DNA of 64,000 nt from Anaerolineae bacterium (GTDB lineage: Bacteria > Chloroflexota > Anaerolineae > Anaerolineales > UBA6663): contig JBBIQY010000004.1 in NCBI GenBank assembly GCA_037442085.1, forward strand, positions 1,440 to 65,439, given 5' to 3'. The position numbers were made by a program, and so were the translations under genes. The first letter of the stretch is position 1; every line of letters begins with the position of its first letter. Of the stretch, positions 1 through 64,000 are shown one piece after another. Under the pieces are notes generated by a model. It had not been told where the DNA came from. It searched no databases and saw only the letters and a list, made by a program, of their open reading frames with translations.

Positions 1-419
1 CCGCCGGCAAACAGGGCGCCGGCGGTGTAGGCCGGGTAGCCGGGGTCGGGCACCAGCACCACCTCGCCTTCGTTCACCACGGCCAGGTGCAGGTTGAATA
101 TCCCCTCCTTCGAGCCGATCAGCCCAAGCACTTCGGTCGTCGCGTCCAGCGCCACGCCGAAGCGGCGACGATACCACTCGGCCCAGGCGGCGCGGTATTC
201 GGGGATTCCGGCGTAGTTCTGGTAGCCGTGGTTGTGCGGGTCCCGCGCCGACTCTTCCAATGCGGCGACGATGTGCGGCGCGGACGGCATGTCCGGCGAG
301 CCGGCGTCCAGGCGGATGACCTCGCGGCCCTGCGCCTTCAGCTCCGCCAGCCTCTGGTTGAGCTGTTGAAAGAAGTAGGCCGGCAGGCGCTGCATGCGAG
401 TGGCGGGAGTGAAGGACAT
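1..419 (-). CDS. PLP-dependent class I/II aminotransferase (5' part only; gene continues past left edge)
   Basis: Reverse translation from ATG (comp. 417-419): MSFTPATRMQRLPAYFFQQLNQRLAELKAQGREVIRLDAGSPDMP...PHNHGYQNYAGIPEYRAAWA..., the N-terminal layout of LL-DAP/aspartate-type aminotransferases. Edge-truncated, so absent from the ORF track. Confidence 0.7.
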   Translation of the reverse strand, partial: MSFTPATRMQRLPAYFFQQLNQRLAELKAQGREVIRLDAGSPDMPSAPHIVAALEESARDPHNHGYQNYAGIPEYRAAWAEWYRRRFGVALDATTEVLGLIGSKEGIFNLHLAVVNEGEVVLVPDPGYPAYTAGALFAG

Positions 420-534
420 GGGATGATTGATGATTGATGGTTGATGCCGTTGCGTGCGCGGCAGGCCGGCAGGCGCTGCATGCGAGTGGCGGGAGTGAAG
501 GACATGGGATGATTGATGATTGATGGTTGATGCC
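377..534 (-). repeat. 72-nt perfect direct duplication (377-448 and 463-534, 14-nt spacer) covering the 29-nt leader and the first 14 codons of the aminotransferase
   Basis: Identical string aggccggcaggcgctgcatgcgagtggcgggagtgaaggacatgggatgattgatgattgatggttgatgcc read at both positions. Confidence 0.9.
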
Positions 535-671
535 TACTGACACCCGGCATCATAGCGGAGGTGGGGCAAAGCGGAAAGGGCCCCGCTCCTTTCTCCGGCT
601 GGCTGAAGGGCTAGGGCCGAGGGGACGAAAGGGGTAAAATCTAACCCACACTCGCCCGCCCGGAGGCCCGC

Positions 672-2144
672 ATGCCCCGATCCGAACCGTTCTCCAGCGT
701 GGACGCCGCCTGGCTACACATGGACAAGCCGACCAACATGGCGCTTATCGTCGGGGTGATGATGTTCGATGCGCCGCTCAACGTGAAACGCCTCCGGGCC
801 ACCCTCGAACATCGCCTGCTGCCGTTCTTCCCGCGCTTCACCCAGCGCGTGCGCGAGCCGAGGCTGGGGCTGGGCCTGCCGCGCTGGGAAACGGCGCCCG
901 ACTTCGACCTCGACGACCATCTGCACCGCCTCGAGCTGCCCGCGCCCGGCGACGAGGCTGTGCTACAAACGCTGGCCGGTGAGCTGATGAGCCGTCCGCT
1001 CGACCGCGCCAAGCCGCTCTGGCAGATGTACGTGGTCGAACGCTATGGGGCGGGCAGCGCCCTCATCAGTTGCCTCCATCACTGCCTGGCCGACGGGCTG
1101 GCGCTGGTGCAGGTGCTGCTCTCGCTCACCGACTCCGACTCGAAGGCGCCCTGGCCCAAAGCGCCCACATCCGCCAAGCGCCGCCGCCAACGCCCCTGGC
1201 TCACGCGCCTGCTGGCGCAGACCGTGAAGGCCGTGGATCAGACTCGCGCCGTCGCCGAAAGCCTGGCGCAGGAGGGGCTGGAGGCGCTCACGCATCCATT
1301 CCAGATCGCCGAGCGGCTGGCCGTGGGCGCAAGCTTCGGCCTGGCCCTGGGCAAGCTCACCCTGCTCAGCCCGGACCGCAAGACTCTCCTCAAAGGACGG
1401 TGCGGCGTGCCCAAGCGCGTGGCCTGGAGCGAACGGCTGTCGCTGGCCGAGGTCAAGGCGGTGGGCCAGGCGCTGAACGGCACGGTGAACGATGTGCTGC
1501 TGGCCGCCGCCGTCGGCGGGCTGCGCCGTTACCTGGAGAGCCGCGGTCAGCCGGTGGCCGGGCTGAACGTGCGCGCGCTGGTGCCCGTCAACCTGCGCCC
1601 TCCGGAGGCGCTAGCCGAGATGGGCAACCGGTTCGGGCTGGTGCCGCTCTCACTGCCGGTAGGCGTGCGCGACCCGCTGCGCCGCATCCGCGTGCTCAAG
1701 GCGCGCATGGACGCCATCAAGGACACGCCCGAGGCCGTCGTCGCCTTCCACATCCTCGGCGCCATGGGGCTGACGCCCGTTCAGATCGAAGAGCTGATCG
1801 TCAAATTCTTTGCCGCGAAAGCCTCGGCGGTGATGACCAACGTGCCCGGCCCGCGCGAGGTGGTGTACCTGGCCGGACGGCCCCTCCGCGGCATCATGTT
1901 CTGGGTGCCGCAGCCGGGCAACCTGGCGTTGGGCGTCAGCATCCTGAGTTACGCGGGCGAGGTATGCGTGGGCGTCGCCACGGACGCCGGCCTGCTGCCC
2001 GACCCGCAAGCCATCGTCGCCGGCGTGCTGACCGAGTTCACGGCGATGAAGCAGGCGGTGCTGCCGCAGCCCAGGCCGAAACGCCCGGCGAATCGCCCGC
2101 CGCAGCCCGCGCGCAAGCTGCGGCGCAAAGTCGGGGCGGGCTGA
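672..2144 (+). CDS. Wax ester synthase/diacylglycerol acyltransferase (WS/DGAT) family
   Basis: 490-aa ORF. N-terminal SSVDAAWLHMD, catalytic HHxxxDG motif (HHCLADG), C-terminal NVPGP motif; high GC3. Confidence 0.8.
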   Translation: MPRSEPFSSVDAAWLHMDKPTNMALIVGVMMFDAPLNVKRLRATLEHRLLPFFPRFTQRVREPRLGLGLPRWETAPDFDLDDHLHRLELPAPGDEAVLQTLAGELMSRPLDRAKPLWQMYVVERYGAGSALISCLHHCLADGLALVQVLLSLTDSDSKAPWPKAPTSAKRRRQRPWLTRLLAQTVKAVDQTRAVAESLAQEGLEALTHPFQIAERLAVGASFGLALGKLTLLSPDRKTLLKGRCGVPKRVAWSERLSLAEVKAVGQALNGTVNDVLLAAAVGGLRRYLESRGQPVAGLNVRALVPVNLRPPEALAEMGNRFGLVPLSLPVGVRDPLRRIRVLKARMDAIKDTPEAVVAFHILGAMGLTPVQIEELIVKFFAAKASAVMTNVPGPREVVYLAGRPLRGIMFWVPQPGNLALGVSILSYAGEVCVGVATDAGLLPDPQAIVAGVLTEFTAMKQAVLPQPRPKRPANRPPQPARKLRRKVGAG

Positions 2145-2168
2145 AACCGTTGCGCCGAGGAACGCCAC

Positions 2169-2825
2169 ATGCGCCTGGGACCATTCCGAGTCCGAGTCTC
2201 CAAACAGGCGGAGCGCCTGAACTTCAACGCCCTGCCGCCGCGCGAACGCGGGCAATTGGGCAGCGGCCTGATCTATGACGAAACGCGCCACGCCGTCTTC
2301 CGCTTCGATGTCTTTCTGGACTTCCTCAGCCAGAGCGGCGGGACGAAGCGCACGCGGCGGCGCAAGGATTTCGCCCTGGCCGACCTGCTCATCGTGCAGG
2401 CGCAATCCCCAACGCCCCGGCTGCGCTTCTTGCGCCTCTACCCGGCCTCACAGCGCCGTTCCGGCCAGCCCGAGCCGGACATCGGCGGCGAGATCAAGGC
2501 CGAGGTCAGCGCGCCGGTCGGCGTCAAGCTATCCATCTCCGGCCTCCTCAAAGACCTGATCCGGCGCCAGCCCGAGCTGATGATCATCGCCCAGCACAAC
2601 GACTCGCTGGCGCAGTGGCTGTTCCTCAAGCCGTACCTGGACTCGGGCGCGGAGTTTCGGCTATTGGTGTTGTGCGAGCTAGATGGCAACCTGCCGGCGC
2701 GCCACCTGCGCTGCCACGTCTCGGTGCAGGCCAAAGGCCGCGAGATCGAGGCCGCCTATCATCGGCGAATCCTGCTGCCGGAGGCCGATCCGGCGCAGAT
2801 AACTCAACAAGGAGCTGGACCATGA
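2169..2825 (+). CDS. Hypothetical protein, no family recognised
   Basis: 218-aa ORF with genome-typical high GC3. Its stop overlaps the next start as ATGA (2822-2825). Confidence 0.5.
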   Translation: MRLGPFRVRVSKQAERLNFNALPPRERGQLGSGLIYDETRHAVFRFDVFLDFLSQSGGTKRTRRRKDFALADLLIVQAQSPTPRLRFLRLYPASQRRSGQPEPDIGGEIKAEVSAPVGVKLSISGLLKDLIRRQPELMIIAQHNDSLAQWLFLKPYLDSGAEFRLLVLCELDGNLPARHLRCHVSVQAKGREIEAAYHRRILLPEADPAQITQQGAGP

Positions 2826-3124
2826 AGTTTCTGATTTTGTGGGAACTGGAACTGGCGCGGCTGCGGCCCGAGATGATTCAGGCCGTGATGCGCATGCCGG
2901 ACTACGCCGCCAGACTCAAGGAGGCCGGCAAGCTCGTCGCCCGCTACCACCTCGTGGGCCGGCACGGCGGCGCGTGGATCTACGACGTGACCTCCAACGA
3001 GGAGCTGGAGCGCCTGCTGGCGACGGCCCCGGTGTACAACTTCGCCCACTACCAGGTGCTGCCGCTGGCAGAGATGGACACCCCGGCCTTCGTCGTGCAG
3101 CCGCCGGCAGAGGGCAGCGTATGA
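2822..3124 (+). CDS. Small dimeric alpha/beta-barrel protein, muconolactone delta-isomerase-like
   Basis: 100 aa, MKFLILWELELARL...GKLVARYHLVGRHGGAWIYDVTSNEELERLLATAPVYNF..YQVLPL resembles the MIase-like fold family. ATGA overlaps at both ends (2822, 3121). Confidence 0.5.
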   Translation: MKFLILWELELARLRPEMIQAVMRMPDYAARLKEAGKLVARYHLVGRHGGAWIYDVTSNEELERLLATAPVYNFAHYQVLPLAEMDTPAFVVQPPAEGSV

Positions 3125-4251
3125 TCCTCCCCGCCAATCCCCGCGCCGCCTACGAACGCTATCGCGTCGAGATCAATTCCGCCATCCGCCGCGTGCTCGA
3201 ATCCGGGCGCTACATCCTCGGCCCGGAGACGCTCGCCTTCGAGCGTGAGTTCGCGGACTGGCTCGGCGTGAAGCATGCGCTGGGCGTGGCCTCCGGCACC
3301 GAGGCGCTTTGGCTGGCGCTGCGTGCGGCAGGCCTCGGCGCAGCCGATGAGATCATCGTGCCCTCACTGACGGCCAGCGCCACACTGGCGGCGATCGTGG
3401 AGGCCGGCGCGCGCCCGGTCTTCGTCGAACTTTCACCGGATACCCTCACGCTCGACCCGGAGGCCGTGTCGCGGGCGATCACCTCGCCGAACGGCGCGCG
3501 CATACGCGCCCTTGTCCCCGTCCACCTGTACGGCAACCCGGCAGATATGACGGCGCTGACGGCCCTGGCGCAGGCGCACAACCTGATCATCATCGAAGAC
3601 TGCGCGCAGGCGCACGGCGCGCGGCATGGCGAGCGCAAGGTGGGGACGTTCGGCCTGGCTGCGGCCTGGAGCTTTTACCCGACGAAGAACCTGGGCGCGT
3701 TCGGCGACGGCGGGCTGGTGACGACGGACGACGACGAGACTGCCGAGAAGCTGCGGTTGCTGAGAGAATACGGCTGGGCCGAGCGTTACCACAGCGCCAC
3801 CCACGGCTGGAACTCGCGCCTGGATGAATTGCACGCCGCCATGCTGCGCGTGCGGCTGGCACACCTGGATGCGGACAACGCCCGCCGCCGCGAGATCGCC
3901 GCGCGCTATCGCGCCGGTCTGCCGCCGCAGTTGCCGAGCTTTGCCGCCCGGCCCGGCGACACGGGCGTGGAGCATCTCTTCGTCGTGCGGCATCCGCAGC
4001 GCGACCGGCTGCGCGAACGCCTGCAACAGCTCGGCGTGGGCACGACCATCCAGTACCCGCTGGCCTGCCACGAGCAGACCGCCTACGCACCGTTCGGCGG
4101 CGGCCCCGGCTCGCTGCCCATTACCGAACGCGCCACGCGCGAGATCGTCAGCCTGCCGATGTACCCGGAGTTGACGGACGCCGAGGTCGAGGCCGTGATC
4201 GCCGCCGCGCGCCAGGCCGTGGCCGAGCTGGAGGCCGGCGGGCCGCGTTAG
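3121..4251 (+). CDS. DegT/DnrJ/EryC1/StrS-family (sugar) aminotransferase
   Basis: MILPANP...YILGPETLAFEREFADWLG..HALGVASGTEALWLAL...; PLP-lysine context SFYPTKNLGAFGDGG. Start chosen at the ATGA overlap with the upstream gene. Confidence 0.8.
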   Translation: MILPANPRAAYERYRVEINSAIRRVLESGRYILGPETLAFEREFADWLGVKHALGVASGTEALWLALRAAGLGAADEIIVPSLTASATLAAIVEAGARPVFVELSPDTLTLDPEAVSRAITSPNGARIRALVPVHLYGNPADMTALTALAQAHNLIIIEDCAQAHGARHGERKVGTFGLAAAWSFYPTKNLGAFGDGGLVTTDDDETAEKLRLLREYGWAERYHSATHGWNSRLDELHAAMLRVRLAHLDADNARRREIAARYRAGLPPQLPSFAARPGDTGVEHLFVVRHPQRDRLRERLQQLGVGTTIQYPLACHEQTAYAPFGGGPGSLPITERATREIVSLPMYPELTDAEVEAVIAAARQAVAELEAGGPR

Positions 4252-4288
4252 ACCCGCGCGCGCAGGGGCAATCTGCGCCTCGCCCGTA

Positions 4289-6580
4289 CTAGTTCAACTT
4301 GACCGCCCACCCCTGCGGATCGTCCGCGCGCTGAGTTTCGCCGCCGCCGAGCACTTTCACCCGCGCGGTCCGGGCCGGCGGCGTGTAGCGACCCTCCCGC
4401 GGGAGGGCGCGCAGCGTCAGCCCGTCGCCGGAGCGCCGCAGCTCGTAGCGCGTGACGCACCACTCGCCGCGCTCATAAGCAAAGGTGTGGCCATCGTCCT
4501 CGTACAACACGCCCTCGCCTTCGCCGGGGACAACGAGCAGGGTGAGCGCGCTCATCGTGGTGCGCGGGTTTTCGTCGGTATGCTGCAGCTCGGGGCCGAG
4601 CGGAATGATCGCGCCGGCCCGCGCGTACAGCGGCATCCGTTCCAGCGGCGCGTGCGCCAGCACATGCGTCGGCCCATCGAAACGCTCTCCGGTGTGCCAA
4701 TCCACCCACGCGCCCGCCGGCAGATACACGGCGCGGTGCGTCTGGCCGGGACGCAGGATGGGCGCGGCCAGCAGGCTCGGACCAAGCATCACCTGATCAT
4801 GCAGATACGCGGTCTGCGAGTCGTCGGGGAAGTGATAGAGCAACGGGCGCAGGATCGGCGCGCCGGTCTGCGCCGCCTCCCAGAACAAGGTGTACAGATA
4901 CGGCAGCAGCCGGTAACGCAGGTTGAGATAGTCGCGGTAGATGGACTCGATGCGCTCGCCGAAGACCCATGGCTCCTGCCGCGCCGTATCCCACGCCGAA
5001 TGATTGCGGCAGAACGGCAAGAGGGCGCCCACCTGAATCCAGCGCGCCAGCAGCTCGCCGGAGACGTTGCCGCCGAAGCCGCCGATATCCACGCCGACGA
5101 AGGGGACGCCGCTCAGCCCCATGTTACAGAGCTGCGGCAGCGCCGCTTCGAGATGTTCCCACCAGGAGCTGTTGTCGCCCATCCAGCACGCCGACCAGCG
5201 CTGGATGCCGGCGTAGCCAGAGCGCGTGAGCACGAAGGGGCGCTCGTCCCCCAGCAATCGGCGCAGGCCCTCGTACGAGGCGCGCGCCATCTGCAGGCCG
5301 TAGAGGTTGTGCAGTTCGGCATGAGTGGTCGGCTCGTCCGCCGGCCCCTGCACCGCGTCCAGCGGCAGCGTCCCTACGCCTCCGCCGCCCGCGCTGAACG
5401 GCTTATCGAAGATCACCGGCTCGTTCATGTCGTTCCACACGCCACTGACGCCGGCCTCGGTCAGCACGCGCTGCAACCCGCCCCACCAGGCCCGTACCTC
5501 GGGCCGCGCAAAATCCGCAAACACCGCGTCATCCGGCCAGACATAGCCGTGCACCACCTCTCCGTCGGCCCGGCGGATGAAGTAATCGTGGGCCAGGCCC
5601 TGGCGATAGACCGTATAGTCCGGGTCGGCCTTGACGCCGGGGTCAATGATGGTGACGACGCGGAAGCCTGCTTCGTTGAGATCCGCGATGAGAGATTTGG
5701 GATTCGGAAACCGCTCGGGGTGCCAGGTGAAGACGCGATAACCGTGCATGTAGTCAATATCGAAGTGGAGGACATCGCAGGGCAGGCGCCGTGCGCGGAA
5801 CTCTTCGGCAAGCCGACGGATTTCCTCGGCGGATTGATACCCCCAGCGGCTCTGGTGATGGCCGAGCGACCAGCGCGGCGGCAGCGGCATCGCGCCCAGC
5901 AGATCGCGCCAGCTTTGCAACACCTCCGCCGGGGTTGGGCCGTAGGCCACATAGTAATCCAGCGCGCCGCCGTCCGTGCTCATCTGCAACACGCCGGGCC
6001 GCTCCCGGCCCACGTCGAAGCTGCTGCGCCAGGTGGTGTTGAAGAAGACGCCATAGGCCAGGCCCGGCTGAAGCGCGAGATAGAGCGGGATGGCGAGATA
6101 CATCTGCTCCAGGTCGTTGCCGTGTGCGCGTGCGGGGTCCGTCGTCCAGTTGACGAGGCGCTGGCCGGTCTTCTCCAGCAGGCCCATGCGCTGGCCGAAG
6201 CCGTAGAACCGTTCATCGGGCGCAATCTGCTTGTGCGCGCGGCGCTCGATCATCGGCTCCGCGTCAACGCAGAAGGCGCGGCCGGCTGCATCCGCGAAGC
6301 CGAGTTGCGGCGCGTGGCGCTGGAGGGACACCGTCACAGCCTCGGTCTTCAAAGTGACCGCGTCGGCGGCTGCCTTCGCAGAGCGAAGGACGTCCACCAC
6401 AAACGGAACCGGCGCAAAGGCCTCCTCGGCCCTGGCGACCGCCCACGAGCGGCGCGGTGCAAACCGGCCGTCCGGCGCAAAGCGCACGCGGAACAGGCGC
6501 GGAGTCAGAACTGTGAGGGACAGTCGCGCGCCGGCATAATCGAGCTGAAGCAAACGAGAGTCGGCGGCGAAAGAAGTCAT
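4289..6580 (-). CDS. Glycoside hydrolase family 31 alpha-glucosidase
   Basis: 763 aa. HFDIDYM, nucleophile-region WNDMNEP, GVDIGGF and CRNHS motifs typical of GH31. Confidence 0.85.
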   Translation of the reverse strand: MTSFAADSRLLQLDYAGARLSLTVLTPRLFRVRFAPDGRFAPRRSWAVARAEEAFAPVPFVVDVLRSAKAAADAVTLKTEAVTVSLQRHAPQLGFADAAGRAFCVDAEPMIERRAHKQIAPDERFYGFGQRMGLLEKTGQRLVNWTTDPARAHGNDLEQMYLAIPLYLALQPGLAYGVFFNTTWRSSFDVGRERPGVLQMSTDGGALDYYVAYGPTPAEVLQSWRDLLGAMPLPPRWSLGHHQSRWGYQSAEEIRRLAEEFRARRLPCDVLHFDIDYMHGYRVFTWHPERFPNPKSLIADLNEAGFRVVTIIDPGVKADPDYTVYRQGLAHDYFIRRADGEVVHGYVWPDDAVFADFARPEVRAWWGGLQRVLTEAGVSGVWNDMNEPVIFDKPFSAGGGGVGTLPLDAVQGPADEPTTHAELHNLYGLQMARASYEGLRRLLGDERPFVLTRSGYAGIQRWSACWMGDNSSWWEHLEAALPQLCNMGLSGVPFVGVDIGGFGGNVSGELLARWIQVGALLPFCRNHSAWDTARQEPWVFGERIESIYRDYLNLRYRLLPYLYTLFWEAAQTGAPILRPLLYHFPDDSQTAYLHDQVMLGPSLLAAPILRPGQTHRAVYLPAGAWVDWHTGERFDGPTHVLAHAPLERMPLYARAGAIIPLGPELQHTDENPRTTMSALTLLVVPGEGEGVLYEDDGHTFAYERGEWCVTRYELRRSGDGLTLRALPREGRYTPPARTARVKVLGGGETQRADDPQGWAVKLN

Positions 6581-6618
6581 GACGTTTTACAGTGGAAAAA
6601 CGACGGATCGCTTTGCAG

Positions 6619-6668
6619 CGAATTTCGCGAATGAGCACGAATCCCGGCTCGGTCGTTCGCGAAATTCG
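6619..6668 (-). terminator. 13-bp perfect inverted repeat (CGAATTTCGCGAA / TTCGCGAAATTCG, 24-nt loop) downstream of the opp operon
   Basis: Arms at 6619-6631 and 6656-6668, between the oppF stop (6721) and the GH31 start (6580). No adjacent U-tract. Confidence 0.3.
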
Positions 6669-6720
6669 AGCAACTCGATCCAAAGAAGCGTTCAATCACC
6701 CGGGTCATAAAGCCAAGAGG

Positions 6721-7803
6721 TCATTGCCCGTTTACCAGCCAACAGGCTGCCTGGTGCTGCTGTGGGCTGACCGCTGACGGCTGACCGCTGACGGTCACGA
6801 GTTGAGGGTCAACGTGCGGGCAACGCTCGAAGGCAACGGGGCAGCGCGGGTGAAAGCGGCAGCCGCTGGGGAGGTCGAGGGGATTGGGCGTCTCGCCCTG
6901 CAGGATGACGCGCTGGCGACGCAGGCGCGGGTTGGGCACGGGGATGACCGAGAGCAGCGCCCGGGTGTACGGGTGCTGCGGGTTCTTCAGCACCTCGCGC
7001 GTCGGGCCAAGCTCGACGATGCGGCCCAGGTACATCACGGCGATCCGGTCGGCGAAGTAGGCGACGGTGCTCAAGTCATGGGTGATGAAGAGCAGGCTGA
7101 TGCCGCGCGTCCGGCGCAGGTCACGCAACAGGTTGAGGATTTCCGCGCGCACCGACACGTCGAGCATCGAGACCGGTTCGTCGGCAATGAGCAGTTCGGG
7201 CTGAAGCACCAGCGCGGCGGCGATGACCACACGCTGGCGCTGGCCGCCGCTCAACTCATGCGGGTAACGAAACAGATAATCCTGGGCGGGGCGCAGGCCG
7301 GCGTCCTCCAGTGCCCCGGTGGCGCGGGCCAGTCGGTCGGCGCGCCGACGGGCCAGGCCGTGCACCTCCAGCGGCTCGGAGACGATGTCGAATATCGTGG
7401 CGCGCGGGTTGAGCGATTCGTACGGGTCCTGAAAGACCATCTGTGCGCGTTGACGCAGAGCACGGAGGGCGAGCCGGGCCGGCATCGCCTTCGGGTCTTC
7501 GAGGCTGTGGCGCTGCGTTTCCAGCGTAAGCATGGCCGCGCGCACGCGCCGCGCCTGCGCGCCGGTGAGTTGCCCGTTGAACAGGATCTCGCCCTCCATC
7601 TGTTCCTCCAGGCCGATGAGAGTCCTGGCAATCGTCGTCTTGCCACAGCCGCTTTCGCCGACCAGCGCCAGCACCTCGCCGCGCGCCAGCGCAAACGAGA
7701 CGCCATCCACGGCCTTCACCAGCTTGGGCGGCCGGCGGGCCAGCAGCTCCGGCAAGGTGCGCGCCACCGGAAAATGCTTGACCAGGTTGCGGACTTCCAG
7801 CAT
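6721..7803 (-). CDS. Oligopeptide/dipeptide ABC transporter ATP-binding protein (OppF/DppF-like)
   Basis: Walker A GESGCGKTT, signature LSGGQRQR, Walker B LLIADEP, C-terminal CxFxxRC...AACW oligopeptide tail. Start trimmed to MLEVRNLVKHF so it does not overlap the upstream gene. Confidence 0.85.
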   Translation of the reverse strand: MLEVRNLVKHFPVARTLPELLARRPPKLVKAVDGVSFALARGEVLALVGESGCGKTTIARTLIGLEEQMEGEILFNGQLTGAQARRVRAAMLTLETQRHSLEDPKAMPARLALRALRQRAQMVFQDPYESLNPRATIFDIVSEPLEVHGLARRRADRLARATGALEDAGLRPAQDYLFRYPHELSGGQRQRVVIAAALVLQPELLIADEPVSMLDVSVRAEILNLLRDLRRTRGISLLFITHDLSTVAYFADRIAVMYLGRIVELGPTREVLKNPQHPYTRALLSVIPVPNPRLRRQRVILQGETPNPLDLPSGCRFHPRCPVAFERCPHVDPQLVTVSGQPSAVSPQQHQAACWLVNGQ

Positions 7804-7829
7804 CGGCGGCCCTTGCTGGGCGAAGGCGG

Positions 7830-8912
7830 TCACAGCCAGGCGACCTCCGTGCCGGAGCACAGGTGACAGGCAACGACATGCTTCAAGAAAGGAGTCTGAA
7901 GGAAGAGGGAAGAAGCAGCTTCGTCCGGCTTCCTGCTCCCCGCTTCCTGCAAGAGCGAAACATCAATCAGCTTTGGCGCAACCTGTGCGCACACTTCCAG
8001 CTTCTTGTGGCAACGCGGCTCGAAGCGGCAGCCGGGCGGCAGGGCGTTGAGGCGCGGCGGGTAGCCGGGGATGGAGGCGAGCGACTCGCCGGGCTGGTTG
8101 AGGTCGGGGAAGGCCTCCAGCAGACGCTGCGTGTAGGGATGCTGCGGCGCGTTGTACACGCGGTCGGCGGGGCCATACTCGACCACCTTGCCGCCGTACA
8201 TTACGGCCACCGAGTCGCAGGCCTCGGCCACCACGCCCAGGTCATGAGTCACCAGCACCAGCGCCAGGCCCAGTTCCTTCTGGATGGTTCTGAGCAGCTC
8301 CAGCACCTGAGCCTGTACCATGACGTCGAGGGCCGTCGTCGGCTCGTCGGCGAAGAGCAGGCGCGGCCGACAGGCCAGCGCCATCGCAATCATCGCGCGC
8401 TGGCGCATCCCGCCGGAATACTGGTGGGGATATTGTTCCTTGCGGCTCCTGGCGATGCCAACCAGGTCGAGCAAGGCCTCGACCCGCTCATCGGCGGCGG
8501 CCCGGTCTACGTCTTCGTGCAACAGGATGGCCTCGCGAATCTGGTGGCCGATGGTATAGACCGGGTTGAGCGCGTTCATGGCGCCCTGGAACACCATGGC
8601 GATCTCTTTCCAGCGGTAGCGGCGCATCTCGCGCTCGCTCAACATCAGCAGATCGGTTCCATCGAACCGCACCTGGCCGGCGGTGATGCGGCCCGCCGCC
8701 GGCAGCAGGCGCAGCAGCGAGAGCATCGTTGTGGTCTTGCCGCAGCCGCTCTCCCCCACCAGCCCCAGCGTCTCGCCCGGATGCACGTCGAAGGATACAT
8801 CCTCCAGCGCATGCACCACCGCGCCCTCGGCGCTCACGAAATCCGTGCTGAGGTGACGGACGCTCAGCAGGGGACGGGGAGCGGGGGAGCGGGGCTGGGT
8901 GTCACGCTTCAC
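7830..8912 (-). CDS. Oligopeptide/dipeptide ABC transporter ATP-binding protein (OppD/DppD-like)
   Basis: GESGCGKTT, YSGGMRQR, LLFADEPTTALD, C-terminal CRFEPRC...VACHL. Confidence 0.85.
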   Translation of the reverse strand: MKRDTQPRSPAPRPLLSVRHLSTDFVSAEGAVVHALEDVSFDVHPGETLGLVGESGCGKTTTMLSLLRLLPAAGRITAGQVRFDGTDLLMLSEREMRRYRWKEIAMVFQGAMNALNPVYTIGHQIREAILLHEDVDRAAADERVEALLDLVGIARSRKEQYPHQYSGGMRQRAMIAMALACRPRLLFADEPTTALDVMVQAQVLELLRTIQKELGLALVLVTHDLGVVAEACDSVAVMYGGKVVEYGPADRVYNAPQHPYTQRLLEAFPDLNQPGESLASIPGYPPRLNALPPGCRFEPRCHKKLEVCAQVAPKLIDVSLLQEAGSRKPDEAASSLFLQTPFLKHVVACHLCSGTEVAWL

Positions 8913-9876
8913 TTGTCACCTGCCCCCTGTCCCCTCCGGCCCGCAGCACCATCTTCTCATCCCCTTCCAGATGATGCGCCGTGAGGCGCGGGTTGAGGAT
9001 TTCTTCGAGCACGTTACCGAGCAGCACGCAGCCGAGCGAGACCCAGACAATCGCCAGGCCGGGCGGCAGATAGAACCACCAGGCGCCGTTGGTGATGGCA
9101 TTGCGGCTGAAGGCAAAGTTGATCATCGTCCCCCACGAGGGCCGCGTCGGGTCGCCCAGGCCGAGGAAGGCCAAGCCGGACTCGACCAGGATGGCCGTCG
9201 AGATGATGAGCACCGTGTTGGCGACGATGAGCGGCATGACCTGTGGGAGGATGTGGCGCGTGATGATGTAGGCGTGCCCGGCGCCGATGGCGCGTGCCCG
9301 GGCCACGAATTGCCGCTCCTTGATGGTCAGCACCTGCGACCGGATCAGGCGCGCGGTGCTCGTCCAGTACAGCAGGCCGATGACCAGGATAAGGATGACC
9401 TGCGGCGAGAGGCCCAGGTTGAGCTGGCGCACGCTGGCGACCAGGATCAACATCAGCGGGATATCGGGGATGACGAGCAATACATCGGTGGCGCGCATCA
9501 GGAGCGTATCGCGCCAGCCGCCGAAGTAGCCGGCCAGGAGGCCGAACAGACTGCCGACCAGCATGGACAACGAGCCGGCGAGAAAGCCGACCAGCAGCGA
9601 GGCGCGCGCGCCGAAGACCAGCTGCGCCCAGATGTCGTGGCCGGCGTCGTCGGTGCCGAGCGGCGCGTGTTCCCAGGGCGAGGCAAACGTCAGCGGCCGG
9701 CCAGCGGCGTCGCGAATGGTAGCCTGCGGATCATGCGGCGTGAGCGCCGGCGCAAACATCGCCACGAACAAGGCGCTGAACAGCAGGAACGCGCCCAGCA
9801 TCCCCGGGCGGTTGCGGCGGAACACGCGCCAGAACTCGGCCAGGTTGCGTTTGAGGAGGGGCCAGCGTTCGGACAT
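8902..9876 (-). CDS. ABC transporter permease (OppC/DppC-like)
   Basis: 324-aa polytopic protein with an EAA-like loop (..ARAIGAGHAYIITRHILP..). Adjacent to the ATPases. Confidence 0.8.
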   Translation of the reverse strand: MSERWPLLKRNLAEFWRVFRRNRPGMLGAFLLFSALFVAMFAPALTPHDPQATIRDAAGRPLTFASPWEHAPLGTDDAGHDIWAQLVFGARASLLVGFLAGSLSMLVGSLFGLLAGYFGGWRDTLLMRATDVLLVIPDIPLMLILVASVRQLNLGLSPQVILILVIGLLYWTSTARLIRSQVLTIKERQFVARARAIGAGHAYIITRHILPQVMPLIVANTVLIISTAILVESGLAFLGLGDPTRPSWGTMINFAFSRNAITNGAWWFYLPPGLAIVWVSLGCVLLGNVLEEILNPRLTAHHLEGDEKMVLRAGGDRGQVTSEA

Positions 9877-9899
9877 TTTCCAGATTTGAGATTCGAGAT
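9877..9899 (-). repeat. G-poor AATC-type short-period leader directly upstream of the oppC-like start
   Basis: Minus-strand sense aaatctcgaatctcaaatctggaaa followed by ATG. Confidence 0.7.
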
Positions 9900-10877
9900 T
9901 TATGCCGCTTTCACCCGCGGATCGAGATAGGCGTACAGCAAATCGGCCAGCAGGTTGGCGCCGATGACGGCCACGGCCAGCAGCAGAAACGCGCCTTGTA
10001 GCAGCGGGAAGTCCTGTTTATCCAGCGCCTCCTGAAACAGCTTGCCCAAGCCGTCGTAGGAGAAGACAGTCTCGATGTAGATCGCGCCGGCGACGGTGAA
10101 GCCCAGGTTGAGGGCCACCAGGGTCACAATCGGCAGCAGAGCGTTCTTGAAGGCATGATGGCGCAGCACTTGCCAGTGGCTCATCCCCTTGGCTTTGGCC
10201 GTCAGGATGTAATCTTCGCTCAGCACCTCCAGGACCGAGGAGCGCATGATGAGCATGTACTCGCCCAGGTAAACGATGGTGAAGGTGAGCGTGGGCAGGA
10301 TAAGATGGCGCGCGTAATCGGGCCAGACCTCCCAGATGGGCCGGCCCACGTTCTCCGGGCTGACGGTGCCGCCGGTGGGCAGGCCGAGCCAGGTGCTGCC
10401 CGCCGCCAGCAGGATGATGCCCAGCCAGAACGTGGGGATGGCCCAGGTAATCAGCGAGAACGTCAGCGAGCCGACGTCAATAGCCGTCTTGCGCTTCCAG
10501 CCGGCGAACAGCCCCAGCGCTACCCCCAACACAATCGAGAGCACCTGGCCGAGCGAAATGAGCAGCAGCGTGTTGCCCAGCTTGGAGAGCAACACGTCAG
10601 CCACCGGCCGTCGCAGCGACCAGGAAACGCCGAGGTTGCCCTGCGCCCATTGCGCCAGTGTGGCGAAGAACTGCTCGTGCAGCGGACGATCCAGCCCGAA
10701 CTGCGCCCGCAGCGCCTCCTGCGCCTCGCGTGAGAGGCGCACGTTGCGCCCGATGACGGCCCGCACCGGGTCGCCGGGCAACACGCGAAACAGGTAGAAA
10801 TCCACCACCACAACCACCGCCAGCGTCAACGCGGCCATCATGAACTTGCGCAGCACATAATCGCGGCGGTCCATCAT
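9900..10877 (-). CDS. ABC transporter permease (OppB/DppB-like)
   Basis: 325 aa. MMDRRDYVLRKFMMAALTLAVV..., typical OppB N-terminus and EAA-like region (LTAKAKGMSHWQVLRHHAFKNALLPIVT). Confidence 0.8.
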   Translation of the reverse strand: MMDRRDYVLRKFMMAALTLAVVVVVDFYLFRVLPGDPVRAVIGRNVRLSREAQEALRAQFGLDRPLHEQFFATLAQWAQGNLGVSWSLRRPVADVLLSKLGNTLLLISLGQVLSIVLGVALGLFAGWKRKTAIDVGSLTFSLITWAIPTFWLGIILLAAGSTWLGLPTGGTVSPENVGRPIWEVWPDYARHLILPTLTFTIVYLGEYMLIMRSSVLEVLSEDYILTAKAKGMSHWQVLRHHAFKNALLPIVTLVALNLGFTVAGAIYIETVFSYDGLGKLFQEALDKQDFPLLQGAFLLLAVAVIGANLLADLLYAYLDPRVKAA

Positions 10878-10891
10878 CGCGGTAGCGCCCC

Positions 10892-12589
10892 CTACTTCAC
10901 CGGCTCCACCTTCGCCAGCGAGAAAGCCGAGATGAGTGAAACGGTGAGGGAGGGGTTCGTAATGAAGTCCGGGAAGTTGGTGAAGCGGTCGGAGCGGTAA
11001 GCCTCGAGCGAGTCGTAGTTGTAGAGCACGATGTAGGGCTTATCGCGGAAGAGCAGCTCCTGCATTTTGTAGATGGTGGCCTGGCGCTGGGCAAGATCGC
11101 TGGCGCGTTGCTGGTCGAGGTAGAGCTGATCGTACTCGGCGTTGCAGTAGCCGCTGTCGCTCCAGCCGCCCACTTCGAACTGGTCGCACAGCATGATACT
11201 GAGGATGAAGTCGGGGTCGGGGTCGCCGCCCCAGCCCCAGATGACTAGATCGTAATCGCCGACGCCGGTGGTCAGGCCGGTGAGCGTGTCCGGGTCCACC
11301 GCCTCCACGTTCACCTTCACGCCGATCTGGCTGAACCAGCCGGCCAGCAGGCTGGCGACACGCGGATACTCCGAGGAGTCGGCCGCGTGTTGCAGGCGGA
11401 ACTCCAGCCGCCGGCCGTCCTTCTGGCGGATGCCGTCCGGGCCTTTCGGGTAACCGGCTTCGTCGAGGATCTGGTTCGCTTTGGCGAGGTCGAAGGCGTG
11501 ATCTTCGATAGCGGGATTGTGCCAGAAGCCGCCCCCCAGGCTCGGGGCGACGATGGACCAGCCCGGCTTGCCCAGCCCCTGCAACACCACATCCACCAGA
11601 TCTTGCTTGTTGATGGCATGGGCCAGCGCCAGGCGCACCTGCGGATCGCGCAACGCCGGGTGGCCGGTCGGGCGCGGGTCGCGGTCTTCGGGCGCGGAGT
11701 TGATGATCAACTCGTCAAAGGAGCGCGAGGGTGTTTGCACGGCGGTCACGTTGGCGAAGCCCTTCACCGTGGCAAAGGCGCTACTCGGCACCTGGTAGAT
11801 CACATCCACGTCGCCGACCTTGAGCGCCTGCACCAGGGCGTCGCCGTTGTCGAACGTGCGCAGGATCACCTGGTCAACCTTAGGCGCGCCGTCGTAGAAA
11901 TCCGGGTTCTTATCCAGGATGACCACGCCACGCTCCTTGTCGAAACGGTTCAGCTTGAACGCGCCACTGCCGATGAGCTTGTCGTTGGCAAAGTTCTGGA
12001 GCGCCTCGGTCGTCGTCAGCGGCTCAAAGTCCGGGCGCCACAGAGCATACAGGAACGAGACCCGGTACTCCATGTTGCCGATGGGATACTCGAGCGTGAT
12101 CTGCACCGTCCGCGGGTCGGGCGCGGTCACCGCTTTGAAACCGTTGGTGTAGTTGACGAGCGTGGACCAGCCATCGGGGTCATTCTTGATCTCGTTGATG
12201 CTCCAGGCCACGTCCTCGGCGGTGAGCGGCGCCCCGGTGTGCCACTTGAGATTGTCTTTGAGGGTGAACGTCCACGTCAACCCATCGTCCGAGCTTTGCC
12301 AGGCTTGCGCCAGGTCACCCTGATATTTGCCGTCCGGCCCCTCCTTCAACAGCGAGCTATAAGTCAGATCAAAGACCACATAGGAGGTGGCGAGGAAGGC
12401 ATAGGCCGGATTGAGGGTATCCGGCTGGCCGATCCAGCCGATGGTGAGCGTGACGGGCTGGCCGGGCCCGGTTGGCGCAGCCGTTGGCGCGTCGGAGGGC
12501 GTAGCCGGCCCGGCGCAAGCGGCCAGCAGGTAGGCGAGGCTGAGGATGAGGGAGAAACTGCGCTTGAAGAACATGAGGGCCTCCGGCAT
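10892..12589 (-). CDS. ABC transporter substrate-binding protein, family 5 (peptide/nickel), lipoprotein
   Basis: 565 aa. Lipobox-like LLAACAG, then a family-5 SBP-like sequence. The start may be the internal MFFKRSF (12574). Confidence 0.8.
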   Translation of the reverse strand: MPEALMFFKRSFSLILSLAYLLAACAGPATPSDAPTAAPTGPGQPVTLTIGWIGQPDTLNPAYAFLATSYVVFDLTYSSLLKEGPDGKYQGDLAQAWQSSDDGLTWTFTLKDNLKWHTGAPLTAEDVAWSINEIKNDPDGWSTLVNYTNGFKAVTAPDPRTVQITLEYPIGNMEYRVSFLYALWRPDFEPLTTTEALQNFANDKLIGSGAFKLNRFDKERGVVILDKNPDFYDGAPKVDQVILRTFDNGDALVQALKVGDVDVIYQVPSSAFATVKGFANVTAVQTPSRSFDELIINSAPEDRDPRPTGHPALRDPQVRLALAHAINKQDLVDVVLQGLGKPGWSIVAPSLGGGFWHNPAIEDHAFDLAKANQILDEAGYPKGPDGIRQKDGRRLEFRLQHAADSSEYPRVASLLAGWFSQIGVKVNVEAVDPDTLTGLTTGVGDYDLVIWGWGGDPDPDFILSIMLCDQFEVGGWSDSGYCNAEYDQLYLDQQRASDLAQRQATIYKMQELLFRDKPYIVLYNYDSLEAYRSDRFTNFPDFITNPSLTVSLISAFSLAKVEPVK

Positions 12590-12648
12590 GGATTGAGGCG
12601 CGGTCAGGCTCGGAACTCAACCGCCCGACGCGCCTTGAGGGTTTGGCG

Positions 12649-13916
12649 CTAGATCATGAAATTCCGAGGCGGGTGTGCCATCTGCAAAACAGGTCGGTTA
12701 ATTTTGAACGGCGTCAGGTCGTGTGGCGTGCTGCCGTCCACTGCCAGGTCCGCCAGTATCCGGCCGATAAGCGACGAGAACTTGAAGTCGTGGGCTGCGC
12801 CGATCGCGACGAGGACGTTCGGGTGGGCGGGCAGCGCGTCAATGACGAAGTCGCGGTCGGGCGTGAGGGTGTACAGGCAGGTCTTGGTGAGCAGCGGCGG
12901 GCCGCAGGCGCGCGGCAGATACCGCTCGAAGAACGCAGACAGCCGCTGCAGGTTGGCCGCATCCGGCTCAAAAGTACGGGTCTCGGCGGTCACCTCACGC
13001 CCCCCCACATCCTGGGCGCCCTTCACGCCCCGTTCGCCGTAGGCCGGGAAGCCATAGAAGCACGGCTCGTCCATCCAGATCCAGATCGGGAAGCGCTCCG
13101 GCGCGAACTCCTCCAGATGCGGCGTGGCGAAGTACGTCAACTGCTCCTGTGTCACGGTCAGGGGCAAGTGAATGCCGAAGCTGCCCAGCCAGTGGTTCGA
13201 CCAGGCGCCGGCGGTCAGGATCAGTTTTTCGCAGCGGTAGGTGTGATGCGGCGTGAAGACTTCGACCTCGCCGTTCAAAGATCGAAGATGAGAAACTGGA
13301 GATTGGTCGAGGAGGGTCGCGCCGTATTCGCGCGCCAGCCGGCGGTGAACGGCCGCGCCCCGATTGGCGGGCGCGATGCCGCTCTCCGACTGGAAGAGCA
13401 CGGTCACGTTGTCGGGCAGTCGCCATTGCGGCCAGCGGCGCATGGTCTCGGCAGCGTCGAGCAACTCGAACGAGACGCCCGCCACGGCCGTATGCCGAAA
13501 ATTGTGTAATTCGGCCTGTAGGCGCGGGTCTGAGAGCCGCGCCTACGAAATTACACACAAATCGGCAAACCGCCCCCGCCCACGGTCAGGCTGTCGGTAT
13601 AGGCCGTCAGCTGGATGACGCCGCCGGCCGGGAACAGATCGAGGCCGCCCGTCTTGAGAATCAGCTTCTCGCCCGAGTCGGCCTCCAGCGCCGCCCAGGC
13701 CGCATAAGCGGCCTGCGCCAGTCGAACATAGCCCGGTGTGTGATACGAAAGCCGGATAATGCGCGAATGATCGTGCGAGCCGCCACGGTCATGGCCCAAC
13801 TCGAACTGCTCTAGGCCGAGCACCTCGGCCCCGGCGCGGCGCGCCAGCCAGTAAGCGGCGGCGCTCCCCAATCCCCCCAGTCCGAGGACGAGGTGCCGAT
13901 AGTCATGTTTCGACAT
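12649..13916 (-). pseudogene. Monomeric sarcosine oxidase / N-methyltryptophan oxidase-like FAD oxidase, interrupted by an 89-nt element
   Basis: N-terminal piece MSKHDYRHLVLGLGGLGSAAAYWLA (GxGxxG) ...TAYTDSLTV runs into a stop inside the insert. The C-terminal piece (V)AGVSFELLDAAETMRRWP...HDFKFSSLIG... continues in another frame. Deleting 13486-13583 (98 nt) fuses them in frame to about 389 aa. Confidence 0.8.
13486..13574 (-). mobile_element. MITE-like 89-nt palindromic element, copy 1 (inside the oxidase gene)
   Basis: Exact reverse complement of 42130-42218. Imperfect terminal inverted repeats of about 26 nt (GGCxGTxTGCCGA....GTGTAATT), central 10-bp GC hairpin GTAGGCGCGG/CCGCGCCTAC. 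Flanked by near-identical 9-mers GTGGGCGGG / GTGGCGGGC. Confidence 0.8.
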
Positions 13917-14063
13917 CCGATGGCGTAGCTGCGGTGTGACGATATGCGTTTGCTTAGGGAGTGGCTTGCTGGCACGAAGTATAGGTGCAAAAATGGGGCT
14001 GTCAAGCGACAACGGATGAAACGGATAGGAGCGGAGAGGCGTTCATGGATTGGAGAGCAACGG

Positions 14064-16070
14064 ATGTTCCAACTCTACGACACGCAAGTCCAACACAACG
14101 TCCGCCTGCGCATGCGCGATGGCGTCGAACTCTCGGCCAACCTGTGGCGGCCGGTCCCACGTGAACGGGGCGAGCGTTTCCCGGCCATCCTCGAGATGAT
14201 CCCCTATCGCAAGGACGACTGGCGCTACAACAGCGACGCGGCGCGGATGACGTATTTCGCGCAGCGCGGCTACGTGGGCTGCCGGGTGGACGTGCGCGGC
14301 ACCGGCTCCAGCGGCGGCCTGGCCCGCGATGAGTACACGCCCGAGGAGACGCAGGACGGCTACGAGGTCGTCGAATGGCTGGCGGCGCAACCGTGGTGCA
14401 ACGGCAGCGTCGGCATGTGGGGCATCAGTTACGGCGGTTTCACCAGCATTCAGGTGGCCAAACTCCAACCGCCGCACCTCAAGGCCATCATCCCCATGTA
14501 CGCCACCGACGATCGCTATCTAACGGACGTGCATTACTTCGGCGGCTGCCTGACGCTGAGCGACCTGGCGCAGTACGCGGTGAGCATGGTGGCGATGAAC
14601 GCTCTGCCCCCGAAGGCCGAGTACCTGAAAGAGAGATGGGCGGAGACGTGGCGGGAACGGCTGGAGCAAACGCCGCCCTGGCTGATCGAGTGGCTCCGGC
14701 AACAGACGGACGGCCCCTACTACCGCAGCGGCTCGCTCGCGCCGGAGTATGAACGCCTCACCTGCGCGCTCTTTCATATCGGCGGCTGGAACGACGGCTA
14801 CACCGACGCCGTGCTACGGATGCAGGCGCGATGCCTCAACGCGCCGCGCAAGGCCCTCATCGGCAACTGGGGGCATGTCTATCCGGCGGACGGCTACCCC
14901 GGCCCCAACCTCGACCACCTACACGAGATGCTGCGCTTCTTCGATTACTGGCTCAAGGGCGAAGACAACGGCGTGATGGCCGAACCGCCGGTCACCGTTT
15001 TTCTGCGGGAGTGGACGCCGCCCGCCCCCTTCCCCGCTGCGCAGAACGGCGAGTGGCGCAGCTTTCCAACGCTTGATAATTCAAGAGCGACGATTTATCA
15101 CCTGGACACTCTCCGCCTCACTCCACTACCCGCAATCCAAAATCAGAAATCAGAAATTCAGCACCGCCCCACCGGGGGCCTCAGCGGCCCGTTCAGCTCC
15201 GGCGGCGGCAGCGCGCCCAATGGTCTGGCCCGCGATCAGCGCCCGGACGAGGCGCTTGCCCTGACCTTTACCAGCGAGCCGCTGGCCGAGCCGCTCGAAG
15301 TGCTCGGCTTCCCCGAACTGAACATGCATGTCAGCTGCACGGCGCCGGTCGCCACGCTGGCGGCCCGCCTGTGTGATGTGCACCCCGACGGCACCTCGGC
15401 GCTGGTGACCCAGGGCGCGCTCAACCTGACGCACCGCGCGAGCCACACCGCGCCGCAGCCGCTGACGCCCGGCGAGATTTACGAGGTGCGCCTCCCTCTC
15501 AAAGCCACCGGCTACCGCTGGCGGCCCGGCCACCGCATTCGGCTGACGCTCGGCAGCAACCTCTTCCCCATGCTTTGGCCGTCACCCCATGCCTGCACGC
15601 TCACCCTCCACACCGGCCCGATGCATCCGGCACAGCTCAGCCTCCCCCTCGCGCCTGCCGGCGAACAGCCTCCGCCCGTGTTCAAGACCACGCCGCCCGA
15701 ACTAATCAGCGTGGGCAGCAGCGCGGAGGGTGAGGCGCAGTGGCAAATCACTGAGGATGTGCTGGCGGGCAGCGTAACGGTGCACAGCTACGGCGCGGAT
15801 ACCACCTACTTGCCCGAAGGCGTCTCGCTGTTCAGCGACGAGCGGCTGGCGATCACGGCCTTCCACGCCGACCCCGCCCACGCCCGGCTCGTCCATGAGT
15901 GTAACTATGTGCTGAGGGAGGCGGGCTACGAGACGCACGTCCGCTCCACCGGCGCGCTTCGCAGCACCGAGACGGATTTTCATCTCGACATCGAGCTGAC
16001 AGTGAAGCTGAACGGGAGGATGTTCTTTCAAAAAAGCTGGCTGGAGACCGTGCCGAGGCATCTGGTTTGA
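14064..16070 (+). CDS. CocE/NonD-family (S15 X-Pro dipeptidyl-peptidase-like) hydrolase
   Basis: MFQLYDTQVQHNVRLRMRDGVELSANLWRP...ILEMIPYRKDD...VDVRGTGSSGG...WCNGSVGMWGISYGG (GxSxG). Start at the ATG preceded by GGAGAG. Confidence 0.8.
   Translation: MFQLYDTQVQHNVRLRMRDGVELSANLWRPVPRERGERFPAILEMIPYRKDDWRYNSDAARMTYFAQRGYVGCRVDVRGTGSSGGLARDEYTPEETQDGYEVVEWLAAQPWCNGSVGMWGISYGGFTSIQVAKLQPPHLKAIIPMYATDDRYLTDVHYFGGCLTLSDLAQYAVSMVAMNALPPKAEYLKERWAETWRERLEQTPPWLIEWLRQQTDGPYYRSGSLAPEYERLTCALFHIGGWNDGYTDAVLRMQARCLNAPRKALIGNWGHVYPADGYPGPNLDHLHEMLRFFDYWLKGEDNGVMAEPPVTVFLREWTPPAPFPAAQNGEWRSFPTLDNSRATIYHLDTLRLTPLPAIQNQKSEIQHRPTGGLSGPFSSGGGSAPNGLARDQRPDEALALTFTSEPLAEPLEVLGFPELNMHVSCTAPVATLAARLCDVHPDGTSALVTQGALNLTHRASHTAPQPLTPGEIYEVRLPLKATGYRWRPGHRIRLTLGSNLFPMLWPSPHACTLTLHTGPMHPAQLSLPLAPAGEQPPPVFKTTPPELISVGSSAEGEAQWQITEDVLAGSVTVHSYGADTTYLPEGVSLFSDERLAITAFHADPAHARLVHECNYVLREAGYETHVRSTGALRSTETDFHLDIELTVKLNGRMFFQKSWLETVPRHLV
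15132..15160 (+). repeat. AATC-type short-period repeat embedded in frame in the CocE/NonD CDS
   Basis: caatccaaaatcagaaatcagaaattcag encodes ..AIQNQKSEIQH..; locally AT-rich in an otherwise GC-rich CDS. Confidence 0.7.
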
Positions 16071-16109
16071 CGGCTCGTAACCGCTCGCCGCTCTGCCCCG
16101 CCGATCCTC

Positions 16110-19100
16110 CTACACCCTGCGCCGCACCAGCAGCACCACCGTGACCAGCGCGCCGACCATGATGGCGATGAGCAGCAGGGTCAGGTCGCCGGGCACAGCA
16201 GGCGGCGGCGCGGGCACTGGGGTGGGAGCAGCGGCTGGCGCGGCAGTCGGCGCAACGCCGGCCGCGGAGGCGGGCGGCTCGCGAGAGACGACGAAGACCG
16301 CCGTCGTGCGGCCCGGCACCGTGAAGGCGCCGCTGGTCGAATCGAACCGCGACTGCTCAACCCCCGCTTCCGCCGAGGCGGCGAGCAGCGGGTGCAAGGC
16401 AAAGGTTCCTCCCATAAAAGCCGCATCGCCCCAGGTGATCGGATCGGGTGAACCGTTGAAGAGCACGACGATCTGATCGAAGGGGTCGTCGAGCCGATCC
16501 GCGCCGGTGTTATCGAGGCGGTACACGATCAGGCCGGGCACGGCGTCCGGGCCGAGGTTGAAGAACGTCAGTCGGCGTTTCACCTCGTCGGCGGTGCGCA
16601 GCCGAAAGAGCGCCGAGCTCTTGCGCACCTGCAGCATCGTCTCGAAGTGGGCGAGCGAGCGAAGGAGATCGTCGCGGGTGACCTTCAGCGCCGGGTTCGC
16701 CAGCAGCGGCCGGATGATCGGCCACCGGTCGCGGTTGTCGCCGGCAGGCGGCAGGCCCACTGCCCAGTTGTTGCTCGTGTAGGTGAAGTCCAGCCGGTTG
16801 AACCAGTCGCCGGAGTTATAGCTGTTGCGGTCGAGCGACTTCGAGCGCAACAGCTCATCGCCGGCGTGGAAGAACGGCACGCCCTGCGCCAAAAGCACCA
16901 GGTCCATAGCGAGATAGTGCATGCGGAGGCGGTCCTGCACCGAGGCGCCCGCCGGGGCTTTCGCCTGCACGGCATCCCAGAGCGTCTCGTTGTCGTGCGC
17001 CGAGACGTAGACGACATTCTCCTGCGGGTCGAGCGTGTACGCCGCCGGCACGCCGTTGTAACTGATCCCCACACCGACGACGCCATCGGGGAAGCGATAC
17101 TCCTTCAGATTGCCGGCCAGACCGATGCGGATCCAGCTCAGGTAGCTCAGCAGCTTGGCCTGCTGTTCATCGGCCGGCCGGGACTCGGCGCCGTTGGGCT
17201 GGAACCACAAGCCGGTGGCGAAGCCCTGCAGGGGGAGCGCATCGAACGGGCCGCCGCCGCGCACGCCGTCGCGCAGCCGGTCGTTGAACACGCCGATGCC
17301 CGTGCCGCCGATGTTCCGTTGGGTGGCGTTCACACCCCGCGCGTTGTCGGCGACCTCGCCGAAGTTCCAGCCCTCCCCATACACGTAGATGGCCCTGCCA
17401 TCCACGCCGTCGTTCTCGACCGTGAGCGCATCCAGCATGGCGCGCAGTTTGACCATGTTGCTGAGCATGTGGTGGCCCATGAGGTCGAAACGGAAGCCGT
17501 CCACCTTATACGCTGTGGCCCACGTGCGAACCGAATCGATCATCAGCTTTTCCATCATGCGGTGCTCGGTGGCCGTGTTCTCGCAGCAGGTGCTGCGCTC
17601 GACTTCCCCCCGGTCATTGAGCCGGTGGTAATAGCCGGGCACGATCTTGTCGAGCACGCTCTTCTCCGCCAGCCCGCTGGCGTTGGTGTGGTTGTAAACC
17701 ACATCCATCACGACGCGCAGGCCAATGGCGTTGAGCGCCTGTACCATCTCGCGGAACTCACGTATCCGAGCTGAGCCATCAGGCTCGGTTGAATAGGCAC
17801 CCTCGGGCGCGGTGTAGTGGTGCGGATCATAGCCCCAGTTGAAGCCGTCCCGGTCGGCGATGGCGCCGACCGCCGCCTGCTGCGCCTCCGAGTCGCCGGG
17901 CAGTGCCGCAAGCGTCGCCTCGTCCACCGTCTGCCAGGTGCTCTTGTCCTCGTTGATGCTGGCGATATCGAAGGCGGGCAGCAGATGCACATGCGTCAGC
18001 CCGGCCTCGGCCAGTCGTCTGAGGTGCTTCATCCCGTTCGAGTCCAGCAGGGTGAAGGCCTTGAACGTGCCGCGCAGTTCGGCGGGCACGCTGGGGTCAT
18101 GGGCGCTGAAGTCGCGCACGTGCAGCTCGTATAGCACGATATCCTCAGGCGCCTCGAGCGGCGGTTTGGAGACGGTCTCCCAGCCGGGCGGTTTCAGCGA
18201 GGGGTCGTCGAGATCCACGAACTGACTCCGCCGGCCGTTAGTGCTCAGGCTGTACGAGTAGGGATCGGTGACGAGGTTGGTTTCGAACCGGCCGGTGCTC
18301 GGCACATACACTTGCACCGAGAGCAGATAGAACTTGTTCTTCCAGCTCGCCTCGCCGGTGACGCGCCACACACCACTGTCGGCGTCGAACTGCATGGGCA
18401 CGTCGAGGCCGGCGGCGGTCGTCGAATCATCGTACAGTAACAGGCTGACCGCGCGAGCCGTCGGGGCCCACACGCGCAGCGTCGGCGCACCGCTCTCCCA
18501 CGTCACGCCGAGCAGGCCGTCGTAACGATACACGTCATCGAGCACGCCGGGCAATTGCAGGCCGGTGGAGTCTATGACGCGGCCCGCCGGGTCGAGCGCC
18601 GTGACGGCAACCTGCCCGCGCAGCATATCGGGCACCCTGGCCAGCGCTGCCTCGGGCAGGCGGAGCGTGGTATAGCCCTTGAGATGCGGGAAGCGTTCGA
18701 GGATTGCCTCGCCCGGCCCCCCGCCCACGAACGTGAGCGGGATCTCGGTCCCTCCGACGATGCCGGTGGCGGCCAGGGCGAGCTGCGCTTCGGGGCTGTA
18801 ATGCAGGCTGTAACGATTGCCCGGCGAACCGGCCACGTTCCACAAAATCGTGTCGCGGCTTACCCAATGGGCCTGCATCGCTCTGAGATTTCCGCGAGGG
18901 GCGCCCTCGGTGCTCACCATGAGTTTCTCGCTCTCTGCTTCGTAGCCAAAATAGACCGGATCGCCCTGGGCCTTCACCGTGAACGACTGCTGCTCGCCCA
19001 CGCGCTGCGCGTCCGACTCGTTGAGCGCGACCTGTACGGTGTACGTGCCCGCCGGGAGCTGCGTGGTGGTGAACTCGAACAGGCCGTCGCCGTCGGAATC

Positions 19101-19616
19101 TTGCAGCCACGAGCGCAGACAGCCGGGGTCGTTGTCAGTGCGGCATCCCAGGGCCTTTTGGAAATTGCCAACGGCGACGGCAATGACGGTGTTGAAGTTA
19201 TCGGTGACCCAGTGCGTCTTATGGTCATAGTAAAACTTGACCGGCGTCGCCTGCGGCACGACGAGCGGGATGTCTGGCCCGTTCTGCTTGGCGTTGGCGC
19301 CGTAGTTCTCGCCCCAAGTGCGGTTCAGCGCCACCTTGTAGCGCGGGCCGCGTCCATCCTGATCGTTGCCCGGCTGAATGGTAAATGTCTGTTGCCAGAC
19401 GTCGTCCTCCGTATCGTAGACGAGGAAGGCCAGCTCGCAGTCCGGCTGCCAATCGCCGGGGCAGCCCAGTTCGGATTGGTGCGTTCCGGGGATGGTGACG
19501 GTTTGAGGATTGGGGGTGTGCGCGGCCTGAGCGGGCGCGCTCGCCAGCGGCGCACACAGCATGGCAAACGCGCTCACTACAGCAAGCGGCCATGATCGGC
19601 GTTGGAGATTGGGCAT
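16110..19616 (-). CDS. Pullulanase-type alpha-1,6-glucosidase (GH13), secreted, with a C-terminal transmembrane anchor
   Basis: 1168 aa. Signal peptide. GH13 pullulanase motifs GFNWGYDPHHY, RVVMDVVYNHT, GFRFDLMGH, YGEGWNFGE, YVSAHDNETLWD. Pro/Ala linker and hydrophobic C-terminal helix ending RRRV. Confidence 0.85.
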   Translation of the reverse strand: MPNLQRRSWPLAVVSAFAMLCAPLASAPAQAAHTPNPQTVTIPGTHQSELGCPGDWQPDCELAFLVYDTEDDVWQQTFTIQPGNDQDGRGPRYKVALNRTWGENYGANAKQNGPDIPLVVPQATPVKFYYDHKTHWVTDNFNTVIAVAVGNFQKALGCRTDNDPGCLRSWLQDSDGDGLFEFTTTQLPAGTYTVQVALNESDAQRVGEQQSFTVKAQGDPVYFGYEAESEKLMVSTEGAPRGNLRAMQAHWVSRDTILWNVAGSPGNRYSLHYSPEAQLALAATGIVGGTEIPLTFVGGGPGEAILERFPHLKGYTTLRLPEAALARVPDMLRGQVAVTALDPAGRVIDSTGLQLPGVLDDVYRYDGLLGVTWESGAPTLRVWAPTARAVSLLLYDDSTTAAGLDVPMQFDADSGVWRVTGEASWKNKFYLLSVQVYVPSTGRFETNLVTDPYSYSLSTNGRRSQFVDLDDPSLKPPGWETVSKPPLEAPEDIVLYELHVRDFSAHDPSVPAELRGTFKAFTLLDSNGMKHLRRLAEAGLTHVHLLPAFDIASINEDKSTWQTVDEATLAALPGDSEAQQAAVGAIADRDGFNWGYDPHHYTAPEGAYSTEPDGSARIREFREMVQALNAIGLRVVMDVVYNHTNASGLAEKSVLDKIVPGYYHRLNDRGEVERSTCCENTATEHRMMEKLMIDSVRTWATAYKVDGFRFDLMGHHMLSNMVKLRAMLDALTVENDGVDGRAIYVYGEGWNFGEVADNARGVNATQRNIGGTGIGVFNDRLRDGVRGGGPFDALPLQGFATGLWFQPNGAESRPADEQQAKLLSYLSWIRIGLAGNLKEYRFPDGVVGVGISYNGVPAAYTLDPQENVVYVSAHDNETLWDAVQAKAPAGASVQDRLRMHYLAMDLVLLAQGVPFFHAGDELLRSKSLDRNSYNSGDWFNRLDFTYTSNNWAVGLPPAGDNRDRWPIIRPLLANPALKVTRDDLLRSLAHFETMLQVRKSSALFRLRTADEVKRRLTFFNLGPDAVPGLIVYRLDNTGADRLDDPFDQIVVLFNGSPDPITWGDAAFMGGTFALHPLLAASAEAGVEQSRFDSTSGAFTVPGRTTAVFVVSREPPASAAGVAPTAAPAAAPTPVPAPPPAVPGDLTLLLIAIMVGALVTVVLLVRRRV

Positions 19617-19708
19617 GTTGCCTCCGGTGGTCGCAATTATACGGGCAACCCCGAGCGGGACTGCGCCTTACTTGTACAAGGAGCGCGGCAGTTCAACCCG
19701 GCTCGTGA

Positions 19709-20512
19709 TCAGCGAAGCGTCATGAACCCCGCCCGCTCGCAGTCGGCCAGCATTTGGCGGATGTCGTCGTAGTCGCGGTCGGTCACCGGCGCAAAGCGTT
19801 CGATGAAGCCGAAGGCCAGCACGGCGCGCGCGCGGGGGTCGGCGCCCAGGTCCAGCAGGGCGGCGCGCAGCTCGGCCTTCAACGTCGCCGGCAACCGGCC
19901 CGCCGCCACCACCGGCGGAATGGTCGAGGGTCCGAAGGAGTCGATTACTTTGACTCGCTCCGCCAGCTCAGGGCGCTCGCGCAACTCGATCATCAACACC
20001 TGACAATCAATCGCCGCGCCATCCACCGCCCCGTCCGCCACCTGTTCCAGACAGAGTTGATGAAAGCCGGCCTGCACCACCCGGCCGAAGAAGCCGCCGG
20101 TGAGGCCGCGCCGCACCATCGCCGCACGCGTCAGGTTATAGCCGGAGTGCGAGCCGGGGTCGTTGTACGCCCACGTCCGTCCGCGCAGCTCTGCGAAGCG
20201 CGTAAACGGCGCGGCGCGGTGCACGATGACATCAGAGAAGTAAACAGGACGGTCGTAACCGGCGAACCGCGAACCGTACAGCACCGGCGCGGTCAGCGGC
20301 TCCAGCAAGCCCGGCGTCCGGCGCAACAACTGCACGTATGGCAGACCACAGAGGAAGCCGGCTTCGGCCTCACCACGCACGAACGTCTCGAATGACCGGC
20401 CCACGGTCAGTTCCGTCTCGATGCCCAGTCGCGCGCCCACGGCCTCCACAATAAACTGATACACGGGCCACATATTCGGCGCAAGGAAGGTCTCGAAACG
20501 AAGCTTGATCAT
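19709..20512 (-). CDS. PhnD-like (phosphonate-binding-type) periplasmic-binding-fold protein without a signal peptide
   Basis: MIKLRFETFLAPNMWPVYQFIVEAVGARLG...EAEAGFLCGLPYV resembles the PhnD/Phosphonate-bd family. No partner permease or ATPase nearby. Confidence 0.5.
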   Translation of the reverse strand: MIKLRFETFLAPNMWPVYQFIVEAVGARLGIETELTVGRSFETFVRGEAEAGFLCGLPYVQLLRRTPGLLEPLTAPVLYGSRFAGYDRPVYFSDVIVHRAAPFTRFAELRGRTWAYNDPGSHSGYNLTRAAMVRRGLTGGFFGRVVQAGFHQLCLEQVADGAVDGAAIDCQVLMIELRERPELAERVKVIDSFGPSTIPPVVAAGRLPATLKAELRAALLDLGADPRARAVLAFGFIERFAPVTDRDYDDIRQMLADCERAGFMTLR

Positions 20513-20626
20513 GGGGCTGAGCGGTTGGGTTGGCTGGCCGGTCGGTCGAATGGTCGGTTCGCCGTACATTATGCCCTAAACACGGAAGTTCGATCCTGCG
20601 GCCTTTCACCCTATTCGTTTTCCCGT

Positions 20627-20653
20627 GCAACTTTCCTCCACCCCTGCCTGTAT
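20627..20653 (+). promoter_or_regulatory. Candidate ECF-type promoter GCAACTTTCCTC-N7-GCCTGTAT upstream of the sigma gene
   Basis: The same motif with the same spacing recurs at 22426-22452. AAC-N16-CTGTAT geometry resembles ECF -35/-10 spacing. Confidence 0.45.
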
Positions 20654-20665
20654 TACACTCCAGGC

Positions 20666-21214
20666 ATGAGTGACTCGACCGCGGGCGACGATTGGGAGTG
20701 GCTGAGTCGCGCCCGGCGCGGCGACCCGGATGCCTACGGTCTCATCGTGCGGCGCTACCAGACGGCGGTGTTCAACGTGTGCTATCGTCTGTTGCATGAC
20801 CGGGCCGAAGCCGAGGACGCGGCACAGGAGGCCTTTATCCGGGCCTACACCCGGCTCGAGACATTTGATCTGGAGCGCCCGTTCGGCCCGTGGATCAAGC
20901 GCGTGGCCGCCAATCTGTGCCTCAACCGGCTGGAGGCCCGCCCACCCGCTGCCGTCGAGCTGGATGAGGAGCGTGACCGCGCCCCCGATGGCGACCCGGA
21001 ATCAGCGCATGAGCAAACCGAAAGCGCGCAGGCCGTCCGCGCCGCGATTGCGAGCCTGCCGCCGCGCTACCGCGCCGCCATAGAATTGCGACACTTCCAG
21101 AGCCTGAGTTACGCGGAGATAGCCGCCGCGCTCGACCTTCCGCTCAGCGACGTGAAAAGCCACCTGTTCCGCGCGCGCCGCCTCCTGGCGGAGAAACTGA
21201 AACGGGAAACGTAA
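20666..21214 (+). CDS. ECF (group 4) RNA polymerase sigma-70 factor
   Basis: MSDSTAGDDWEWLSRARRGDPDAYGLIVRRYQTAVFNVCYRLLHDRAEAEDAAQEAFIRAY (region 2) and ...LSYAEIAAALDLPLSDVKSHLFRARRLL (region 4). Confidence 0.85.
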   Translation: MSDSTAGDDWEWLSRARRGDPDAYGLIVRRYQTAVFNVCYRLLHDRAEAEDAAQEAFIRAYTRLETFDLERPFGPWIKRVAANLCLNRLEARPPAAVELDEERDRAPDGDPESAHEQTESAQAVRAAIASLPPRYRAAIELRHFQSLSYAEIAAALDLPLSDVKSHLFRARRLLAEKLKRET

Positions 21215-21237
21215 CGCGTAAATGTGGTGCATGCGCC

Positions 21238-21870
21238 ATGACTGCGTCACGCATCACGCAATGCGAAACACATATGACGACTCAACATCTCAGCGCTGAA
21301 ACCCTGAACGAATACCTCGACGGCGCGCTGGAGGCCCCGGCCCGGGCGCAGGCGGAAGCTCATCTGGCCGATTGCCCGCAATGCGCAGCCCGGCTGGCGT
21401 CATGGCGCGCCTTGTTCGCGGGGCTGGCCGCCCTGCCGGAAGAGCCGCTGGCGCGCGATTTGAGCGCAGACGTGCTGGCGCGCTTGCCGCAACCCGCCGA
21501 AGCGTTGTCCATTCTGCCGAAGCTGCGCTGGATCGTCGCCGCCCAGGCGCTGGCCGCCGTTGTGCTGCTGGCCAGCGCCGCGCCGTTCGTCACAGCCGCG
21601 CTGCCGATTGTTGACCCGGTGACGATCAGCCAACCTGCCGTTCAATTCATAACCGAGCTACTGACCGGCCTGGCCGCGCAAGCGCAAAGCCTGGCCAGCG
21701 CGCTCACGGTCTGGAGTGAGCAGGGCCTGGCCGGCGTGCGTGCGCTCACGACGCCTCTGGCGAAGACCTCGACCTGGTTGCTGAGCGCGGGCCTGGCTGC
21801 CGCTTTTGTGCTGTGGGTGTTGGGCAACGGCCTGCTCCTGCGCCGGACATTTTCGACACGGAGCCGCTAA
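21238..21870 (+). CDS. Anti-sigma factor (zf-HC2 type), membrane-spanning
   Basis: HLADCPQCAARL (H-x3-C-x2-C) near the N-terminus, followed by TM segments. The start could be the internal ATG at 21274. Confidence 0.7.
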   Translation: MTASRITQCETHMTTQHLSAETLNEYLDGALEAPARAQAEAHLADCPQCAARLASWRALFAGLAALPEEPLARDLSADVLARLPQPAEALSILPKLRWIVAAQALAAVVLLASAAPFVTAALPIVDPVTISQPAVQFITELLTGLAAQAQSLASALTVWSEQGLAGVRALTTPLAKTSTWLLSAGLAAAFVLWVLGNGLLLRRTFSTRSR

Positions 21871-22374
21871 ATGGACGAATTGCTGCGTGCTTTTCTTGCT
21901 ATCCTCCTGGGCAACGCCCTGCTCATCCCGCTGGTCTTGAGCATCGCCGCGCTCTTCCCACGCCGCATAGCTCGCACACGCGCTGTGGCAGATTCCCTGC
22001 CGGGCCGCGCCTTCGCCGTCGGGCTGATCAACTTCCTGTTCTTCGGCGCGATAGCCCTCGGCTTCTCTGCCCTCGCCGATGCCCTAGGCCGCGAACTGAT
22101 TCGCCTGCCTGCGCTGCTCGTCGTCGGCGTCCTCACAATCGCCCTGAGCTACGGGCTGACCGCTATGGCCCACCTGACCGGCGATCGGCTGCGCCCACAA
22201 GACAGCGCGCTGCGCCGCACTCTCTGGGGGACGCTGGCCCTCAGCCTCGGCAGCACCTTCCCGTTCGTCGGCTGGTTCCTTCTCTTGCCCTACGCCGCCT
22301 GTCTCGGCCTCGGCGCGTTCATCCTCAGCTTCTTCGTGCGCGAGCGAGAACAGACCGCAGACAGCGGACGGTAG
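21871..22374 (+). CDS. Polytopic membrane protein of unknown function (paralog of 22487-23017)
   Basis: 167 aa, about 4 hydrophobic helices. Shares FP(F/L)VGWF and overall layout with the downstream paralog. Starts 1 nt after the anti-sigma stop. Confidence 0.6.
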   Translation: MDELLRAFLAILLGNALLIPLVLSIAALFPRRIARTRAVADSLPGRAFAVGLINFLFFGAIALGFSALADALGRELIRLPALLVVGVLTIALSYGLTAMAHLTGDRLRPQDSALRRTLWGTLALSLGSTFPFVGWFLLLPYAACLGLGAFILSFFVREREQTADSGR

Positions 22375-22404
22375 ACGGCGATCAGCCGTCCGCTGTCTGC
22401 GGTC
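22353..22404 (+). terminator. 19-bp perfect hairpin spanning the stop codon of 21871-22374
   Basis: GACCGCAGACAGCGGACGG (22353-22371) pairs with CCGTCCGCTGTCTGCGGTC (22386-22404); 14-nt loop contains the TAG stop. No U-tract. Confidence 0.45.
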
Positions 22405-22425
22405 GGCGTGCTGCCATCATTCGCC

Positions 22426-22452
22426 GCAACTTTCCTCGTCAGCCGCCTGTAT
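22426..22452 (+). promoter_or_regulatory. Second copy of the GCAACTTTCCTC-N7-GCCTGTAT promoter-like motif
   Basis: 35 nt upstream of the ATG at 22487; identical 12-mer and 8-mer with identical spacing to 20627-20653. Confidence 0.45.
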
Positions 22453-22486
22453 CCCTTTCCAGACAAACACGAAAGGACAGGCTCTC

Positions 22487-23017
22487 ATGGCTGACGTCTC
22501 CGCACTCTTTGGCCTCCTGCTGTTTCTCGGGCTGGTCTTTCCCGGCCTGCTCAGCGCCGTCTGGTTGATCTTCCCGGCCACGGTGGAGCGCGCGCGGCTG
22601 CGCCTCGACCGCACACCCTGGCAGTGCTTCTGGCTCGGAGGCGTGCTCACCGCCCTCGTCGCCATCCCCACGACCATCCTGATGGTGTTGCCCAGCGGTG
22701 CAGCCAAGTTCCTCGGCTTGAGCGTGTTGGTGATTGTGTTGACCATCGCCTCGGTGGGCGCAGCCGGTTTGGTGAGCAAGATGGCCGGCCAACTCGGGGC
22801 CTTCAGCCGCGACCTCGCGCCCGCGAGCGCCTTCCTGCGTGCGGCCCTGGCGCTGGAACTGGCCGCCGCGTTCCCACTGGTCGGCTGGTTCATTATCACG
22901 CCGCTGGCCGCCGTCGTCTCGCTCGGCGCAACCGCCTTTGCCCTGCTCAAGTGGATGCCGCGCCCTACTCCTCGCCCGGTCGAAGACGGGACAGGGGTGA
23001 GGGTGAACGCGGCGTAG
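22487..23017 (+). CDS. Polytopic membrane protein of unknown function (paralog of 21871-22374)
   Basis: 176 aa, hydrophobic, FPLVGWFIITPLAAV motif shared with the paralog. AAGGACAGG RBS-like sequence upstream. Confidence 0.6.
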   Translation: MADVSALFGLLLFLGLVFPGLLSAVWLIFPATVERARLRLDRTPWQCFWLGGVLTALVAIPTTILMVLPSGAAKFLGLSVLVIVLTIASVGAAGLVSKMAGQLGAFSRDLAPASAFLRAALALELAAAFPLVGWFIITPLAAVVSLGATAFALLKWMPRPTPRPVEDGTGVRVNAA

Positions 23018-23064
23018 TGCATGTTCCCCAAACCCAAAGGACACATCACCACAGGTCAAACTCT

Positions 23065-23433
23065 ATGCGCCTCATTCTTCTCCTCCTCAGCCTCGTGGCC
23101 GCCCTCGCACTCACAGCCTGCGAGAAGACCTCGCACACCGTTCGCTACGAAGTAAACGGCACCGCGCGCGACGTGCGCGTGACTTACCGCAACGCCAGCG
23201 GCGCAATCGAAGAACAAGCCAGCGTACCCCTGCCCTGGAGCCTAGAGTTCACCGCCGAGACGTTCGATTGGCTGCATGTGCACGTCTTCAACGCCACACT
23301 CTCCGGCACGGTGAGTTGTAAGGTGTTGATTGACGGCCAGGTGTTCAGAGAAGCCGAGTCCACGGGCGGGCTGACCACCGCGAGCTGCGGCGGCCTGCTA
23401 CTCGTTGACCCGACTCCCACGCCCACGCCATGA
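23065..23433 (+). CDS. MmpS-like lipoprotein
   Basis: Lipobox LALTAC, then VRYEVNGTARDVRVTYRNASGAIEEQASVPLPWSLEF, which matches the MmpS-domain pattern (V.YEV.G....I.Y.....Q....LPWS). Its stop overlaps the next start (ATGA at 23430). Confidence 0.6.
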   Translation: MRLILLLLSLVAALALTACEKTSHTVRYEVNGTARDVRVTYRNASGAIEEQASVPLPWSLEFTAETFDWLHVHVFNATLSGTVSCKVLIDGQVFREAESTGGLTTASCGGLLLVDPTPTPTP

Positions 23434-24983
23434 CCACGTTGAACCGCCGCCGCTTCCTGCAACTCGCCGGGTTGGTGGCCGCCAGCGCGGCGCTGGCGGC
23501 CTGCGACAACGAAAACCCGTTGGGCCGCCCGGTACAACGATTGCGCCAGCGACTCGCCGGCCAGCCCGCGCCGCTCGGGCCATGGCCGGAGGACGACGCC
23601 GCAACCTTCGCCGCCCTGAATCGGCTGACCTTCGGCCCGCGCCTGGAAGAGCGCCGGCGTGTGGCCGAGATCGGTCTGCCGGCCTGGATCGAGGAGCAGC
23701 TGGCGCCCACTGCCATTGACGACGGCGCCACCGACGTGCTGCTGGCCGGCTTCGACACGCTGAAGATGCGCGCCCACGAGCTGCACGCCTGGAGCGACAA
23801 GCTCTTCGACGATCAAGACCGCACGACCGTCCCGGACGAACTGCGCCGCGCCACGCTGCTGCGCCAGATTTACAGCCGCCGCCAACTGTACGAAATCATG
23901 GTCGAGTTCTGGACCGACCATTTCAACATCAGTACCGAGAAGGGCGACTGTTTCTACCTCAAGACGGTGGACGACCGCGACGTCATTCGCCCGCACGCGC
24001 TCGGCAACTTCCGCGATCTGCTACAGGCCTCGGCTCATTCGCCGGCGATGCTCGTCTACCTCGACCAGCACGTCAGCGATAAGAGCCATCCCAACGAAAA
24101 CTACGCCCGCGAGCTGCTGGAGCTGCACACGCTCGGCGTGGACGGCGGTTACACCCAGCGCGACGTGATGGAGCTGGCGCGCGCGCTCACCGGCTGGACG
24201 GTGGTCGAGACGACGGCCCTGGCGGCCTGGCGCTGGCGCGGCGATTTTGCCTTCGACCCCAATAAGCATGACGATGGTTTGAAGACCGTGCTGGGGATGC
24301 GGCTGGAGCCGGCGGGCCAGCGCGAAGCCGAGCGCGTGATTGACGCGTTGGCCGCTCATCCGAGCACCGCGCGCTTCATCACACGCAAACTGGCCCGGCG
24401 TTGCCTCGGGCCGGACGCACCCCCTGAACTACTGGCTCGCGCTGCGCAAACCTTCATGCAGGCCGGCGGCGACATCCGCGCTGTGCTGCGCGTCCTGCTG
24501 CTGGAGGGAGTCGCGGCAAACGCCTCCTCGCCCCTTGGGAGAGGGGGCTGGGGGATGAGGGTCTTCAAGCGCCCGGTCAACTTCGTCGTCTCGGCGCTGC
24601 GGCAGCTCAACGCCGTCACCGACGTCGGCCGGCCGCTGCTGGACGTGCTGGCGCGCTCCGGCCAACCGCTCTTTGGCTGGCCCACGCCCGACGGCTATCC
24701 CGACCGGGCCGAAGCCTGGCAGGGCAACTTGATGCCGCGCTGGCAGTTCGCGCTGGCTCTGGCGCGGAACGAAGTCGAAGGCACCGAAATCAATGTCGCC
24801 GAACTGTTGGCCGGGGACTCGCCGCAAGCGCTGGCCGACCGGCTGGCTGTTTTACTGCTCGGCGCGCCGTTGCCCACGCCTCAGCGCGATTCGTTGCTTG
24901 CGGACCTGCGCGAAGCCGACGCCGAACTGCCTCAGGTGCTGACCGCTGGCCTGCTCGCTTCACCCGCCTTTCAATGGCGTTGA
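23430..24983 (+). CDS. DUF1800 domain protein with Tat-type signal
   Basis: MTTLNRRRFLQLAGLVAASAALAAC; body resembles DUF1800 (..ELLELHTLGVDGGYTQRDVMELARALTGW..) and is paired with a downstream DUF1501. Confidence 0.7.
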   Translation: MTTLNRRRFLQLAGLVAASAALAACDNENPLGRPVQRLRQRLAGQPAPLGPWPEDDAATFAALNRLTFGPRLEERRRVAEIGLPAWIEEQLAPTAIDDGATDVLLAGFDTLKMRAHELHAWSDKLFDDQDRTTVPDELRRATLLRQIYSRRQLYEIMVEFWTDHFNISTEKGDCFYLKTVDDRDVIRPHALGNFRDLLQASAHSPAMLVYLDQHVSDKSHPNENYARELLELHTLGVDGGYTQRDVMELARALTGWTVVETTALAAWRWRGDFAFDPNKHDDGLKTVLGMRLEPAGQREAERVIDALAAHPSTARFITRKLARRCLGPDAPPELLARAAQTFMQAGGDIRAVLRVLLLEGVAANASSPLGRGGWGMRVFKRPVNFVVSALRQLNAVTDVGRPLLDVLARSGQPLFGWPTPDGYPDRAEAWQGNLMPRWQFALALARNEVEGTEINVAELLAGDSPQALADRLAVLLLGAPLPTPQRDSLLADLREADAELPQVLTAGLLASPAFQWR

Positions 24984-25011
24984 GTACAAATTCATCAGTC
25001 ATCCTTCAACC

Positions 25012-26286
25012 ATGCCCACTACTCTCACCCGCCGCCGGTTCCCTCGATCGTCCGCCTTGCTCTCCGGCACCCTGGCCGCCTTCGCACAGCGAAGGATGCC
25101 AAGTTGGATGCCGCGTCTGAGCTTCGCGCCAAAGGACGAAGCCCCGCGCGGCGACACGCTCGTGGTCGTTTTTCTGCGCGGCGCGGCGGACGTGCTCAAC
25201 ATGATCGTGCCGCACGGCGAGAGCGCCTACTACGCGCAACGCCCCACGCTCGCCATCCCCCGGCCCGACCAGACCTCCGCGCCTCGCAGCGCACGCGTGC
25301 TGGACCTCGACGGCTTCTTCGGCCTGCACCCGGCGCTGGCCGCGCTGCTGCCCGCCTGGCAGGAAAAGCACCTGGCCGTCATTCACGCCTGCGGCGCGCC
25401 GGACGAGTCGCGCTCGCACTTCCGCGCGATGGAGCTGATGGAGCGCGGCGTGGAAGATGAACGCGGCCCGGCTTCCGGCTGGCTCGGGCGGCATCTCGCG
25501 ACGCTCAACACCGGCAACCGCTCGCCGCTGCGCGCCATCGGCCTGGGTGCGCTGACGCCGCGCAGCCTGAGCGGTGCGGTCCCGGCCGCCGCCCTGCGCT
25601 CTATCGCCGATTTTCACCTGGGCGGGGATGCGCGCGCGGTCGAGCATATGCGGGCCGCGCTTGCCTCGCTATACGCCGGCGCCGGGCCGCTCGATGTCAT
25701 CGGACAAGAGACCCTCGACATCCTCGACACCCTTCAGGCCCTCGATCCGCTCGGTTATTCTCCAACCTCCGATCTCCAATACCCTGCTTCCGATTTCGGC
25801 ATGGGCCTGCGCCAGATCGCCATGTTGATCAAGGCCGAGGTCGGGCTGGAAGTGGCGGCGCTCGATTTAGGCGGGTGGGACACGCACTTCGCGCAAGGCG
25901 GCAGCGACGGCCTGATGGCGGGCCTGCTGCACGACCTGGCCGACGGGCTGGCTGCCTTCCACGCCGACCTGTTCGAGTATGCGAACCGATTGACGATCGT
26001 GGTGATGAGTGAGTTTGGGCGCAGGCTGACCGAGAACGCCTCGCTCGGCACCGACCACGGCCACGGCAGCGCCATGCTGCTCATGGGCGGGAATGTGCGG
26101 GGCGGCCAGGTGCACGGGCGATGGCCGGGCCTGAACGAGGGACAACTGGTCGGGCCGGGCGACCTGGCCGTGACCACCGACTACCGCGACGTGCTGGCCG
26201 AGGTCTGTCTCAAGCGACTCAACAACCCCGCGATCGCGGACATCTTCCCCAACTATGTCGCGCAAATCAGAGGGTTCTTGAGATAG
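25012..26286 (+). CDS. DUF1501 domain protein (sulfatase-like fold) with Tat-type signal
   Basis: TRRRF..., LVVVFLRGAADVLNM, EFGRRLTENASLGTDHGHGSAMLLMGG, typical of DUF1501. Confidence 0.7.
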   Translation: MPTTLTRRRFPRSSALLSGTLAAFAQRRMPSWMPRLSFAPKDEAPRGDTLVVVFLRGAADVLNMIVPHGESAYYAQRPTLAIPRPDQTSAPRSARVLDLDGFFGLHPALAALLPAWQEKHLAVIHACGAPDESRSHFRAMELMERGVEDERGPASGWLGRHLATLNTGNRSPLRAIGLGALTPRSLSGAVPAAALRSIADFHLGGDARAVEHMRAALASLYAGAGPLDVIGQETLDILDTLQALDPLGYSPTSDLQYPASDFGMGLRQIAMLIKAEVGLEVAALDLGGWDTHFAQGGSDGLMAGLLHDLADGLAAFHADLFEYANRLTIVVMSEFGRRLTENASLGTDHGHGSAMLLMGGNVRGGQVHGRWPGLNEGQLVGPGDLAVTTDYRDVLAEVCLKRLNNPAIADIFPNYVAQIRGFLR

Positions 26287-26369
26287 AAGGGGCTTCAAAG
26301 ACGAAGAGCGGATGGAACATCGCGCCTCTCCACTCGCGGCGGGAGAGGGGCGAGGGATAAGACAAGACC

Positions 26370-27125
26370 TCACCCTCGCCCCTCCGACCGAAAGTACAGA
26401 AACACAAACCCTGCCGCCGTCGCCGTCAGCGCGTGCCACAGGCCGTGCCACTGGAACAGGCTGGCCGGGTCGCAGGGCAGGCGTGCGTCCGCCAGCCAGG
26501 TGGCCGCCGCCAGCGCAAACGTCGTAAGCGCGGCGATGAGCCAGCCGAACTGCATCCGGGGCCGACGCTTCAACCAGGCCGCGATCTCCAGCGCCGCCGC
26601 GCCCCCGAACAAGCCCACGAACACCACCTGTTGCAGCGCGTTGGCGAACACCATCTGCAAGCCGCCCAGCACGTTGACGCCGACATACAGCGCGGCCAAA
26701 GTCGCAGGCGACATCGGTCGCAGGCGGTGCGCGTTCACCAGCAGGATCAGGCTCAGCAGCAGGTAGACGCCCACCAAATCGAACCACTCACCCAGGCGCG
26801 TGAGCGAGGCGTGATAGAACCACGAGCCGAGGCCGACCGCCATCACTGCCCCGCCGAACACGGTCTGGTATTCGGGCCGGGCCGCACGGCGCGGCGGCGC
26901 AAAGACGATCAGCAGCCCGACCAGCACGAAGGCCAGATTGGAATGCGTGTTGATCGGCTGTACTATAAACGAGTCGCGCAACGTCTCACAGTAACAGTTG
27001 ACCTGCTCGCAACCGTCGCGCGGCCAGGCGTTCCAGGGCGAGGGCAACGGCGTCAAACTCACGGCGAGTGCAGTCGCCAGGCCAAACACAGCCAGCGCGC
27101 GCGCCCACCAGATCCAAAAACTCAT
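26370..27125 (-). CDS. Ceramidase-like (alkaline ceramidase family) integral membrane hydrolase
   Basis: CYCE...IVQPINTHSNLAF at TM1/2, WFYHASLT, C-terminal QWHGLWHAL; 7-TM-like hydrophobicity. Confidence 0.55.
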   Translation of the reverse strand: MSFWIWWARALAVFGLATALAVSLTPLPSPWNAWPRDGCEQVNCYCETLRDSFIVQPINTHSNLAFVLVGLLIVFAPPRRAARPEYQTVFGGAVMAVGLGSWFYHASLTRLGEWFDLVGVYLLLSLILLVNAHRLRPMSPATLAALYVGVNVLGGLQMVFANALQQVVFVGLFGGAAALEIAAWLKRRPRMQFGWLIAALTTFALAAATWLADARLPCDPASLFQWHGLWHALTATAAGFVFLYFRSEGRG

Positions 27126-27443
27126 GAGACGAGGTGTTATCCTTTGGCCGGATTGTAAGCGAGGATGGCCGCGTCTCGCGGAGTCTGGCGAGGCGGCTTG
27201 GCGGGTTCAGGATTGTTGGTTGGGCCGTCTGTCGAAGGCAACCCAACAACTCTGCCCAATCACCAGGTCGAAATTTCTTATGAATCGCACAATGACGGGT
27301 TAATGCTGCGCCCCGATAATTCCTCCGACATGAATTGGATTGCGGGTCTGAAGCGCGCGCGTCGTTTCCCGAAGCCTGAAGAGGTCTTCGGTACTTGAGT
27401 TTGGGAACACGTTCGCGCTATTGCACCCAAGCCGCTTAAGCCC

Positions 27444-27471
27444 GAAGGCCTCTCAGACATGAGAGGCCTTC
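27444..27471 (+). promoter_or_regulatory. 11-bp perfect hairpin (GAAGGCCTCTC-agacat-GAGAGGCCTTC) followed by TTAGTT, 26 nt upstream of lysW
   Basis: No upstream plus-strand gene to terminate (the neighbour is divergent), so it is probably a leader, attenuator or stability element for the lys operon. The AGGAGAAGG RBS follows. Confidence 0.4.
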
Positions 27472-27496
27472 TTAGTTAACTCAGGAGAAGGCTCTG

Positions 27497-27676
27497 ATGA
27501 CCACCATAACGACCACCGCCGTCTGCCCCGAATGCGAGGGCGCGCTGGCCCTGGCCAATGTGATGGAAGGCGAAATCGTCGTCTGCCCCGATTGCGGCGT
27601 GGACCTGGAGGTGCTTGCGATTGCGCCGGTGCAGCTCGCGTTAGCCCCCCAGGAAGCCGAAGACTGGGGCGAGTAG
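27497..27676 (+). CDS. lysW: Alpha-aminoadipate/glutamate amino-group carrier protein LysW
   Basis: 59 aa, below the ORF-track cutoff: [59 protein letters not shown]. Two CxxC zinc-ribbon pairs and the acidic C-terminal EDWGE tail. AGGAGAAGG RBS; directly precedes lysX. Confidence 0.85.
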
Positions 27677-27679
27677 ACC

Positions 27680-28624
27680 ATGAGGGTCGGCGTCCTGTAT
27701 TCCCGCCTGCGTGTAGAAGAGAAGTGGCTGTTCGAGGCGCTCGAAAAACGCGGCGTGGACTATGACCGGCTGGACGACCGCGAGGTGCGTTTCTCCATCG
27801 AAGACCCGGAGGCCTGGGAGCAGTACGATGTCGTGCTGGAGCGCAGCATCTCTTACGGGCGCGGCCTGTACGCCTGCAAAGTGCTCAACGCCTGGGGGAT
27901 CCCCACCGTCAACACCGCCAGCGTCGCCGACACTTGCGGTGACAAGCTGTGGACTTCGGCAGCGCTGAAGAAGGCCGGCGTGCCGCAGCCGCACCTGCGC
28001 CTGGCCTTCACGCCGGAGAGCGCCATCGAGGCCATGGAAGACCTGGGCTTCCCGGTGGTCCTCAAGCCCGTCATCGGCTCATGGGGGCGGATGGTCGCCA
28101 AGCTCAACGACCGCGACGCCGCCGAGGCCGTGCTCGAACATCGCACGGCGCTGGGCAACTATCAGCAAAACATCTTCTACATCCAGGAATACGTGAAAAA
28201 GCCGGGCCGCGACATCCGCGCCTTCGTCGTCGGCGATCAGACGATCTGCGCCATTTACCGCCACTCGTCGCACTGGATCACCAACACGGCGCGCGGCGGC
28301 AAGGCAACGGTGTGCCCGGTGACGCCTGCGCTCCACGACGTCTGCCTCAAAGCCGCTCGGGCAGTGGGCGGCGGCGTGCTGGCGATTGACCTGCTCGAAG
28401 ACCGCGACCGGGGGCTGCTGGTCAACGAGGTGAACCACACGATGGAGTTTCATTCCACCGTGCCCGCGACGGGCGTGGATATTCCCGGCCTGATCATTGA
28501 CTACACGCTGGAAGTGGGCCGGCGCAAGTCCGAGTTCAAAGGTCACTATCAGCCGGTGCCGCGCGAGTTCCCGGAGGCGCCTGCTCAATCGCGCGCGACG
28601 CCCCTCACCCATGACCAAACTTAG
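27680..28624 (+). CDS. lysX: LysW-alpha-aminoadipate ligase LysX (RimK-type ATP-grasp)
   Basis: [26 protein letters not shown]..., ATP-grasp body; position after lysW. Confidence 0.8.
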
Positions 28625-29651
28625 AGCGTCCATCGTCGGTGCGTCGGGCTACACCGGTGGCGAGTTGCTGCGGCTGCTGCTCTTCCATCCGCACGTGGAA
28701 GTGGCGCAGGCCACCTCGGAGAGCAAGGCCGGCGAGTACGTCTTTCAGCACCACCCTAACCTGCGCAAGCGCACGCAGCTCCAGTTCGTCAGCCAGCAGG
28801 CGCTACAGCCGTGCGAGATCCTGTTTCTCGCTCTGCCTCACGGTGAGAGCCAGAGGAAGATCGAACAGTATGCAGCGCTCGCCCCGAAGATCGTGGATCT
28901 GTCCGCCGATTTTCGCCTGCGCGACGCGGCGCTCTACCGGCGCTGGTACGGCGAAGAACACGCGGCTCCACACTACCTCAAGCAGTTCGTCTACGGCCTG
29001 CCGGAGCTGCAGCGCGACGCAATCAGGATGGCCAGCTACGTCAGCGGCGTGGGCTGCAACGCCACTGCCTGCCATCTGGCGCTGCTGCCGCTGGTGCGCG
29101 CCGGCCTGCTCGACGCGGAGCGGCCGATCATCGTGGATATCAAGACCGGCTCATCCGAGGGCGGCGCAACGGTGAACCCCGGCTCACATCATCCGGAAAA
29201 AAGCCACTCGGTGCGGACTTACGCCGCGACCGGCCACCGGCACACGGCCGAGGTGATCCAGGAACTTGGGCTAAGCAACGTGCACCTGACGATGACGGCC
29301 GTAGACCTGGTACGCGGCGTCTTGGCCGCCGCCCACTGCTTTGTCAAGCCCGGAACGACCGAAAAAGATTTATGGAGGGCGTATCGGGCGGCTTACCACG
29401 CAGAACCGTTCATCCGCCTCGTCAAAGATCGGGCCGGCCTCCACCGCGTGCCCGACCCGAAGATCCTGGCCGGCAGCAATTATGCCGATGTGGGCTTCGA
29501 ATTGGACCCGGCGACGAACCGCGTGGTGGCGCTGGCGGCGATTGACAACCTGATGAAGGGCGCTTCCGGCAGCGCCGTGCAGGCCATGAATCTCATGTGT
29601 GGTCTGGAGGAAACGGCCGGGTTGGAGTTTCCGGGACTACACCCAATCTGA
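28611..29651 (+). CDS. lysY: LysW-aminoadipyl-phosphate reductase LysY (ArgC homolog)
   Basis: [23 protein letters not shown]..., active-site region SGVGCNATA. 14-nt overlap with lysX. Confidence 0.8.
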
Positions 29652-29730
29652 TAAAGGAAGGCGAAGAGAGCGTGTCCCTCCTGACGACCTCATCGCGAAC
29701 CGCCAAGCGCAACCCGGGCAGTTTGTTCAG

Positions 29731-29760
29731 CAATCCGAAATCCAAAATCCGAAATCCAAA
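29731..29760 (+). repeat. AATC-type short-period leader abutting the lysZ start codon
   Basis: caatccgaaatccaaaatccgaaatccaaa followed by ATG. No G-rich Shine-Dalgarno within 30 nt. Confidence 0.8.
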
Positions 29761-30570
<810 letters not shown>

Positions 30571-30606
30571 TTTCGGATTTAGACGAGGTGACCATCACCT
30601 AGAGCC

Positions 30607-31797
30607 ATGAGCATTCAAGACCGCGAAGCCCAACACACCTCCGGCCTGTACACCAAGCGCCCCATCGCCATCGTGCGCGGACAGGATGCGCGGCTGTGGG
30701 ACAGCGCCGGCAACGAGTATATTGACTGCGTCGGCGGGCAGGGCGCGGGCAACCTCGGACACGCCAATCCCGTGGTCGCGGAGGCGATTGCCGAACAGGC
30801 CCGCACAGTGATCGCCGTGCCGGAGATGTTCTACAACGACAAGCGTGCGGCCCTGTTGGAGAAGCTGGTAAGCATCGCGCCGCCAGGGCTGACCCGTGTC
30901 TTCCTGTGCAACTCCGGCGCGGAGGCCAACGAGGCCGCCTTCAAGTTTGCGCGGCTCAAAACCGGCCGCCGCCAGATCATCGCCGCCATGCGCGGCTTCC
31001 ATGGCCGCACCCTGGGCGCGCTCTCCGCCACTTGGGAGAAGAAATACCGCGAGCCGTTCGAGCCGCTCGTCCCGGGCTTCAGCCACATTCCCTACAACGA
31101 TCTGGCGGCGCTGGAAGCCGCCGTCACCGAGACGACGGCGGCGGTGGTGCTGGAGGTGATTCAGGGCGAGGGCGGGGTACGGCCCGGCACGGCGGAATTT
31201 CTGCTCGGCGCCCAGCGTCTATGCCGCGAACGCGGCGCGCTGCTCATCATTGATGAAGTGCAGACGGGTTTTGGACGCACCGGCGCCATGTTCGCCTGTG
31301 CCCATCACGGGTTGACGCCGGATATTCTCTGTCTGGCCAAGTCCATCGCCGGCGGCCTGCCCATGGGAGCGGTGCTGTTCAACGATCGGGTGGGCGCATT
31401 GCCAGCACAGGTACACGGCAGCACGTTCGGCGGCAACCCTCTGGCCTGTGCGGCGGCGCTGGCCGCCATCGGCTACCTGGAGTCCGAGCGCCTGCCCGAC
31501 CGCGCCGCCGAACTCGGCGCCTGGTTCTTGGGCAGGCTGGCGCAGATTCAATCGCCCCTCATCCGCGAGGTGCGCGGCCGGGGCCTGATGGTCGGCATCG
31601 AGCTGAAGCAGAAAGTGACGCCGTATCTGCAGGCGTTGATGCTGGAGCATCGCGTGCTGGCCCTGCCCGCCGGATTGACTGTGATGCGGTTCCTGCCGCC
31701 GCTGGTCATCACCCGCGACGAACTGGCGCGCGCCGCCGAGGCCGTGGAGGCGGTGCTGACGCAGCCGGTAAAGGCCGCGGTCACGGAGATGGAGTGA
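30607..31797 (+). CDS. lysJ: LysW-lysine/ornithine aminotransferase LysJ (ArgD homolog, class III)
   Basis: ...[16 protein letters not shown]..., [28 protein letters not shown] (PLP Lys). Confidence 0.8.
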
Positions 31798-31855
31798 CGG
31801 GGTGACAGGTTGAACAAGCATCGCCCTGTCACCCCACCCCATTCGATCTGCCAAG

Positions 31856-33154
31856 ATGAGCTGCTTCTCTAATTACATCCCCCGTCCGCTCGAGATCATT
31901 GACACCACGCTGCGCGAGGGACAGCAAACATCGCTGCTGCACGACCACCACAAGTACTTCTTCACGCGCACGGACAAGGAAGAGATTTTGCGCGCGCTGA
32001 TCATCTGCGGCGTGAAGTTTGTGGAGCTGTTCGCACCGGTGGTCAGCCCGCAGGAACGCGCCGACTTTGTCGCGCTCAGAGCCGTGCGCGATGCGCTCAT
32101 CACGCAGAAGGGCTACACCTTTTTGCTGGCGCATGTGCGCTGCCACCCGCGCGACGTGGAGTCGGCCATCGCCGCCGGCGCGGACGGCCTCAACTTCTAC
32201 ATCGGCACCTCAGCCGAGGCGCGCGCCTTCAATCATGGTCGCGACCTGGATGCCATCGTGGCTCAGGCCCGCCCGCTGCTCGAAGACCTGCGCCGCAATC
32301 ATCCCGACCTCATCCTGCGCTTCTCCGGCGAAGATGCCTTCCGCACGCGTGAGGCCGACATGTTCCGCATCTACGACGAGATCGCGCCGCTGGTGGATCG
32401 GCTGGGGATGCCGGATACGGTGGGCGTGGCGACCCCCGCAAGCGTCGCACAGCGGGTCGCGGCACTGCGCGAGCGTTACCCGGCCACCCCGCTCGAGGGC
32501 CACTTTCATGAAGATCGCGGCTTTGCGCTGGTCAATGCGCTGGAGGCCGTGCGCAGCGGGATGCAATACCTCAATACCACCGTGCTCGGCATCGGCGAGC
32601 GGTCGGGCATCACCTCCTTCACCGCCCTGCTCTTCAACCTCTTCATCGAGCATCACTACGATGCCCTGGAGGGCTACCATCTGCGCGGGCTATATCCGCT
32701 CAATGTGCTGGTCGCCGATAAGCTGAAGATGCTGGTGCCCTCGCGCGAGCCGGTGAGCCTGACCAACCGCACGCATACGGCGGGCGTCCACCAAAAGGCC
32801 GTCCTGCACGACTCGTCGGCGTACGAAGCCCACCCGCTCGATCAGTTCGGTGTCAGCGAAAGCGAGATCCTGCTCGGCCCACTCTCCGGCTGGAACGTCA
32901 TCCACTACTTTCTGCGCGAGATCCGCTACTTCCAGATCAACGAGGCGCAGGCCAAGGAGATCACGGCCGCCTTCAAAGAACGAGTGTACGCGCTCGCCCC
33001 CGACGTATCGCCGGAGCGGGTGCTGATCGAGCTGGCCGAGCGCGAATTCGGCCTGGCGCGGCTGGCGCTGCCGGAGACGCGCACGCCCCTCGTGCAACGG
33101 CTCGACTCACCAAAACGCACATCGGGCATTACGCTGAATGGTCGTGAGCGCTGA
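31856..33154 (+). CDS. Homocitrate synthase candidate (divergent LeuA/NifV/HMGL-like family)
   Basis: LEIIDTTLREGQQ (the DxxLR(D/E)GxQ motif of the family). Function assigned from its position inside the AAA lysine operon. Confidence 0.6.
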   Translation: MSCFSNYIPRPLEIIDTTLREGQQTSLLHDHHKYFFTRTDKEEILRALIICGVKFVELFAPVVSPQERADFVALRAVRDALITQKGYTFLLAHVRCHPRDVESAIAAGADGLNFYIGTSAEARAFNHGRDLDAIVAQARPLLEDLRRNHPDLILRFSGEDAFRTREADMFRIYDEIAPLVDRLGMPDTVGVATPASVAQRVAALRERYPATPLEGHFHEDRGFALVNALEAVRSGMQYLNTTVLGIGERSGITSFTALLFNLFIEHHYDALEGYHLRGLYPLNVLVADKLKMLVPSREPVSLTNRTHTAGVHQKAVLHDSSAYEAHPLDQFGVSESEILLGPLSGWNVIHYFLREIRYFQINEAQAKEITAAFKERVYALAPDVSPERVLIELAEREFGLARLALPETRTPLVQRLDSPKRTSGITLNGRER

Positions 33155-33261
33155 GCATCCGGCAAGCCTCCAAGATGCCGGAACGCGTCCTTCGACTGCG
33201 CGGCCCGCGCCGCTTCGCTTAGCGCGGCCGCTCCGCTCAGGACGCTGATTGCGAGGACAGA

Positions 33262-34587
33262 GTGAACATGGGCAAAACCTTCGCCGAGAAAGCCCTGGCC
33301 CGCGCCGCCGGGCTGAGCGAGGTCGTCGCCGGACAGGTGGTGGATGTGCGCCCGGACATCGTGCTCTCGCACGATAACACTGCCGCCATCTACAGAATCT
33401 TTCGAGACATCGGCGTCGAGTCCATCGCCATCCCGGAGCGGCTGGCGATCACGCTCGACCACGCCGTGCCCGCGCCCACCGCCCAGCACGCTCGCAACCA
33501 TGCCGAGGTGCGCGAGTTCGTCAAACGCTACGGCATTCGGCACTTTTTCGAGGTCGGGCGCGGCATCTGCCATCAGGTGCTGAGCGAAGAGGCTCTGGTC
33601 CTTCCGGGGCAGTTGATCCTGGGTGCGGATTCGCACACGCCGCACTTCGGCTGGCTGGGCGCGTTCGGGGCCGGCGTCGGCCGCACCGAGGTGGCGGCGC
33701 TGTGGGCCACCGGCGAGCTGTGGCTGCGCGTGCCGGAGACGATCAAGTTCGTGATCACCGGCGAGTTGGGCAGAGGCGTCACCAGCAAAGACTTGTGCCT
33801 GCACCTGATCGGGCAATTCGGTGCGGATGGCGGGCTGTACCTGTCGGTCGAGTTCAGTGGCCCGGCCCTCGAGAAGCTATCGCTCGACAGCCGCATGGTC
33901 ATCCCCAACATGTTGGCCGAGTTCGGGGTGAAGAACGCCTACCTGCCGCCGGACGAGGCCGTGTTCGAGTATCTGGCGGAGCGCAAAGCTCGACGGCAGA
34001 CCGCAGACGGTGGCTCGCGAACGGCCCAAGCTCAAATCTCAAATCTCAAATCTCAAATTAAAGCCGGCGCCCTCTACCCGGATGTTGACGCGGCCTACGC
34101 TGCCGTTTACACGATTGACGCCGCGACCATTGAGTTGACGATCGCTTGCCCGCACAGCGTGGACAACACGCAGCCGCTGGCCGCGGTCCGCGGTCGGAAA
34201 ATCCACCAGGCCTTCATCGGCACCTGCACCAATGGCCGGCTGGAGGATCTGGCGGTGGCCGCCGAGGTGGTGCGCGGCAAGCGCGTCGCAGCCGGCACGC
34301 GCCTGCTGGTCATCCCGGCGTCGTCCGAGGTCTATCTGGCTGCGCTGCAGCGCGGTTACGTGCAGACCCTGCTGGAGGCCGGCGCGGTGTTTGGGACGCC
34401 GGGTTGCGGGCCGTGCATGGGCAACCACATGGGGGTGCTCGCGCCGGGTGAGGTGTGCCTCTCCTCGGCCAACCGCAACTTCAAGGGCCGCATGGGCCAG
34501 CCGGAGGCGGAGATCTATCTGGCCAGCCCGGCGGTCGTGGCGGCGAGCGCCATCACCGGCGTCATCACCGATCCGCGCGAGTTATGA
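33262..34587 (+). CDS. hacA: Homoaconitase large subunit (LeuC/HacA family)
   Basis: [10 protein letters not shown]...DIVLSHDNT..., [30 protein letters not shown] cluster ligands. Operon context. Confidence 0.75.
34031..34058 (+). repeat. Perfect tandem heptamer (CTCAAAT)x4 inside the homoaconitase large-subunit CDS
   Basis: Read directly. Encodes ..[11 protein letters not shown].. inside a locally low-GC insert. Confidence 0.9.
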
Positions 34588-34683
34588 GGCTCACTGAGCA
34601 CACTGAGCCAGCACTGATCGCGCTGAGTTAGGTCGGCGGTAATCCGCGATCCATCAGATCCATCAGCAGCATCAACGTTCCCA

Positions 34684-35211
34684 ATGACGATGACAATCAC
34701 AGGCCGAGTCTGGAAATACGGCGATGGCGTCAACACTGATGTCATCTTCCCCGGCAAGTACACCTATACCCTGCGCGAGCCGGCTGAGATCGCCGCGCAT
34801 GCGCTGGAGGACCTCGACCCGACGTTCGCGCGCGAGGCGCAGCCGGGCGACATCATCGTCGCCGGGCGCAACTGGGGCAACGGCAGCTCGCGCGAGCAGG
34901 CCGTCACCTGCCTGAAATATCGCGGCGTCGCCGCCATCGTCGCCAAGTCGTTCGCCCGCATCTACTACCGCAACGCCCTCAATCAGGGGCTGCTGCTCAT
35001 CACCTGCCCCGAAGCGGTGGACGCCGCCCGCTCTGGCGATACGCTCACCCTCAACCTGGCGGATAACACCCTCCAACTTGGCGAACGCCGCTTCACCTTT
35101 CCCCCGCTCTCACCCACGGTGCTCAGCATGGTCGAGATGGGTGGCCTCGTGCCCCACCTGCGGCGCAAGCTCGGACTGAGGGCAACAAGCGACGTGCGCA
35201 TTTCTGATTGA
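34684..35211 (+). CDS. hacB: Homoaconitase small subunit (LeuD/HacB family)
   Basis: MTMTITGRVWKYGDGVNTDVIFPGKY...GRNWGNGSSREQA. Confidence 0.75.
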   Translation: MTMTITGRVWKYGDGVNTDVIFPGKYTYTLREPAEIAAHALEDLDPTFAREAQPGDIIVAGRNWGNGSSREQAVTCLKYRGVAAIVAKSFARIYYRNALNQGLLLITCPEAVDAARSGDTLTLNLADNTLQLGERRFTFPPLSPTVLSMVEMGGLVPHLRRKLGLRATSDVRISD

Positions 35212-35229
35212 CAACTGCTGATTTTCCTC

Positions 35230-36276
35230 ATGCCATCACAATCAGAAACTCAAAATTCAAAATCCAAAATCATCCTCATCCCCGGCGACGGCGTTGGCCA
35301 GGAAGTCGTCCCCGCCGCCGCCGAGGTGCTGGCCGCGCTCGGCCTCGGGCTGAGGTTCGTCGAAGCGCCCGCCGGCTTCGAGCATTTTCAGAAAACGGGC
35401 AATGCCATCCCGGACGAGACGCTGGCGGACGTGGCCGCGGCGGGCGTGGCCCTGTTTGGGGCAACGGCCTCCCCGTCCACGATCGTCCCCGGCTACCGCA
35501 GCCCGATCCTCGCTCTGCGCCAGACGTTCGACTTGTACGCGAACCTGCGCCCCACCTTCTCCCTGCCCGGCCCCTTCTCCCGCGCCGGCGTTGATCTGCT
35601 CATCGTGCGCGAAAACACCGAGGATGTGTACGTGGGCCGCGAGCGACGCGAGGGTGAGACGGCAATCGCCGAGCGTGTGATCACCAAGCGCGGGTCAGAG
35701 CGGATTGCGCGGGCAGCGTATCAGACGGCGAGCCGCAGACGGCGGACAGCAGCGGGCGGCGGTCCGCCATCTACGGTCACAATCGTTCACAAAGCTAACG
35801 TCCTCAAGCTCACCGACGGCCTGTTCCGCGAGACCTGTCGTGCCGTCGCTGCCGAATACCCGGATGTTCAGACGAACGAAATGCTGGTGGACGCGATGGC
35901 GCTGCGGCTGATGCGCGACCCCGAGTCATTCGACGTGATCGTAACCACCAATCTGTTCGGCGACATCCTCTCCGATGAAGCCAGCGCCCTGATGGGCGGC
36001 CTGGGCTGCGCGCCGTCGGCCAACCTCGGGGAGACGGCGGCGGTGTTCGAGCCGGTGCACGGCGCCGCGCCCGATATCGCCGGGCGGGGCATTGCCAATC
36101 CCATCGGCGCAATCCTCGCGGCAGCCATGTTATTGGATCATATCGGCCAGACGGCTGCTGCCGGGCAGGTGCGCGCTGCCGTCATCGAGACGCTGCGCGC
36201 CGGCGTCTGGACGCGCGACCTCGGCGGAAACGCCGGCCTCAAGGAAATGACGCGCGCCGTCATCTCCAATCTCTAA
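35230..36276 (+). CDS. Homoisocitrate dehydrogenase candidate (isocitrate/isopropylmalate dehydrogenase family)
   Basis: ..KIILIPGDGVGQEV..., LRPTFSLPG, NLFGDILSDEASALMGGLG. Operon context. The first roughly 14 codons are encoded by the AATC-type repeat. Confidence 0.7.
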   Translation: MPSQSETQNSKSKIILIPGDGVGQEVVPAAAEVLAALGLGLRFVEAPAGFEHFQKTGNAIPDETLADVAAAGVALFGATASPSTIVPGYRSPILALRQTFDLYANLRPTFSLPGPFSRAGVDLLIVRENTEDVYVGRERREGETAIAERVITKRGSERIARAAYQTASRRRRTAAGGGPPSTVTIVHKANVLKLTDGLFRETCRAVAAEYPDVQTNEMLVDAMALRLMRDPESFDVIVTTNLFGDILSDEASALMGGLGCAPSANLGETAAVFEPVHGAAPDIAGRGIANPIGAILAAAMLLDHIGQTAAAGQVRAAVIETLRAGVWTRDLGGNAGLKEMTRAVISNL

Positions 36277-36283
36277 TCTTCAC

Positions 36284-37321
36284 ATGGACGAAATCCGACT
36301 CCTCGAAGACCTTTTGAACCTCTACAGCCCCACCGGCCAGGAGGCCGAGGCGGCGCACTACCTCGTGACGCAGATGCGCGCCGGCGGGCTGGAGGCGCAT
36401 GTGGATGAAATCGGCAATGCGGTCGGCATAGCCGGCGAGGGGTCGTTGACGATTATGCTGCTCGGACACATTGATACCGTGCCGGGCTTCATCCCGGTGA
36501 CACGCGACGGCGACCGGTTGAACGGGCGCGGCGCAGTGGATGCCAAGGGGCCGCTGGCTGCGTTTGCGGCGGCGGCGATTCGGGTCAAAGATCAACTCGC
36601 GGGCAAGCGCGTCATCGTTATCGGCGCAGTGGGCGAGGAGGGCGACAGCCGCGGAGCGCACTTCATCAAAGACCGATATCGCCCGGATTTCACGATCATC
36701 GGCGAACCGAGCGGCTGGGAGAAGGTGACTCTCGGTTACAAAGGCAGCGCCTGGTTCGAGTACAACGTGCAGCGGGCACTCGCCCACCCGGCGGCCAAGG
36801 CCGAGAGCGCCTGCGAGGCGGCGGTGGCGTTCTGGAATCGCGTGACGGCGTGGGCGGCGGAGCGCAACGGCGAAGCCCCGAAGATGTTCGATCAGGTCCT
36901 CCCCACCCTGCGCCAGATGAGTTCCGCCTCCGACGGGTTCATCGAGAGCGCGCGGCTGAAGTTCGGCGTGCGGCTGCCGCCGGGGTTGAGTCTCGGCGAA
37001 CTTCACGAGGCGCTGCAGGCGTTGGCCGAGACGGCCACGCTCACATTACACGAAGGTGTGCCGGCCTATCGCGGAGAAAAGAACACGCCGCTGGTGCGCG
37101 CCCTCCTCAACGCCATCCGGCAGGCCGGCGGCAATCCCTCTTTCTCGGTGAAAAGCGGCACCTCGGATATGAACGTGGTCGCGCCGGCCTGGGGTACGCC
37201 GATCGTCGCCTACGGCCCCGGCGACTCCGCGCTCGACCATACGCCTGACGAGCACATCCTTGTCCCGGAGTACCGACGAGCCGTTGCAGTAATTGTTCAA
37301 ACCTTGCTCAAGCTCGCTTAG
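36284..37321 (+). CDS. lysK: LysW-lysine hydrolase LysK (ArgE/M20 peptidase family)
   Basis: [47 protein letters not shown].. Terminal gene of the operon. Confidence 0.75.
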
Positions 37322-37361
37322 GAGATTGGTACTAGTTCCCGACGCGATCGCACCCTTCTTC

Positions 37362-37390
37362 TTGACAAGCTACGTGCCCAGCTTTAGTAT
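37362..37390 (+). promoter_or_regulatory. Sigma-70-like promoter TTGACA-N17-TAGTAT
   Basis: TTGACA at 37362-37367, TAGTAT at 37385-37390, in a low-GC intergenic region upstream of 37612. Confidence 0.5.
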
Positions 37391-37611
37391 GCCCTTAGCT
37401 CTTCAAGTCAATCCAGCAGCCAGGATTCAAACACCATCATCTGGCATGATGGAGATAGTCAATCGTCTTGACGTCGGCTGATTTGCACTGCGTAAGACGA
37501 TTCACATCTGACCTTAGAAGCACCAACTTATACCCAACCTGCTCGATCAAGCGCCTGGCGCCATGGCGGACGCCAGGAGTTGTCGTCATCCCGGATAACT
37601 GAGGCTGAGCG

Positions 37612-38706
37612 TTGAAGTCAGGTCCGCCGGTTCATAAGCGCAATACCCATCATGCTACTCTTGTGGGCCTGGTCATCGGGTTAGCAGCGCCAATCATCAT
37701 CTTTATTACTTTGGCAGGGCTGGTAACGATCCATATTCTCCGCCCGGCGGAAACGCCCGTGGCAGCTTCCCCCGACCTAACGCCAGGGATCGGACCGACC
37801 TCCAGCACGCCGTCAGGCACCCAGATGCTCGCTGCAGCAACGCTGCTCACATCCTCAACGCTGGCGCCCGGAACGACGCCAACGATGGCAGCGCCTGCGC
37901 CACTCCTCACGCCGGCCAACTCCGAAACAGCAGTTGCCGTCACAGCCACAAGCCGTTCTCAATTGCCGGAGGCAGCCACCGCGACGGCAACAGCGCCGCC
38001 AACCGCGACGCCGGTCGTCACGTTGACAGCGACCCCAACGCCCGATGCCCCGGCGAGCGCGACACCGACCTCGAGGCCGACGGACGGCCCAACCTCGACT
38101 CCGACGCCGACCCCGACCGCAACGGCCGCTGCCGCCTGGCGGTTCATCAATCTCACCTTCAGCATTGATCCGCTCGACACCCGGCACTCGCTGATCTACG
38201 GCGAAGTGGTCAATGCCACCGGCGTCGCGCAAGAGATCACAGACTTCACCGGGACGTTTTACAACGACCAGGGTCAACTCGTGGCTGGCACCGAGCAGTT
38301 ACGCCCGTATTGGCCGCTGGCCGTGTTGCCGCCCGGCAGCCAAATGCCGTTCGAGCTGCAGGTATTGAACGCCACCGGCCTGACACGCGCCGAGCTGGGC
38401 GTGCTGACCGCGCCGCGCGAAGAGGCGCCGCGCACGGACTTCACTTTCGAGAACGTCAACCAGTCCCTGAGCGGCGAGTTTTACTGCCTGCGCGGGCAAC
38501 TGCGCAACCCCGGTGGACGATTGAACGAGTACCTGGTCATCGTCGGCCTGCTCTACGACAGCCAGAACAATCTGGTGAAGTTCGCCGACGAGAGCGATGG
38601 GCCGCCGATCTTTGCTGTCGGGGAACGTCTCAAGAGCTTCGAGATGTGCATCGCCCCACCCTATCCCGGCGTGGTTCGCTATGAACTCAAGGCCTGGGGC
38701 CGCTAA
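37612..38706 (+). CDS. Membrane-anchored protein with Pro/Thr/Ala linker and two FxLYD-like beta-sandwich repeats
   Basis: TTG start after GAGG. One TM helix (LVGLVIGLAAPIIIFITLAGLV), a long PT-rich linker, then repeats containing TGTFYNDQGQLV and VGLLYDSQNNLV (FxLYD-like). Confidence 0.55.
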   Translation: MKSGPPVHKRNTHHATLVGLVIGLAAPIIIFITLAGLVTIHILRPAETPVAASPDLTPGIGPTSSTPSGTQMLAAATLLTSSTLAPGTTPTMAAPAPLLTPANSETAVAVTATSRSQLPEAATATATAPPTATPVVTLTATPTPDAPASATPTSRPTDGPTSTPTPTPTATAAAAWRFINLTFSIDPLDTRHSLIYGEVVNATGVAQEITDFTGTFYNDQGQLVAGTEQLRPYWPLAVLPPGSQMPFELQVLNATGLTRAELGVLTAPREEAPRTDFTFENVNQSLSGEFYCLRGQLRNPGGRLNEYLVIVGLLYDSQNNLVKFADESDGPPIFAVGERLKSFEMCIAPPYPGVVRYELKAWGR

Positions 38707-38802
38707 CGCCCAATCTGGAGAAAGGAGAGACTTCACCAAGACAAGCCATCACCCCATCTCTAACCGACCCGATTGTCCCAATCCAACTTTAGGACAGGAA
38801 CC

Positions 38803-41800
38803 ATGAGGACAGTAACCATGAAGAAAACTCGTCTCGTTCTAAACGTACTTCTCATTCTAAGCCTGGCCTTGTCGTTTGGGCCGGCGGCTTTCGCCCAGAA
38901 CGGGCCCAATCCGCGCCCCCTGCCTGCAACCGTGGACGCCCTGAAGCTCGACGTCCCCGTCACTGCCGAGGGACGCAGAGGCGCCCTCAATCCGGAACTG
39001 GTAGGCGCATCCGGCCCACAACAGGTGGTCGTGCGCCTGAGCGGCGAGTCCGCGGCCCAGGCGGCGGCGGCCCGCGAAACGGCCCAGGCCCAGATCGCTG
39101 TGGCGGCTGCGGCAGCCGCGCAGCAGGATAGCTTCCTGAGCGTGGCCACCAGCCTGGACGCATCCGCTAAAGTGTTGGCCCGCCTCACCAAGGTTCTGAA
39201 TGCCGTGGTGCTGGAAGTGGACGGCGCGGCCCTGCCCGCCCTGGCGGCTCAACCCGGCGTGGTCTCCATCAATCCCGTGCGCAACTACGAACTGGACCTG
39301 AGCGAGACCGTGCCCTACATCGGCGCGACGCCGGCGGTTCAGGCGGCCGGCTTCCGCGGGAAAGACGTCAAGGTGGCCGTGCTCGATAGCGGCATTGACT
39401 ACACCCACGTCGCGTTTGGCGGCCCCGGGACAGCAGCGGCCTATACGGCGGCCTATGGCACTTCGACGGCAGATCCGCGCAACAAAACGCTGGATGGCCT
39501 CTTCCCCACCAGTCGTGTGGTGGGCGGCTACGACTTCGTCGGCGAGGTGTGGCCCAACGGCCCGTTGGCGCCCGACCCCGACCCGATTGACTGCGGCGCA
39601 GCAGGCCTCACGCCTCCAGCAACCTGCGCCGGCGGGCACGGAACTCACGTGGCCGACATCATCGGCGGCGCGCAGGGCGTCGCGCCCGAAGTTTCCCTGT
39701 ACGCCGTCAAGGTCTGCTCGGCAGTCTCAAGCTCGTGCAGCGGCGTGGCACTGCTGCAGGGCATGGAGTTCGCCGTGGACCCGAACGGCGACGGCGACCT
39801 GAGCGATCACGTTCACATCGTCAATATGTCCCTGGGCGCATCGTACGGCCAGGCCTACGATGACGACCTGTCGGCCGCGGTGGATGCGGCCACGCCGGTG
39901 GGCGTGCTCACCGTCGCTTCGGCGGGTAACAGTGCGGATCGGCCCTACATCACCGGCACCCCGTCGGCGACCTACACGGCGCTGGCCGTGGCGCAGACCA
40001 CGGTGCCCAGCGACGAGGTTTTCACGATCGTGGTCAACAATCCGCCCAGCGGCTTCGGCGATCCCGTCATCGGTATGATTGCCCAACCGTGGGCCGCCCC
40101 GCTGATCAGCGCCATCACGGCTCCCGTTTTCTACGATACAACCAGTCCTGCGACGCGCATCGGCTGCACCAACGCTGCTGGCGCGAGCCCGTGGGTCGGC
40201 ACCCCCCTCGCCGGTCGCATCGCTTTGATTGATCGCGGCACCTGCGCGGTCAGCATGAAAGTGAGCAATGCAGCGGCGGCGGGCGCGGTGGCGGCCATCG
40301 TCGCCAACAACGTCGCCGGCAATGTGCCGCCCATCTTCAGCTTCGGCGGCGGCACGCCCAGCATCCCCGGCTTCACGGTGACCCAGGCAGCCGGCCTCCG
40401 CTTGCGCACCATCTCCGGCAGCGCGACGGCGACCGGGACGATTGACCCGGCCTCCGCCATCAGCATCGTCGGCAGCATGGTCGCCAGCTCGTCGCGCGGC
40501 CCGAGCATGGGGCAGATGTTCTACGGCAACCAGATCATGTACGGCCAGCTCATCAAGCCCGAGATCGGCGCGCCCGGCGCCTCGATCTCGGCGGTGGCCG
40601 GCTCCGGCACGGGTGTGGAGCCGTTCGGCGGAACGTCCGGCGCGGCCCCCATGGTCTCCGGCGCGGCGGCCCTGCTGATGAACGCGACCAACTGGCAGCT
40701 CTCGCCGCCGGAACTGAAGAGCCGGCTGATGAACACCGCCGAGCGCAATATCCTCAACGGCGCGGCGATCTTCGGCAGCGGCGTACCGGCGCCGATCACC
40801 CGCATCGGCGGCGGCGAGGTGCGTGTGGATCGCGCTGTCGCGGCCAACGCAGCCGCCTGGGAGTTCAACAACCGGGGCGCGGCGCTGTCCTTCGGCTTCG
40901 TGGACGCCTCTCAAGCCACAACGACCCTGCGCCGCACGGTAGTGGTGCGCAACTACGGCGATCACCCGATCACGTACGACATCACGCCGACCTTCCGCTA
41001 CGCCAACGACGTGACAAACGGTGCGGTCAACGTCAGCGCGCCGGCCTCCATCCGGGTGCCCGCGCGCAGCCAGCGCTCCTTCCGCATCACGCTGACGATT
41101 GACGGCGCGAAACTGCGCGCCTGGACGCTGAACTCCGGCTCGCAGGGCGGCAACGGCGATCTGTTGACCGTCTTCGAATACGACGGCTACCTGCTGTTGA
41201 CCGATGCCGGCAACGCCGCCAACAACCTGAGCCTGCCGTGGCACGTACTGCCGCGCATCTCCAACGACGTGCGCGGCCCCAACTCGGTGCGCCTGGACCA
41301 CACGGGCACCGGCTCGATCAACCTGCGCAACCAGGGCGTCGCTCCGGCCACGGTCGAGGTCTTCTCGCTCATCGGCACCGGCCCGGACATCGCCGCCGGC
41401 GGCAGAGGCGAGCAGAATCCGCCCATCCCACTGCGCGCTGTGGGTGTCCGGACGTTCGACGGCACCGGCCTCTGCCCGGCGAACACGCCGATCTTCCAGT
41501 TCGCCTTGAACACTCACTCGCGGCAGACGCATGCCAACTACCCGGCGGAATTCGACATCATCTTCGACACCAACCGAGACGGCGTCGATGACTACGCCGG
41601 GTTTACGTCGGAGAGAGGTGCCTTTGCCTCGAGCGGCCAGAACGCCTTCTTCGTCGGGCCGCTGCCGGCCGGGCCCTTTACGGCGTTCTTCTTCACCGAC
41701 CACATCCTCAACAGCGGCAACACGGTGGTGACGATCTGCGGCTCGCAGATCGGCCTGACCGGCCCCACCGACACCCGACTGATTGATATTGATGTGTACG

Positions 41801-42042
41801 CGTTCGACAATTACTTCACCGGCAACCTCAAGTCGTCGGTGGAGGATATGACGATCGCGGCCTTCGGTGAGCGCTACTTCGGGGTCGTGAATCCCATCGC
41901 CCCGGGTGCGACGGAGCCGTTGCAGGTGCTGGCCAATCCGGCCGGCGTCAACACCACGGAGACCGGCCTGCTGTTGCTCTTCACGGGCAGCGGCGCCGGT
42001 GCTCCCCCGAACAACGAGGCGCGCCTGCTGACCGTGCGCTAA
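38803..42042 (+). CDS. Secreted subtilisin-family (S8) serine peptidase with I9-like propeptide and PA-domain insert
   Basis: Signal peptide. Catalytic triad contexts VAVLDSGID (Asp), GHGTHVADIIGG (His), GGTSGAAPMVSGAAALL (Ser). PA-like GRIALIDRGTCAVSMKVSNAAAAGA. The start may be 38818. Confidence 0.85.
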   Translation: MRTVTMKKTRLVLNVLLILSLALSFGPAAFAQNGPNPRPLPATVDALKLDVPVTAEGRRGALNPELVGASGPQQVVVRLSGESAAQAAAARETAQAQIAVAAAAAAQQDSFLSVATSLDASAKVLARLTKVLNAVVLEVDGAALPALAAQPGVVSINPVRNYELDLSETVPYIGATPAVQAAGFRGKDVKVAVLDSGIDYTHVAFGGPGTAAAYTAAYGTSTADPRNKTLDGLFPTSRVVGGYDFVGEVWPNGPLAPDPDPIDCGAAGLTPPATCAGGHGTHVADIIGGAQGVAPEVSLYAVKVCSAVSSSCSGVALLQGMEFAVDPNGDGDLSDHVHIVNMSLGASYGQAYDDDLSAAVDAATPVGVLTVASAGNSADRPYITGTPSATYTALAVAQTTVPSDEVFTIVVNNPPSGFGDPVIGMIAQPWAAPLISAITAPVFYDTTSPATRIGCTNAAGASPWVGTPLAGRIALIDRGTCAVSMKVSNAAAAGAVAAIVANNVAGNVPPIFSFGGGTPSIPGFTVTQAAGLRLRTISGSATATGTIDPASAISIVGSMVASSSRGPSMGQMFYGNQIMYGQLIKPEIGAPGASISAVAGSGTGVEPFGGTSGAAPMVSGAAALLMNATNWQLSPPELKSRLMNTAERNILNGAAIFGSGVPAPITRIGGGEVRVDRAVAANAAAWEFNNRGAALSFGFVDASQATTTLRRTVVVRNYGDHPITYDITPTFRYANDVTNGAVNVSAPASIRVPARSQRSFRITLTIDGAKLRAWTLNSGSQGGNGDLLTVFEYDGYLLLTDAGNAANNLSLPWHVLPRISNDVRGPNSVRLDHTGTGSINLRNQGVAPATVEVFSLIGTGPDIAAGGRGEQNPPIPLRAVGVRTFDGTGLCPANTPIFQFALNTHSRQTHANYPAEFDIIFDTNRDGVDDYAGFTSERGAFASSGQNAFFVGPLPAGPFTAFFFTDHILNSGNTVVTICGSQIGLTGPTDTRLIDIDVYAFDNYFTGNLKSSVEDMTIAAFGERYFGVVNPIAPGATEPLQVLANPAGVNTTETGLLLLFTGSGAGAPPNNEARLLTVR

Positions 42043-42057
42043 CCTCGGAGACTGTTT

Positions 42058-42096
42058 CCCGGTCGAAGCGCCTGGCAAGCCGGCGCTTCGACCGGG
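42058..42096 (+). terminator. 15-bp perfect GC-rich hairpin after the S8 peptidase stop
   Basis: CCCGGTCGAAGCGCC (42058-42072) pairs with GGCGCTTCGACCGGG (42082-42096). No U-tract. Confidence 0.45.
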
Positions 42097-42129
42097 ATCG
42101 GAACGAGGGCGTGGCGTGCGATCCGTATT

Positions 42130-42218
42130 GGCGGTTTGCCGATTTGTGTGTAATTTCGTAGGCGCGGCTCTCAGACCCGCGCCTACAGGCCGAATTACAC
42201 AATTTTCGGCATACGGCC
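42130..42218 (+). mobile_element. MITE-like 89-nt palindromic element, copy 2 (intergenic)
   Basis: Identical to the reverse complement of 13486-13574. Flanked by a perfect 8-bp direct repeat TCCGTATT (42122-42129 and 42219-42226). Confidence 0.85.
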
Positions 42219-42264
42219 TCCGTATTCCACGCCCTCGTTTTCATGTTTCCGGCAAGGCCAGTGA

Positions 42265-43230
42265 ATGAGACCCTCGCCGCTTTTCCACGGTTTGCCGCGC
42301 GCCGCCCGGCTCAGCCTGACACTCGCCGTCGTGTTGACGTTGGGGCCAGGGGCTGCGCACGTACATAGCCAGGCGGCGCCGCCGGCTTCCTTCCCGGTTG
42401 TCATCTCAGGTGGCGGCGCAACCTGGACTTTCGACAACTCGCTCGGCATCAACCTGTTTTTCAATTGGCTGGAGCCGGGCCGGCCCGGCTTCGGCCTGGA
42501 AACCGCTCTGCTGGCCGGGAACTCCAACACTGCGCTCAACACGTCGTACACGCTCTGGCTGGATGACCGGCAGTTTGTCGCGCCCACTGCCGTCACCGCG
42601 ACAGCAACCAGCCTGACCATCGGCCCGGTTATCACCGCGGGCCTTTCGGTCCAACTCCAATTCCAGGCGCTGAGCGACCGTCCGGCGCTGCGCGCTCTGG
42701 TCAATCTGCAGAACCCCGGCGCAACCAGCGTCACACGCTCGATCCGGATCACCAACAACGTCGCCTCGAATAACCGGACGATCATCCCGGACGGCGGCAC
42801 CAGCAGCGGCGATAGCCTACTCACCACCCAGGATCGCTGGGCCATCACCAGCGAAGACACCCAGCCACTGCACAACCCCGTCAACTTGCACGTCTTTGCC
42901 GGCCCGAGCAGTCCGCCGGCTCTGCCCACCAGCGTCGCCACGCGAGTCTATCTCGATCCGACGAACGAGCTTGACCCCGGCTCAACCGGGCTGAACGGCG
43001 TCAGCCTCACCTTCAACCTGACCATCCCGGCCGGGGAGACGCGCCGGTTGCTGCTCTTTCATCAACTGGCGACCAGCAACGAAACTGCTCTGAGTGAAGC
43101 TGCGCGCTTCAGCACGTTCTGGCGCAAATCGGAGACGCTGCTCAGCGGCCTGTCTCCGGTGGAGATGTCTGAGGTCGTCAACTGGGCCCTGCCAGCATAC
43201 GAAGTGTTCCTGCCTCTGATCCAGCGGTGA
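42265..43230 (+). CDS. Secreted hypothetical protein (beta-rich, no family recognised)
   Basis: 321 aa, signal-like N-terminus (LSLTLAVVLTLGPGAAHVHSQA), high GC3. Lies between the two subtilase paralogs. Confidence 0.55.
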   Translation: MRPSPLFHGLPRAARLSLTLAVVLTLGPGAAHVHSQAAPPASFPVVISGGGATWTFDNSLGINLFFNWLEPGRPGFGLETALLAGNSNTALNTSYTLWLDDRQFVAPTAVTATATSLTIGPVITAGLSVQLQFQALSDRPALRALVNLQNPGATSVTRSIRITNNVASNNRTIIPDGGTSSGDSLLTTQDRWAITSEDTQPLHNPVNLHVFAGPSSPPALPTSVATRVYLDPTNELDPGSTGLNGVSLTFNLTIPAGETRRLLLFHQLATSNETALSEAARFSTFWRKSETLLSGLSPVEMSEVVNWALPAYEVFLPLIQR

Positions 43231-43315
43231 GCCGGAGAGCGCGGCCAGGGGGAGTGAGGATTAGTGATTTTGTACCAAAACCGTGTCGTTTAGCCTTTAT
43301 GGTTTCTTGACTTTC

Positions 43316-43344
43316 AGCTTAAGCCGGCATAACATCTCGGCTAA
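43316..43344 (+). promoter_or_regulatory. Sigma-70-like promoter TTGACT-N17-TAACAT
   Basis: TTGACT at 43316-43321, TAACAT at 43339-43344, in a low-GC intergenic region. Confidence 0.5.
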
Positions 43345-43463
43345 CGTAGTCCGAACATTCAGCTCGAACCAAAAATTGCACATCGCACGTCTCATGCAGT
43401 CGAGGCGATCATCCGGCAGACAGGTCGCCGCCGGAGGAAGGCCCTGCCGGACAGTTCGTTGCC

Positions 43464-43493
43464 AAACCGGCCATGCGCGAGGCCGGTTTTTTT
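43464..43493 (+). terminator. Intrinsic terminator AAACCGGCC-atgcgcga-GGCCGGTTT followed by a T-run, inside the 5' leader of the S8 paralog
   Basis: 9-bp stem, 8-nt loop, run of 7 T. Lies about 145 nt after the promoter and 49 nt before the ATG at 43542. Confidence 0.65.
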
Positions 43494-43541
43494 CGACCGC
43501 CTCACAGGCTCAGCCAAAATCTTGAATGGCCTTTTTCATCT

Positions 43542-46500
43542 ATGAAATTCACCCCCTCGCATTTTCGAATCCCGCTCTCTCTATGGCTATTCGTCACGCT
43601 CGTCTTGCAGTCACTCAACCCGGCATCAGCGCAGATCCCGTCCCATCCGCCCCAGTGGATCGAAGACCTCAAACTGGAACAGCCCGTTACCCTGAAGCAG
43701 AGCTTGGCCTCGGCTGCCTCCGTCCTGCCGGATTGGATCAAGGCCGCCCGCCTGGACAAGCCGCTCACGGCCAGCTCAGCCCCCGCCGCAGCGGATAGCG
43801 CTCAGCAGGCCGTCCGCGAATGGCGACCGATCCTGGTTCAACTCGCACAACCCTCGTTGGCTGACCTGGTCGCGGTTCAGGCCGACCGCAGCCTCCAGCT
43901 GGCGCAAGCTGCGCGCATTCAGGATGTCCAGGGCCGCCTGGTCGAGACCCTCCGCACCATAGACCCGACAGCCCGCGTGCTGACTCACCTGAGCCGGAGC
44001 CTCAATGCTATCGCGCTGGAGACCAACACGGCCGGCCTTGATTGGCTGGCTCGACAACCGGATGTCATCGGCCTTTTCCCGATCACCGATTACCGACTAG
44101 AGAAGAGCCGGGCGCTTGCCAAAGGCGGCCTGGCGCGTTCGAGTCACCCGCTGGCGGGCGACGCAGGCAGCGGCGTCAGGATCGCCATCCTGGACTCGGG
44201 GATAGATTTCACACACGCCAAGCTCGGCGGGCCTGGCACTGCCACCGCGTATGCCGTCGCTTATTGCGGCCGGCCCGAGGCGCGGCCCGATCCTACCGAC
44301 CCGAGCTGCGCCGCCCACACCCAAGCGCCGCAATTTAATACCAAGGTCGTCGGCGGCTATGACTTTGTCGGCGAGAACTGGCCGTTCGGCCCGCTGGCGC
44401 CCGATCCCAATCCTATTGACTTTTTCGGCCATGGCACCCAGGTGGCCGACATCGCCGCCGGCCTGCCGCTGCGCAGCGCTGACCGGGCGCGGCTGCGCCT
44501 GGCCCACCTCGCGCCCGGCGCACCGAACGTGGACGTGCTCCTGTCCGGCGAACGCCTGCTGGCCAACGTCGCCTTCCGCACGACCACGGACTATGCCGTG
44601 CTCCAGCCCGGCAACTATCGTCTTCTTCTCACCCCCGCCGGGCAGACGCAGCCGGTTCTAGCTGAAATTGCCCTGGTCGTCGAGGCGGGTCAGGACTACA
44701 CCGTGGTAGCGCTGGAAGTTTCCAAAGCGCTCTCCTTGTGGCCGCTCACCGATGACAGCAGCGCCCCGGCGGCCGAAAATACCCACGTGCGCTTCGTCAA
44801 TGCCGCGCCCGGGGCCGGGGCGATAGATATCGCCCTCGCCAACGGCGGGCCGGTTCTGGTCTCCAACCTTGCCTTCGCCCAGGCCAGCGATTACGTGACC
44901 CTGCCTGCAGGCCAATACACGTTCGAGGTGCTGGATACAGACACATCGGCCCGTCTCTATACATCGGCGGCGCTGACGTTGAACGGCGGGCGCATCTACA
45001 CAAGCTACGCGGCGGGCCGGCTTGCCGGCGCAGGGGCACAGCCGTTTGGCCTGGAGTGGAGCGTGGACGATTCCGGTGCGACGGCCGGCATGGCGCCGGG
45101 GGCCTCCCTCTATGCGGTCAAGGTCTGCTCGGCAGTGGCCGGCTCGTGCAGCGGCATCGCGCTGCTGCAGGGCCTGGAATATGCTCTCGACCCGAACCGC
45201 GACGGCGACCTGAGTGACCGGGTGGACATTATCAATCTATCGTTGGGCAGGCCATACGGGCTGGCCTACGATGAAGCGCTTTCCATGGCCATCCTGGGTG
45301 CCGGCAAGGCCGGCGTCCTGACGGTCGGCGCCGCCGGCGACAACGGCGATAAGCCCTATAACATCAATACGCCGGGCGCCTCCTACAGCGCCCTGTCTGT
45401 GGCGGCGACTTCGATCACCGGGACCGTGCTCAGCGCCTCCTCGCGCGGACCCAACGGCGGGCAAATGTTTTACAACAACGAGATCATGTATGCCCAGCTC
45501 ATCAAGCCGGAGATCGCCGCCCCCGGAACGGCCGAGGCGGCGCGGGCCGGTTCCGGCGCGGGCACGCAGGCGCTCAGCGGCACGGCGGCGGCGGCGGCAC
45601 ACGTAAGCGGGGCGGCGGCGGTGCTCATCCACGCCACCGACCGGCAACTCTGGCAGACGGCGATCAAGTCCCGGTTGATGAACACGGCCGATCCGCGCGT
45701 GTTCGCGGAAGACGGACAGCTTGCGCCGATCCCGCGCATCGGCAGCGGCGCGTTGCGGTTGGAACGCGCGCTGACGGCTCGGGCCGTGGCCTGGGAGGAA
45801 CACAACCGGGGCGGCGCTCTGTCCTTTGGACTCGTGGATGTCGCCACGCCGCGGGTCACGCTGAGCCGCCGAATCTTCATCCGAAACCTGAGCGATCAGC
45901 CCATTCGCTACCACATCTCTCCGGCGTTCCGGTACGAGGCCGACGCTTTGAGCGGCGTGGTCGCCCTGCAAGTCGCCGAATGGCTGGATGTGCCCCCGGG
46001 CGCCACCTACCCCCTGGAGATCACGCTGCACATTGACGGCTCACGTCTGAACGGCTGGCTATTGAATTCCGGCGAAAACGGCGCCAGCGGCGAAACGCTG
46101 ACGGCCCTGGAATTCGACGGCTACCTGAATCTGGTGGACGCGGCCGACCCGCGCAACACCCTGAGCCTGCCCTGGCATGTGCTGCCGCGCCGGGCTGCCG
46201 ACGCCATACCTGAGACGACCACGGTCCGCCTGGAGAACGGGCGCGGTGAGATGGAGATGTTCAATCACGGCATCGGCCCGGCCAACGTGGATGCTTACTC
46301 ACTGGTGGCCGTCAGCGACAACCAGGCCGCCAGCTTTGCCGGGCAGGACCAGACGGTCATTGACCTGAAAGCGGTGGGCGTCCGCACCTTCTCGGTCACG
46401 GCAGGCTTCTGTTCGCCGGATTCGTCATTTCTGCTGGCCTTCGCCATCAGCACCTTCTACCGGCAAAGCCATGCCAACGCGCCCGGCCGATTCGAGATCA

Positions 46501-47018
46501 ACCTCGACCTCAACCGTGACGGCAGCTTTGACTACCAGATGTTCAACGCCGATCTGGCCTGGCCGAACGTGAGCGATGGCCGCAACGTCGTCTGGGTGCG
46601 CAATCTGATGACCGGCGTTGCGACTGCGCGCTTCTATGTCGAGCACGCCCTGGAGAGCAGCAACTTCGGCCTGGTGGCCTGCGCCGAACAATTCGACCTG
46701 ACGCCGGCCAACTATGGTCAACCGATTAGCGTGCGCATAGATGCGCGGGACTGGGCCAACTCTGGCCGGATCACGGACACGGCGGATGGGATCGTGATCG
46801 TACCCGGCGGCGACCGCTTCCTGGCGGAGGGCGGCGACGTTGGGCCTGCCAGATCGACGCGCTGGACGATCATAGATCAAGGCCCGCTAAGAACTAACCC
46901 GACCGAGTTCGGCCTGTTGTTCTTTACGGATGCGCCGCGATTGGAGAATGGCCGCCCGGCCCGGTCGGGCGCAGCCGACCCGGCGCGCGAGGCCTGGGTG
47001 ATCCACATCGTTCCCTGA
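43542..47018 (+). CDS. S8 subtilase paralog, predicted catalytically inactive (Ser to Ala), with a tandem DUF4397-like insert and no PA domain
   Basis: Signal peptide. Asp (IAILDSGID) and His (GHGTQVADIAAG) contexts retained. At the position aligned to GGTSGAAPMVSGAAA of the paralog it reads LSGTAAAAAHVSGAAA. About 210 aa inserted after the His, with two repeats of the DUF4397 pattern (..RLAHLAPGAPNVDVLL.. and ..VRFVNAAPGAGAIDIAL..). Confidence 0.75.
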   Translation: MKFTPSHFRIPLSLWLFVTLVLQSLNPASAQIPSHPPQWIEDLKLEQPVTLKQSLASAASVLPDWIKAARLDKPLTASSAPAAADSAQQAVREWRPILVQLAQPSLADLVAVQADRSLQLAQAARIQDVQGRLVETLRTIDPTARVLTHLSRSLNAIALETNTAGLDWLARQPDVIGLFPITDYRLEKSRALAKGGLARSSHPLAGDAGSGVRIAILDSGIDFTHAKLGGPGTATAYAVAYCGRPEARPDPTDPSCAAHTQAPQFNTKVVGGYDFVGENWPFGPLAPDPNPIDFFGHGTQVADIAAGLPLRSADRARLRLAHLAPGAPNVDVLLSGERLLANVAFRTTTDYAVLQPGNYRLLLTPAGQTQPVLAEIALVVEAGQDYTVVALEVSKALSLWPLTDDSSAPAAENTHVRFVNAAPGAGAIDIALANGGPVLVSNLAFAQASDYVTLPAGQYTFEVLDTDTSARLYTSAALTLNGGRIYTSYAAGRLAGAGAQPFGLEWSVDDSGATAGMAPGASLYAVKVCSAVAGSCSGIALLQGLEYALDPNRDGDLSDRVDIINLSLGRPYGLAYDEALSMAILGAGKAGVLTVGAAGDNGDKPYNINTPGASYSALSVAATSITGTVLSASSRGPNGGQMFYNNEIMYAQLIKPEIAAPGTAEAARAGSGAGTQALSGTAAAAAHVSGAAAVLIHATDRQLWQTAIKSRLMNTADPRVFAEDGQLAPIPRIGSGALRLERALTARAVAWEEHNRGGALSFGLVDVATPRVTLSRRIFIRNLSDQPIRYHISPAFRYEADALSGVVALQVAEWLDVPPGATYPLEITLHIDGSRLNGWLLNSGENGASGETLTALEFDGYLNLVDAADPRNTLSLPWHVLPRRAADAIPETTTVRLENGRGEMEMFNHGIGPANVDAYSLVAVSDNQAASFAGQDQTVIDLKAVGVRTFSVTAGFCSPDSSFLLAFAISTFYRQSHANAPGRFEINLDLNRDGSFDYQMFNADLAWPNVSDGRNVVWVRNLMTGVATARFYVEHALESSNFGLVACAEQFDLTPANYGQPISVRIDARDWANSGRITDTADGIVIVPGGDRFLAEGGDVGPARSTRWTIIDQGPLRTNPTEFGLLFFTDAPRLENGRPARSGAADPAREAWVIHIVP

Positions 47019-47023
47019 GTGAG

Positions 47024-47548
47024 TCAGGGCCGTGCCGGCTGGCACAGCACGAAGCTGCCGCTTTCGGTCACCCGGTAGTCATACTCAGCCTCGCCGGCCC
47101 GGATGATCACCCAGTAACCGGGCACGACGGCCTGGGTGTATTCCATACCTCGTTGCGGGCAACCAAGCGACCCATCGCTCCAGATAACGGCTTCGGCGCG
47201 AAGGTAGGTAAAGGCCGCGCGCGTAACGCCGCTGCGCTGTTCCAGATCTGCTTCGATAATTTCCTGCAAAGTTGGCGGCAATTCACCGACCACGGGCGCC
47301 GTCGTTGGCGGCACAGTGGCCAGCTCCGGCGGACGGCGCGTCACCGGCAGCGCCGGAAGAGGAAGCGTCTCCGTCGTGGGGAGCACCGTCGCAGTCGGTT
47401 GGGGTCGAGCGCCGGGAGTTGTCGTCGCAGGTGCGAGTGGATCTGTCGTAGGTTCAGGCTGAGCCGGCAGCGCGGTGGGTTCGGGGAGCGTCAGCGGTGC
47501 ACAGGCCGCCAGCAACACGGCCAGCAATAACACAACAGCAAGTTTCAT
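47024..47548 (-). CDS. Lipoprotein of unknown function
   Basis: MKLAVVLLLAVLLAAC lipobox, Pro/Thr linker, about 90-aa C-terminal domain with two Cys (..WSDGSLGCPQRG...FVLCQ). Convergent with the S8 paralog, 5 nt away. Confidence 0.6.
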   Translation of the reverse strand: MKLAVVLLLAVLLAACAPLTLPEPTALPAQPEPTTDPLAPATTTPGARPQPTATVLPTTETLPLPALPVTRRPPELATVPPTTAPVVGELPPTLQEIIEADLEQRSGVTRAAFTYLRAEAVIWSDGSLGCPQRGMEYTQAVVPGYWVIIRAGEAEYDYRVTESGSFVLCQPARP

Positions 47549-47626
47549 GGGGAATCCTCCGATGAAGGGTGAACCGCAGCCACTGTCCCCCTGACGCCCT
47601 CCAGCAGAGCATAGTTCCCTAGAGCT

Positions 47627-48451
47627 TCAGAGCTGCAGCCGATGGCGCGGATAGGAGCCAAGCACCCGCAGCATCAGCGCATACTCCGCCAGATGCTCCA
47701 ACGCACGCTTGACCGGCGCTTCCGCCACCGAGCCGACGAAATCCACGTAAAACAGGTATTCCCAGACCTTGCCTACCAACGGGCGCGATTCGATCTTGGT
47801 CAAATCCAGATCGCGTAGCGCAAACACGCTCAACGCCTTGAACAATGAGCCGGGCTCGTTCTTCAACGTAAACACGATGGAGGTCTTGGCTTCACCTTCC
47901 GGCGCCGTCGGCTGCGACGCGATGGCCAGGAAGCGCGTGTAGTTTGCCGGATCATCCTCGATGCCCTCGGCCAGGACCATCATGCCATAGACCTCGGCGG
48001 CGCGGCGCGAGGCGATGGCGGCCATTTGCCCGTCGCCGACCGCCTTCACCATCTTGACGCTCCCGGCCGTGTCATAGGCCACCTCCGTCCGGACGTTGGG
48101 TAGCGAGCGCAGGTAACGCTCGCACTGCGCCAGCGCCTGTGGATGGCTGATGACTTTGCGAACCCCGGCCAGCGTCGCGCCGGGCAGGCCGATCAGGCAG
48201 TGGCGCACCCTGAGATGATGCTCACCAACGATGTGCAGCGAGTGCTGGAGCAGCAGATCGTAGTTGCGGTGGATGCTGCCGGCGACGGAATTTTCGATTG
48301 GCGCGAGGCCGCGTTCGCACGCGCCGGACTCGACAGCGGCAAACAGGGCTTCGAAGGACTCGTGCGGCACGGTCTCGACGTTTGCGCCGAAGTGCTCCAG
48401 CGCTGCCGCTTCGGAATAGGCGCCGGGCTCTCCCTGAAACGCAACGCGCAT
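47627..48451 (-). CDS. pheA: Prephenate dehydratase
   Basis: MRVAFQGEPGAYSEAAA..., IENSVAGSI, C-terminal ACT domain (TSIVFTLKNEPGSLFKAL...ESRP). Start trimmed to the conserved N-terminus. Confidence 0.85.
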   Translation of the reverse strand: MRVAFQGEPGAYSEAAALEHFGANVETVPHESFEALFAAVESGACERGLAPIENSVAGSIHRNYDLLLQHSLHIVGEHHLRVRHCLIGLPGATLAGVRKVISHPQALAQCERYLRSLPNVRTEVAYDTAGSVKMVKAVGDGQMAAIASRRAAEVYGMMVLAEGIEDDPANYTRFLAIASQPTAPEGEAKTSIVFTLKNEPGSLFKALSVFALRDLDLTKIESRPLVGKVWEYLFYVDFVGSVAEAPVKRALEHLAEYALMLRVLGSYPRHRLQL

Positions 48452-48633
48452 CGGTTCTTTATCCTCTACTGCCCACGGTCGGGAATTGCGCTTTTCAGCC
48501 ACGAAGGGGCATGGATCATTCGTGTCCGGCGAAGGCAATGCCTTCGCCAGACCCCGGGTTTGGAGATAGCCTCTCAGAAAACCGCAGTCTGTGTCCGCGC
48601 AGCGTATCCTTCGCGCAATTCGCTGCCACTACC

Positions 48634-49692
48634 TCAGGCCAGTCGCGCGATGATTTCGTCGGTCATCTGGCGCGTGTTCAGCTTCCCGCCCAGGTCGGCG
48701 GTACGGCAGCCGTCCGTGATCGCACGCTCCACGGCCGCTTCGATGAGCGCCGCCTCCGCCTCGAGCTTGAGCGAGTAACGCAGCAATAGCGCCGCAGACA
48801 GGATCGCGCCGACCGGGTTGGCGATGCCTTTGCCGGCGATATCGGGCGCGGAGCCGTGGATCGGTTCGTACAGGCCCGGCCCGCCCTCGCCCAGCGAGGC
48901 CGAGGGCAACATGCCCATCGAGCCGGCCAGCACCGAGGCCTCGTCGGTAAGGATGTCGCCGAACATGTTCTCGGTCACCAGCACGTCGAAGCCGGCCGGG
49001 CTGGTGACCAGCCGCATCGCAGCGGTGTCCACAAGCATGTTCTCGAAAGCCACGTCCGGGTGCTCCGCCGCGACCTGTGCGGCGATCTGCCGCCACAAGC
49101 GCGAGGTCTCGAGGATGTTGGCCTTATCCACCGAGGTCACCTTCCGACGCCGGCTCTGCGCCAGCTTGAACGCCAGCCGCAGGACGCGCTCGATCTCGAA
49201 GTCATGATACTCCAGCACGTCAACGACGCGCGTATGGCCGTTCACCTGCTCGCGCCGCTTCTCGCCGAAGTACAGGCCGCCGGTGAGTTCGCGGATTACC
49301 AGCACATCCACGCCTCTCAGCCGCTCGGGCTTGAGCGGCGAGGCGTCCAGCAAAGCCGGATGCGTCTTGGCCGGGCGCAGGTTGGCAAAGACCCCGAGGC
49401 CTTTTCGCAAGCCGAGGATGCCCTGCTCGGGTCGAACGCTGGCGGCCGGGTCGTCCCACTTCGGCCCGCCCACCGCGCCCAGCAGCACGGCGTCCGCCGC
49501 CCGGCAATCGGCCAGCGTCTCGTCGGTCAGCGCCGTCCCGTAGCGGTCAATCGAGCTGCCGCCGATCGGGCGCTCGGTGAAATGGAAACTGTGTCCGCAG
49601 CGCGTGGCCACGGTTTCAAGAACGCGCACGGCTTCCGCCACCACGTCGGGGCCGATGCCGTCGCCGGGGAGAAGGATGACCTTTGCTTTCAC
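48634..49692 (-). CDS. leuB: 3-isopropylmalate dehydrogenase
   Basis: (V)KAKVILLPGDGIGPDVV..., NLRPAK, NMFGDILTDEASVLAGSMGMLPSASL. GTG start chosen by N-terminal conservation; the track ORF begins at a TTG at 49740. Confidence 0.85.
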   Translation of the reverse strand: MKAKVILLPGDGIGPDVVAEAVRVLETVATRCGHSFHFTERPIGGSSIDRYGTALTDETLADCRAADAVLLGAVGGPKWDDPAASVRPEQGILGLRKGLGVFANLRPAKTHPALLDASPLKPERLRGVDVLVIRELTGGLYFGEKRREQVNGHTRVVDVLEYHDFEIERVLRLAFKLAQSRRRKVTSVDKANILETSRLWRQIAAQVAAEHPDVAFENMLVDTAAMRLVTSPAGFDVLVTENMFGDILTDEASVLAGSMGMLPSASLGEGGPGLYEPIHGSAPDIAGKGIANPVGAILSAALLLRYSLKLEAEAALIEAAVERAITDGCRTADLGGKLNTRQMTDEIIARLA

Positions 49693-49763
49693 GGCTTTCT
49701 CAGTCTGATGCGAAGGAGGGATGAAGAGACGATCGGTCAACGAATTGTCATCCTGTCATCCTT

Positions 49764-51326
49764 TCACGGGCCGGCCATCGTCAACCCGTACTCCATCGCA
49801 TCCGCCAGCGCGCGCCAGCTGGCTTCGATGATGTTGGCGCTGGCGCCGACCGTCGTCCAGCGCTTTGTCCCGTTCTGCGTATCAATCAGCACGCGCGTGG
49901 TTGCGCCGGTGCCGTTGTTGCCGTCGAGGATGCGGACCTTGTAATCGGCCAGCTGGAATTTATCCAGCACCGGATAGTGCGGCGTCAATGCTTTGCGCAG
50001 CGCCTTGTCGAGCGCGTTGACCGGGCCGTTGCCCTCGGCGGCGGTATGCAGCACTTCCGGCGAGCCGGGCACGCGCACCTTCACCGTCGCCTCGGCAAAG
50101 ATGCCGCGCCCGCGCCGGTGCTCGACGTTCACCGAGAAGTCAATCAGCTCGAACGGGGCGGTGTACGTCGGCTCCTGCCGCTTCATCATCATCGCTACCG
50201 AGGCCTCGGCGGCCTCGAAAGCGAAGCCCTGTGCTTCGAGCTGCTTGATCTCCGTAAGCACGCCGGCCACTTCGTCGCCGTGCTCGAACTCCAGGCCATA
50301 CTCCTCGGCCTTGCTGAGCAGGTTGCCGCGCCCGGACAGCTCGCTGACGACGACGCGCATCCGATTGCCGACCTGCTCCGGATCAACATGCTGATATGAT
50401 TTTGCAGTGCGCCGCATGGCGGCCACGTGGATGCCGCCCTTGTGCGCGAAAGCGCTCTTGCCGACATAGGCCAGGTGCTCGTCGGGCGCCAGATTGGCGA
50501 CCTCGGCGACGAAGTGTGAGACCTCATATAAGCGCGCCAGGCGGCCCTCCGGCAGACAGCGCACGTCCAGTTTCAATTCCAGGTTGGCGATGATGGAGCA
50601 CAGGTTGGCGTTGCCGCACCGCTCGCCGTAGCCGTTGATGGTGCCTTGCACCTGGATCGCGCCTTCGCGCACCGCCGCCAGCGTATTCGCCACCGCGCAC
50701 TCGCTGTCGTTGTGCGTGTGAATGCCGAACGGATGCGATATTTGTTCGCGTATACGCGAACAAATATCGCCGATCTCCCACGGCATCGAGCCGCCGTTCG
50801 TATCGCACAACACCACGGTCTCTGCGCCGCCGCGCAGCGCCGCGTGCAGCGTCTCGAGGGCATACGCCGGGTCGGCCTTGTAACCGTCGAAGAAGTGTTC
50901 GGCATCGTAGATGACGCGGCGGCCGTGCGCGCGCAGATAGGCCAGGCTCTGCTCGATGATCCGCAGGTTGTCCGCCAGCGTCGTGCGCAACACCTCCGTC
51001 ACGTGCAACGTCCACGTCTTGCCGACGACGGTGCAGACCGGCGTCCGGGCGTCGAGCAGGGCTTTGAGGTTGGCGTCATCGTCCACCCCCCCGCCCACGC
51101 GACAGGTCGAGCCAAAGGCGGCGATCAGCGCGTGTTTCCAGTCGAGGTCGCGTGCCCGCTCAAAGAACTCAGCGTCTTTGGGATTGCTGCCGGGCCAGCC
51201 GCCCTCGATGAAATGCACGCCCAACTCATCCAGCTTTTGTGCAATGCGCACCTTATCCGCGCAAGAGAGCGAGAGACCTTCACGCTGAGTGCCGTCACGG
51301 AGGGTGGTGTCGTAAATTTGCATCAT
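49764..51326 (-). CDS. cimA: (R)-citramalate synthase (CimA-type LeuA-family enzyme)
   Basis: MMQIYDTTLRDGTQREGLSLSCADKVRIAQKLDELGVHFIEGGWPGSNPKDAEFF is the CimA-type N-terminus, with a C-terminal LeuA-dimer-like domain. Confidence 0.75.
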   Translation of the reverse strand: MMQIYDTTLRDGTQREGLSLSCADKVRIAQKLDELGVHFIEGGWPGSNPKDAEFFERARDLDWKHALIAAFGSTCRVGGGVDDDANLKALLDARTPVCTVVGKTWTLHVTEVLRTTLADNLRIIEQSLAYLRAHGRRVIYDAEHFFDGYKADPAYALETLHAALRGGAETVVLCDTNGGSMPWEIGDICSRIREQISHPFGIHTHNDSECAVANTLAAVREGAIQVQGTINGYGERCGNANLCSIIANLELKLDVRCLPEGRLARLYEVSHFVAEVANLAPDEHLAYVGKSAFAHKGGIHVAAMRRTAKSYQHVDPEQVGNRMRVVVSELSGRGNLLSKAEEYGLEFEHGDEVAGVLTEIKQLEAQGFAFEAAEASVAMMMKRQEPTYTAPFELIDFSVNVEHRRGRGIFAEATVKVRVPGSPEVLHTAAEGNGPVNALDKALRKALTPHYPVLDKFQLADYKVRILDGNNGTGATTRVLIDTQNGTKRWTTVGASANIIEASWRALADAMEYGLTMAGP

Positions 51327-51360
51327 TTTGGATTTCTGAGTTCGGATTGTGGAGTGCTGA
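51327..51360 (-). repeat. AATC-type leader abutting the cimA start
   Basis: Minus-strand sense tcagcactccacaatccgaactcagaaatccaaa followed by ATGATG. An inverted partial copy lies at 51385-51400. Confidence 0.7.
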
Positions 51361-51401
51361 TCTACCCTCGAACTCAATCAGCCACCAGAAATCCACAATC
51401 T

Positions 51402-51986
51402 TCAATGCGAAGCTTCATACGCGGCGATCTTGTTCTCGAAGGACAGGATGTAGCCCAGCTCGTCTATGCCCTGGAGCAGGCAGGCCTTTGAGAAGCCGTC
51501 AATCGGGAAGGGGACGGCGCGGCCGCCCGGCAGAGTCACCGTCTGCGCTGCCAGATCAATGATCAGTTCCGCTTGCGGCGTTTCCTTGGCGAGCGCGAAC
51601 AGTTCGGCGTGTGTGGCGTTATCCACCACGACGGGCAGCAGGCCGTTCTTGAGGGCATTGTTGCGGAAGATGTCGGCGAAGGAGGTGCTGATGACGGCGC
51701 GGAAGCCGTAAGCGGTGAGCGCCCACGGCGCGTGTTCGCGCGACGAGCCGCAGCCGAAGTTGTCGCCGGCCAGCAGAATCTGCGCCCCGGCGGCCCGCGG
51801 CTGGTTCAACACAAAATCCGCTTTGGGCGAGCCGTCCGCGTGACAGCGCCAGTGGTAGAAAAGCGCGTTGCCCAACCCGGCCTTGTCGGTGACTTTCAGG
51901 AATTGCGCCGGGATGATCTGGTCGGTGTCAATGTCGTTGATCGGCAGCGCGACCAGGCGGGAGGTGAGAGTAGTAAATTGAGCCAT
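51402..51986 (-). CDS. leuD: 3-isopropylmalate dehydratase small subunit
   Basis: 194 aa. ..[14 protein letters not shown]..., [17 protein letters not shown]. Confidence 0.85.
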
Positions 51987-52058
51987 TGCAGATTTGTGAT
52001 TCGTGGTTTTGGATTGCGAATTGTGTTCAATCCAAAATCAGAAATCCACAATCTAAAA
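51987..52058 (-). repeat. Inverted pair of AATC-type repeats forming an imperfect hairpin between leuC and leuD
   Basis: TTTTGGATTG (52007-52016) and CAATCCAAAA (52028-52037) are perfect complements. Flanks (gatttgtgattcgtgg / tcagaaatccacaatc) are partly complementary. Confidence 0.7.
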
Positions 52059-53459
52059 TCAAAGCAGCGTCCTCACGTCCGTGATCCGGCCTGTAAGCGC
52101 CGCGGCGGCGGCGGTGAGCGGCGAGGCGAGAAAGGTACGCCCTCCCTGGCCCTGCCGGCCTTCGAAGTTGCGGTTGCTGGTGCTCACCGCGTACTCGCCC
52201 GGCGCCAGCTGGTCGCCGTTCATGGCGATGCACATCGAGCAGCCGGCATAGCGCCAGTCCGCTCCGGCCTCGATGAAGATTCGGTCCAGGCCCTCGGCTT
52301 CGGCCTGCTTCTTCACCTCTTGCGAGCCGGGCACGACCAGCATCCGCACGCCCGGCGCGATTTTACGCCCCCGCAACAAGCCGGCGGCCAGCCTCAAATC
52401 GGAAATCCGCGAGTTCGTGCAACTGCCGAGGAAGACGACATTGACCGGATGGCCGAGCAGCGACTGGCCGGGGCGCAACGCCATGTACTTGAGGGCCTTC
52501 TCCAACGCCAGCTTTTGATTGGCGTCGGTCAACGTGTCCGGATCAGGCACGCAGCCTGTGATGGGCATGCCCATGCCGGGGTTCGTGCCGTAGGTGATCA
52601 TCGGCTCCAGGCTGGAAGCGTCGAGGGTAATGGACTTGTCGTAGGTGGCGCCCTCGTCCGTGGGCAACCGCCGCCAGCGGGCCACGGCCTCGTCCCAGGC
52701 CGCACCCCGCGGCGCGAACTCGCGCCCGGCCAGATACTCGAAGGTCGTCTCATCCGGCGCCACCATGCCGGCGCGCGCACCGCCCTCGATGCTCATGTTA
52801 CAGATGGTCATGCGCTGCTCCATCGTCAGCGCGCGGATGGCCGGGCCGGTGTACTCGAAGACATGGCCGGTGCCGCCGCCCACGCCAATGCGGGCAATGA
52901 GAGCGAGGATGATGTCCTTGGAGGAGACGCCCGGGTTCAGCCGGCCCTCGACCTGCACCTGGTAGGTCTGCGGCTTACGTTGCAGCAGGCACTGGCTCGC
53001 CAGCACCATCTCCACTTCGCTGGTGCCGATGCCGAAAGCCAGCGCGCCGAACGCGCCGTGCGTGGAAGTGTGACTGTCGCCGCACACGATCGTCATGCCC
53101 GGCTGAGTCAGGCCCAGCTCTGGCCCGATGACGTGGACGATGCCGCGCCGGGGCGAGTGCAGGCCATACAGCTGGATCCCAAATTCGGCGCAGTTGGCCT
53201 CCAACATCTTGATCTGCTTCGCGGCCAGCTCGTCAAGGATCGGCAGGTCGGGGCTGAAGGTGGGAATACTGTGATCCATCGTCGCCACGGTCTTGTCCGG
53301 ACGACGCACCCGCAGGCCCCGCGCACGTAGACCGGTGAAGGCCTGCGGCGAGGTCACTTCATGAATAAGATGCAGGTCAATGTACAGCACCGCCGGCGAG
53401 CCCGGTTCCTGGGTGACAACGTGCTGATCCCAGATTTTTTCGAACAGTGTCTGTGGCAT
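52059..53459 (-). CDS. leuC: 3-isopropylmalate dehydratase large subunit
   Basis: [15 protein letters not shown]..., [45 protein letters not shown]. Confidence 0.9.
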
Positions 53460-53484
53460 TGTGCTCTGACCAGGCGAGAACGAC

Positions 53485-53685
53485 TCAGTTGAGCGTCACA
53501 CCGAGCCGGGGCAACTGCGCCGGCTGCGGCGTGGGCGGGTTGGGCGTGGTCTCCGAACGCGGCGCTCGAGCGGCAGGCCCCGTCAGACCAGACAAATCCC
53601 AAGCAGCAGGGATCTGGCGCAACTCAGCAAAGGGATCATACCAATCCGGCATCCGGTCGTTGGGCGAAGAGATCGGGGCGTTCAT
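53485..53685 (-). CDS. Small hypothetical ORF (66 aa) between leuA and leuC
   Basis: Its ATG overlaps the leuA stop as ATGA (53682-53685). By eye, GC3 is moderately high but lower than in neighbouring genes. No family recognised. Confidence 0.35.
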
Positions 53686-55349
53686 TTCGACTCCTGGCCG
53701 TTGGCGCTGTGCGCCGGGGCGGCGACCTCGGCGGGGGACTCTGGCGAGCCGTACTGGCCGGTGGTCACGAGCAGTTTGTTGAGCGCTGCCAGATAAGCTT
53801 TGGCGCTGGCGACGATGATGTCGGTATCCGCGCCATACCCGCCAAACGAGCGGGCGCGCGCTGTATCGTCCTGCGCCGTCAGCGTCGGCGAACCAGCATG
53901 ACTCTGGATGCGGACCGTCACTTCACCCTGCGCGTCAATGCCTTCGGTGATGGCGTGGATGGAAAACTCCAGCAGCGTATTCGGCGCCTGGACGATAGCG
54001 TCAATCGCCTTGTACGTGGCGTCCACCGGGCCGGTGCCGATGGCGGCGTAGACGTGGCGGCGCCCGCCCGGGCCAATCAGGCGCACCGTGGCCGTCGGCA
54101 GGCCCATCGTGCCGCAGGCCACCTGCAAACCGTCCAGCGTAAAGAACTCACGCGGTTGAAGGATTTCATCGGAGACCAGCGCCTCCAGGTCGGCGTCGGT
54201 GATCACCTTCTTCTTGTCCGCCAACGCCTTGAAACGCTCGAAGGCCTTGTCGAGATCGCTCTCGTTGAGCAGATAACCCAACTCCTGCAGGCGGGCCTTG
54301 AGCGCATGCCGGCCCGAGTGTTTGCCCAACACCAGCCGCGTGTGCTGTGCACCGACCGTCTCCGGGCGCATGATTTCATAGGTCTGGTGATGCTTGAGCA
54401 TCCCATCCTGATGGATACCGGCCTCGTGCGCAAAAGCGTTGCTGCCGACGACGGCCTTGTTCGGCGGGACGAGGAAGCCGGTATAGTTGCTGACCAGCTT
54501 GCTGACGCGCATGATCTGTGTCGTGTCTATGCCGGTTTGCAAGCCGAAGACCGGCCGGCGCGTATGCAGCGCCATCACCACTTCTTCCAGCGAAGTGTTG
54601 CCTGCCCGCTCGCCGATGCCGTTGATCGTCACCTCCACCTGTCGCGCGCCGTTACGGATCCCGGCCAGCGTGTTCGCCGTCGCCAGGCCCAGGTCATCGT
54701 GGCAGTGGGTGGAGAGGATGACGTTTTCGATGCCGGGCACGTGTTTCACGATCCCGGCGATCAGTTTGCCATATTCGTCCGGCGTGGTGTAGCCGACGGT
54801 GTCGGGGATGTTAAGCGTCGTCGCGCCGGCTTTGATGGCCTCGGCCAGCACGACGTACAGAAATTCCGGGTCGCTGCGCCCAGCATCTTCCGGGCTGAAC
54901 TCCACGTCCTCGCACAGGCTGCGCGCATAGGCCACCATTTCTGCTACCCGCTCGATCACTGCCTCCGGATCCATCTTGAGCTTGTATTTCATGTGGATCG
55001 GAGAGGTGGCGAGGAAGGTGTGGATGCGCGGACGGGCCGCCGGGCTAACGGCCTGCCAGGCTTTATCAATATCGTTCTTGTTGGCGCGCGCCAGCGCACA
55101 GATGATGGGCCGCCGCACCTGTCCGGGCGAAAACTCGATCCCCACCGGGTCGCCGACCTCCAGCGCGATGCGGCGCACCGCCTCCAGGTCATCGGGCGAA
55201 GCAGCGGGGAAGCCGGCCTCGATCACGTCCACGCCGAGACGGGCCAGCGCGCGCGCCACCTCCAGCTTCTCCGTCGAAGTCATCGAAGCGCCGGGAGATT
55301 GCTCGCCATCACGCAGGGTGGTGTCGAAGATGCGTACGTAGTTGTTCAT
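53682..55349 (-). CDS. leuA: 2-isopropylmalate synthase
   Basis: [24 protein letters not shown]..., [17 protein letters not shown]-terminal LeuA allosteric domain. Start trimmed from the track ORF. Confidence 0.9.
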
Positions 55350-55365
55350 AGCAGAATGCTCACTG

Positions 55366-55409
55366 CCCAATTCGCAATGCGCATGGCGCATTGCGAATTT
55401 CGAATTGGG
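55366..55409 (-). other. Nested palindrome between ilvC and leuA
   Basis: TTCGCAATGCGC-atg-GCGCATTGCGAA (55371-55397, 12-bp arms). Outer CCCAATTCG / CGAATTGGG (55366-55374 / 55401-55409). No U-tract. Confidence 0.6.
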
Positions 55410-55416
55410 CCTTCGG

Positions 55417-56469
<1,053 letters not shown>

Positions 56470-56886
56470 TCAGAGCGAGGGATAGAGCGCCTCGTCGGTG
56501 TGGAAGTTCAGCAGGGCATCGAACACATCCGAGTCACTGACGATGCCGACCGGGCGCCCCTCGACGGCGACGGGCAGGCGCCGGATACGGTGCCGCATCA
56601 TCAACGCCGCGCAGCGCCGCGCCGGGCAGTCGGGGGTAACGGTGATGAGCGGGCTGGTCATGGCTTCGGCCACGCGCACGCGGCCCGGCTCGCGCCCGGC
56701 AGCGACAACCTTGCTCAAAATATCGTGTTTGGTGATGATGCCGTACGCCCCGCCCTCGTAACGCGGCGGCACGATCAGGCTAGAAATTTTCTTGGCCTGC
56801 ATCTTGCGAATAGCGTACGCCACCGACTCGCCGGCGTCCACCGTTTGCAGCGGCTGACGCATCAGGTGTTGGGCCGTTAACATCAT
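56470..56886 (-). CDS. CBS-domain pair protein
   Basis: About 138 aa with two CBS-like repeats (..VDAGESVAYAIRKMQAKKISSLIV.. and ..ITVTPDCPARRCAALMMRHRIRRLPV..). Its ATG overlaps the ilvN stop (TGATG). Confidence 0.7.
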   Translation of the reverse strand: MMLTAQHLMRQPLQTVDAGESVAYAIRKMQAKKISSLIVPPRYEGGAYGIITKHDILSKVVAAGREPGRVRVAEAMTSPLITVTPDCPARRCAALMMRHRIRRLPVAVEGRPVGIVSDSDVFDALLNFHTDEALYPSL

Positions 56887-57458
56887 CACACGGACATAGC
56901 CAGCCCGGCGAGCGCGACCTCGCCGTTGCTGTGTTCAGCGACCTGGGCAGCCACGGTCGGCGGGTTCGGGCTGACGGTCTCGGCCCCGCGCGCCATCGCC
57001 ACGATGCCGGTACGCACCATCTCGATGATACCGAACGGCTGCAAGACTTTGATCAACCCCTCGATCTTGTCCTCGGAGCCGGTGACCTCCAACATCAGCG
57101 ATTTTTCTTCGATGTCCACCACGCGCGCGCGGAACACGTCCGCCAGTTGCAGAATCTCGGCGCGCTTGCCGTTGGCAGCAGAGACTTTAACCAGCGCCAG
57201 GTCGCGCACGACGGCGGCCTTGTCGGTCACGTCATCCACCCGCAGCACGTTGACCAATTTGTACAAGTTGGCCTCGATGCGGCGGGCCGTCACGTCATCG
57301 GTATCTACCACGATCGTCATGCGGCTCACGCCGTCCTGCTCGGTGCGGCCCACCGTCAGCGACTCGATGTTGAAGGCGCGCCGACGAAACAGCGAAGCAA
57401 CGCGGTTCAGCACGCCGGGTTTGTCTTCCACGTAAGCGACCAGAATGTGTTTAGGCAT
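56886..57458 (-). CDS. ilvN: Acetolactate synthase small (regulatory) subunit
   Basis: MPKHILVAYVEDKPGVLNRVASLFRRRAFNIESLTVGRTE (ACT domain typical of IlvH/IlvN). Confidence 0.9.
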   Translation of the reverse strand: MPKHILVAYVEDKPGVLNRVASLFRRRAFNIESLTVGRTEQDGVSRMTIVVDTDDVTARRIEANLYKLVNVLRVDDVTDKAAVVRDLALVKVSAANGKRAEILQLADVFRARVVDIEEKSLMLEVTGSEDKIEGLIKVLQPFGIIEMVRTGIVAMARGAETVSPNPPTVAAQVAEHSNGEVALAGLAMSV

Positions 57459-57520
57459 AAGGTCTCCGATCAGAAAGTGGAAAGTGGAAAGCGAAGCCTT
57501 ACCTGCTACTTTCTATTTCG

Positions 57521-59278
57521 CTACTTCGGCATTTCCCATTCCGTATCGGCGCCGGTCTCGGCCATCACGTTGACGGCGGGCTTCGGGCGGCGGATCATGT
57601 TGTGCAGGTCGGCGCCGGCTGGAACCATCGGGAAGACGGTATCCTCCTGTTCCACCTGGAAGTCCATCACCACCGTGCCCGGATGCGCGCGCGCGGCTTC
57701 GACGGCGGCCTGTACCTCCGCGCGGCGGGTGATGCGTAGGCCTTTCAGTCCGAAGGCCTCGGCGAGCTTGACGAAGTCGGGGCCGAGCAGCGGGGTAGCG
57801 GCGTAACGCTTCTCGTAGAAGAACTCTTGCCACTGGCGCACCATGCCCAAGTAGGCGTTGTTGATAATGGCAATGTTGAGCTTGAGATTCTCCTGCGCGA
57901 CGGTGGCCAGCTCCGCCATCGTCATCTGAAAGCCGCCATCGCCGGCGATGACCCACACTTCCTTGTCCGGGCGGGCGAACTTGGCGCCGATCGCCGCCGG
58001 AAGGGCGAAGCCCATGGTGCCCAGGCCGCCCGAAGTGATCAGCGAACGCGGCTGCTCATGGCGGAAATACTGCGCCTCCCACATCTGGTGCTGGCCAACG
58101 TCGGTGACGACGATCGGATCCACCTCGCGGGTCAGCCGCCAGATGTCGTGGATGGCGTGCGCGGCATACAGGTGGCCGAAGTCCGGAAGGCTCTGGATGT
58201 CGCGCACGGCCGAGTCACCCTTCATCTCGTGGATATGCTCCAGCCAGGCCTCGCGGTCCAGCGGCTGGACCTGCGGCGCCAACTCCTCTAGCACGCTGCG
58301 CAGGTCGCCTAGCAAGGCCGCGTCCACGCGGACGTTCTTATTGACTTCGGAAGGATCAATTTCGATATGAATCTTGCGCGCATTTGGCGCATAAGTCTTG
58401 AGGTTGCCGGTCACCCGGTCGTCGAAGCGCATGCCGCAGGCGATGAGCAGGTCGGCCTGCTGAATGGCCATATTCACCCAGGCTTCGCCGTGCATGCCCA
58501 TCATGCCCAGGTTGAGCGGATGCGAAGCCGGGATGCCGCCCAGGCCGAGTAACGTGACGGCGATGGGGATCTGCGCCTTCTCGGCCAGGTCGAGCACGAG
58601 GCGCGTCGCGCCGGACTTGATGACGCCCTGGCCGGCCAGGATGAGGGGGCGCTTGGCCGAGTTGATCAGGTCAATCGCGTGCTGATACTCGGAGGGCAGC
58701 GCGCGCAGGTTGGGCCGGTAGCCGGGCAGGCGCGGCGCGGCGGCCGCCCAGTCGAAGTCGGCGGTGAGCTGCTGCGCGTCTTTGGTAATGTCCACCAGCA
58801 CCGGGCCGGGCCGGCCGCTGCTGGCGATGTAGTAGGCCTCGCGCAGCGTGCGGGCGATATCTTCCGGGCGGGTGACCAGGTAATTGTGCTTGGTGATCGG
58901 CAGCGTCACGCCGGTCACATCGGTTTCCTGAAAGGCATCCGAGCCGATGGCCTTCGACCCGACCTGGCCGGTGATACAGACGATGGGCGATGAGTCCATC
59001 ATGGCGGTGGCGATGCCGGTGACCATGTTGGTGGCGCCGGGGCCGGAGGTGGCGATGGCCGTGCCCACCCGTCCGCTGGCGCGGGCGTAACCGTCGGCCA
59101 TATGGGTCGCGCCCTGCTCATGCCGGACGAGCACGTGATGGATTTGCGGATATTTCGTCATCGCATCATAGGTCGGCAGGATCGCGCCGCCGGGATAACC
59201 AAAGATGACGTCCACCCCCTCGCGCACCAGACATTCCCAAACGATTTCGGCTCCGGTCAGTTTCATAGTCTTCTCCAT
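57521..59278 (-). CDS. ilvB: Acetolactate synthase large (catalytic) subunit
   Basis: MKLTGAEIVWECLVREGVDVIFGYPGGAILP..., ThDP motif GLGTMGFALPAAIGA...GDGGFQM...NN. Confidence 0.9.
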   Translation of the reverse strand: MEKTMKLTGAEIVWECLVREGVDVIFGYPGGAILPTYDAMTKYPQIHHVLVRHEQGATHMADGYARASGRVGTAIATSGPGATNMVTGIATAMMDSSPIVCITGQVGSKAIGSDAFQETDVTGVTLPITKHNYLVTRPEDIARTLREAYYIASSGRPGPVLVDITKDAQQLTADFDWAAAAPRLPGYRPNLRALPSEYQHAIDLINSAKRPLILAGQGVIKSGATRLVLDLAEKAQIPIAVTLLGLGGIPASHPLNLGMMGMHGEAWVNMAIQQADLLIACGMRFDDRVTGNLKTYAPNARKIHIEIDPSEVNKNVRVDAALLGDLRSVLEELAPQVQPLDREAWLEHIHEMKGDSAVRDIQSLPDFGHLYAAHAIHDIWRLTREVDPIVVTDVGQHQMWEAQYFRHEQPRSLITSGGLGTMGFALPAAIGAKFARPDKEVWVIAGDGGFQMTMAELATVAQENLKLNIAIINNAYLGMVRQWQEFFYEKRYAATPLLGPDFVKLAEAFGLKGLRITRRAEVQAAVEAARAHPGTVVMDFQVEQEDTVFPMVPAGADLHNMIRRPKPAVNVMAETGADTEWEMPK

Positions 59279-59325
59279 CCTTCCGCTGTCTGCTCACTAC
59301 TGGCTACTTTCTGGAAAGTAGTTGT

Positions 59326-59841
59326 CTACTCGATGAGCGGTGCGAGCGACTTCCACCCGTACGCCACTTCGATCAACGTCTTGCCGCCGATCTCGATCTC
59401 TTTCTCGCGCACGTACTGACCGCCGAGCGCCTCGTAAAACTTGCGCGCCGGGTTCTCGGCCAGCACCCAGACCAGCATGGAACTCAGGCCGCGCCGCTGC
59501 AACTCCCGTGCGATTTCCTTAACCAGCGCGCGCCCGACGCCTCGGCCCTTTTGCTCGGCCAGCAGGTAAATGGCATACAGCTCACCGGTGTAGGTCGCAT
59601 CGCCCTCACGCTCCGGCCCGCCGACGGCAAAACCGATCACCGCGCCCTCGTCCTCAGCGACGACCAGATACGATTGCCGCTCAGGGGCGACGGCCTGGCG
59701 CCACCGCGCCGCGCGCTGCTCGACCGACAAGGCCGCCAGAAACTCGTCGGGCACGAGGCCGGCGTACGTCGCGCGCCAGCTCGCCACGGGCACCCACGCA
59801 ATCGCCTCCGCATCGTCCGCCGTCGCCCGCCGAATGAACAT
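59326..59841 (-). CDS. GNAT-family N-acetyltransferase
   Basis: 171 aa. ..LYAIYLLAEQKGRGVGRALV.. (Q/RxxGxG/A acetyl-CoA motif). Confidence 0.75.
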   Translation of the reverse strand: MFIRRATADDAEAIAWVPVASWRATYAGLVPDEFLAALSVEQRAARWRQAVAPERQSYLVVAEDEGAVIGFAVGGPEREGDATYTGELYAIYLLAEQKGRGVGRALVKEIARELQRRGLSSMLVWVLAENPARKFYEALGGQYVREKEIEIGGKTLIEVAYGWKSLAPLIE

Positions 59842-59881
59842 TCAACCTTCCACAACGACGCAGCCGTGGTGCGTAGTCCGT

Positions 59882-61552
59882 TCAAATCGTCACCGCGCCA
59901 ACGGACGCGGATGAGACGCTGTTGGCATATTTCGCCATGACGCCGGTCTTGTAGCGCGGGGCAGGCGGCTGCCAGGCCGCTTTGCGGCGGGCCAGCTCGT
60001 CCGGCGCGATCGCGACGTTGATCGCGCGCGCCTTCACATCAATCTCAATCAGGTCGCCCTCGTGGACGAAGGCGATCATCCCGCCGCGGGCGGCCTCCGG
60101 CGCCACATGCCCGGCAGAGATGCCGCGCGTCGCGCCGGAGAAACGGCCATCGGTGAGCAGGGCCACGCTCTCGCTCAAGCCCGCGCCGGCAATCGCGGCC
60201 GTCACGCCGAGCATCTCGCGCATCCCCGGTCCGCCCTTCGGGCCTTCATAGCGGATCACTACCACATCGCCGGCGCGGATGCGGCCCTCGGTCACCGCCT
60301 GCATCGCGTCCTCCTCCCGATCAAAGACACGGGCCGGGCCCTTGAAGTACTGCACGTCGTTGGCGGCGGTCTTGTGGACGCAGCCCTCTTCGGCCAGGTT
60401 GCCGTGCAGGATGACCAGGCCGCCGGTAGGCTTGAGCGGTTGATCCAGCGAGTAGACGATTTGCTGGCCGGGGGTCTCCTGCGCGTTGGCACACGCTTCG
60501 GCAATCGTCTGGCCGGTGACCGTGAGACAGTCGCCGTGGAGATGGCCGCCGTCGAGCAGACGCTTCATCACCAGTGGGATGCCGCCGGCGGCATGCAGGT
60601 CAGCGGCGGTGAACCGGCCGCCCGGCTTCAGGTCGCAGATGAGGGGTGTGCGCGCGCTGAGGGCATCGAAGTCGTCAATATGCAGGTCAACGCCTGCTTC
60701 CTGGGCCAGCGCCAACAGGTGCAGCACAGCGTTCGTCGAGCCGCCGGTGGCGGCGACGGAGATGATGGCGTTTTCGAAAGCGCGACGGGAGAGGATACGG
60801 GAGGGGCGGAGGTCGTTCTTGAGGAGGTCCATGACCAGGCGTCCACACTCATAGGCGACGCGATCCTTGTCGGCGGCCATGGCAGGCACGGAGTTGAAGC
60901 CGACGGGCGATAGGCCGATGAACTCCATGAGGGTGGACATGGTGTTGGCCGTGAATTGCCCACCGCATGCGCCCGCGCCTGGACAGGCCTGGTTCTCGAT
61001 GGCCTCGAACTGCGCCTGGGTGAGGCGGCCGGCCGCGTACGCGCCCACCGCCTCGAACACATCCTGGATGGTCAGGTCGCGGCCCTCGACGTGGCCGGGC
61101 GCGATGGAGCCGCCGTACAGCGCCAGGCTGGGAAGGTCGAGGCGCGCCATGGCCATCAGCACGCCGGGGTTGGTCTTGTCGCAACCGCTCAAGCACACCA
61201 GCGCATCGAAGTGGTTGCCGCGCGCCACCAGCTCGACCGAGTCCGCGATCACCTCCCGGCTGATGAGCGAGGCTTTCATGCCTTCTGCGCCCATGCTGAT
61301 GCCGTCCGAGATCGAGACCGTGTTGAACTCCAGCGGCGTGCCGCCCGCGGCGCGAATCCCCTCCTTCACCTTCGCCGCCAGCCGGCGCAGATGAAAATTG
61401 CACGGCCCGATTTCGATCCAGGTGTTGGCCACGCCGACCAGGGGCCGGCGCAGGTCGTCGTCGGTGAAGCCGACGGCCTTGAACATGGCCCGCGCAGGCG
61501 CGCGGTTGGGACCGTCGGTGATGGCGCGGCTGTTGCGCTTCAGATCGGTCAA
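59882..61552 (-). CDS. ilvD: Dihydroxy-acid dehydratase
   Basis: ..[26 protein letters not shown]..., CDKTNPG, ..[11 protein letters not shown].. Start placed at TTG 61552 (GGAGG-N5-TTG); the track start, TTG 61570, lies inside the upstream terminator U-tract. Confidence 0.9.
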
Positions 61553-61563
61553 AGAGTCCTCCG

Positions 61564-61601
61564 AAAACAAAAGGAGCCGCCCGGTTGGTTTGAGCGGCTC
61601 C
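61564..61601 (-). terminator. Intrinsic terminator GGAGCCGC-N13-GCGGCTCC followed by TTTTGTTTT, directly upstream of ilvD (attenuator candidate)
   Basis: Arms at 61594-61601 and 61573-61580 (plus-strand coordinates). U-tract comp. 61564-61572. It ends 11 nt before the ilvD start. Confidence 0.7.
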
Positions 61602-61633
61602 TGAGTGAGCGTGTGCTGTGCGGTGTGTGTGAC

Positions 61634-61735
61634 TTATCTGCGCCCGACCGTCACCGTCGCCAGCCCAAACCGTGAGGGGCCCTCGACGAGGGCCACAATA
61701 AGGAAGAGGCTAATCAGGACGACAACAAACAGCAT
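61634..61735 (-). CDS. Candidate ilv/leu leader peptide (33 aa, Leu/Val/Ile-rich)
   Basis: MLFVVVLISLFLIVALVEGPSRFGLATVTVGRR. 12 of the first 17 residues are L/V/I. The stop lies 32 nt before the terminator stem. No clear SD; the ATG is about 15 nt downstream of the -10 box. Confidence 0.45.
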   Translation of the reverse strand: MLFVVVLISLFLIVALVEGPSRFGLATVTVGRR

Positions 61736-61750
61736 GGCAGAGTTGGGGTA

Positions 61751-61779
61751 AATATAGACACTCGAAGCGGGGCTGTCAT
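61751..61779 (-). promoter_or_regulatory. Sigma-70-like promoter ATGACA-N17-TATATT for the ilv leader
   Basis: Comp. 61774-61779 (ATGACA) and comp. 61751-61756 (TATATT). Confidence 0.45.
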
Positions 61780-61916
61780 TGGGCCGATTGCCCAAAACCT
61801 GCAGGCAGAATGTGCTTCATTTGCACGAAGGCACGTCCAGAGCGCTTAAGCAGAGAGAAACTCCGGCTTAAGTTTTCCTGAACAAGGATTGAAAGCCGGC
61901 TGACCGTCTCAACAAA

Positions 61917-61942
61917 AGAGCTACCCGTGGCCGGGTAGCTCT
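61917..61942 (-). terminator. Intrinsic terminator: 11-bp perfect stem AGAGCTACCCG/CGGGTAGCTCT, then TTTTGTTG on the minus strand
   Basis: Arms at 61917-61927 and 61932-61942, 4-nt loop. U-tract comp. 61909-61916. Confidence 0.6.
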
Positions 61943-62046
61943 CCCGAGCTGTGTGGTGAAGGATGGCCGTGCCCAAGCGAAGGCGTTGCTGATTTCGGCC
62001 CGCAAGGGCCGTGCCTCAGCCCCAGATTGAAACGGAAATGATGTGG

Positions 62047-62205
62047 CTAGTTCCAGTTTACGGCTTGGGTGCTGGGATTGTTCCAGTTGACGGCCGCCAA
62101 CACTCTCGGCCCACCTGCCAGGCCACTTGCCAGAGCGGACAAGAAGAGAGTGACAACGACAACTGCAATCGCCAGTCGCTGCCGGAAAGTGATATGGTGT
62201 GTCAC
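62047..62205 (-). CDS. Candidate small secreted or membrane peptide (52 aa)
   Basis: GTG start. VTHHITFRQRLAIAVVVVTLFLSALASGLAGGPRVLAAVNWNNPSTQAVNWN: basic N-terminus plus hydrophobic helix, duplicated AVNWN tail. Bracketed by a strong promoter (62332-62359) and a terminator (61917-61942). Below the ORF-track cutoff. Confidence 0.3.
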   Translation of the reverse strand: MTHHITFRQRLAIAVVVVTLFLSALASGLAGGPRVLAAVNWNNPSTQAVNWN

Positions 62206-62331
62206 AGTGAAATCTCTTTGAACCGGGGGATTGTCCTGAACCTGAATGACCAGCCATCGGTCACGTTACACAGCACGTGAGTCTCCGGGTCGCCCTCGCT
62301 TTGTTTTTATTCAGGTTTTCAGGATGGAGCA

Positions 62332-62359
62332 ATTTTAGGGATTTACCGCTTGATGTCAA
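62332..62359 (-). promoter_or_regulatory. Sigma-70-like promoter TTGACA-N16-TAAAAT (minus strand)
   Basis: Comp. 62354-62359 TTGACA, comp. 62332-62337 TAAAAT, in a low-GC intergenic region. Confidence 0.55.
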
Positions 62360-62398
62360 TCCGTTTGCCTGCCGCGGCGGCAAGATTTCACATCATTT

Positions 62399-62689
62399 TT
62401 ACGGCCCGGCTCGTCCCGGCGAGTGCCTCCGCTCCAGCTCGGCCTCGACCTGCGCCAGCGTCAGGCCGCGCGCCGCCAGCAGCACCAGCGTGTGATAGAG
62501 CAGGTCGGCAACCTCGGCGATCACGCGCTCATCCCCCTGCCCCTTTACTGCCAGGATCACTTCGACGGCCTCCTCGCCCACCTTCTTAACGATCTCATCC
62601 TCGCCGGCAGCAAGCAGTCTGGCCGTGTACGAGCCTGGAGACGGGTTCGTTTTACGCTCCTGGATGATCTCGAAGAGTCGTTGCAGCAT
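62399..62689 (-). CDS. hisE: Phosphoribosyl-ATP pyrophosphohydrolase
   Basis: 96 aa. ..SYTARLLAAGEDEIVKKVGEEAVEVILA...EVADLLYHTLVLLAARG.. typical HisE/MazG-like helix pair. Confidence 0.85.
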   Translation of the reverse strand: MLQRLFEIIQERKTNPSPGSYTARLLAAGEDEIVKKVGEEAVEVILAVKGQGDERVIAEVADLLYHTLVLLAARGLTLAQVEAELERRHSPGRAGP

Positions 62690-62713
62690 GTGACCGCGCG
62701 AGTCGATGCTCGC

Positions 62714-63367
62714 TCAATTCGTCGCCGGCGGGGCAGCCACGGCGTGCGGCCTCACCCGGAAAAGGCGGAAGGCGGCCTGGACCGCCGGCCCAATCAGCAC
62801 GGCGAAGGCGACCGTCCCCAGGCCGAGCGGCCCGCCCAGCAGCCAGCCGACGATCACCACCGTCACCTCCAGCGCGCCGCGGGTTACCCGAACGCTCAGG
62901 CCCGTCGTCCGGTGCAAGGCCAGCATCAGGCTGTCGCGCGGGCCGGCGCCGGCGTCTACCCCGATGTAGATGGCCGTGGCCACACCCATCAGGCCCACCG
63001 CCGACAGGAGCATCGCCATTTGCAAGAGCAGATGATCCGTCACGTCCGGGATCAGCCACAGACACAGGTCGAGCCAGGGGCCGATGCATAGGATGTTGGC
63101 CAGCGTGCCCCAGCCCACTTTCTCCCTGAGCACCAGTGAGAGCGCCAGCACCACAAAGCCGACCAGGATGCTGAGCGTGCCGACGGTCAGGCCCGTGATC
63201 CGGGCCAGCGCCACCTCCAGCACCGCCCACGGGCTCGTACCCAGGTGGGCGCGGATCAGGGTCGCAATTGATAGGCCGAACAGCGCGAACCCGACCTGGA
63301 TCACGGCGAAATCACGCGGAAAGGTCTTCCACCGGACGGGCTTGAGTATACGGTCAGAGCCTAACAT
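62714..63367 (-). CDS. YczE/YitT-like integral membrane protein
   Basis: 217 aa, about 5-6 TM helices. ..[29 protein letters not shown].. resembles the YczE family N-terminus. Confidence 0.5.
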
Positions 63368-64000
63368 GATAATCGCCTTCGCAGACCCACTTGTACGTCG
63401 TCAGTTCGCGCAGGCCCAGCGGGCCGCGGGCGTGCAGGCGCTGCGTGCTGATGGCCACCTCCGCGCCCAGGCCAAATTGCCCGCCATCGGTGAAGCGCGT
63501 GCTGGCATTGACATACACCGCCGCCGAGTCCACTTCGGCCACGAAGCGGCGTGCATTGGCCTCATCGCCCGTCAGGATGCCGTCCGAGTGAGCGGTGCTG
63601 TGTGCGGCGATGTGGGCCAGGGCTTCGTCCAGCGAGCCCACCACCTTGAGGCCGAGCACCAGAGAGAGCCATTCGGTGTCAAAGTCGGCGGGGCCGGCGG
63701 GGAACACAGGATTATTGATGAGCGACGACGGGAGAAGGGCGAGGGCGCGCGGCTCGGCGCGGAAGGTGACGCCGTTGGGCGCCAGATGCGCGACCAACCG
63801 CGGCAGAAAGTTGGCGGCGATGGCGCGATGCACCAACACGGTGTCGAGCGCGTTGCAGACCGTCGGGCGCTGGGTCTTGGCGTTGTGGATGACGGCCAGC
63901 GACTTCTCCAAATCGGCGCTCGCGTCCACAAACAGGTGGCAGATGCCGATGCCGCCTGTCATCACCGGAATGCGGCTGTGGGCGCGGCAAAACTCGTGCA
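63354..64000 (-). CDS. proA: Gamma-glutamyl phosphate reductase (3' part; continues past the right edge)
   Basis: ..[16 protein letters not shown]...[16 protein letters not shown]...[10 protein letters not shown]...[33 protein letters not shown].. The reading frame stays open to the window edge. Confidence 0.85.

Follow-up and report, generated by a model that had tools for sequence, protein, structure and literature searches.

Two large, putatively secreted subtilase (S8) genes lie on the forward strand of the window – the whole 64,000-nucleotide stretch of Anaerolineae DNA that was analyzed. The upstream gene encodes a predicted-active protease and the downstream gene a paralog with a degenerate S8 domain, here called the pseudo-subtilase. 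The locus contains the following features:

38803–42042, + strand: predicted-active paralog, S8 with a PA insert; DSGID, GHGTH, SAGN, and GGTSGAAP intact; reading frame open, likely start 38818 (MKKTRL)
42265–43230, + strand: secreted 321-aa protein, function unassigned, between the two paralogs; syntenic in five of six loci
43467–43493, + strand: terminator-like GC-rich hairpin and T-run, ~50 nt upstream of the pseudo-subtilase start codon (from sequence and fold)
43542–47018, + strand: pseudo-subtilase gene, 1158 aa; signal peptide, propeptide, split degenerate S8 domain with a tandem DUF4397 insert and without PA, C-terminal beta-sandwich region
43542–43634, + strand: predicted Sec signal peptide, aa 1–31, ending NPASA before Q (read from sequence; N-terminus conserved in orthologs)
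43719–44099, + strand: propeptide-like domain, aa ~60–186, beta-alpha-beta-beta-alpha-beta (AF2 secondary structure and pLDDT; alignment to the active paralog's propeptide)
44157–44462, + strand: N-terminal part of the S8 domain, with Asp218 (44193–44195) and His297 (44430–44432; GHGTQ) retained (alignment)
44463–45092, + strand: tandem DUF4397 module, 210 aa, aa 308–517 (two Pfam PF14344 stretches; all-beta in the AF2 model)
45093–45776, + strand: C-terminal part of the S8 domain, with Asp600, the PA-excision point, Ala682, and Ala686 (alignments and DNA reading)
45777–47015, + strand: C-terminal ~410-aa beta-sandwich region, common to the active paralog (BLASTP; all-beta AF2 model)
47024–47548, − strand: 174-aa lipoprotein-like gene with a LAAC lipobox-like signal; convergent, 5 bp from the pseudo-subtilase stop; syntenic in all loci

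The pseudo-subtilase reading frame is open throughout its 1158 codons. The longest open reading frame begins at 43473; starting instead from the ATG at 43542 yields an N-terminus that resembles a signal peptide (MKFTPSHFRIPLSLWLFVTLVLQSLNPASA, followed by Q) and agrees with the starts of orthologs. A sequence-only reading of this DNA had described a secreted S8 protein that aligns with its active neighbor. Consistent with that description, Pfam identified S8 in both proteins, and BLASTP aligned them in three colinear blocks: the propeptide and Asp/His region (38% identity), the segment after the insert (60% identity), and the Ser region with the C-terminal 514 aa (42% identity). The pseudo-subtilase scored 117.3 bits against PF00082 (Peptidase_S8; cutoff 21.8), in two stretches split by the insert, which makes it a Peptidase_S8 homologue by the curated profile threshold. 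The active paralog matched S8 plus PA (57.7 bits), with a weak fn3_5 match.

The AF2 model of the pseudo-subtilase (pLDDT 85.8, pTM 0.84) had Vpr, Tk-SP, SpyCEP, ScpA, and cucumisin as its top Foldseek matches. Consistent with a retained subtilisin alpha/beta fold, the Foldseek probability was 1.00 for Vpr, Tk-SP, ScpA, and subtilisin BPN'/lentus. In the model, the propeptide-like domain is followed by a variable, low-confidence linker (aa 187–205), and alignment placed variable sequence where active relatives carry the junction motif SETVPYIGA. A set of 100 positions is conserved in ≥85% of active relatives. All seven aligned members of the clade that the pseudo-subtilase forms with its orthologs (the pseudo clade) keep 91 of these positions unaltered; at six, which include N600, S682, and P686, the clade majority differs.

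Where active subtilases have GTSGAAP, the pseudo-subtilase has GTAAAAA. The DNA at 45576–45611 (AGC GGC ACG GCG GCG GCG GCG GCA CAC GTA AGC GGG) reads in frame as SGTAAAAAHVSG, and the remaining two reading frames are nonsensical. Ala682 (45585–45587) aligned opposite the Ser of GGTSGAAP and Ala686 (45597–45599) opposite its Pro – bearing out the earlier claim that both residues are gone from the motif. That reading also had the Asp, His, and Asn regions of the two paralogs in register. This was correct for Asp218 and His297, which are kept, but the oxyanion-hole Asn (Asn155 in BPN' numbering) is replaced by Asp600 (45339–45341; AAGDNGD in the pseudo-subtilase versus SAGNSAD in the active paralog).

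These substitutions extend across the clade. In a family alignment of 99 sequences, comprising seven pseudo clade members and 92 non-clade relatives, every one of the 92 relatives has Ser, Asn, and Pro, and the very same seven clade members lack all three, so their loss is not a matter of chance. With an eighth member, at locus L013, included, every clade member has Ala or Asp in place of Ser – never Ser, in answer to the ortholog check that the sequence-only reading proposed – and Asp or Glu in place of Asn. The +4 Pro is gone from all eight and is Ala in the seven aligned members. Position 682 is Asp in two orthologs, and in the eighth member Thr681 is Ala as well (GAAAAAAH). Asp218 is invariant; His297 is kept in six of eight members and is Gln in two. 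Another Ser acting as nucleophile would have contradicted the proposed loss, and no substitute Ser is conserved across the clade alignment.

With Ala682 at the Ser position and Asp600 at that of BPN' N155, the pseudo-subtilase has neither the ordered Asp-His-Ser triad nor the oxyanion-hole Asn of an active peptidase. We infer that it would be unable to use the classical Ser mechanism and is catalytically dead. Profile searches and modeling, as the sequence-only reading had suggested, confirmed S8, DUF4397, the lack of PA, and the S8 fold; the residue at the nucleophile site, which they were meant to settle, and the position of DUF4397 relative to the cleft were assigned by alignment.

The predicted absence of a PA domain held up. 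PF02225 had no match in the pseudo-subtilase, and the segment is cleanly missing, with an alignment gap (excision point ~45417) that faces ~150 aa of the active paralog. In the active paralog, as in 92 relatives, a PA insert of the usual kind lies between Asn and Ser. The homologous C-terminal beta-sandwich (Fn3-like) region is present in the pseudo-subtilase.

The DUF4397 insert, proposed earlier as a ~210-aa tandem after the His region, is exactly 210 aa long. It is flanked by DIAAG and GMAP, follows the His helix at the loop corresponding to BPN' residues 75–84, and matched PF14344 (136 bits versus a cutoff of 30.6; E=1.2e-39) in two stretches within aa 316–~505. It is not, however, a retooling specific to the dead paralog, as had been supposed: a module of 204–214 aa occupies this site in no fewer than 25 Chloroflexota S8+PA protein clusters predicted to be active (Ser-motif census by a strict regex pattern), among them the genes that take the active paralog's place in L006 and L013. 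The module is thus older than the catalytic loss. Within active S8+PA+DUF4397 proteins it is the most conserved region (74% mean identity), versus ~42% identity between the pseudo clade's module and theirs; for the pseudo-subtilase itself, identity to modules of active relatives is 42–47%. The module had no significant PDB sequence match, and our literature searches found neither a functional study of DUF4397 nor a publication on the S8+PA+DUF4397 architecture.

The module is a presence/absence polymorphism in the active paralog of close relatives. The closest relative found is 90–94% identical to the window on both flanks, and its positional ortholog of the active paralog bears the module. 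Gene conversion from the adjacent pseudo gene does not account for the module of the L013 active paralog, which is 44% identical to pseudo modules versus 67–76% to other active modules. Simple deletion from the window's active paralog was likewise rejected: its junction, IIGGAQGVAP, also occurs in L001 and L005 and fits the canonical short loop of insert-free relatives. Identity between the window's active paralog and that of L013 falls just upstream of the module site. The history of the module at the active paralog thus looks mosaic and would be compatible with either gain or loss.

Active S8, 321-aa gene, and pseudo S8 follow one another in this order in the window, L013, L001, L005, and L006. 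L002 has the pseudo gene (dN/dS about 0.18) and lacks both the active paralog and the greater part of the 321-aa gene; the absence of the active paralog refers to a single MAG contig, and another paralog could lie elsewhere in that genome. The hairpin at 43467–43493 is conserved in L013, L001, and L005, and a consensus terminator scan did not flag it. The 321-aa protein had no significant PDB sequence match, and its AF2 model (pLDDT 48.9) was too low in confidence for a fold search. The 174-aa lipoprotein-like product had no Pfam, NCBIfam, or PDB match.

The pseudo clade is narrow, comprising about eight sequence clusters, with orthologs from JGI, Logan, and NCBI assemblies of independent samples. 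A scan of GTDB species representatives yielded no clade members, only active-type relatives at ≤38% identity. Purifying selection maintains the pseudo-subtilase gene and acts most strongly on its dead catalytic domain. Whole-gene dN/dS is 0.18–0.25 at dS of 0.16–1.2 – Nei-Gojobori estimates from a 65% GC genome, with some pairs near dS saturation. By region, dN/dS is lowest in the N-terminal part of the S8 domain (0.07–0.14), 0.11–0.13 in its C-terminal part, and highest in the propeptide-like domain (0.28–0.49), which is the least constrained.

These data bear on whether the gene is a decaying pseudogene, or its Ser-to-Ala change a sequencing or assembly error. The change does fall inside a (GCG)4 run in GC-rich DNA, where such an error might be suspected. 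Yet the 3.5-kb reading frame is intact at six independent loci, Ser is missing from about eight protein clusters recovered from various samples by various assemblers, three separate catalytic positions are altered together, and dN/dS stays near 0.2 at dS values reaching about 1. Clade-wide residue loss together with purifying selection excludes both error and decay; the orthologs have already refuted this reading, and we assign it a negligible probability.

We next considered the origin of the pseudo-subtilase. A neighbor-joining tree recovered the pseudo clade with 100% bootstrap support; the branching of this clade with respect to P0008, L006_up, and the active paralogs has low support (53–66%), and the clade's nearest relatives by identity are DUF4397-bearing forms. 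The reading we favor, with fair confidence, is that the pseudo-subtilase is an exported, folded, catalytically dead subtilase, derived from a duplicated DUF4397-bearing Chloroflexota protease and likely to act by binding. A pyrolysin/Vpr-like protease that already had PA and a tandem DUF4397 after the His helix would have been duplicated, and one copy would then have shed PA along with three residues: the nucleophile Ser, the oxyanion Asn, and the +4 Pro. Since Ser and Asn are missing, the product is not expected to cleave its own propeptide, and it would probably be exported uncleaved or as a pro-form trimmed in trans. It would probably function by binding, not by cleavage, with the conserved subtilase domain as the likeliest binding part. 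Cleft-forming segments are kept (BPN' 125–127 SLG and the 100–104 strand), and the former active site is now acidic. The DUF4397 and C-terminal beta-sandwich domains would probably serve as spacer or attachment modules. A binding or scaffolding role remains putative, though a reasonable inference.

The pseudo-subtilase might instead be a dedicated regulator, receptor, or chaperone of the neighboring active protease, possibly together with the 321-aa protein, and might govern that protease's activation or substrate access as CspC and CspA do for CspB. The gene order is kept at five loci with dS up to about 1, and the Csp proteins provide a precedent with identical substitutions (His to Gln and Ser to Ala). 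Duplication alone predicts a tandem order, however, and a terminator-like hairpin sets the pseudo gene apart from the genes upstream. The L002 pseudo gene persists, similarly constrained, without that neighbor, which weakens dependence on the active paralog, and the Csp family score is 17.6 bits against a threshold of 1250. We therefore regard such a partnership as unlikely; between an obligate pairing and a function for which the active neighbor is not strictly required, the latter seems the more probable. A second idea gives the acidity of the former active site a function. Asp218, the acidic residue at 600, and, in two orthologs, Asp682 could form a conserved ligand pocket. The protein would then bind a cationic peptide or metal outside the cell, as a receptor or 'substrate trap', and would be a secreted counterpart of the CspC/CspA sensors; separately, the tandem DUF4397 could be a cassette that recombination between close relatives adds to or removes from the active paralog. 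We consider this proposal speculative and unlikely. If it were true, the cassette would be a specificity-determining element of a whole unstudied Chloroflexota protease class.

It is also conceivable that the pseudo-subtilase is still a hydrolase of a non-canonical kind, using another nucleophile or water activated by acid and His, with the new Asp/Glu at the oxyanion position taking part. Sedolisins (family S53) have an Asp in the oxyanion hole, of which the always acidic residue here is reminiscent; Asp218 is invariant, His297 is present in six of eight members, and the catalytic domain is the most constrained region. Sedolisins still require Ser, however, and the pseudo-subtilase has no Ser nucleophile and a His in place of the Glu of their Ser-Glu-Asp triad. 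No alternative nucleophile is conserved, and variation falls on exactly the pseudo-active-site residues – Ala/Asp at 682, Thr/Ala at 681, and His/Gln at 297 – pointing to relaxed constraint there. In Csp pseudoproteases, moreover, restoring the triad did not regain activity (PMC7200643). Residual hydrolysis therefore seems highly improbable.

On the favored reading of a catalytically dead binding protein, the pseudo clade would provide an independent, extracellular example of a subtilase pseudoprotease. To our knowledge, subtilase-family pseudoproteases are known in detail almost solely from the Csp germination system. The clade also offers a clear evolutionary trajectory that starts with an active S8+PA+DUF4397 protease and ends with a form without PA, Ser, Asn, and Pro, with live and dead paralogs adjoining. 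A more general lead is the widespread Chloroflexota protease architecture in which DUF4397, set within the catalytic domain, is the most conserved part. For annotation, the label 'S8 family serine peptidase' (e.g., P0006) overstates the capability of pseudo clade genes.

Among known systems, the closest sequence relatives of the pseudo clade are Chloroflexota S8+PA+DUF4397 proteases (e.g., P0008, P0115, P0125 'Caldilinea sp.', and P0132 'Roseiflexus sp.'). These have an identical insertion site and length, and differ in keeping the triad, the Asn, and the PA domain. The best structural matches are pyrolysin/Vpr/C5a-peptidase-type subtilases (B. subtilis Vpr 8jmw, ScpA 3eif, SpyCEP, cucumisin, and Tk-SP), which likewise combine a propeptide and an S8 core with Fn3-like beta-sandwich domains at the C-terminus. 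They are active and have PA, whereas PA, Ser, Asn, and the +4 Pro are all missing from the pseudo-subtilase, which carries the 210-aa tandem DUF4397 insert.

The nearest known parallel is with CspA and CspC of Clostridioides difficile, which likewise have an S8 fold with substituted catalytic residues (PMC7200643, PMC6636752, PMC12880746) and are functional pseudoproteases without autoprocessing of the prodomain (PMC7200643). The His to Gln and Ser to Ala changes of CspA are also found in the pseudo clade. Both systems combine a degenerate triad and a retained fold with a gene beside an active paralog (CspB in the Csp system; synteny at five of six loci here), kept by selection, with a non-catalytic function in the Csp case and probably in ours. 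By sequence the pseudo-subtilase falls outside the Csp family (NF040809 CspBA in NCBIfam) and in a different S8 subgroup. The Csp proteins, about 550 aa long, are spore proteins located inside the cell and have no DUF4397, large C-terminal beta-sandwich, or signal peptide, and in the pseudo-subtilase the oxyanion Asn is additionally replaced. Whereas Csp proteins act in germination, the pseudo-subtilase host belongs to Chloroflexota (Anaerolineales-like), with no germination link.

The pseudo-subtilase, an S8 homologue without the catalytic Ser, is encoded downstream of a predicted-active paralog, in this arrangement:

37612-38706, +, membrane-anchored Pro/Thr/Ala-rich protein upstream of the active paralog, with weak, sub-threshold DUF3426 and FxLYD-like matches
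38803-42042, +, active paralog (Pfam S8 and PA)
42265-43230, +, 321-aa secreted protein between the two paralogs
43467-43493, +, GC hairpin CCGGCC/GGCCGG, extendable to 9 bp, then 7 T, ~50 nt upstream of the pseudo-subtilase start
43542-47018, +, pseudo-subtilase, open throughout, 1158 aa
47024-47548, -, 174-aa lipoprotein-like protein, convergent, 5 bp from the pseudo-subtilase stop

The longest form of the pseudo-subtilase reading frame starts at 43473, which the hairpin and T-run overlap; read from the ATG at 43542, the protein has a typical signal peptide and begins where the orthologs do. Pfam matched Peptidase_S8 in two pieces (117 bits) and DUF4397 in two stretches (136 bits), with no match to PA. 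As the sequence-only reading had described, the paralogs are colinear (38-60% identity over the propeptide, the Asp/His, post-insert and Ser regions and ~500 C-terminal residues), the PA segment is cleanly absent from the pseudo-subtilase, and an insert estimated at ~210 aa, in fact exactly 210, follows ...DIAAG. The reported loss of Ser and Pro is also borne out: the in-frame DNA at 45576-45611 reads AGC GGC ACG GCG GCG GCG GCG GCA CAC GTA AGC GGG, and GGTSGAAP of the active paralog aligns with SGTAAAAA (Ser682 to Ala, Pro686 to Ala). Each element that reading described is confirmed, but it missed one change, the loss of the oxyanion-hole Asn, where active-paralog SAGNSAD corresponds to AAGDNGD.

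For reference we used a subtilisin BPN' sequence, with D32, H64, N155 and S221 at the expected places. In the alignment, D32 and H64 correspond to pseudo-subtilase D218 and H297, H67 to Q300, N155 to D600, S221 to A682, M222 to A683 and P225 to A686. The DUF4397 module occupies the loop equivalent to BPN' 75-84, the loop of calcium site A, and the point at which PA is excised follows the strand matching BPN' ~180.

A search of 5.8 billion proteins identified six ortholog clusters (P0002-P0007; 70-79% identity), all S8 plus DUF4397 without PA, and a seventh relative (92% identity) was found on contig L013; the sequences derive from JGI, Logan and NCBI assemblies. We aligned 99 family sequences, 7 from this pseudo clade and 92 others. 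The Ser position is Ala in 5/7 and Asp in 2/7 of the clade, against Ser in 92/92 elsewhere; the oxyanion Asn is Asp in 5/7 and Glu in 2/7 (Asn in 92/92 elsewhere); and the +4 position is Ala in 7/7 (Pro in 92/92 elsewhere). The catalytic His is Gln in P0002 and P0007, the catalytic Asp is invariant, and the L013 protein also carries Thr681 to Ala. The sequence-only reading had left room for a sequencing error at the Ser codon and for another nucleophile; with Ser in no clade member and no alternative nucleophile conserved, the alignment excludes both. Among 100 positions conserved in at least 85% of active relatives, 91 are identical in all seven pseudo-clade members and six have a differing clade majority, N600, S682 and P686 among them – a pattern indicating that loss was targeted to the catalytic machinery and that fold determinants remain.

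An AlphaFold2 model built with the 99-sequence alignment (mean pLDDT 85.8, pTM 0.84) shows a beta-alpha-beta-beta-alpha-beta unit resembling a propeptide (aa ~60-186) and a linker of low confidence (aa ~187-205); the remainder comprises a subtilase core, two all-beta DUF4397 units and an extended C-terminal region that is also all-beta. In a Foldseek search of the PDB it matched best to Vpr, Tk-SP, SpyCEP, the C5a peptidases ScpA/ScpB, cucumisin and classical subtilisins. Our putative active-site assignments come from the alignment rather than from model coordinates.

Nei-Gojobori dN/dS values, from codon alignments of five, later six, orthologs, show that the gene is not decaying and that constraint is greatest on its dead catalytic domain.

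dN/dS by region of the pseudo-subtilase gene, and in the active paralog
Whole gene: 0.18-0.25 (dS 0.16-1.2)
Signal peptide plus propeptide: 0.28-0.49
N-terminal catalytic half: 0.07-0.14
DUF4397 module: 0.20-0.30
C-terminal catalytic half: 0.11-0.13
C-terminal domains: 0.14-0.21
Active paralog, same genomes: 0.15-0.19

These computations show a protein with a subtilase fold, without the nucleophile and oxyanion Asn, that is under selection; its signal peptide predicts that it is exported.

The order active S8, 321-aa protein, pseudo S8 and convergent ~170-aa lipoprotein-like gene is shared by the window and the contigs L013, L001, L005 and L006 of its relatives. A fifth relative, L002 (Anaerolineales MAG GCA_033577755.1), retains the pseudo gene without the active paralog; most of its 321-aa gene is gone too, with a C-terminal remnant left at L002 9568-9726. 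Conserved in L013, L001 and L005 as well as the window, the hairpin and T-run are degraded in L002 and missing from L006; a consensus scan did not report the element, which may be a terminator of the upstream gene or an attenuator. The missing active paralog in L002 (one MAG contig, hence weak evidence), unchanged dN/dS in pairs including L002 and the hairpin speak against a strict dependence of the pseudo protein on its active neighbour.

Other features of the locus were also recorded. In L002 (9018-10001), a DUF3426-like gene is also missing from the stretch that separates the M20 peptidase gene from the pseudo gene; the counterpart of the 37612-38706 gene is 364 aa long in L013, and its position in L001 and L005 is taken by shorter genes of 232 and 193 aa. 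The protease island sits between what look like amino-acid biosynthesis genes, and its flanks are common to all relatives: those at ~35230-37321 and 47627-51377 resemble lysine (aconitase, Iso_dh, M20) and leucine/phenylalanine (PDT/ACT, Iso_dh, HMGL-like/LeuA) biosynthesis, with homocitrate-synthase-like genes upstream of the island in L002 and L013. This context yields no functional clue to the island.

The 321-aa protein has no Pfam, NCBIfam or PDB match and a poor AF2 model (pLDDT 48.9). A profile search returned 1493 representative clusters, 179 at E<=1e-30. Its ~270-aa domain is found singly, as tandem copies and within giant proteins, and frequently precedes PKD, RTX, FG-GAP, SdrD-B or cadherin-like modules; the domain appears to represent an unclassified extracellular domain family. 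Its C-terminal end (43204-43227) carries the motif EVFLPL[IV][QR]R, present in 8/9 listed homologs, with P0111 and P0114 named as exceptions and a similar FFLPLVIKLYLPVIFR at the C-terminus of P0017; the motif is a possible sorting or anchoring signal specific to the lineage. P0111, encoded on a 1.5-kb contig, is a full-length copy with the same altered C-terminus as the L002 remnant. The 174-aa protein, syntenic in 6/6 loci including L002, has an LLAAC signal, a Pro/Thr-rich linker and an ~80-aa Cys-containing C-terminal domain, and matched no family or PDB entry.

The suggestion that the DUF4397 module is peculiar to the dead paralog does not hold. Clusters P0008 and P0009, which have PA, GHGTH, SAGN and GGTSGAAP, carry it at the same site. 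The L006 gene at the active-paralog position also contains the module, and a search seeded with that gene identified at least 25 further S8+PA+DUF4397 clusters (1220-1310 aa; source names including Caldilinea, Roseiflexus and Oscillochloridaceae) with intact catalytic motifs and 204-214 aa between the His and an APxxLYAVK motif. Proteases that combine S8 and PA with a tandem DUF4397 insert following the His helix occur widely in Chloroflexota (P0115, P0008, P0009, P0118-P0133 and others).

The gene at the active-paralog position of L013 (6036-9875), the closest relative found, is 90-94% identical to the window paralog on both flanks of a 210-aa DUF4397x2 module inserted exactly after ...ADIIGG, the pseudo-gene insertion site; the active paralogs of the window, L001 and L005 share an insert-free junction, IIGGAQGVAP (near 39667-39681 in the window). 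Copying of this module from the adjacent pseudo gene is ruled out by its 44% identity to pseudo modules versus 67-76% to other active modules. Just upstream of the site, window-L013 nucleotide identity falls to 73% and window-L005 identity holds at 86%; this local drop suggests a recombinational mosaic, in which the module may have been either lost or regained. The pseudo clade is monophyletic (100% bootstrap; deeper branching is weak, 53-66%) and by identity lies nearest to module-bearing forms, at 51% to the L006 gene and 48% to P0008, compared with 46% to the window active paralog. Most economically, an active S8+PA+DUF4397 ancestor would have been duplicated, and one copy would later have shed PA, Ser, Asn and Pro.

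Mean identities among 17 active S8+PA+DUF4397 proteins and 8 pseudo-clade members differ by region. The module is the most conserved part of the active proteins (74%) and among the least conserved of the pseudo clade (73%), whereas the catalytic halves stand at 65-70% versus 85-89% and the C-terminal region at 48% versus 80%. Together with the ~42% identity of pseudo-clade modules to the active type, these values make it appear that the module matters most for active enzymes and that constraint changed in the dead copy. Our literature search found no papers on DUF4397 function or DUF4397-bearing subtilases.

Any function of the pseudo-subtilase must be non-catalytic. The sequence-only proposal of a pseudo-protease retooled for binding or scaffolding is partly supported, its underlying observation confirmed and extended. 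Because catalytic mutants of subtilases do not autoprocess their prodomain (PMC7200643), the propeptide would remain attached unless trimmed by another protease. Consistent with this, the junction that reads SETVPYIGA in active relatives varies in the pseudo clade, P0006 has a 23-aa insertion there, and the modelled linker is of low confidence. Since constraint is strongest on the subtilase domain and cleft-forming segments are kept (SLG at BPN' 125-127 and the 100-104 strand), we favour binding of a ligand or protein by this domain; the DUF4397 and C-terminal beta-sandwich domains would then be spacers or attachment modules. PA loss fits such binding, as PA domains of subtilases are implicated in substrate binding (PMC5177683). 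The former active site is consistently acidic in the alignment (D218, D/E600, sometimes D682), which, speculatively, may define what is bound.

Pseudoenzymes are common, so the pseudo-subtilase is of moderate interest; tractable leads are offered by the naturally occurring pair of active and dead paralogs and, in the active enzymes, by a DUF4397 cassette that is strongly conserved and recombining. The nearest functional counterparts of the pseudo-subtilase are CspA and CspC of C. difficile – subtilase pseudoproteases encoded with active CspB, not autoprocessed, that act as germinant signal transducers (PMC7200643). CspA carries His-to-Gln and Ser-to-Ala changes also seen in the pseudo clade (PMC7200643), but the pseudo-subtilase falls outside the Csp family (17.6 bits versus a cutoff of 1250) and is set apart by its subgroup, size, domain content, localisation and organism. 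By structure it groups with the pyrolysin/Vpr/C5a-peptidase type, but it has neither that type's PA domain nor the features of an active peptidase; it is an extracellular subtilase pseudoprotease with several domains, derived from an S8+PA+DUF4397 lineage that is uncharacterised.

Follow-up and report, generated by a model that had tools for sequence, protein, structure and literature searches.

A predicted Leu/Val/Ile leader-peptide attenuator directly upstream of ilvD in an Anaerolineae bacterium and its relatives

The classical multivalent attenuators of branched-chain amino acid (BCAA) biosynthesis are those of Escherichia coli and Salmonella, where leaders precede the ilvGMEDA (ilvL, 32 aa), ilvBN (ivbL) and leu (leuL) operons. 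The promoter-proximal ilvL reading frame has about 32 codons, about half of which specify Leu, Val or Ile, and is followed by a terminator just 5' of the first structural gene. Its transcript can adopt the mutually exclusive pairings 1:2, 2:3 and 3:4, with the regulatory codons situated on segment 1. Leader attenuation of BCAA operons in these two genera is cited as a general statement in PMC5794164. The same paper describes an attenuator peptide 5' of ilvD in Staphylococcus aureus, for which the model was tested via suppressor mutations (Kaiser et al. 2018, PMC5794164), and Rli60 of Listeria monocytogenes was probed for attenuation by mutating its start codon, RBS and terminator (Brenner et al. 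2018, PMC5864092). The ilvBNC leader of Corynebacterium glutamicum, also known as the ilvB-II motif, is described as forming its leader peptide in the absence of a ribosome-binding site (PMC10272879, PMC11857589; Morbach et al. 2000, cited therein). Mycobacteria are reported to use leaderless polycysteine short ORFs as Cys-responsive attenuators (bioRxiv 10.1101/834739). Finally, the ilvB-OMG and ilvB (Leptospira) motifs from the Breaker laboratory have been reassessed as BCAA/Thr-rich uORFs (PMC10272879), which illustrates that the cataloguing of such attenuators is still under way, family by family.

Our analysis concerns a 64-kb stretch of Anaerolineae DNA (the window), in which a classical ilv/leu leader-peptide attenuator layout had been proposed from the letters alone. 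That layout was borne out in the form of a conserved ORF, terminator, antiterminator and anti-antiterminator, and it is highly probable that the element is a ribosome-mediated attenuator, responding to the supply of charged Leu, Val and Ile tRNA and thereby controlling read-through into ilvD...pheA. The element resembles ilvL in ORF length, ILV density, the place of its terminator, its three exclusive pairings and the location of the regulatory codons on segment 1. In contrast to the E. coli leaders, with which it shares no similarity by sequence or model (Rfam, NCBIfam), it belongs to another phylum, has no Shine-Dalgarno sequence and a very short 5' UTR, conserves a hairpin inside the ORF and places its stop codon well past segment 2; the first gene here is ilvD, and the operon also contains leu genes, cimA and pheA. 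Like the S. aureus and Listeria systems, it combines a leader peptide and a terminator directly 5' of ilvD, at the head of an ilv-leu operon, whereas the leaders of those species, of 26 and 13 aa, come with an RBS, contain far fewer regulatory codons, act jointly with CodY and are unrelated in sequence. The C. glutamicum leader shares the BCAA-rich uORF, the three alternative hairpins and the missing ribosome-binding site, but it precedes ilvB in an actinobacterium, is unrelated in sequence and structure and falls into another covariance family. The mycobacterial ORFs, as that preprint describes them, also sit at the very start of a polycistronic mRNA, lack a Shine-Dalgarno sequence and carry codon runs for the amino acid of the downstream pathway; they differ in amino acid and phylum, and in the element reported here an intrinsic terminator and a covarying antiterminator are evident. 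The ilvB-OMG and ilvB (Leptospira) motifs are likewise conserved RNA motifs 5' of ilv genes that hold a BCAA-rich uORF, yet they accompany ilvB rather than ilvD.

The coding part of the leader is situated as follows.
61634..61735, minus strand: leader ORF of 33 codons plus UAA, ATG start, product MLFVVVLISLFLIVALVEGPSRFGLATVTVGRR
61685..61732, minus strand: regulatory codon run, codons 2-17, 12 of 16 being Leu/Val/Ile

The 33-codon ORF (complement of 61735-61634) of the original prediction was recovered intact, with I/L/V at 12 of residues 2-17 and at 15 of all 33 residues (2 Ile, 6 Leu and 7 Val). A shortage of charged Leu, Val or Ile tRNA would stall the ribosome at codons 2-17. Considering every ATG ORF 14-60 codons long, on either strand of the window, only the leader ORF contains at least 8 I/L/V in 12 codons, and none of 34,354 16-residue segments drawn from the window's ORFs of at least 150 aa, membrane proteins included, reaches 12/16. 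The ATG, reading frame and stop are kept in 24 genome relatives. Across the family the I/L/V share amounts to 37-59% in the leader frame versus 12-35% and 0-15% in the two remaining ones, and the peptide cores consist of I/L/V at 316 of 400 residues (79%) with few A/F/G/M/W. The enrichment is thus frame-specific and distinct from general hydrophobicity. Leaders from 17 metagenome contigs encode similar ILV-rich peptides; outside this I/L/V content, the peptide sequence differs from clade to clade. When the 25 leaders are pooled, CTT is the most frequent Leu codon and ATT the most frequent Ile codon, both of them rare in the operon genes of the window (5% and 17%, respectively, of the codons for these residues); in the leader of the window itself, both Ile codons are ATT but just one of six Leu codons is CTT.

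Transcription of the leader would depend on the following element.
61751..61779, minus strand: predicted sigma-70-type promoter, -35 ATGACA at 61779..61774, 17-nt spacer, -10 TATATT at 61756..61751

These hexamers, already singled out as promoter-like (ATGACA-N17-TATATT), match the consensus at 10 of 12 positions and form one of 2 promoter-like sites in 2.5 kb, where shuffles lead one to expect 0.3. Most relatives possess a -35/-10 pair at the same place, its -10 ending 9-23 nt 5' of the ATG, and the spacer sequence varies. Transcription usually starts about 7 nt past the -10, which in the window ends 15 nt before the leader ATG; a start at the usual distance would therefore leave a 5' UTR of about 8 nt. 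Palindromes also occur near the promoter and hint that protein factors act at the locus as well. A 53-codon version of the ORF, starting from TTG 61795, was rejected because an ORF of that length would run across the promoter-like hexamers. No Shine-Dalgarno sequence was seen ahead of the first leader ORF across the family. This absence had been raised as a caveat and, like the merely predicted transcription start, belongs among the points against the attenuator; it is not taken as a weakness, being the rule across the family and having a precedent in C. glutamicum ilvBNC. Conservation of the ATG, frame and stop is indirect evidence that the leader ORF is translated, and its translation would probably be leaderless or nearly so.

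Between the leader ORF and ilvD lie a terminator and the signals for ilvD translation.
61564..61602, minus strand: intrinsic terminator (3:4), 11-bp stem AGGAGCCGCUC / GGGCGGCUCCU, 9-nt loop, run UUUUGUUUU
61550..61562, minus strand: ilvD Shine-Dalgarno GGAGG at 61562..61558 and TTG start at 61552..61550

Folding verified the expected terminator 32 nt past the ORF stop and just ahead of the GGAGG/TTG start of ilvD. Its core, GGAGCCGC...GCGGCTCC, extends to an 11-bp stem in which 61602..61592 pairs with 61582..61572, followed by TTTTGTTTT at 61572..61564. The structure has an energy of -21.2 kcal/mol (z = -4.7), and 0 of 200 shuffles were as stable. Across 25 sequences 96% of cells are paired, and compensatory changes occur in 10 of the 11 pairs. 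A generic terminator scan with a loop limit of 8 nt missed both strong terminators, at 61602..61564 and 61945..61915, in the former case probably because its 9-nt loop exceeds the limit; direct folding was used instead. Between the T-run and the ilvD Shine-Dalgarno lies just one base (C, 61563), a spacing that is equally tight in two relatives (L001 and L002). There is consequently no room for a separate ilvD promoter, and none intervenes between terminator and gene.

The leader transcript contains further strands and a hairpin that compete with, or accompany, this terminator.
61701..61734, minus strand: segment 1, 5' strand of 1:2 (anti-antiterminator), GCUGUU..UUGUCGUC..AGCCU pairing with segment 2
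61678..61694, minus strand: inner hairpin GGCCCUC-GUC-GAGGGCC, codons 14-20, top of the 1:2 domain
61646..61672, minus strand: segment 2, CGGUUUGGGCUGGCGACGGUGACGGUC, the entire stretch being the 3' strand of 1:2
61587..61598, minus strand: segment 3, GCC-GCUCAAACC, 3' strand of the antiterminator

Segment 1 corresponds to nucleotides 2-35 of the ORF, inside the ILV run. For the 1:2 domain a folding energy of -36.0 kcal/mol was obtained, and when cognate and non-cognate clade partners were permuted, 7 of 20,000 permutations were as good. The palindrome that had been noticed within the ORF (GGCCCTC/GAGGGCC) forms a real hairpin of -13.2 kcal/mol (z = -3.1), with 89% of cells paired across the family and compensatory changes in 3 of 4 core pairs, as in GGUCCUC/GAGGACC and GGUUCUC/GAGAACC. 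This inner hairpin may serve as an RNA polymerase pause hairpin. The core of segment 2 (61671..61659, GGUUUGGGC-U-GGC) provides the antiterminator's 5' strand, and segment 3 spans 7 of the 11 nt of the terminator left arm plus 5 loop nt. Because of this overlap, antiterminator and terminator are mutually exclusive. A pairing of codons 22-25 with the left arm and loop had been suggested as a weak 9-bp antiterminator; the pairing is retained and the weakness is not, since GGTTTGGGC pairs with GCTCAAACC and is continued by GGC:GCC to give 12 bp at -22.2 kcal/mol. As a hairpin, 2:3 folds at -30.6 kcal/mol. The proposed antiterminator of S. aureus, by comparison, pairs with the poly-U tail rather than with the terminator left arm.

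Covariation was then scored on an alignment that had not been fitted to 2:3. The antiterminator is paired in 81% of cells versus 32-56% with a slid partner, and its covariation score was reached by 0 of 500 shuffles. Column-wise pair counts over all clades are blurred by compensating one-base indels, as seen in an Anaerolineales clade with peptides like ...VLIIKDQFSVRMAAVRAK, where the antiterminator register is off by one; for this reason a duplex-energy permutation test and a clade-specific count were added. Cognate duplexes of segments 2 and 3 have a summed energy of -170, compared with -145 +/- 6 for cross-clade duplexes (0 of 20,000 permutations). By eye, GGUUUGGGC:GCCCAAACC becomes GGUUAGG:CCUAACC, GGUUGGGU:ACCCAAC or GGGCAGC:GCUGUCC in other clades. 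The clade-specific count, made on a closely related metagenome set, showed good pairing with slight covariation, the latter counting against the attenuator. Taken one by one, 1:2, 2:3 and 3:4 each show covariation or a preference for the cognate partner, and in the window 1:2 (-36.0) is more stable than 2:3 (-30.6), which is more stable than 3:4 (-20.6 kcal/mol in this comparison). This order is the one that an attenuator requires.

The genes that would be controlled were identified by NCBIfam and Pfam.
47627..61552, minus strand: co-directional gene string ilvD, GNAT, ilvB, ilvN, CBS-pair protein, ilvC, leuA, 66-codon ORF, leuC, leuD, cimA, leuB, pheA

The order ilvD-GNAT-ilvBN-CBS-ilvC-leuA-leuCD-cimA-leuB-pheA given earlier was upheld on one strand, with ilvD scoring 833 bits against NF002068. 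Intergenic gaps are at most 95 nt, save for the 222 nt between leuA and leuC, which are occupied by the 66-codon ORF. On the operon strand, the consensus scan that missed the two strong terminators found only weak internal sites (5 pairs). The gene layout suggests that ilvD...pheA forms a single transcript, so the whole operon would be under one attenuator site.

A homologous ILV-rich ORF and terminator lie directly 5' of ilvD at 24 of 80 ilvD loci from other genomes, mostly labelled Anaerolineae or Chloroflexota. A covariance model added a 25th genome locus, bringing to 25 the related loci at which the mini-ORF and terminator 5' of ilvD are kept, and 17 more units were found in metagenome contigs. 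A lack of such conservation had been named beforehand as a refuting outcome, and the opposite was clearly seen. Mini-ORFs also lie 5' of ilvD in Acidobacteriota, where they might represent a second family. The family totals 43 members and three tandem second copies; the window scores 102.9 bits against the model and the other members score 54-123 bits. Among metagenome contigs with enough downstream DNA, ilvD is the next gene in 15 of 15, and ilvB follows ilvD wherever the contig reaches that far. The unit also precedes a divergent ilvD type that is 41% identical to that of the window. Upstream neighbours differ (hisE and a small ORF in the window; another ORF, with a KMSKS motif, in L001). 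Since the upstream neighbour varies and ilvD is constant, the element travels with ilvD. At 17 orthologous loci without the leader, an Rfam scan found no T-box or other substitute element.

From these features the following mode of action can be proposed. Transcription would begin a few nucleotides 5' of the leader ATG, and the ORF would be translated without a Shine-Dalgarno sequence. When Leu, Val and Ile are plentiful, the ribosome would pass the ILV run and segment 1 would re-pair with segment 2 behind it; segment 3 would then be free to join the 3:4 terminator, and transcription would stop at 61572..61564, just 5' of the ilvD ribosome-binding site. When any one of the charged tRNAs is scarce, the ribosome would stall in codons 2-17 and occupy segment 1, so that segment 2 would pair with the emerging segment 3, the terminator left arm would be sequestered and RNA polymerase would enter ilvD. 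With zero translation both 1:2 and 3:4 would form, resulting in super-attenuation. The original prediction had a ribosome that finishes the ORF masking the antiterminator. In the window's clade, however, the stop codon lies about 25 nt downstream of the segment 2 strand, which would stay uncovered by a ribosome at the stop, unlike the antiterminator strand of the trp paradigm; this counts against the attenuator. More probably, the terminating state results from 1:2 re-forming behind the ribosome.

Two other explanations deserve to be weighed against an attenuator. The first, which we consider very unlikely, regards the ORF as a true gene for a small hydrophobic membrane peptide, followed by a terminator of its own; its ILV run would be a transmembrane helix, and ilvD would be expressed through incidental read-through. 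The peptide does look like one transmembrane helix with a basic tail (RRR, RRK, KRK or RAK) in several clades, and two relatives exist in protein collections, one called 'hypothetical protein' and the other without a name. The conservation, however, is at the RNA level: GGUU.GGG.UGGCG is kept at all three codon positions and covaries with the terminator left arm. The ILV density of the core exceeds that of every protein segment in the window, and A/F/G/M/W are largely missing from it. Moreover, the peptide sequence drifts between clades apart from its I/L/V content, and the element always stands directly 5' of ilvD regardless of the upstream genes. Searches of seven leader peptides against NCBIfam and two against Pfam gave no family match beyond chance-level transmembrane-like ones (E > 0.03), and exact-sequence look-up of the leader peptides returned no informative names. 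A dual role, as both attenuator and membrane peptide, is compatible with these results.

The second explanation, likewise highly improbable, is that something other than the ribosome, be it a ligand, an RNA-binding protein or, as in a T-box, a tRNA, operates the switch, the ORF being incidental. Alternative pairings alone do not specify the sensor, the palindromes near the promoter could be read as a sign of protein factors, and modelled ribosome masking does not flip the equilibrium fold: with a ribosome footprint on the ILV codons, the terminator state is still favoured by about 6-12 kcal/mol, a result that counts against the attenuator. Minimum-energy results were noisy when the footprint was stepped along the ORF in 25 species. 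Given that equilibrium preference, the switch would have to be kinetic, and our argument for an attenuator rests on covariation and the energy hierarchy of the isolated helices rather than on footprint folding. Against a non-ribosomal factor, Rfam 15 returned nothing in 61550..61800 at E <= 10, T-box and Rfam riboswitch classes included, and no gathering-level match across the window. Counted from the ATG through the T-run, the leader spans a mere 175 nt or so, with no conserved structured domain besides the three helices. An incidental ORF would also leave unexplained why the ATG, frame, stop and frame-specific I/L/V are retained in the 24 genome relatives and the 17 metagenome contigs, and the ILV codons constitute segment 1, the very strand whose masking would release the antiterminator. 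The weakest explanation, that an ordinary terminator of the upstream gene lies by chance next to a fortuitous ORF, agrees with the ordinary minimum free energy of the whole leader (z = -1.0; 34 of 200 shuffles equal), which also counts against the attenuator, but it is in effect refuted by the conservation data, as the strong terminator at 61945..61915 already closes the upstream unit, the ORF is unique in 64 kb, the covariance model gives the window 102.9 bits and the other members 54-123 bits, and upstream genes vary.

A classical Leu/Val/Ile leader-peptide attenuator thus accounts best for the element, its regulation being deduced from the nucleotide sequence. A further reading, which we hold tentatively and lean slightly against, is that the first leader ORFs use leaderless or Shine-Dalgarno-independent initiation, with sensing from the first codons, and that the unit is modular, with two in series in some lineages. 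Three contigs contain two leader-plus-terminator units in tandem. In these, the internal second ORF is preceded by a Shine-Dalgarno-like purine run, AAAGGAAG or GAAAGGAAA, and no such run was seen before the first ORF, a pattern expected if both tandem ORFs are translated.

The Anaerolineae are largely uncultured and, to our knowledge, their gene regulation has been little studied; we also know of no report of tight transcription-translation coupling or leaderless initiation in the Chloroflexota. A literature search for attenuation or leader peptides in Chloroflexi/Anaerolinea found none (the survey of Lopatovskaya et al. 2010 was outside its scope). The mechanism itself is textbook, and a specialist would be pleased rather than surprised by it. 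The present results would extend classical leader-peptide attenuation to the Anaerolineae (Chloroflexota), for which neither Rfam, Pfam and NCBIfam nor the searchable literature yielded an earlier description, and they imply a coupling of transcription to translation that is tight enough to let the ribosome steer RNA folding. The covariance model, with its 43 members and three tandem second copies, could seed a new RNA family that could keep such mini-ORFs from going unannotated or being labelled 'hypothetical protein'. Should the leaderless and modular reading prove true, it would be direct evidence that the Chloroflexota couple transcription tightly to translation and use leaderless initiation, and the databases would gain a newly defined RNA family. 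For the organism, the attenuator offers a regulatory model for a 13-gene operon that covers Leu, Val and Ile, via the citramalate route, together with pheA.

The minus-strand leader preceding ilvD is, in all high probability, a ribosome-mediated attenuator responding to isoleucine, leucine and valine (ILV). Analysis of the window confirmed that the leader features listed in the original prediction (a promoter-like element, an ILV-rich 33-codon ORF, a terminator and a palindrome within the ORF) are present and beyond chance expectation.

Features of the ilvD leader and of the unit upstream of it (window positions)
62359..61915, minus: unit between hisE and the ilv promoter
62359..62332, minus: the unit's near-consensus promoter, TTGACA-16-TAAAAT
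62205..62047, minus: the unit's 52-codon GTG ORF, MTHHITFRQRLAIAVVVVTLFLSALASGLAGGPRVLAAVNWNNPSTQAVNWN, with a signal-peptide-like N-terminus and two VNWN repeats
61945..61915, minus: the unit's strong terminator (-26.8 kcal/mol, z -4.95)
61779..61751, minus: promoter-like ATGACA-N17-TATATT
61735..61634, minus: leader ATG ORF, peptide MLFVVVLISLFLIVALVEGPSRFGLATVTVGRR
61602..61564, minus: terminator, 11-bp stem AGGAGCCGCUC / GGGCGGCUCCU with a 9-nt loop, then UUUUGUUUU
61562..61558, minus: GGAGG of ilvD, with the TTG start at 61552

The leader ORF was the sole match on either strand of the window when ATG ORFs 14-60 codons long were screened for any 12-codon stretch containing 8 or more I/L/V. 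Its 12 I/L/V residues in 16 were equalled by none of the 34,354 16-residue windows taken from all window ORFs of at least 150 aa. The terminator hairpin lies 32 nt past the ORF stop. In isolation it folds at -21.2 kcal/mol (z = -4.7), a stability that none of 200 shuffles matched. The palindrome forms the hairpin GGCCCUC-GUC-GAGGGCC, which gave -13.2 kcal/mol (z = -3.1) when folded alone.

Searches with NCBIfam and Pfam bore out the gene identities proposed behind the leader: ilvD, a GNAT acetyltransferase, ilvB, ilvN, a CBS-pair protein, ilvC, leuA, leuC, leuD, citramalate synthase, leuB and prephenate dehydratase (pheA), all on the minus strand. Intergenic gaps are short except between leuA and leuC, where 222 nt are occupied by a 66-codon ORF (53685..53485, minus) that encodes a Pro-rich peptide without a Pfam match and whose ATG overlaps the leuA stop (ATGA). 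Inside the gene string a consensus scan returned only weak minus-strand terminator-like sites (5 pairs), a scan that also overlooked both strong terminators (61602..61564 and 61945..61915). Non-pathway genes occupy 59841..59326, 56889..56470 and 47548..47024 (minus); the GNAT gene sits between ilvD and ilvB, the CBS-pair gene overlaps the end of ilvN and abuts ilvC, and pheA is followed by a 174-aa ORF without a Pfam match. Ligand-sensing regulation is a possible role for the CBS protein. Upstream of the ilv promoter lie hisE (PRA-PH) and the independent promoter/small ORF/terminator unit, whose terminator would shield the ilv promoter from upstream transcription. This unit has no Pfam or Rfam match and is missing from the equivalent position in L001, a relative's ilvD locus.

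The nearest ilvD relatives are MAGs labelled Anaerolineales (91%, 85% and 84% identity). A BCAA-rich mini-ORF with a terminator recurs at orthologous loci, as the original prediction required: of 80 ilvD loci from other species, 24 (mostly labelled Anaerolineae, Anaerolineales or Chloroflexota) have such a pair directly upstream of ilvD, the homologous ORF being ILV-rich, ATG-initiated and 29-43 codons long. R1, a covariance model of 142 positions built on these loci and the window, found every training sequence again and matched the window once (61564..61713, 102.9 bits). It added locus L034 (72.5 bits), overlooked by the ORF scan, in which the ORF is frameshifted. There, at 3463-3580, the ATG is not in phase with the ILV-rich frame, and the ilvD start region is apparently frameshifted too; an assembly indel error is more likely than loss of the ORF. 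Following a metagenome pattern scan, R1 retrieved 17 more contigs (67-112 bits). The next gene was ilvD in all 15 with sufficient downstream sequence, and ilvB followed in every such contig extending beyond ilvD. The leader-linked ilvDs include a subtype with just 41% identity to that of the window. Since the downstream ilvD is constant while the upstream neighbour in L001 is a different ORF, with a KMSKS motif, the leader travels with ilvD. Among the ilvD loci compared, the leader is absent from those labelled Binatia or delta-proteobacterial and from some Chloroflexota loci, and an Rfam scan of 17 leader-less loci found no replacement RNA element. In about ten relatives (L003, about 3751-3903; L012, L013, L014, L017, L028, L034, L052, L057 and L060) the attenuator terminator and ilvD are separated by a small acidic ORF (~50-100 codons). 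A Shine-Dalgarno-like AGGAG/GGAGA run precedes this ORF, and its product has the conserved C-terminus W-x3-(L/M)-(F/M)-(E/D)-x-(Y/F)-N-(G). Pfam gave no match for the L003 copy, and the window has no such ORF.

We divided the leader RNA into segments 1 (ILV-codon strand), 2 (antiterminator 5' strand), 3 (part of the terminator left arm and loop) and 4 (right arm). Across 25 sequences the terminator (3:4) is 96% paired with compensatory changes in 10 of 11 pairs, and the inner hairpin 89% paired with such changes in 3 of 4 core pairs. The antiterminator (2:3) pairs GGUUUGGGC-U-GGC (61671..61659) with GCC-GCUCAAACC (61598..61587) and takes up 7 of the 11 left-arm bases. The original prediction was thus right about the pairing and wrong in calling it weak and 9 bp long, as the duplex has 12 bp and an energy of -22.2 kcal/mol. 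In a MAFFT alignment that had not been adjusted to the antiterminator, pairs form in 81% of cells versus 32-56% with the partner slid 1-3 columns, and the covariation score was reached by 0 of 500 shuffles. In one clade compensating one-base indels displace the register, so cognate and cross-clade duplex energies were also compared. The clade-level cognate sum for segments 2 and 3 was -170.3 against -144.8 +/- 6.0 when permuted (0 of 20,000 as low), and for segments 1 and 2 it was -205.2 against -179.1 +/- 7.3 (7 of 20,000). Isolated window domains gave -36.0 (1:2, the anti-antiterminator, with the inner hairpin), -30.6 (2:3) and -20.6 kcal/mol (3:4), and the order 1:2 > 2:3 > 3:4 is the hierarchy needed by an attenuator.

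In the proposed mechanism, a ribosome stalled in codons 2-17 would occupy segment 1, so that 2:3 would form and pre-empt 3:4; with unhindered translation, 1:2 would re-form and 3:4 would terminate transcription. The suggestion that a ribosome finishing the ORF masks the antiterminator does not suit the window clade: there the stop codon lies ~25 nt past segment 2, so a terminating ribosome would leave that segment uncovered, unlike in the trp paradigm. In two other clades the stop is 0-10 nt from segment 2. The whole-leader fold energy is ordinary and a modelled ribosome footprint leaves the equilibrium fold unflipped, from which we infer that the decision of the switch must be kinetic. Speculatively, RNA polymerase may pause at the inner hairpin.

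Directly upstream of the ORF most relatives have a -35/-10 pair whose -10 ends 9-23 nt ahead of the ATG; in a few the best promoter match is farther upstream. No Shine-Dalgarno was seen before the first leader ORF in the window or relatives, and the 5' UTR would measure ~2-16 nt, from leaderless to very short. There is a precedent in the leader peptide of C. glutamicum ilvBNC, which is made without a ribosome-binding site (Morbach et al. 2000, as cited in PMC10272879). Three metagenome contigs carry two full leader and terminator units in tandem before ilvD:

L135, 217-348 and 391-529: tandem units
L106, 1511-1642 and 1702-1843: tandem units
L104, 2223-2092 and 2052-1906, minus: tandem units

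The second, internal ORF is preceded by a Shine-Dalgarno-like purine run, AAAGGAAG or GAAAGGAAA, and no such run lies ahead of the first ORF in these three contigs. This arrangement fits translation of both ORFs by an initiation mode matching their position, and looks like a duplicated attenuator working in series. A perfect palindrome, TTGGGC-AATCG-GCCCAA (61795..61779, minus), abuts the -35 hexamer and is present, bar one mismatch, in L001 and L003 as well; these share with the window a block TTCGTGCAAA (61829..61820, minus) ~35 nt upstream of it. Other clades have different promoter-region palindromes, such as GCCCAAA-N7-TTTGGGC in L014. A transcription factor that acts besides attenuation could use the palindrome as its operator. 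The palindrome's half-site is similar to the leader's GGUUUGGGC/GCCCAAACC pair, possibly by coincidence.

The leaders ilvL, ivbL and leuL of E. coli have the same architecture as the window leader. It is shared by the experimentally studied ilvD leaders of S. aureus (PMC5794164) and Listeria (Rli60; PMC5864092) and by the Corynebacterium ilvB-II uORF (PMC10272879). Rfam 15, Pfam and NCBIfam hold no curated-family match to the leader; in exact-sequence look-ups its peptides were absent from the collection, unnamed or "hypothetical protein"; and searches of the accessible literature returned no description for Chloroflexi. The mechanism itself is already known. Separate mini-ORFs lie 12-135 nt upstream of ilvD in loci labelled Acidobacteriota/Terriglobales (L064, L065, L071, L076, L078) and Vicinamibacterales/Vicinamibacteria (L053, L059, L069). 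They finish with ...VLILLVLFILTGVAVTPGASG or ...IATVIVIVAGVLAPAANG, have GGCCATCATCC...GATGATGGCC terminators behind them, and look like an independent BCAA-rich attenuator family; R1 gave no match to them at E <= 1, nor did Rfam at gathering thresholds in L059 and L065. For the window leader, classical attenuation is the best explanation.

I/L/V make up 37-59% of the leader peptides in frame versus 12-35% and 0-15% in the other frames. I/L/V account for 79% of the 16-residue cores, with Ser second and A/F/G/M/W very scarce, a composition pointing to ILV codons, not hydrophobicity, as the target of selection. In the 25 pooled leaders Leu is most often encoded by CTT and Ile by ATT, whereas in the window's own operon genes CTT makes up just 5% of Leu codons and ATT 17% of Ile codons; the window leader uses ATT for 2 of 2 Ile codons and CTT for 1 of 6 Leu codons. 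Such usage recalls the rare codons of enterobacterial leaders, but could also come from RNA-structure constraints. As all three amino acids occur in the window leader (2 Ile, 6 Leu and 7 Val), control is probably multivalent, by isoleucine, leucine and valine together.
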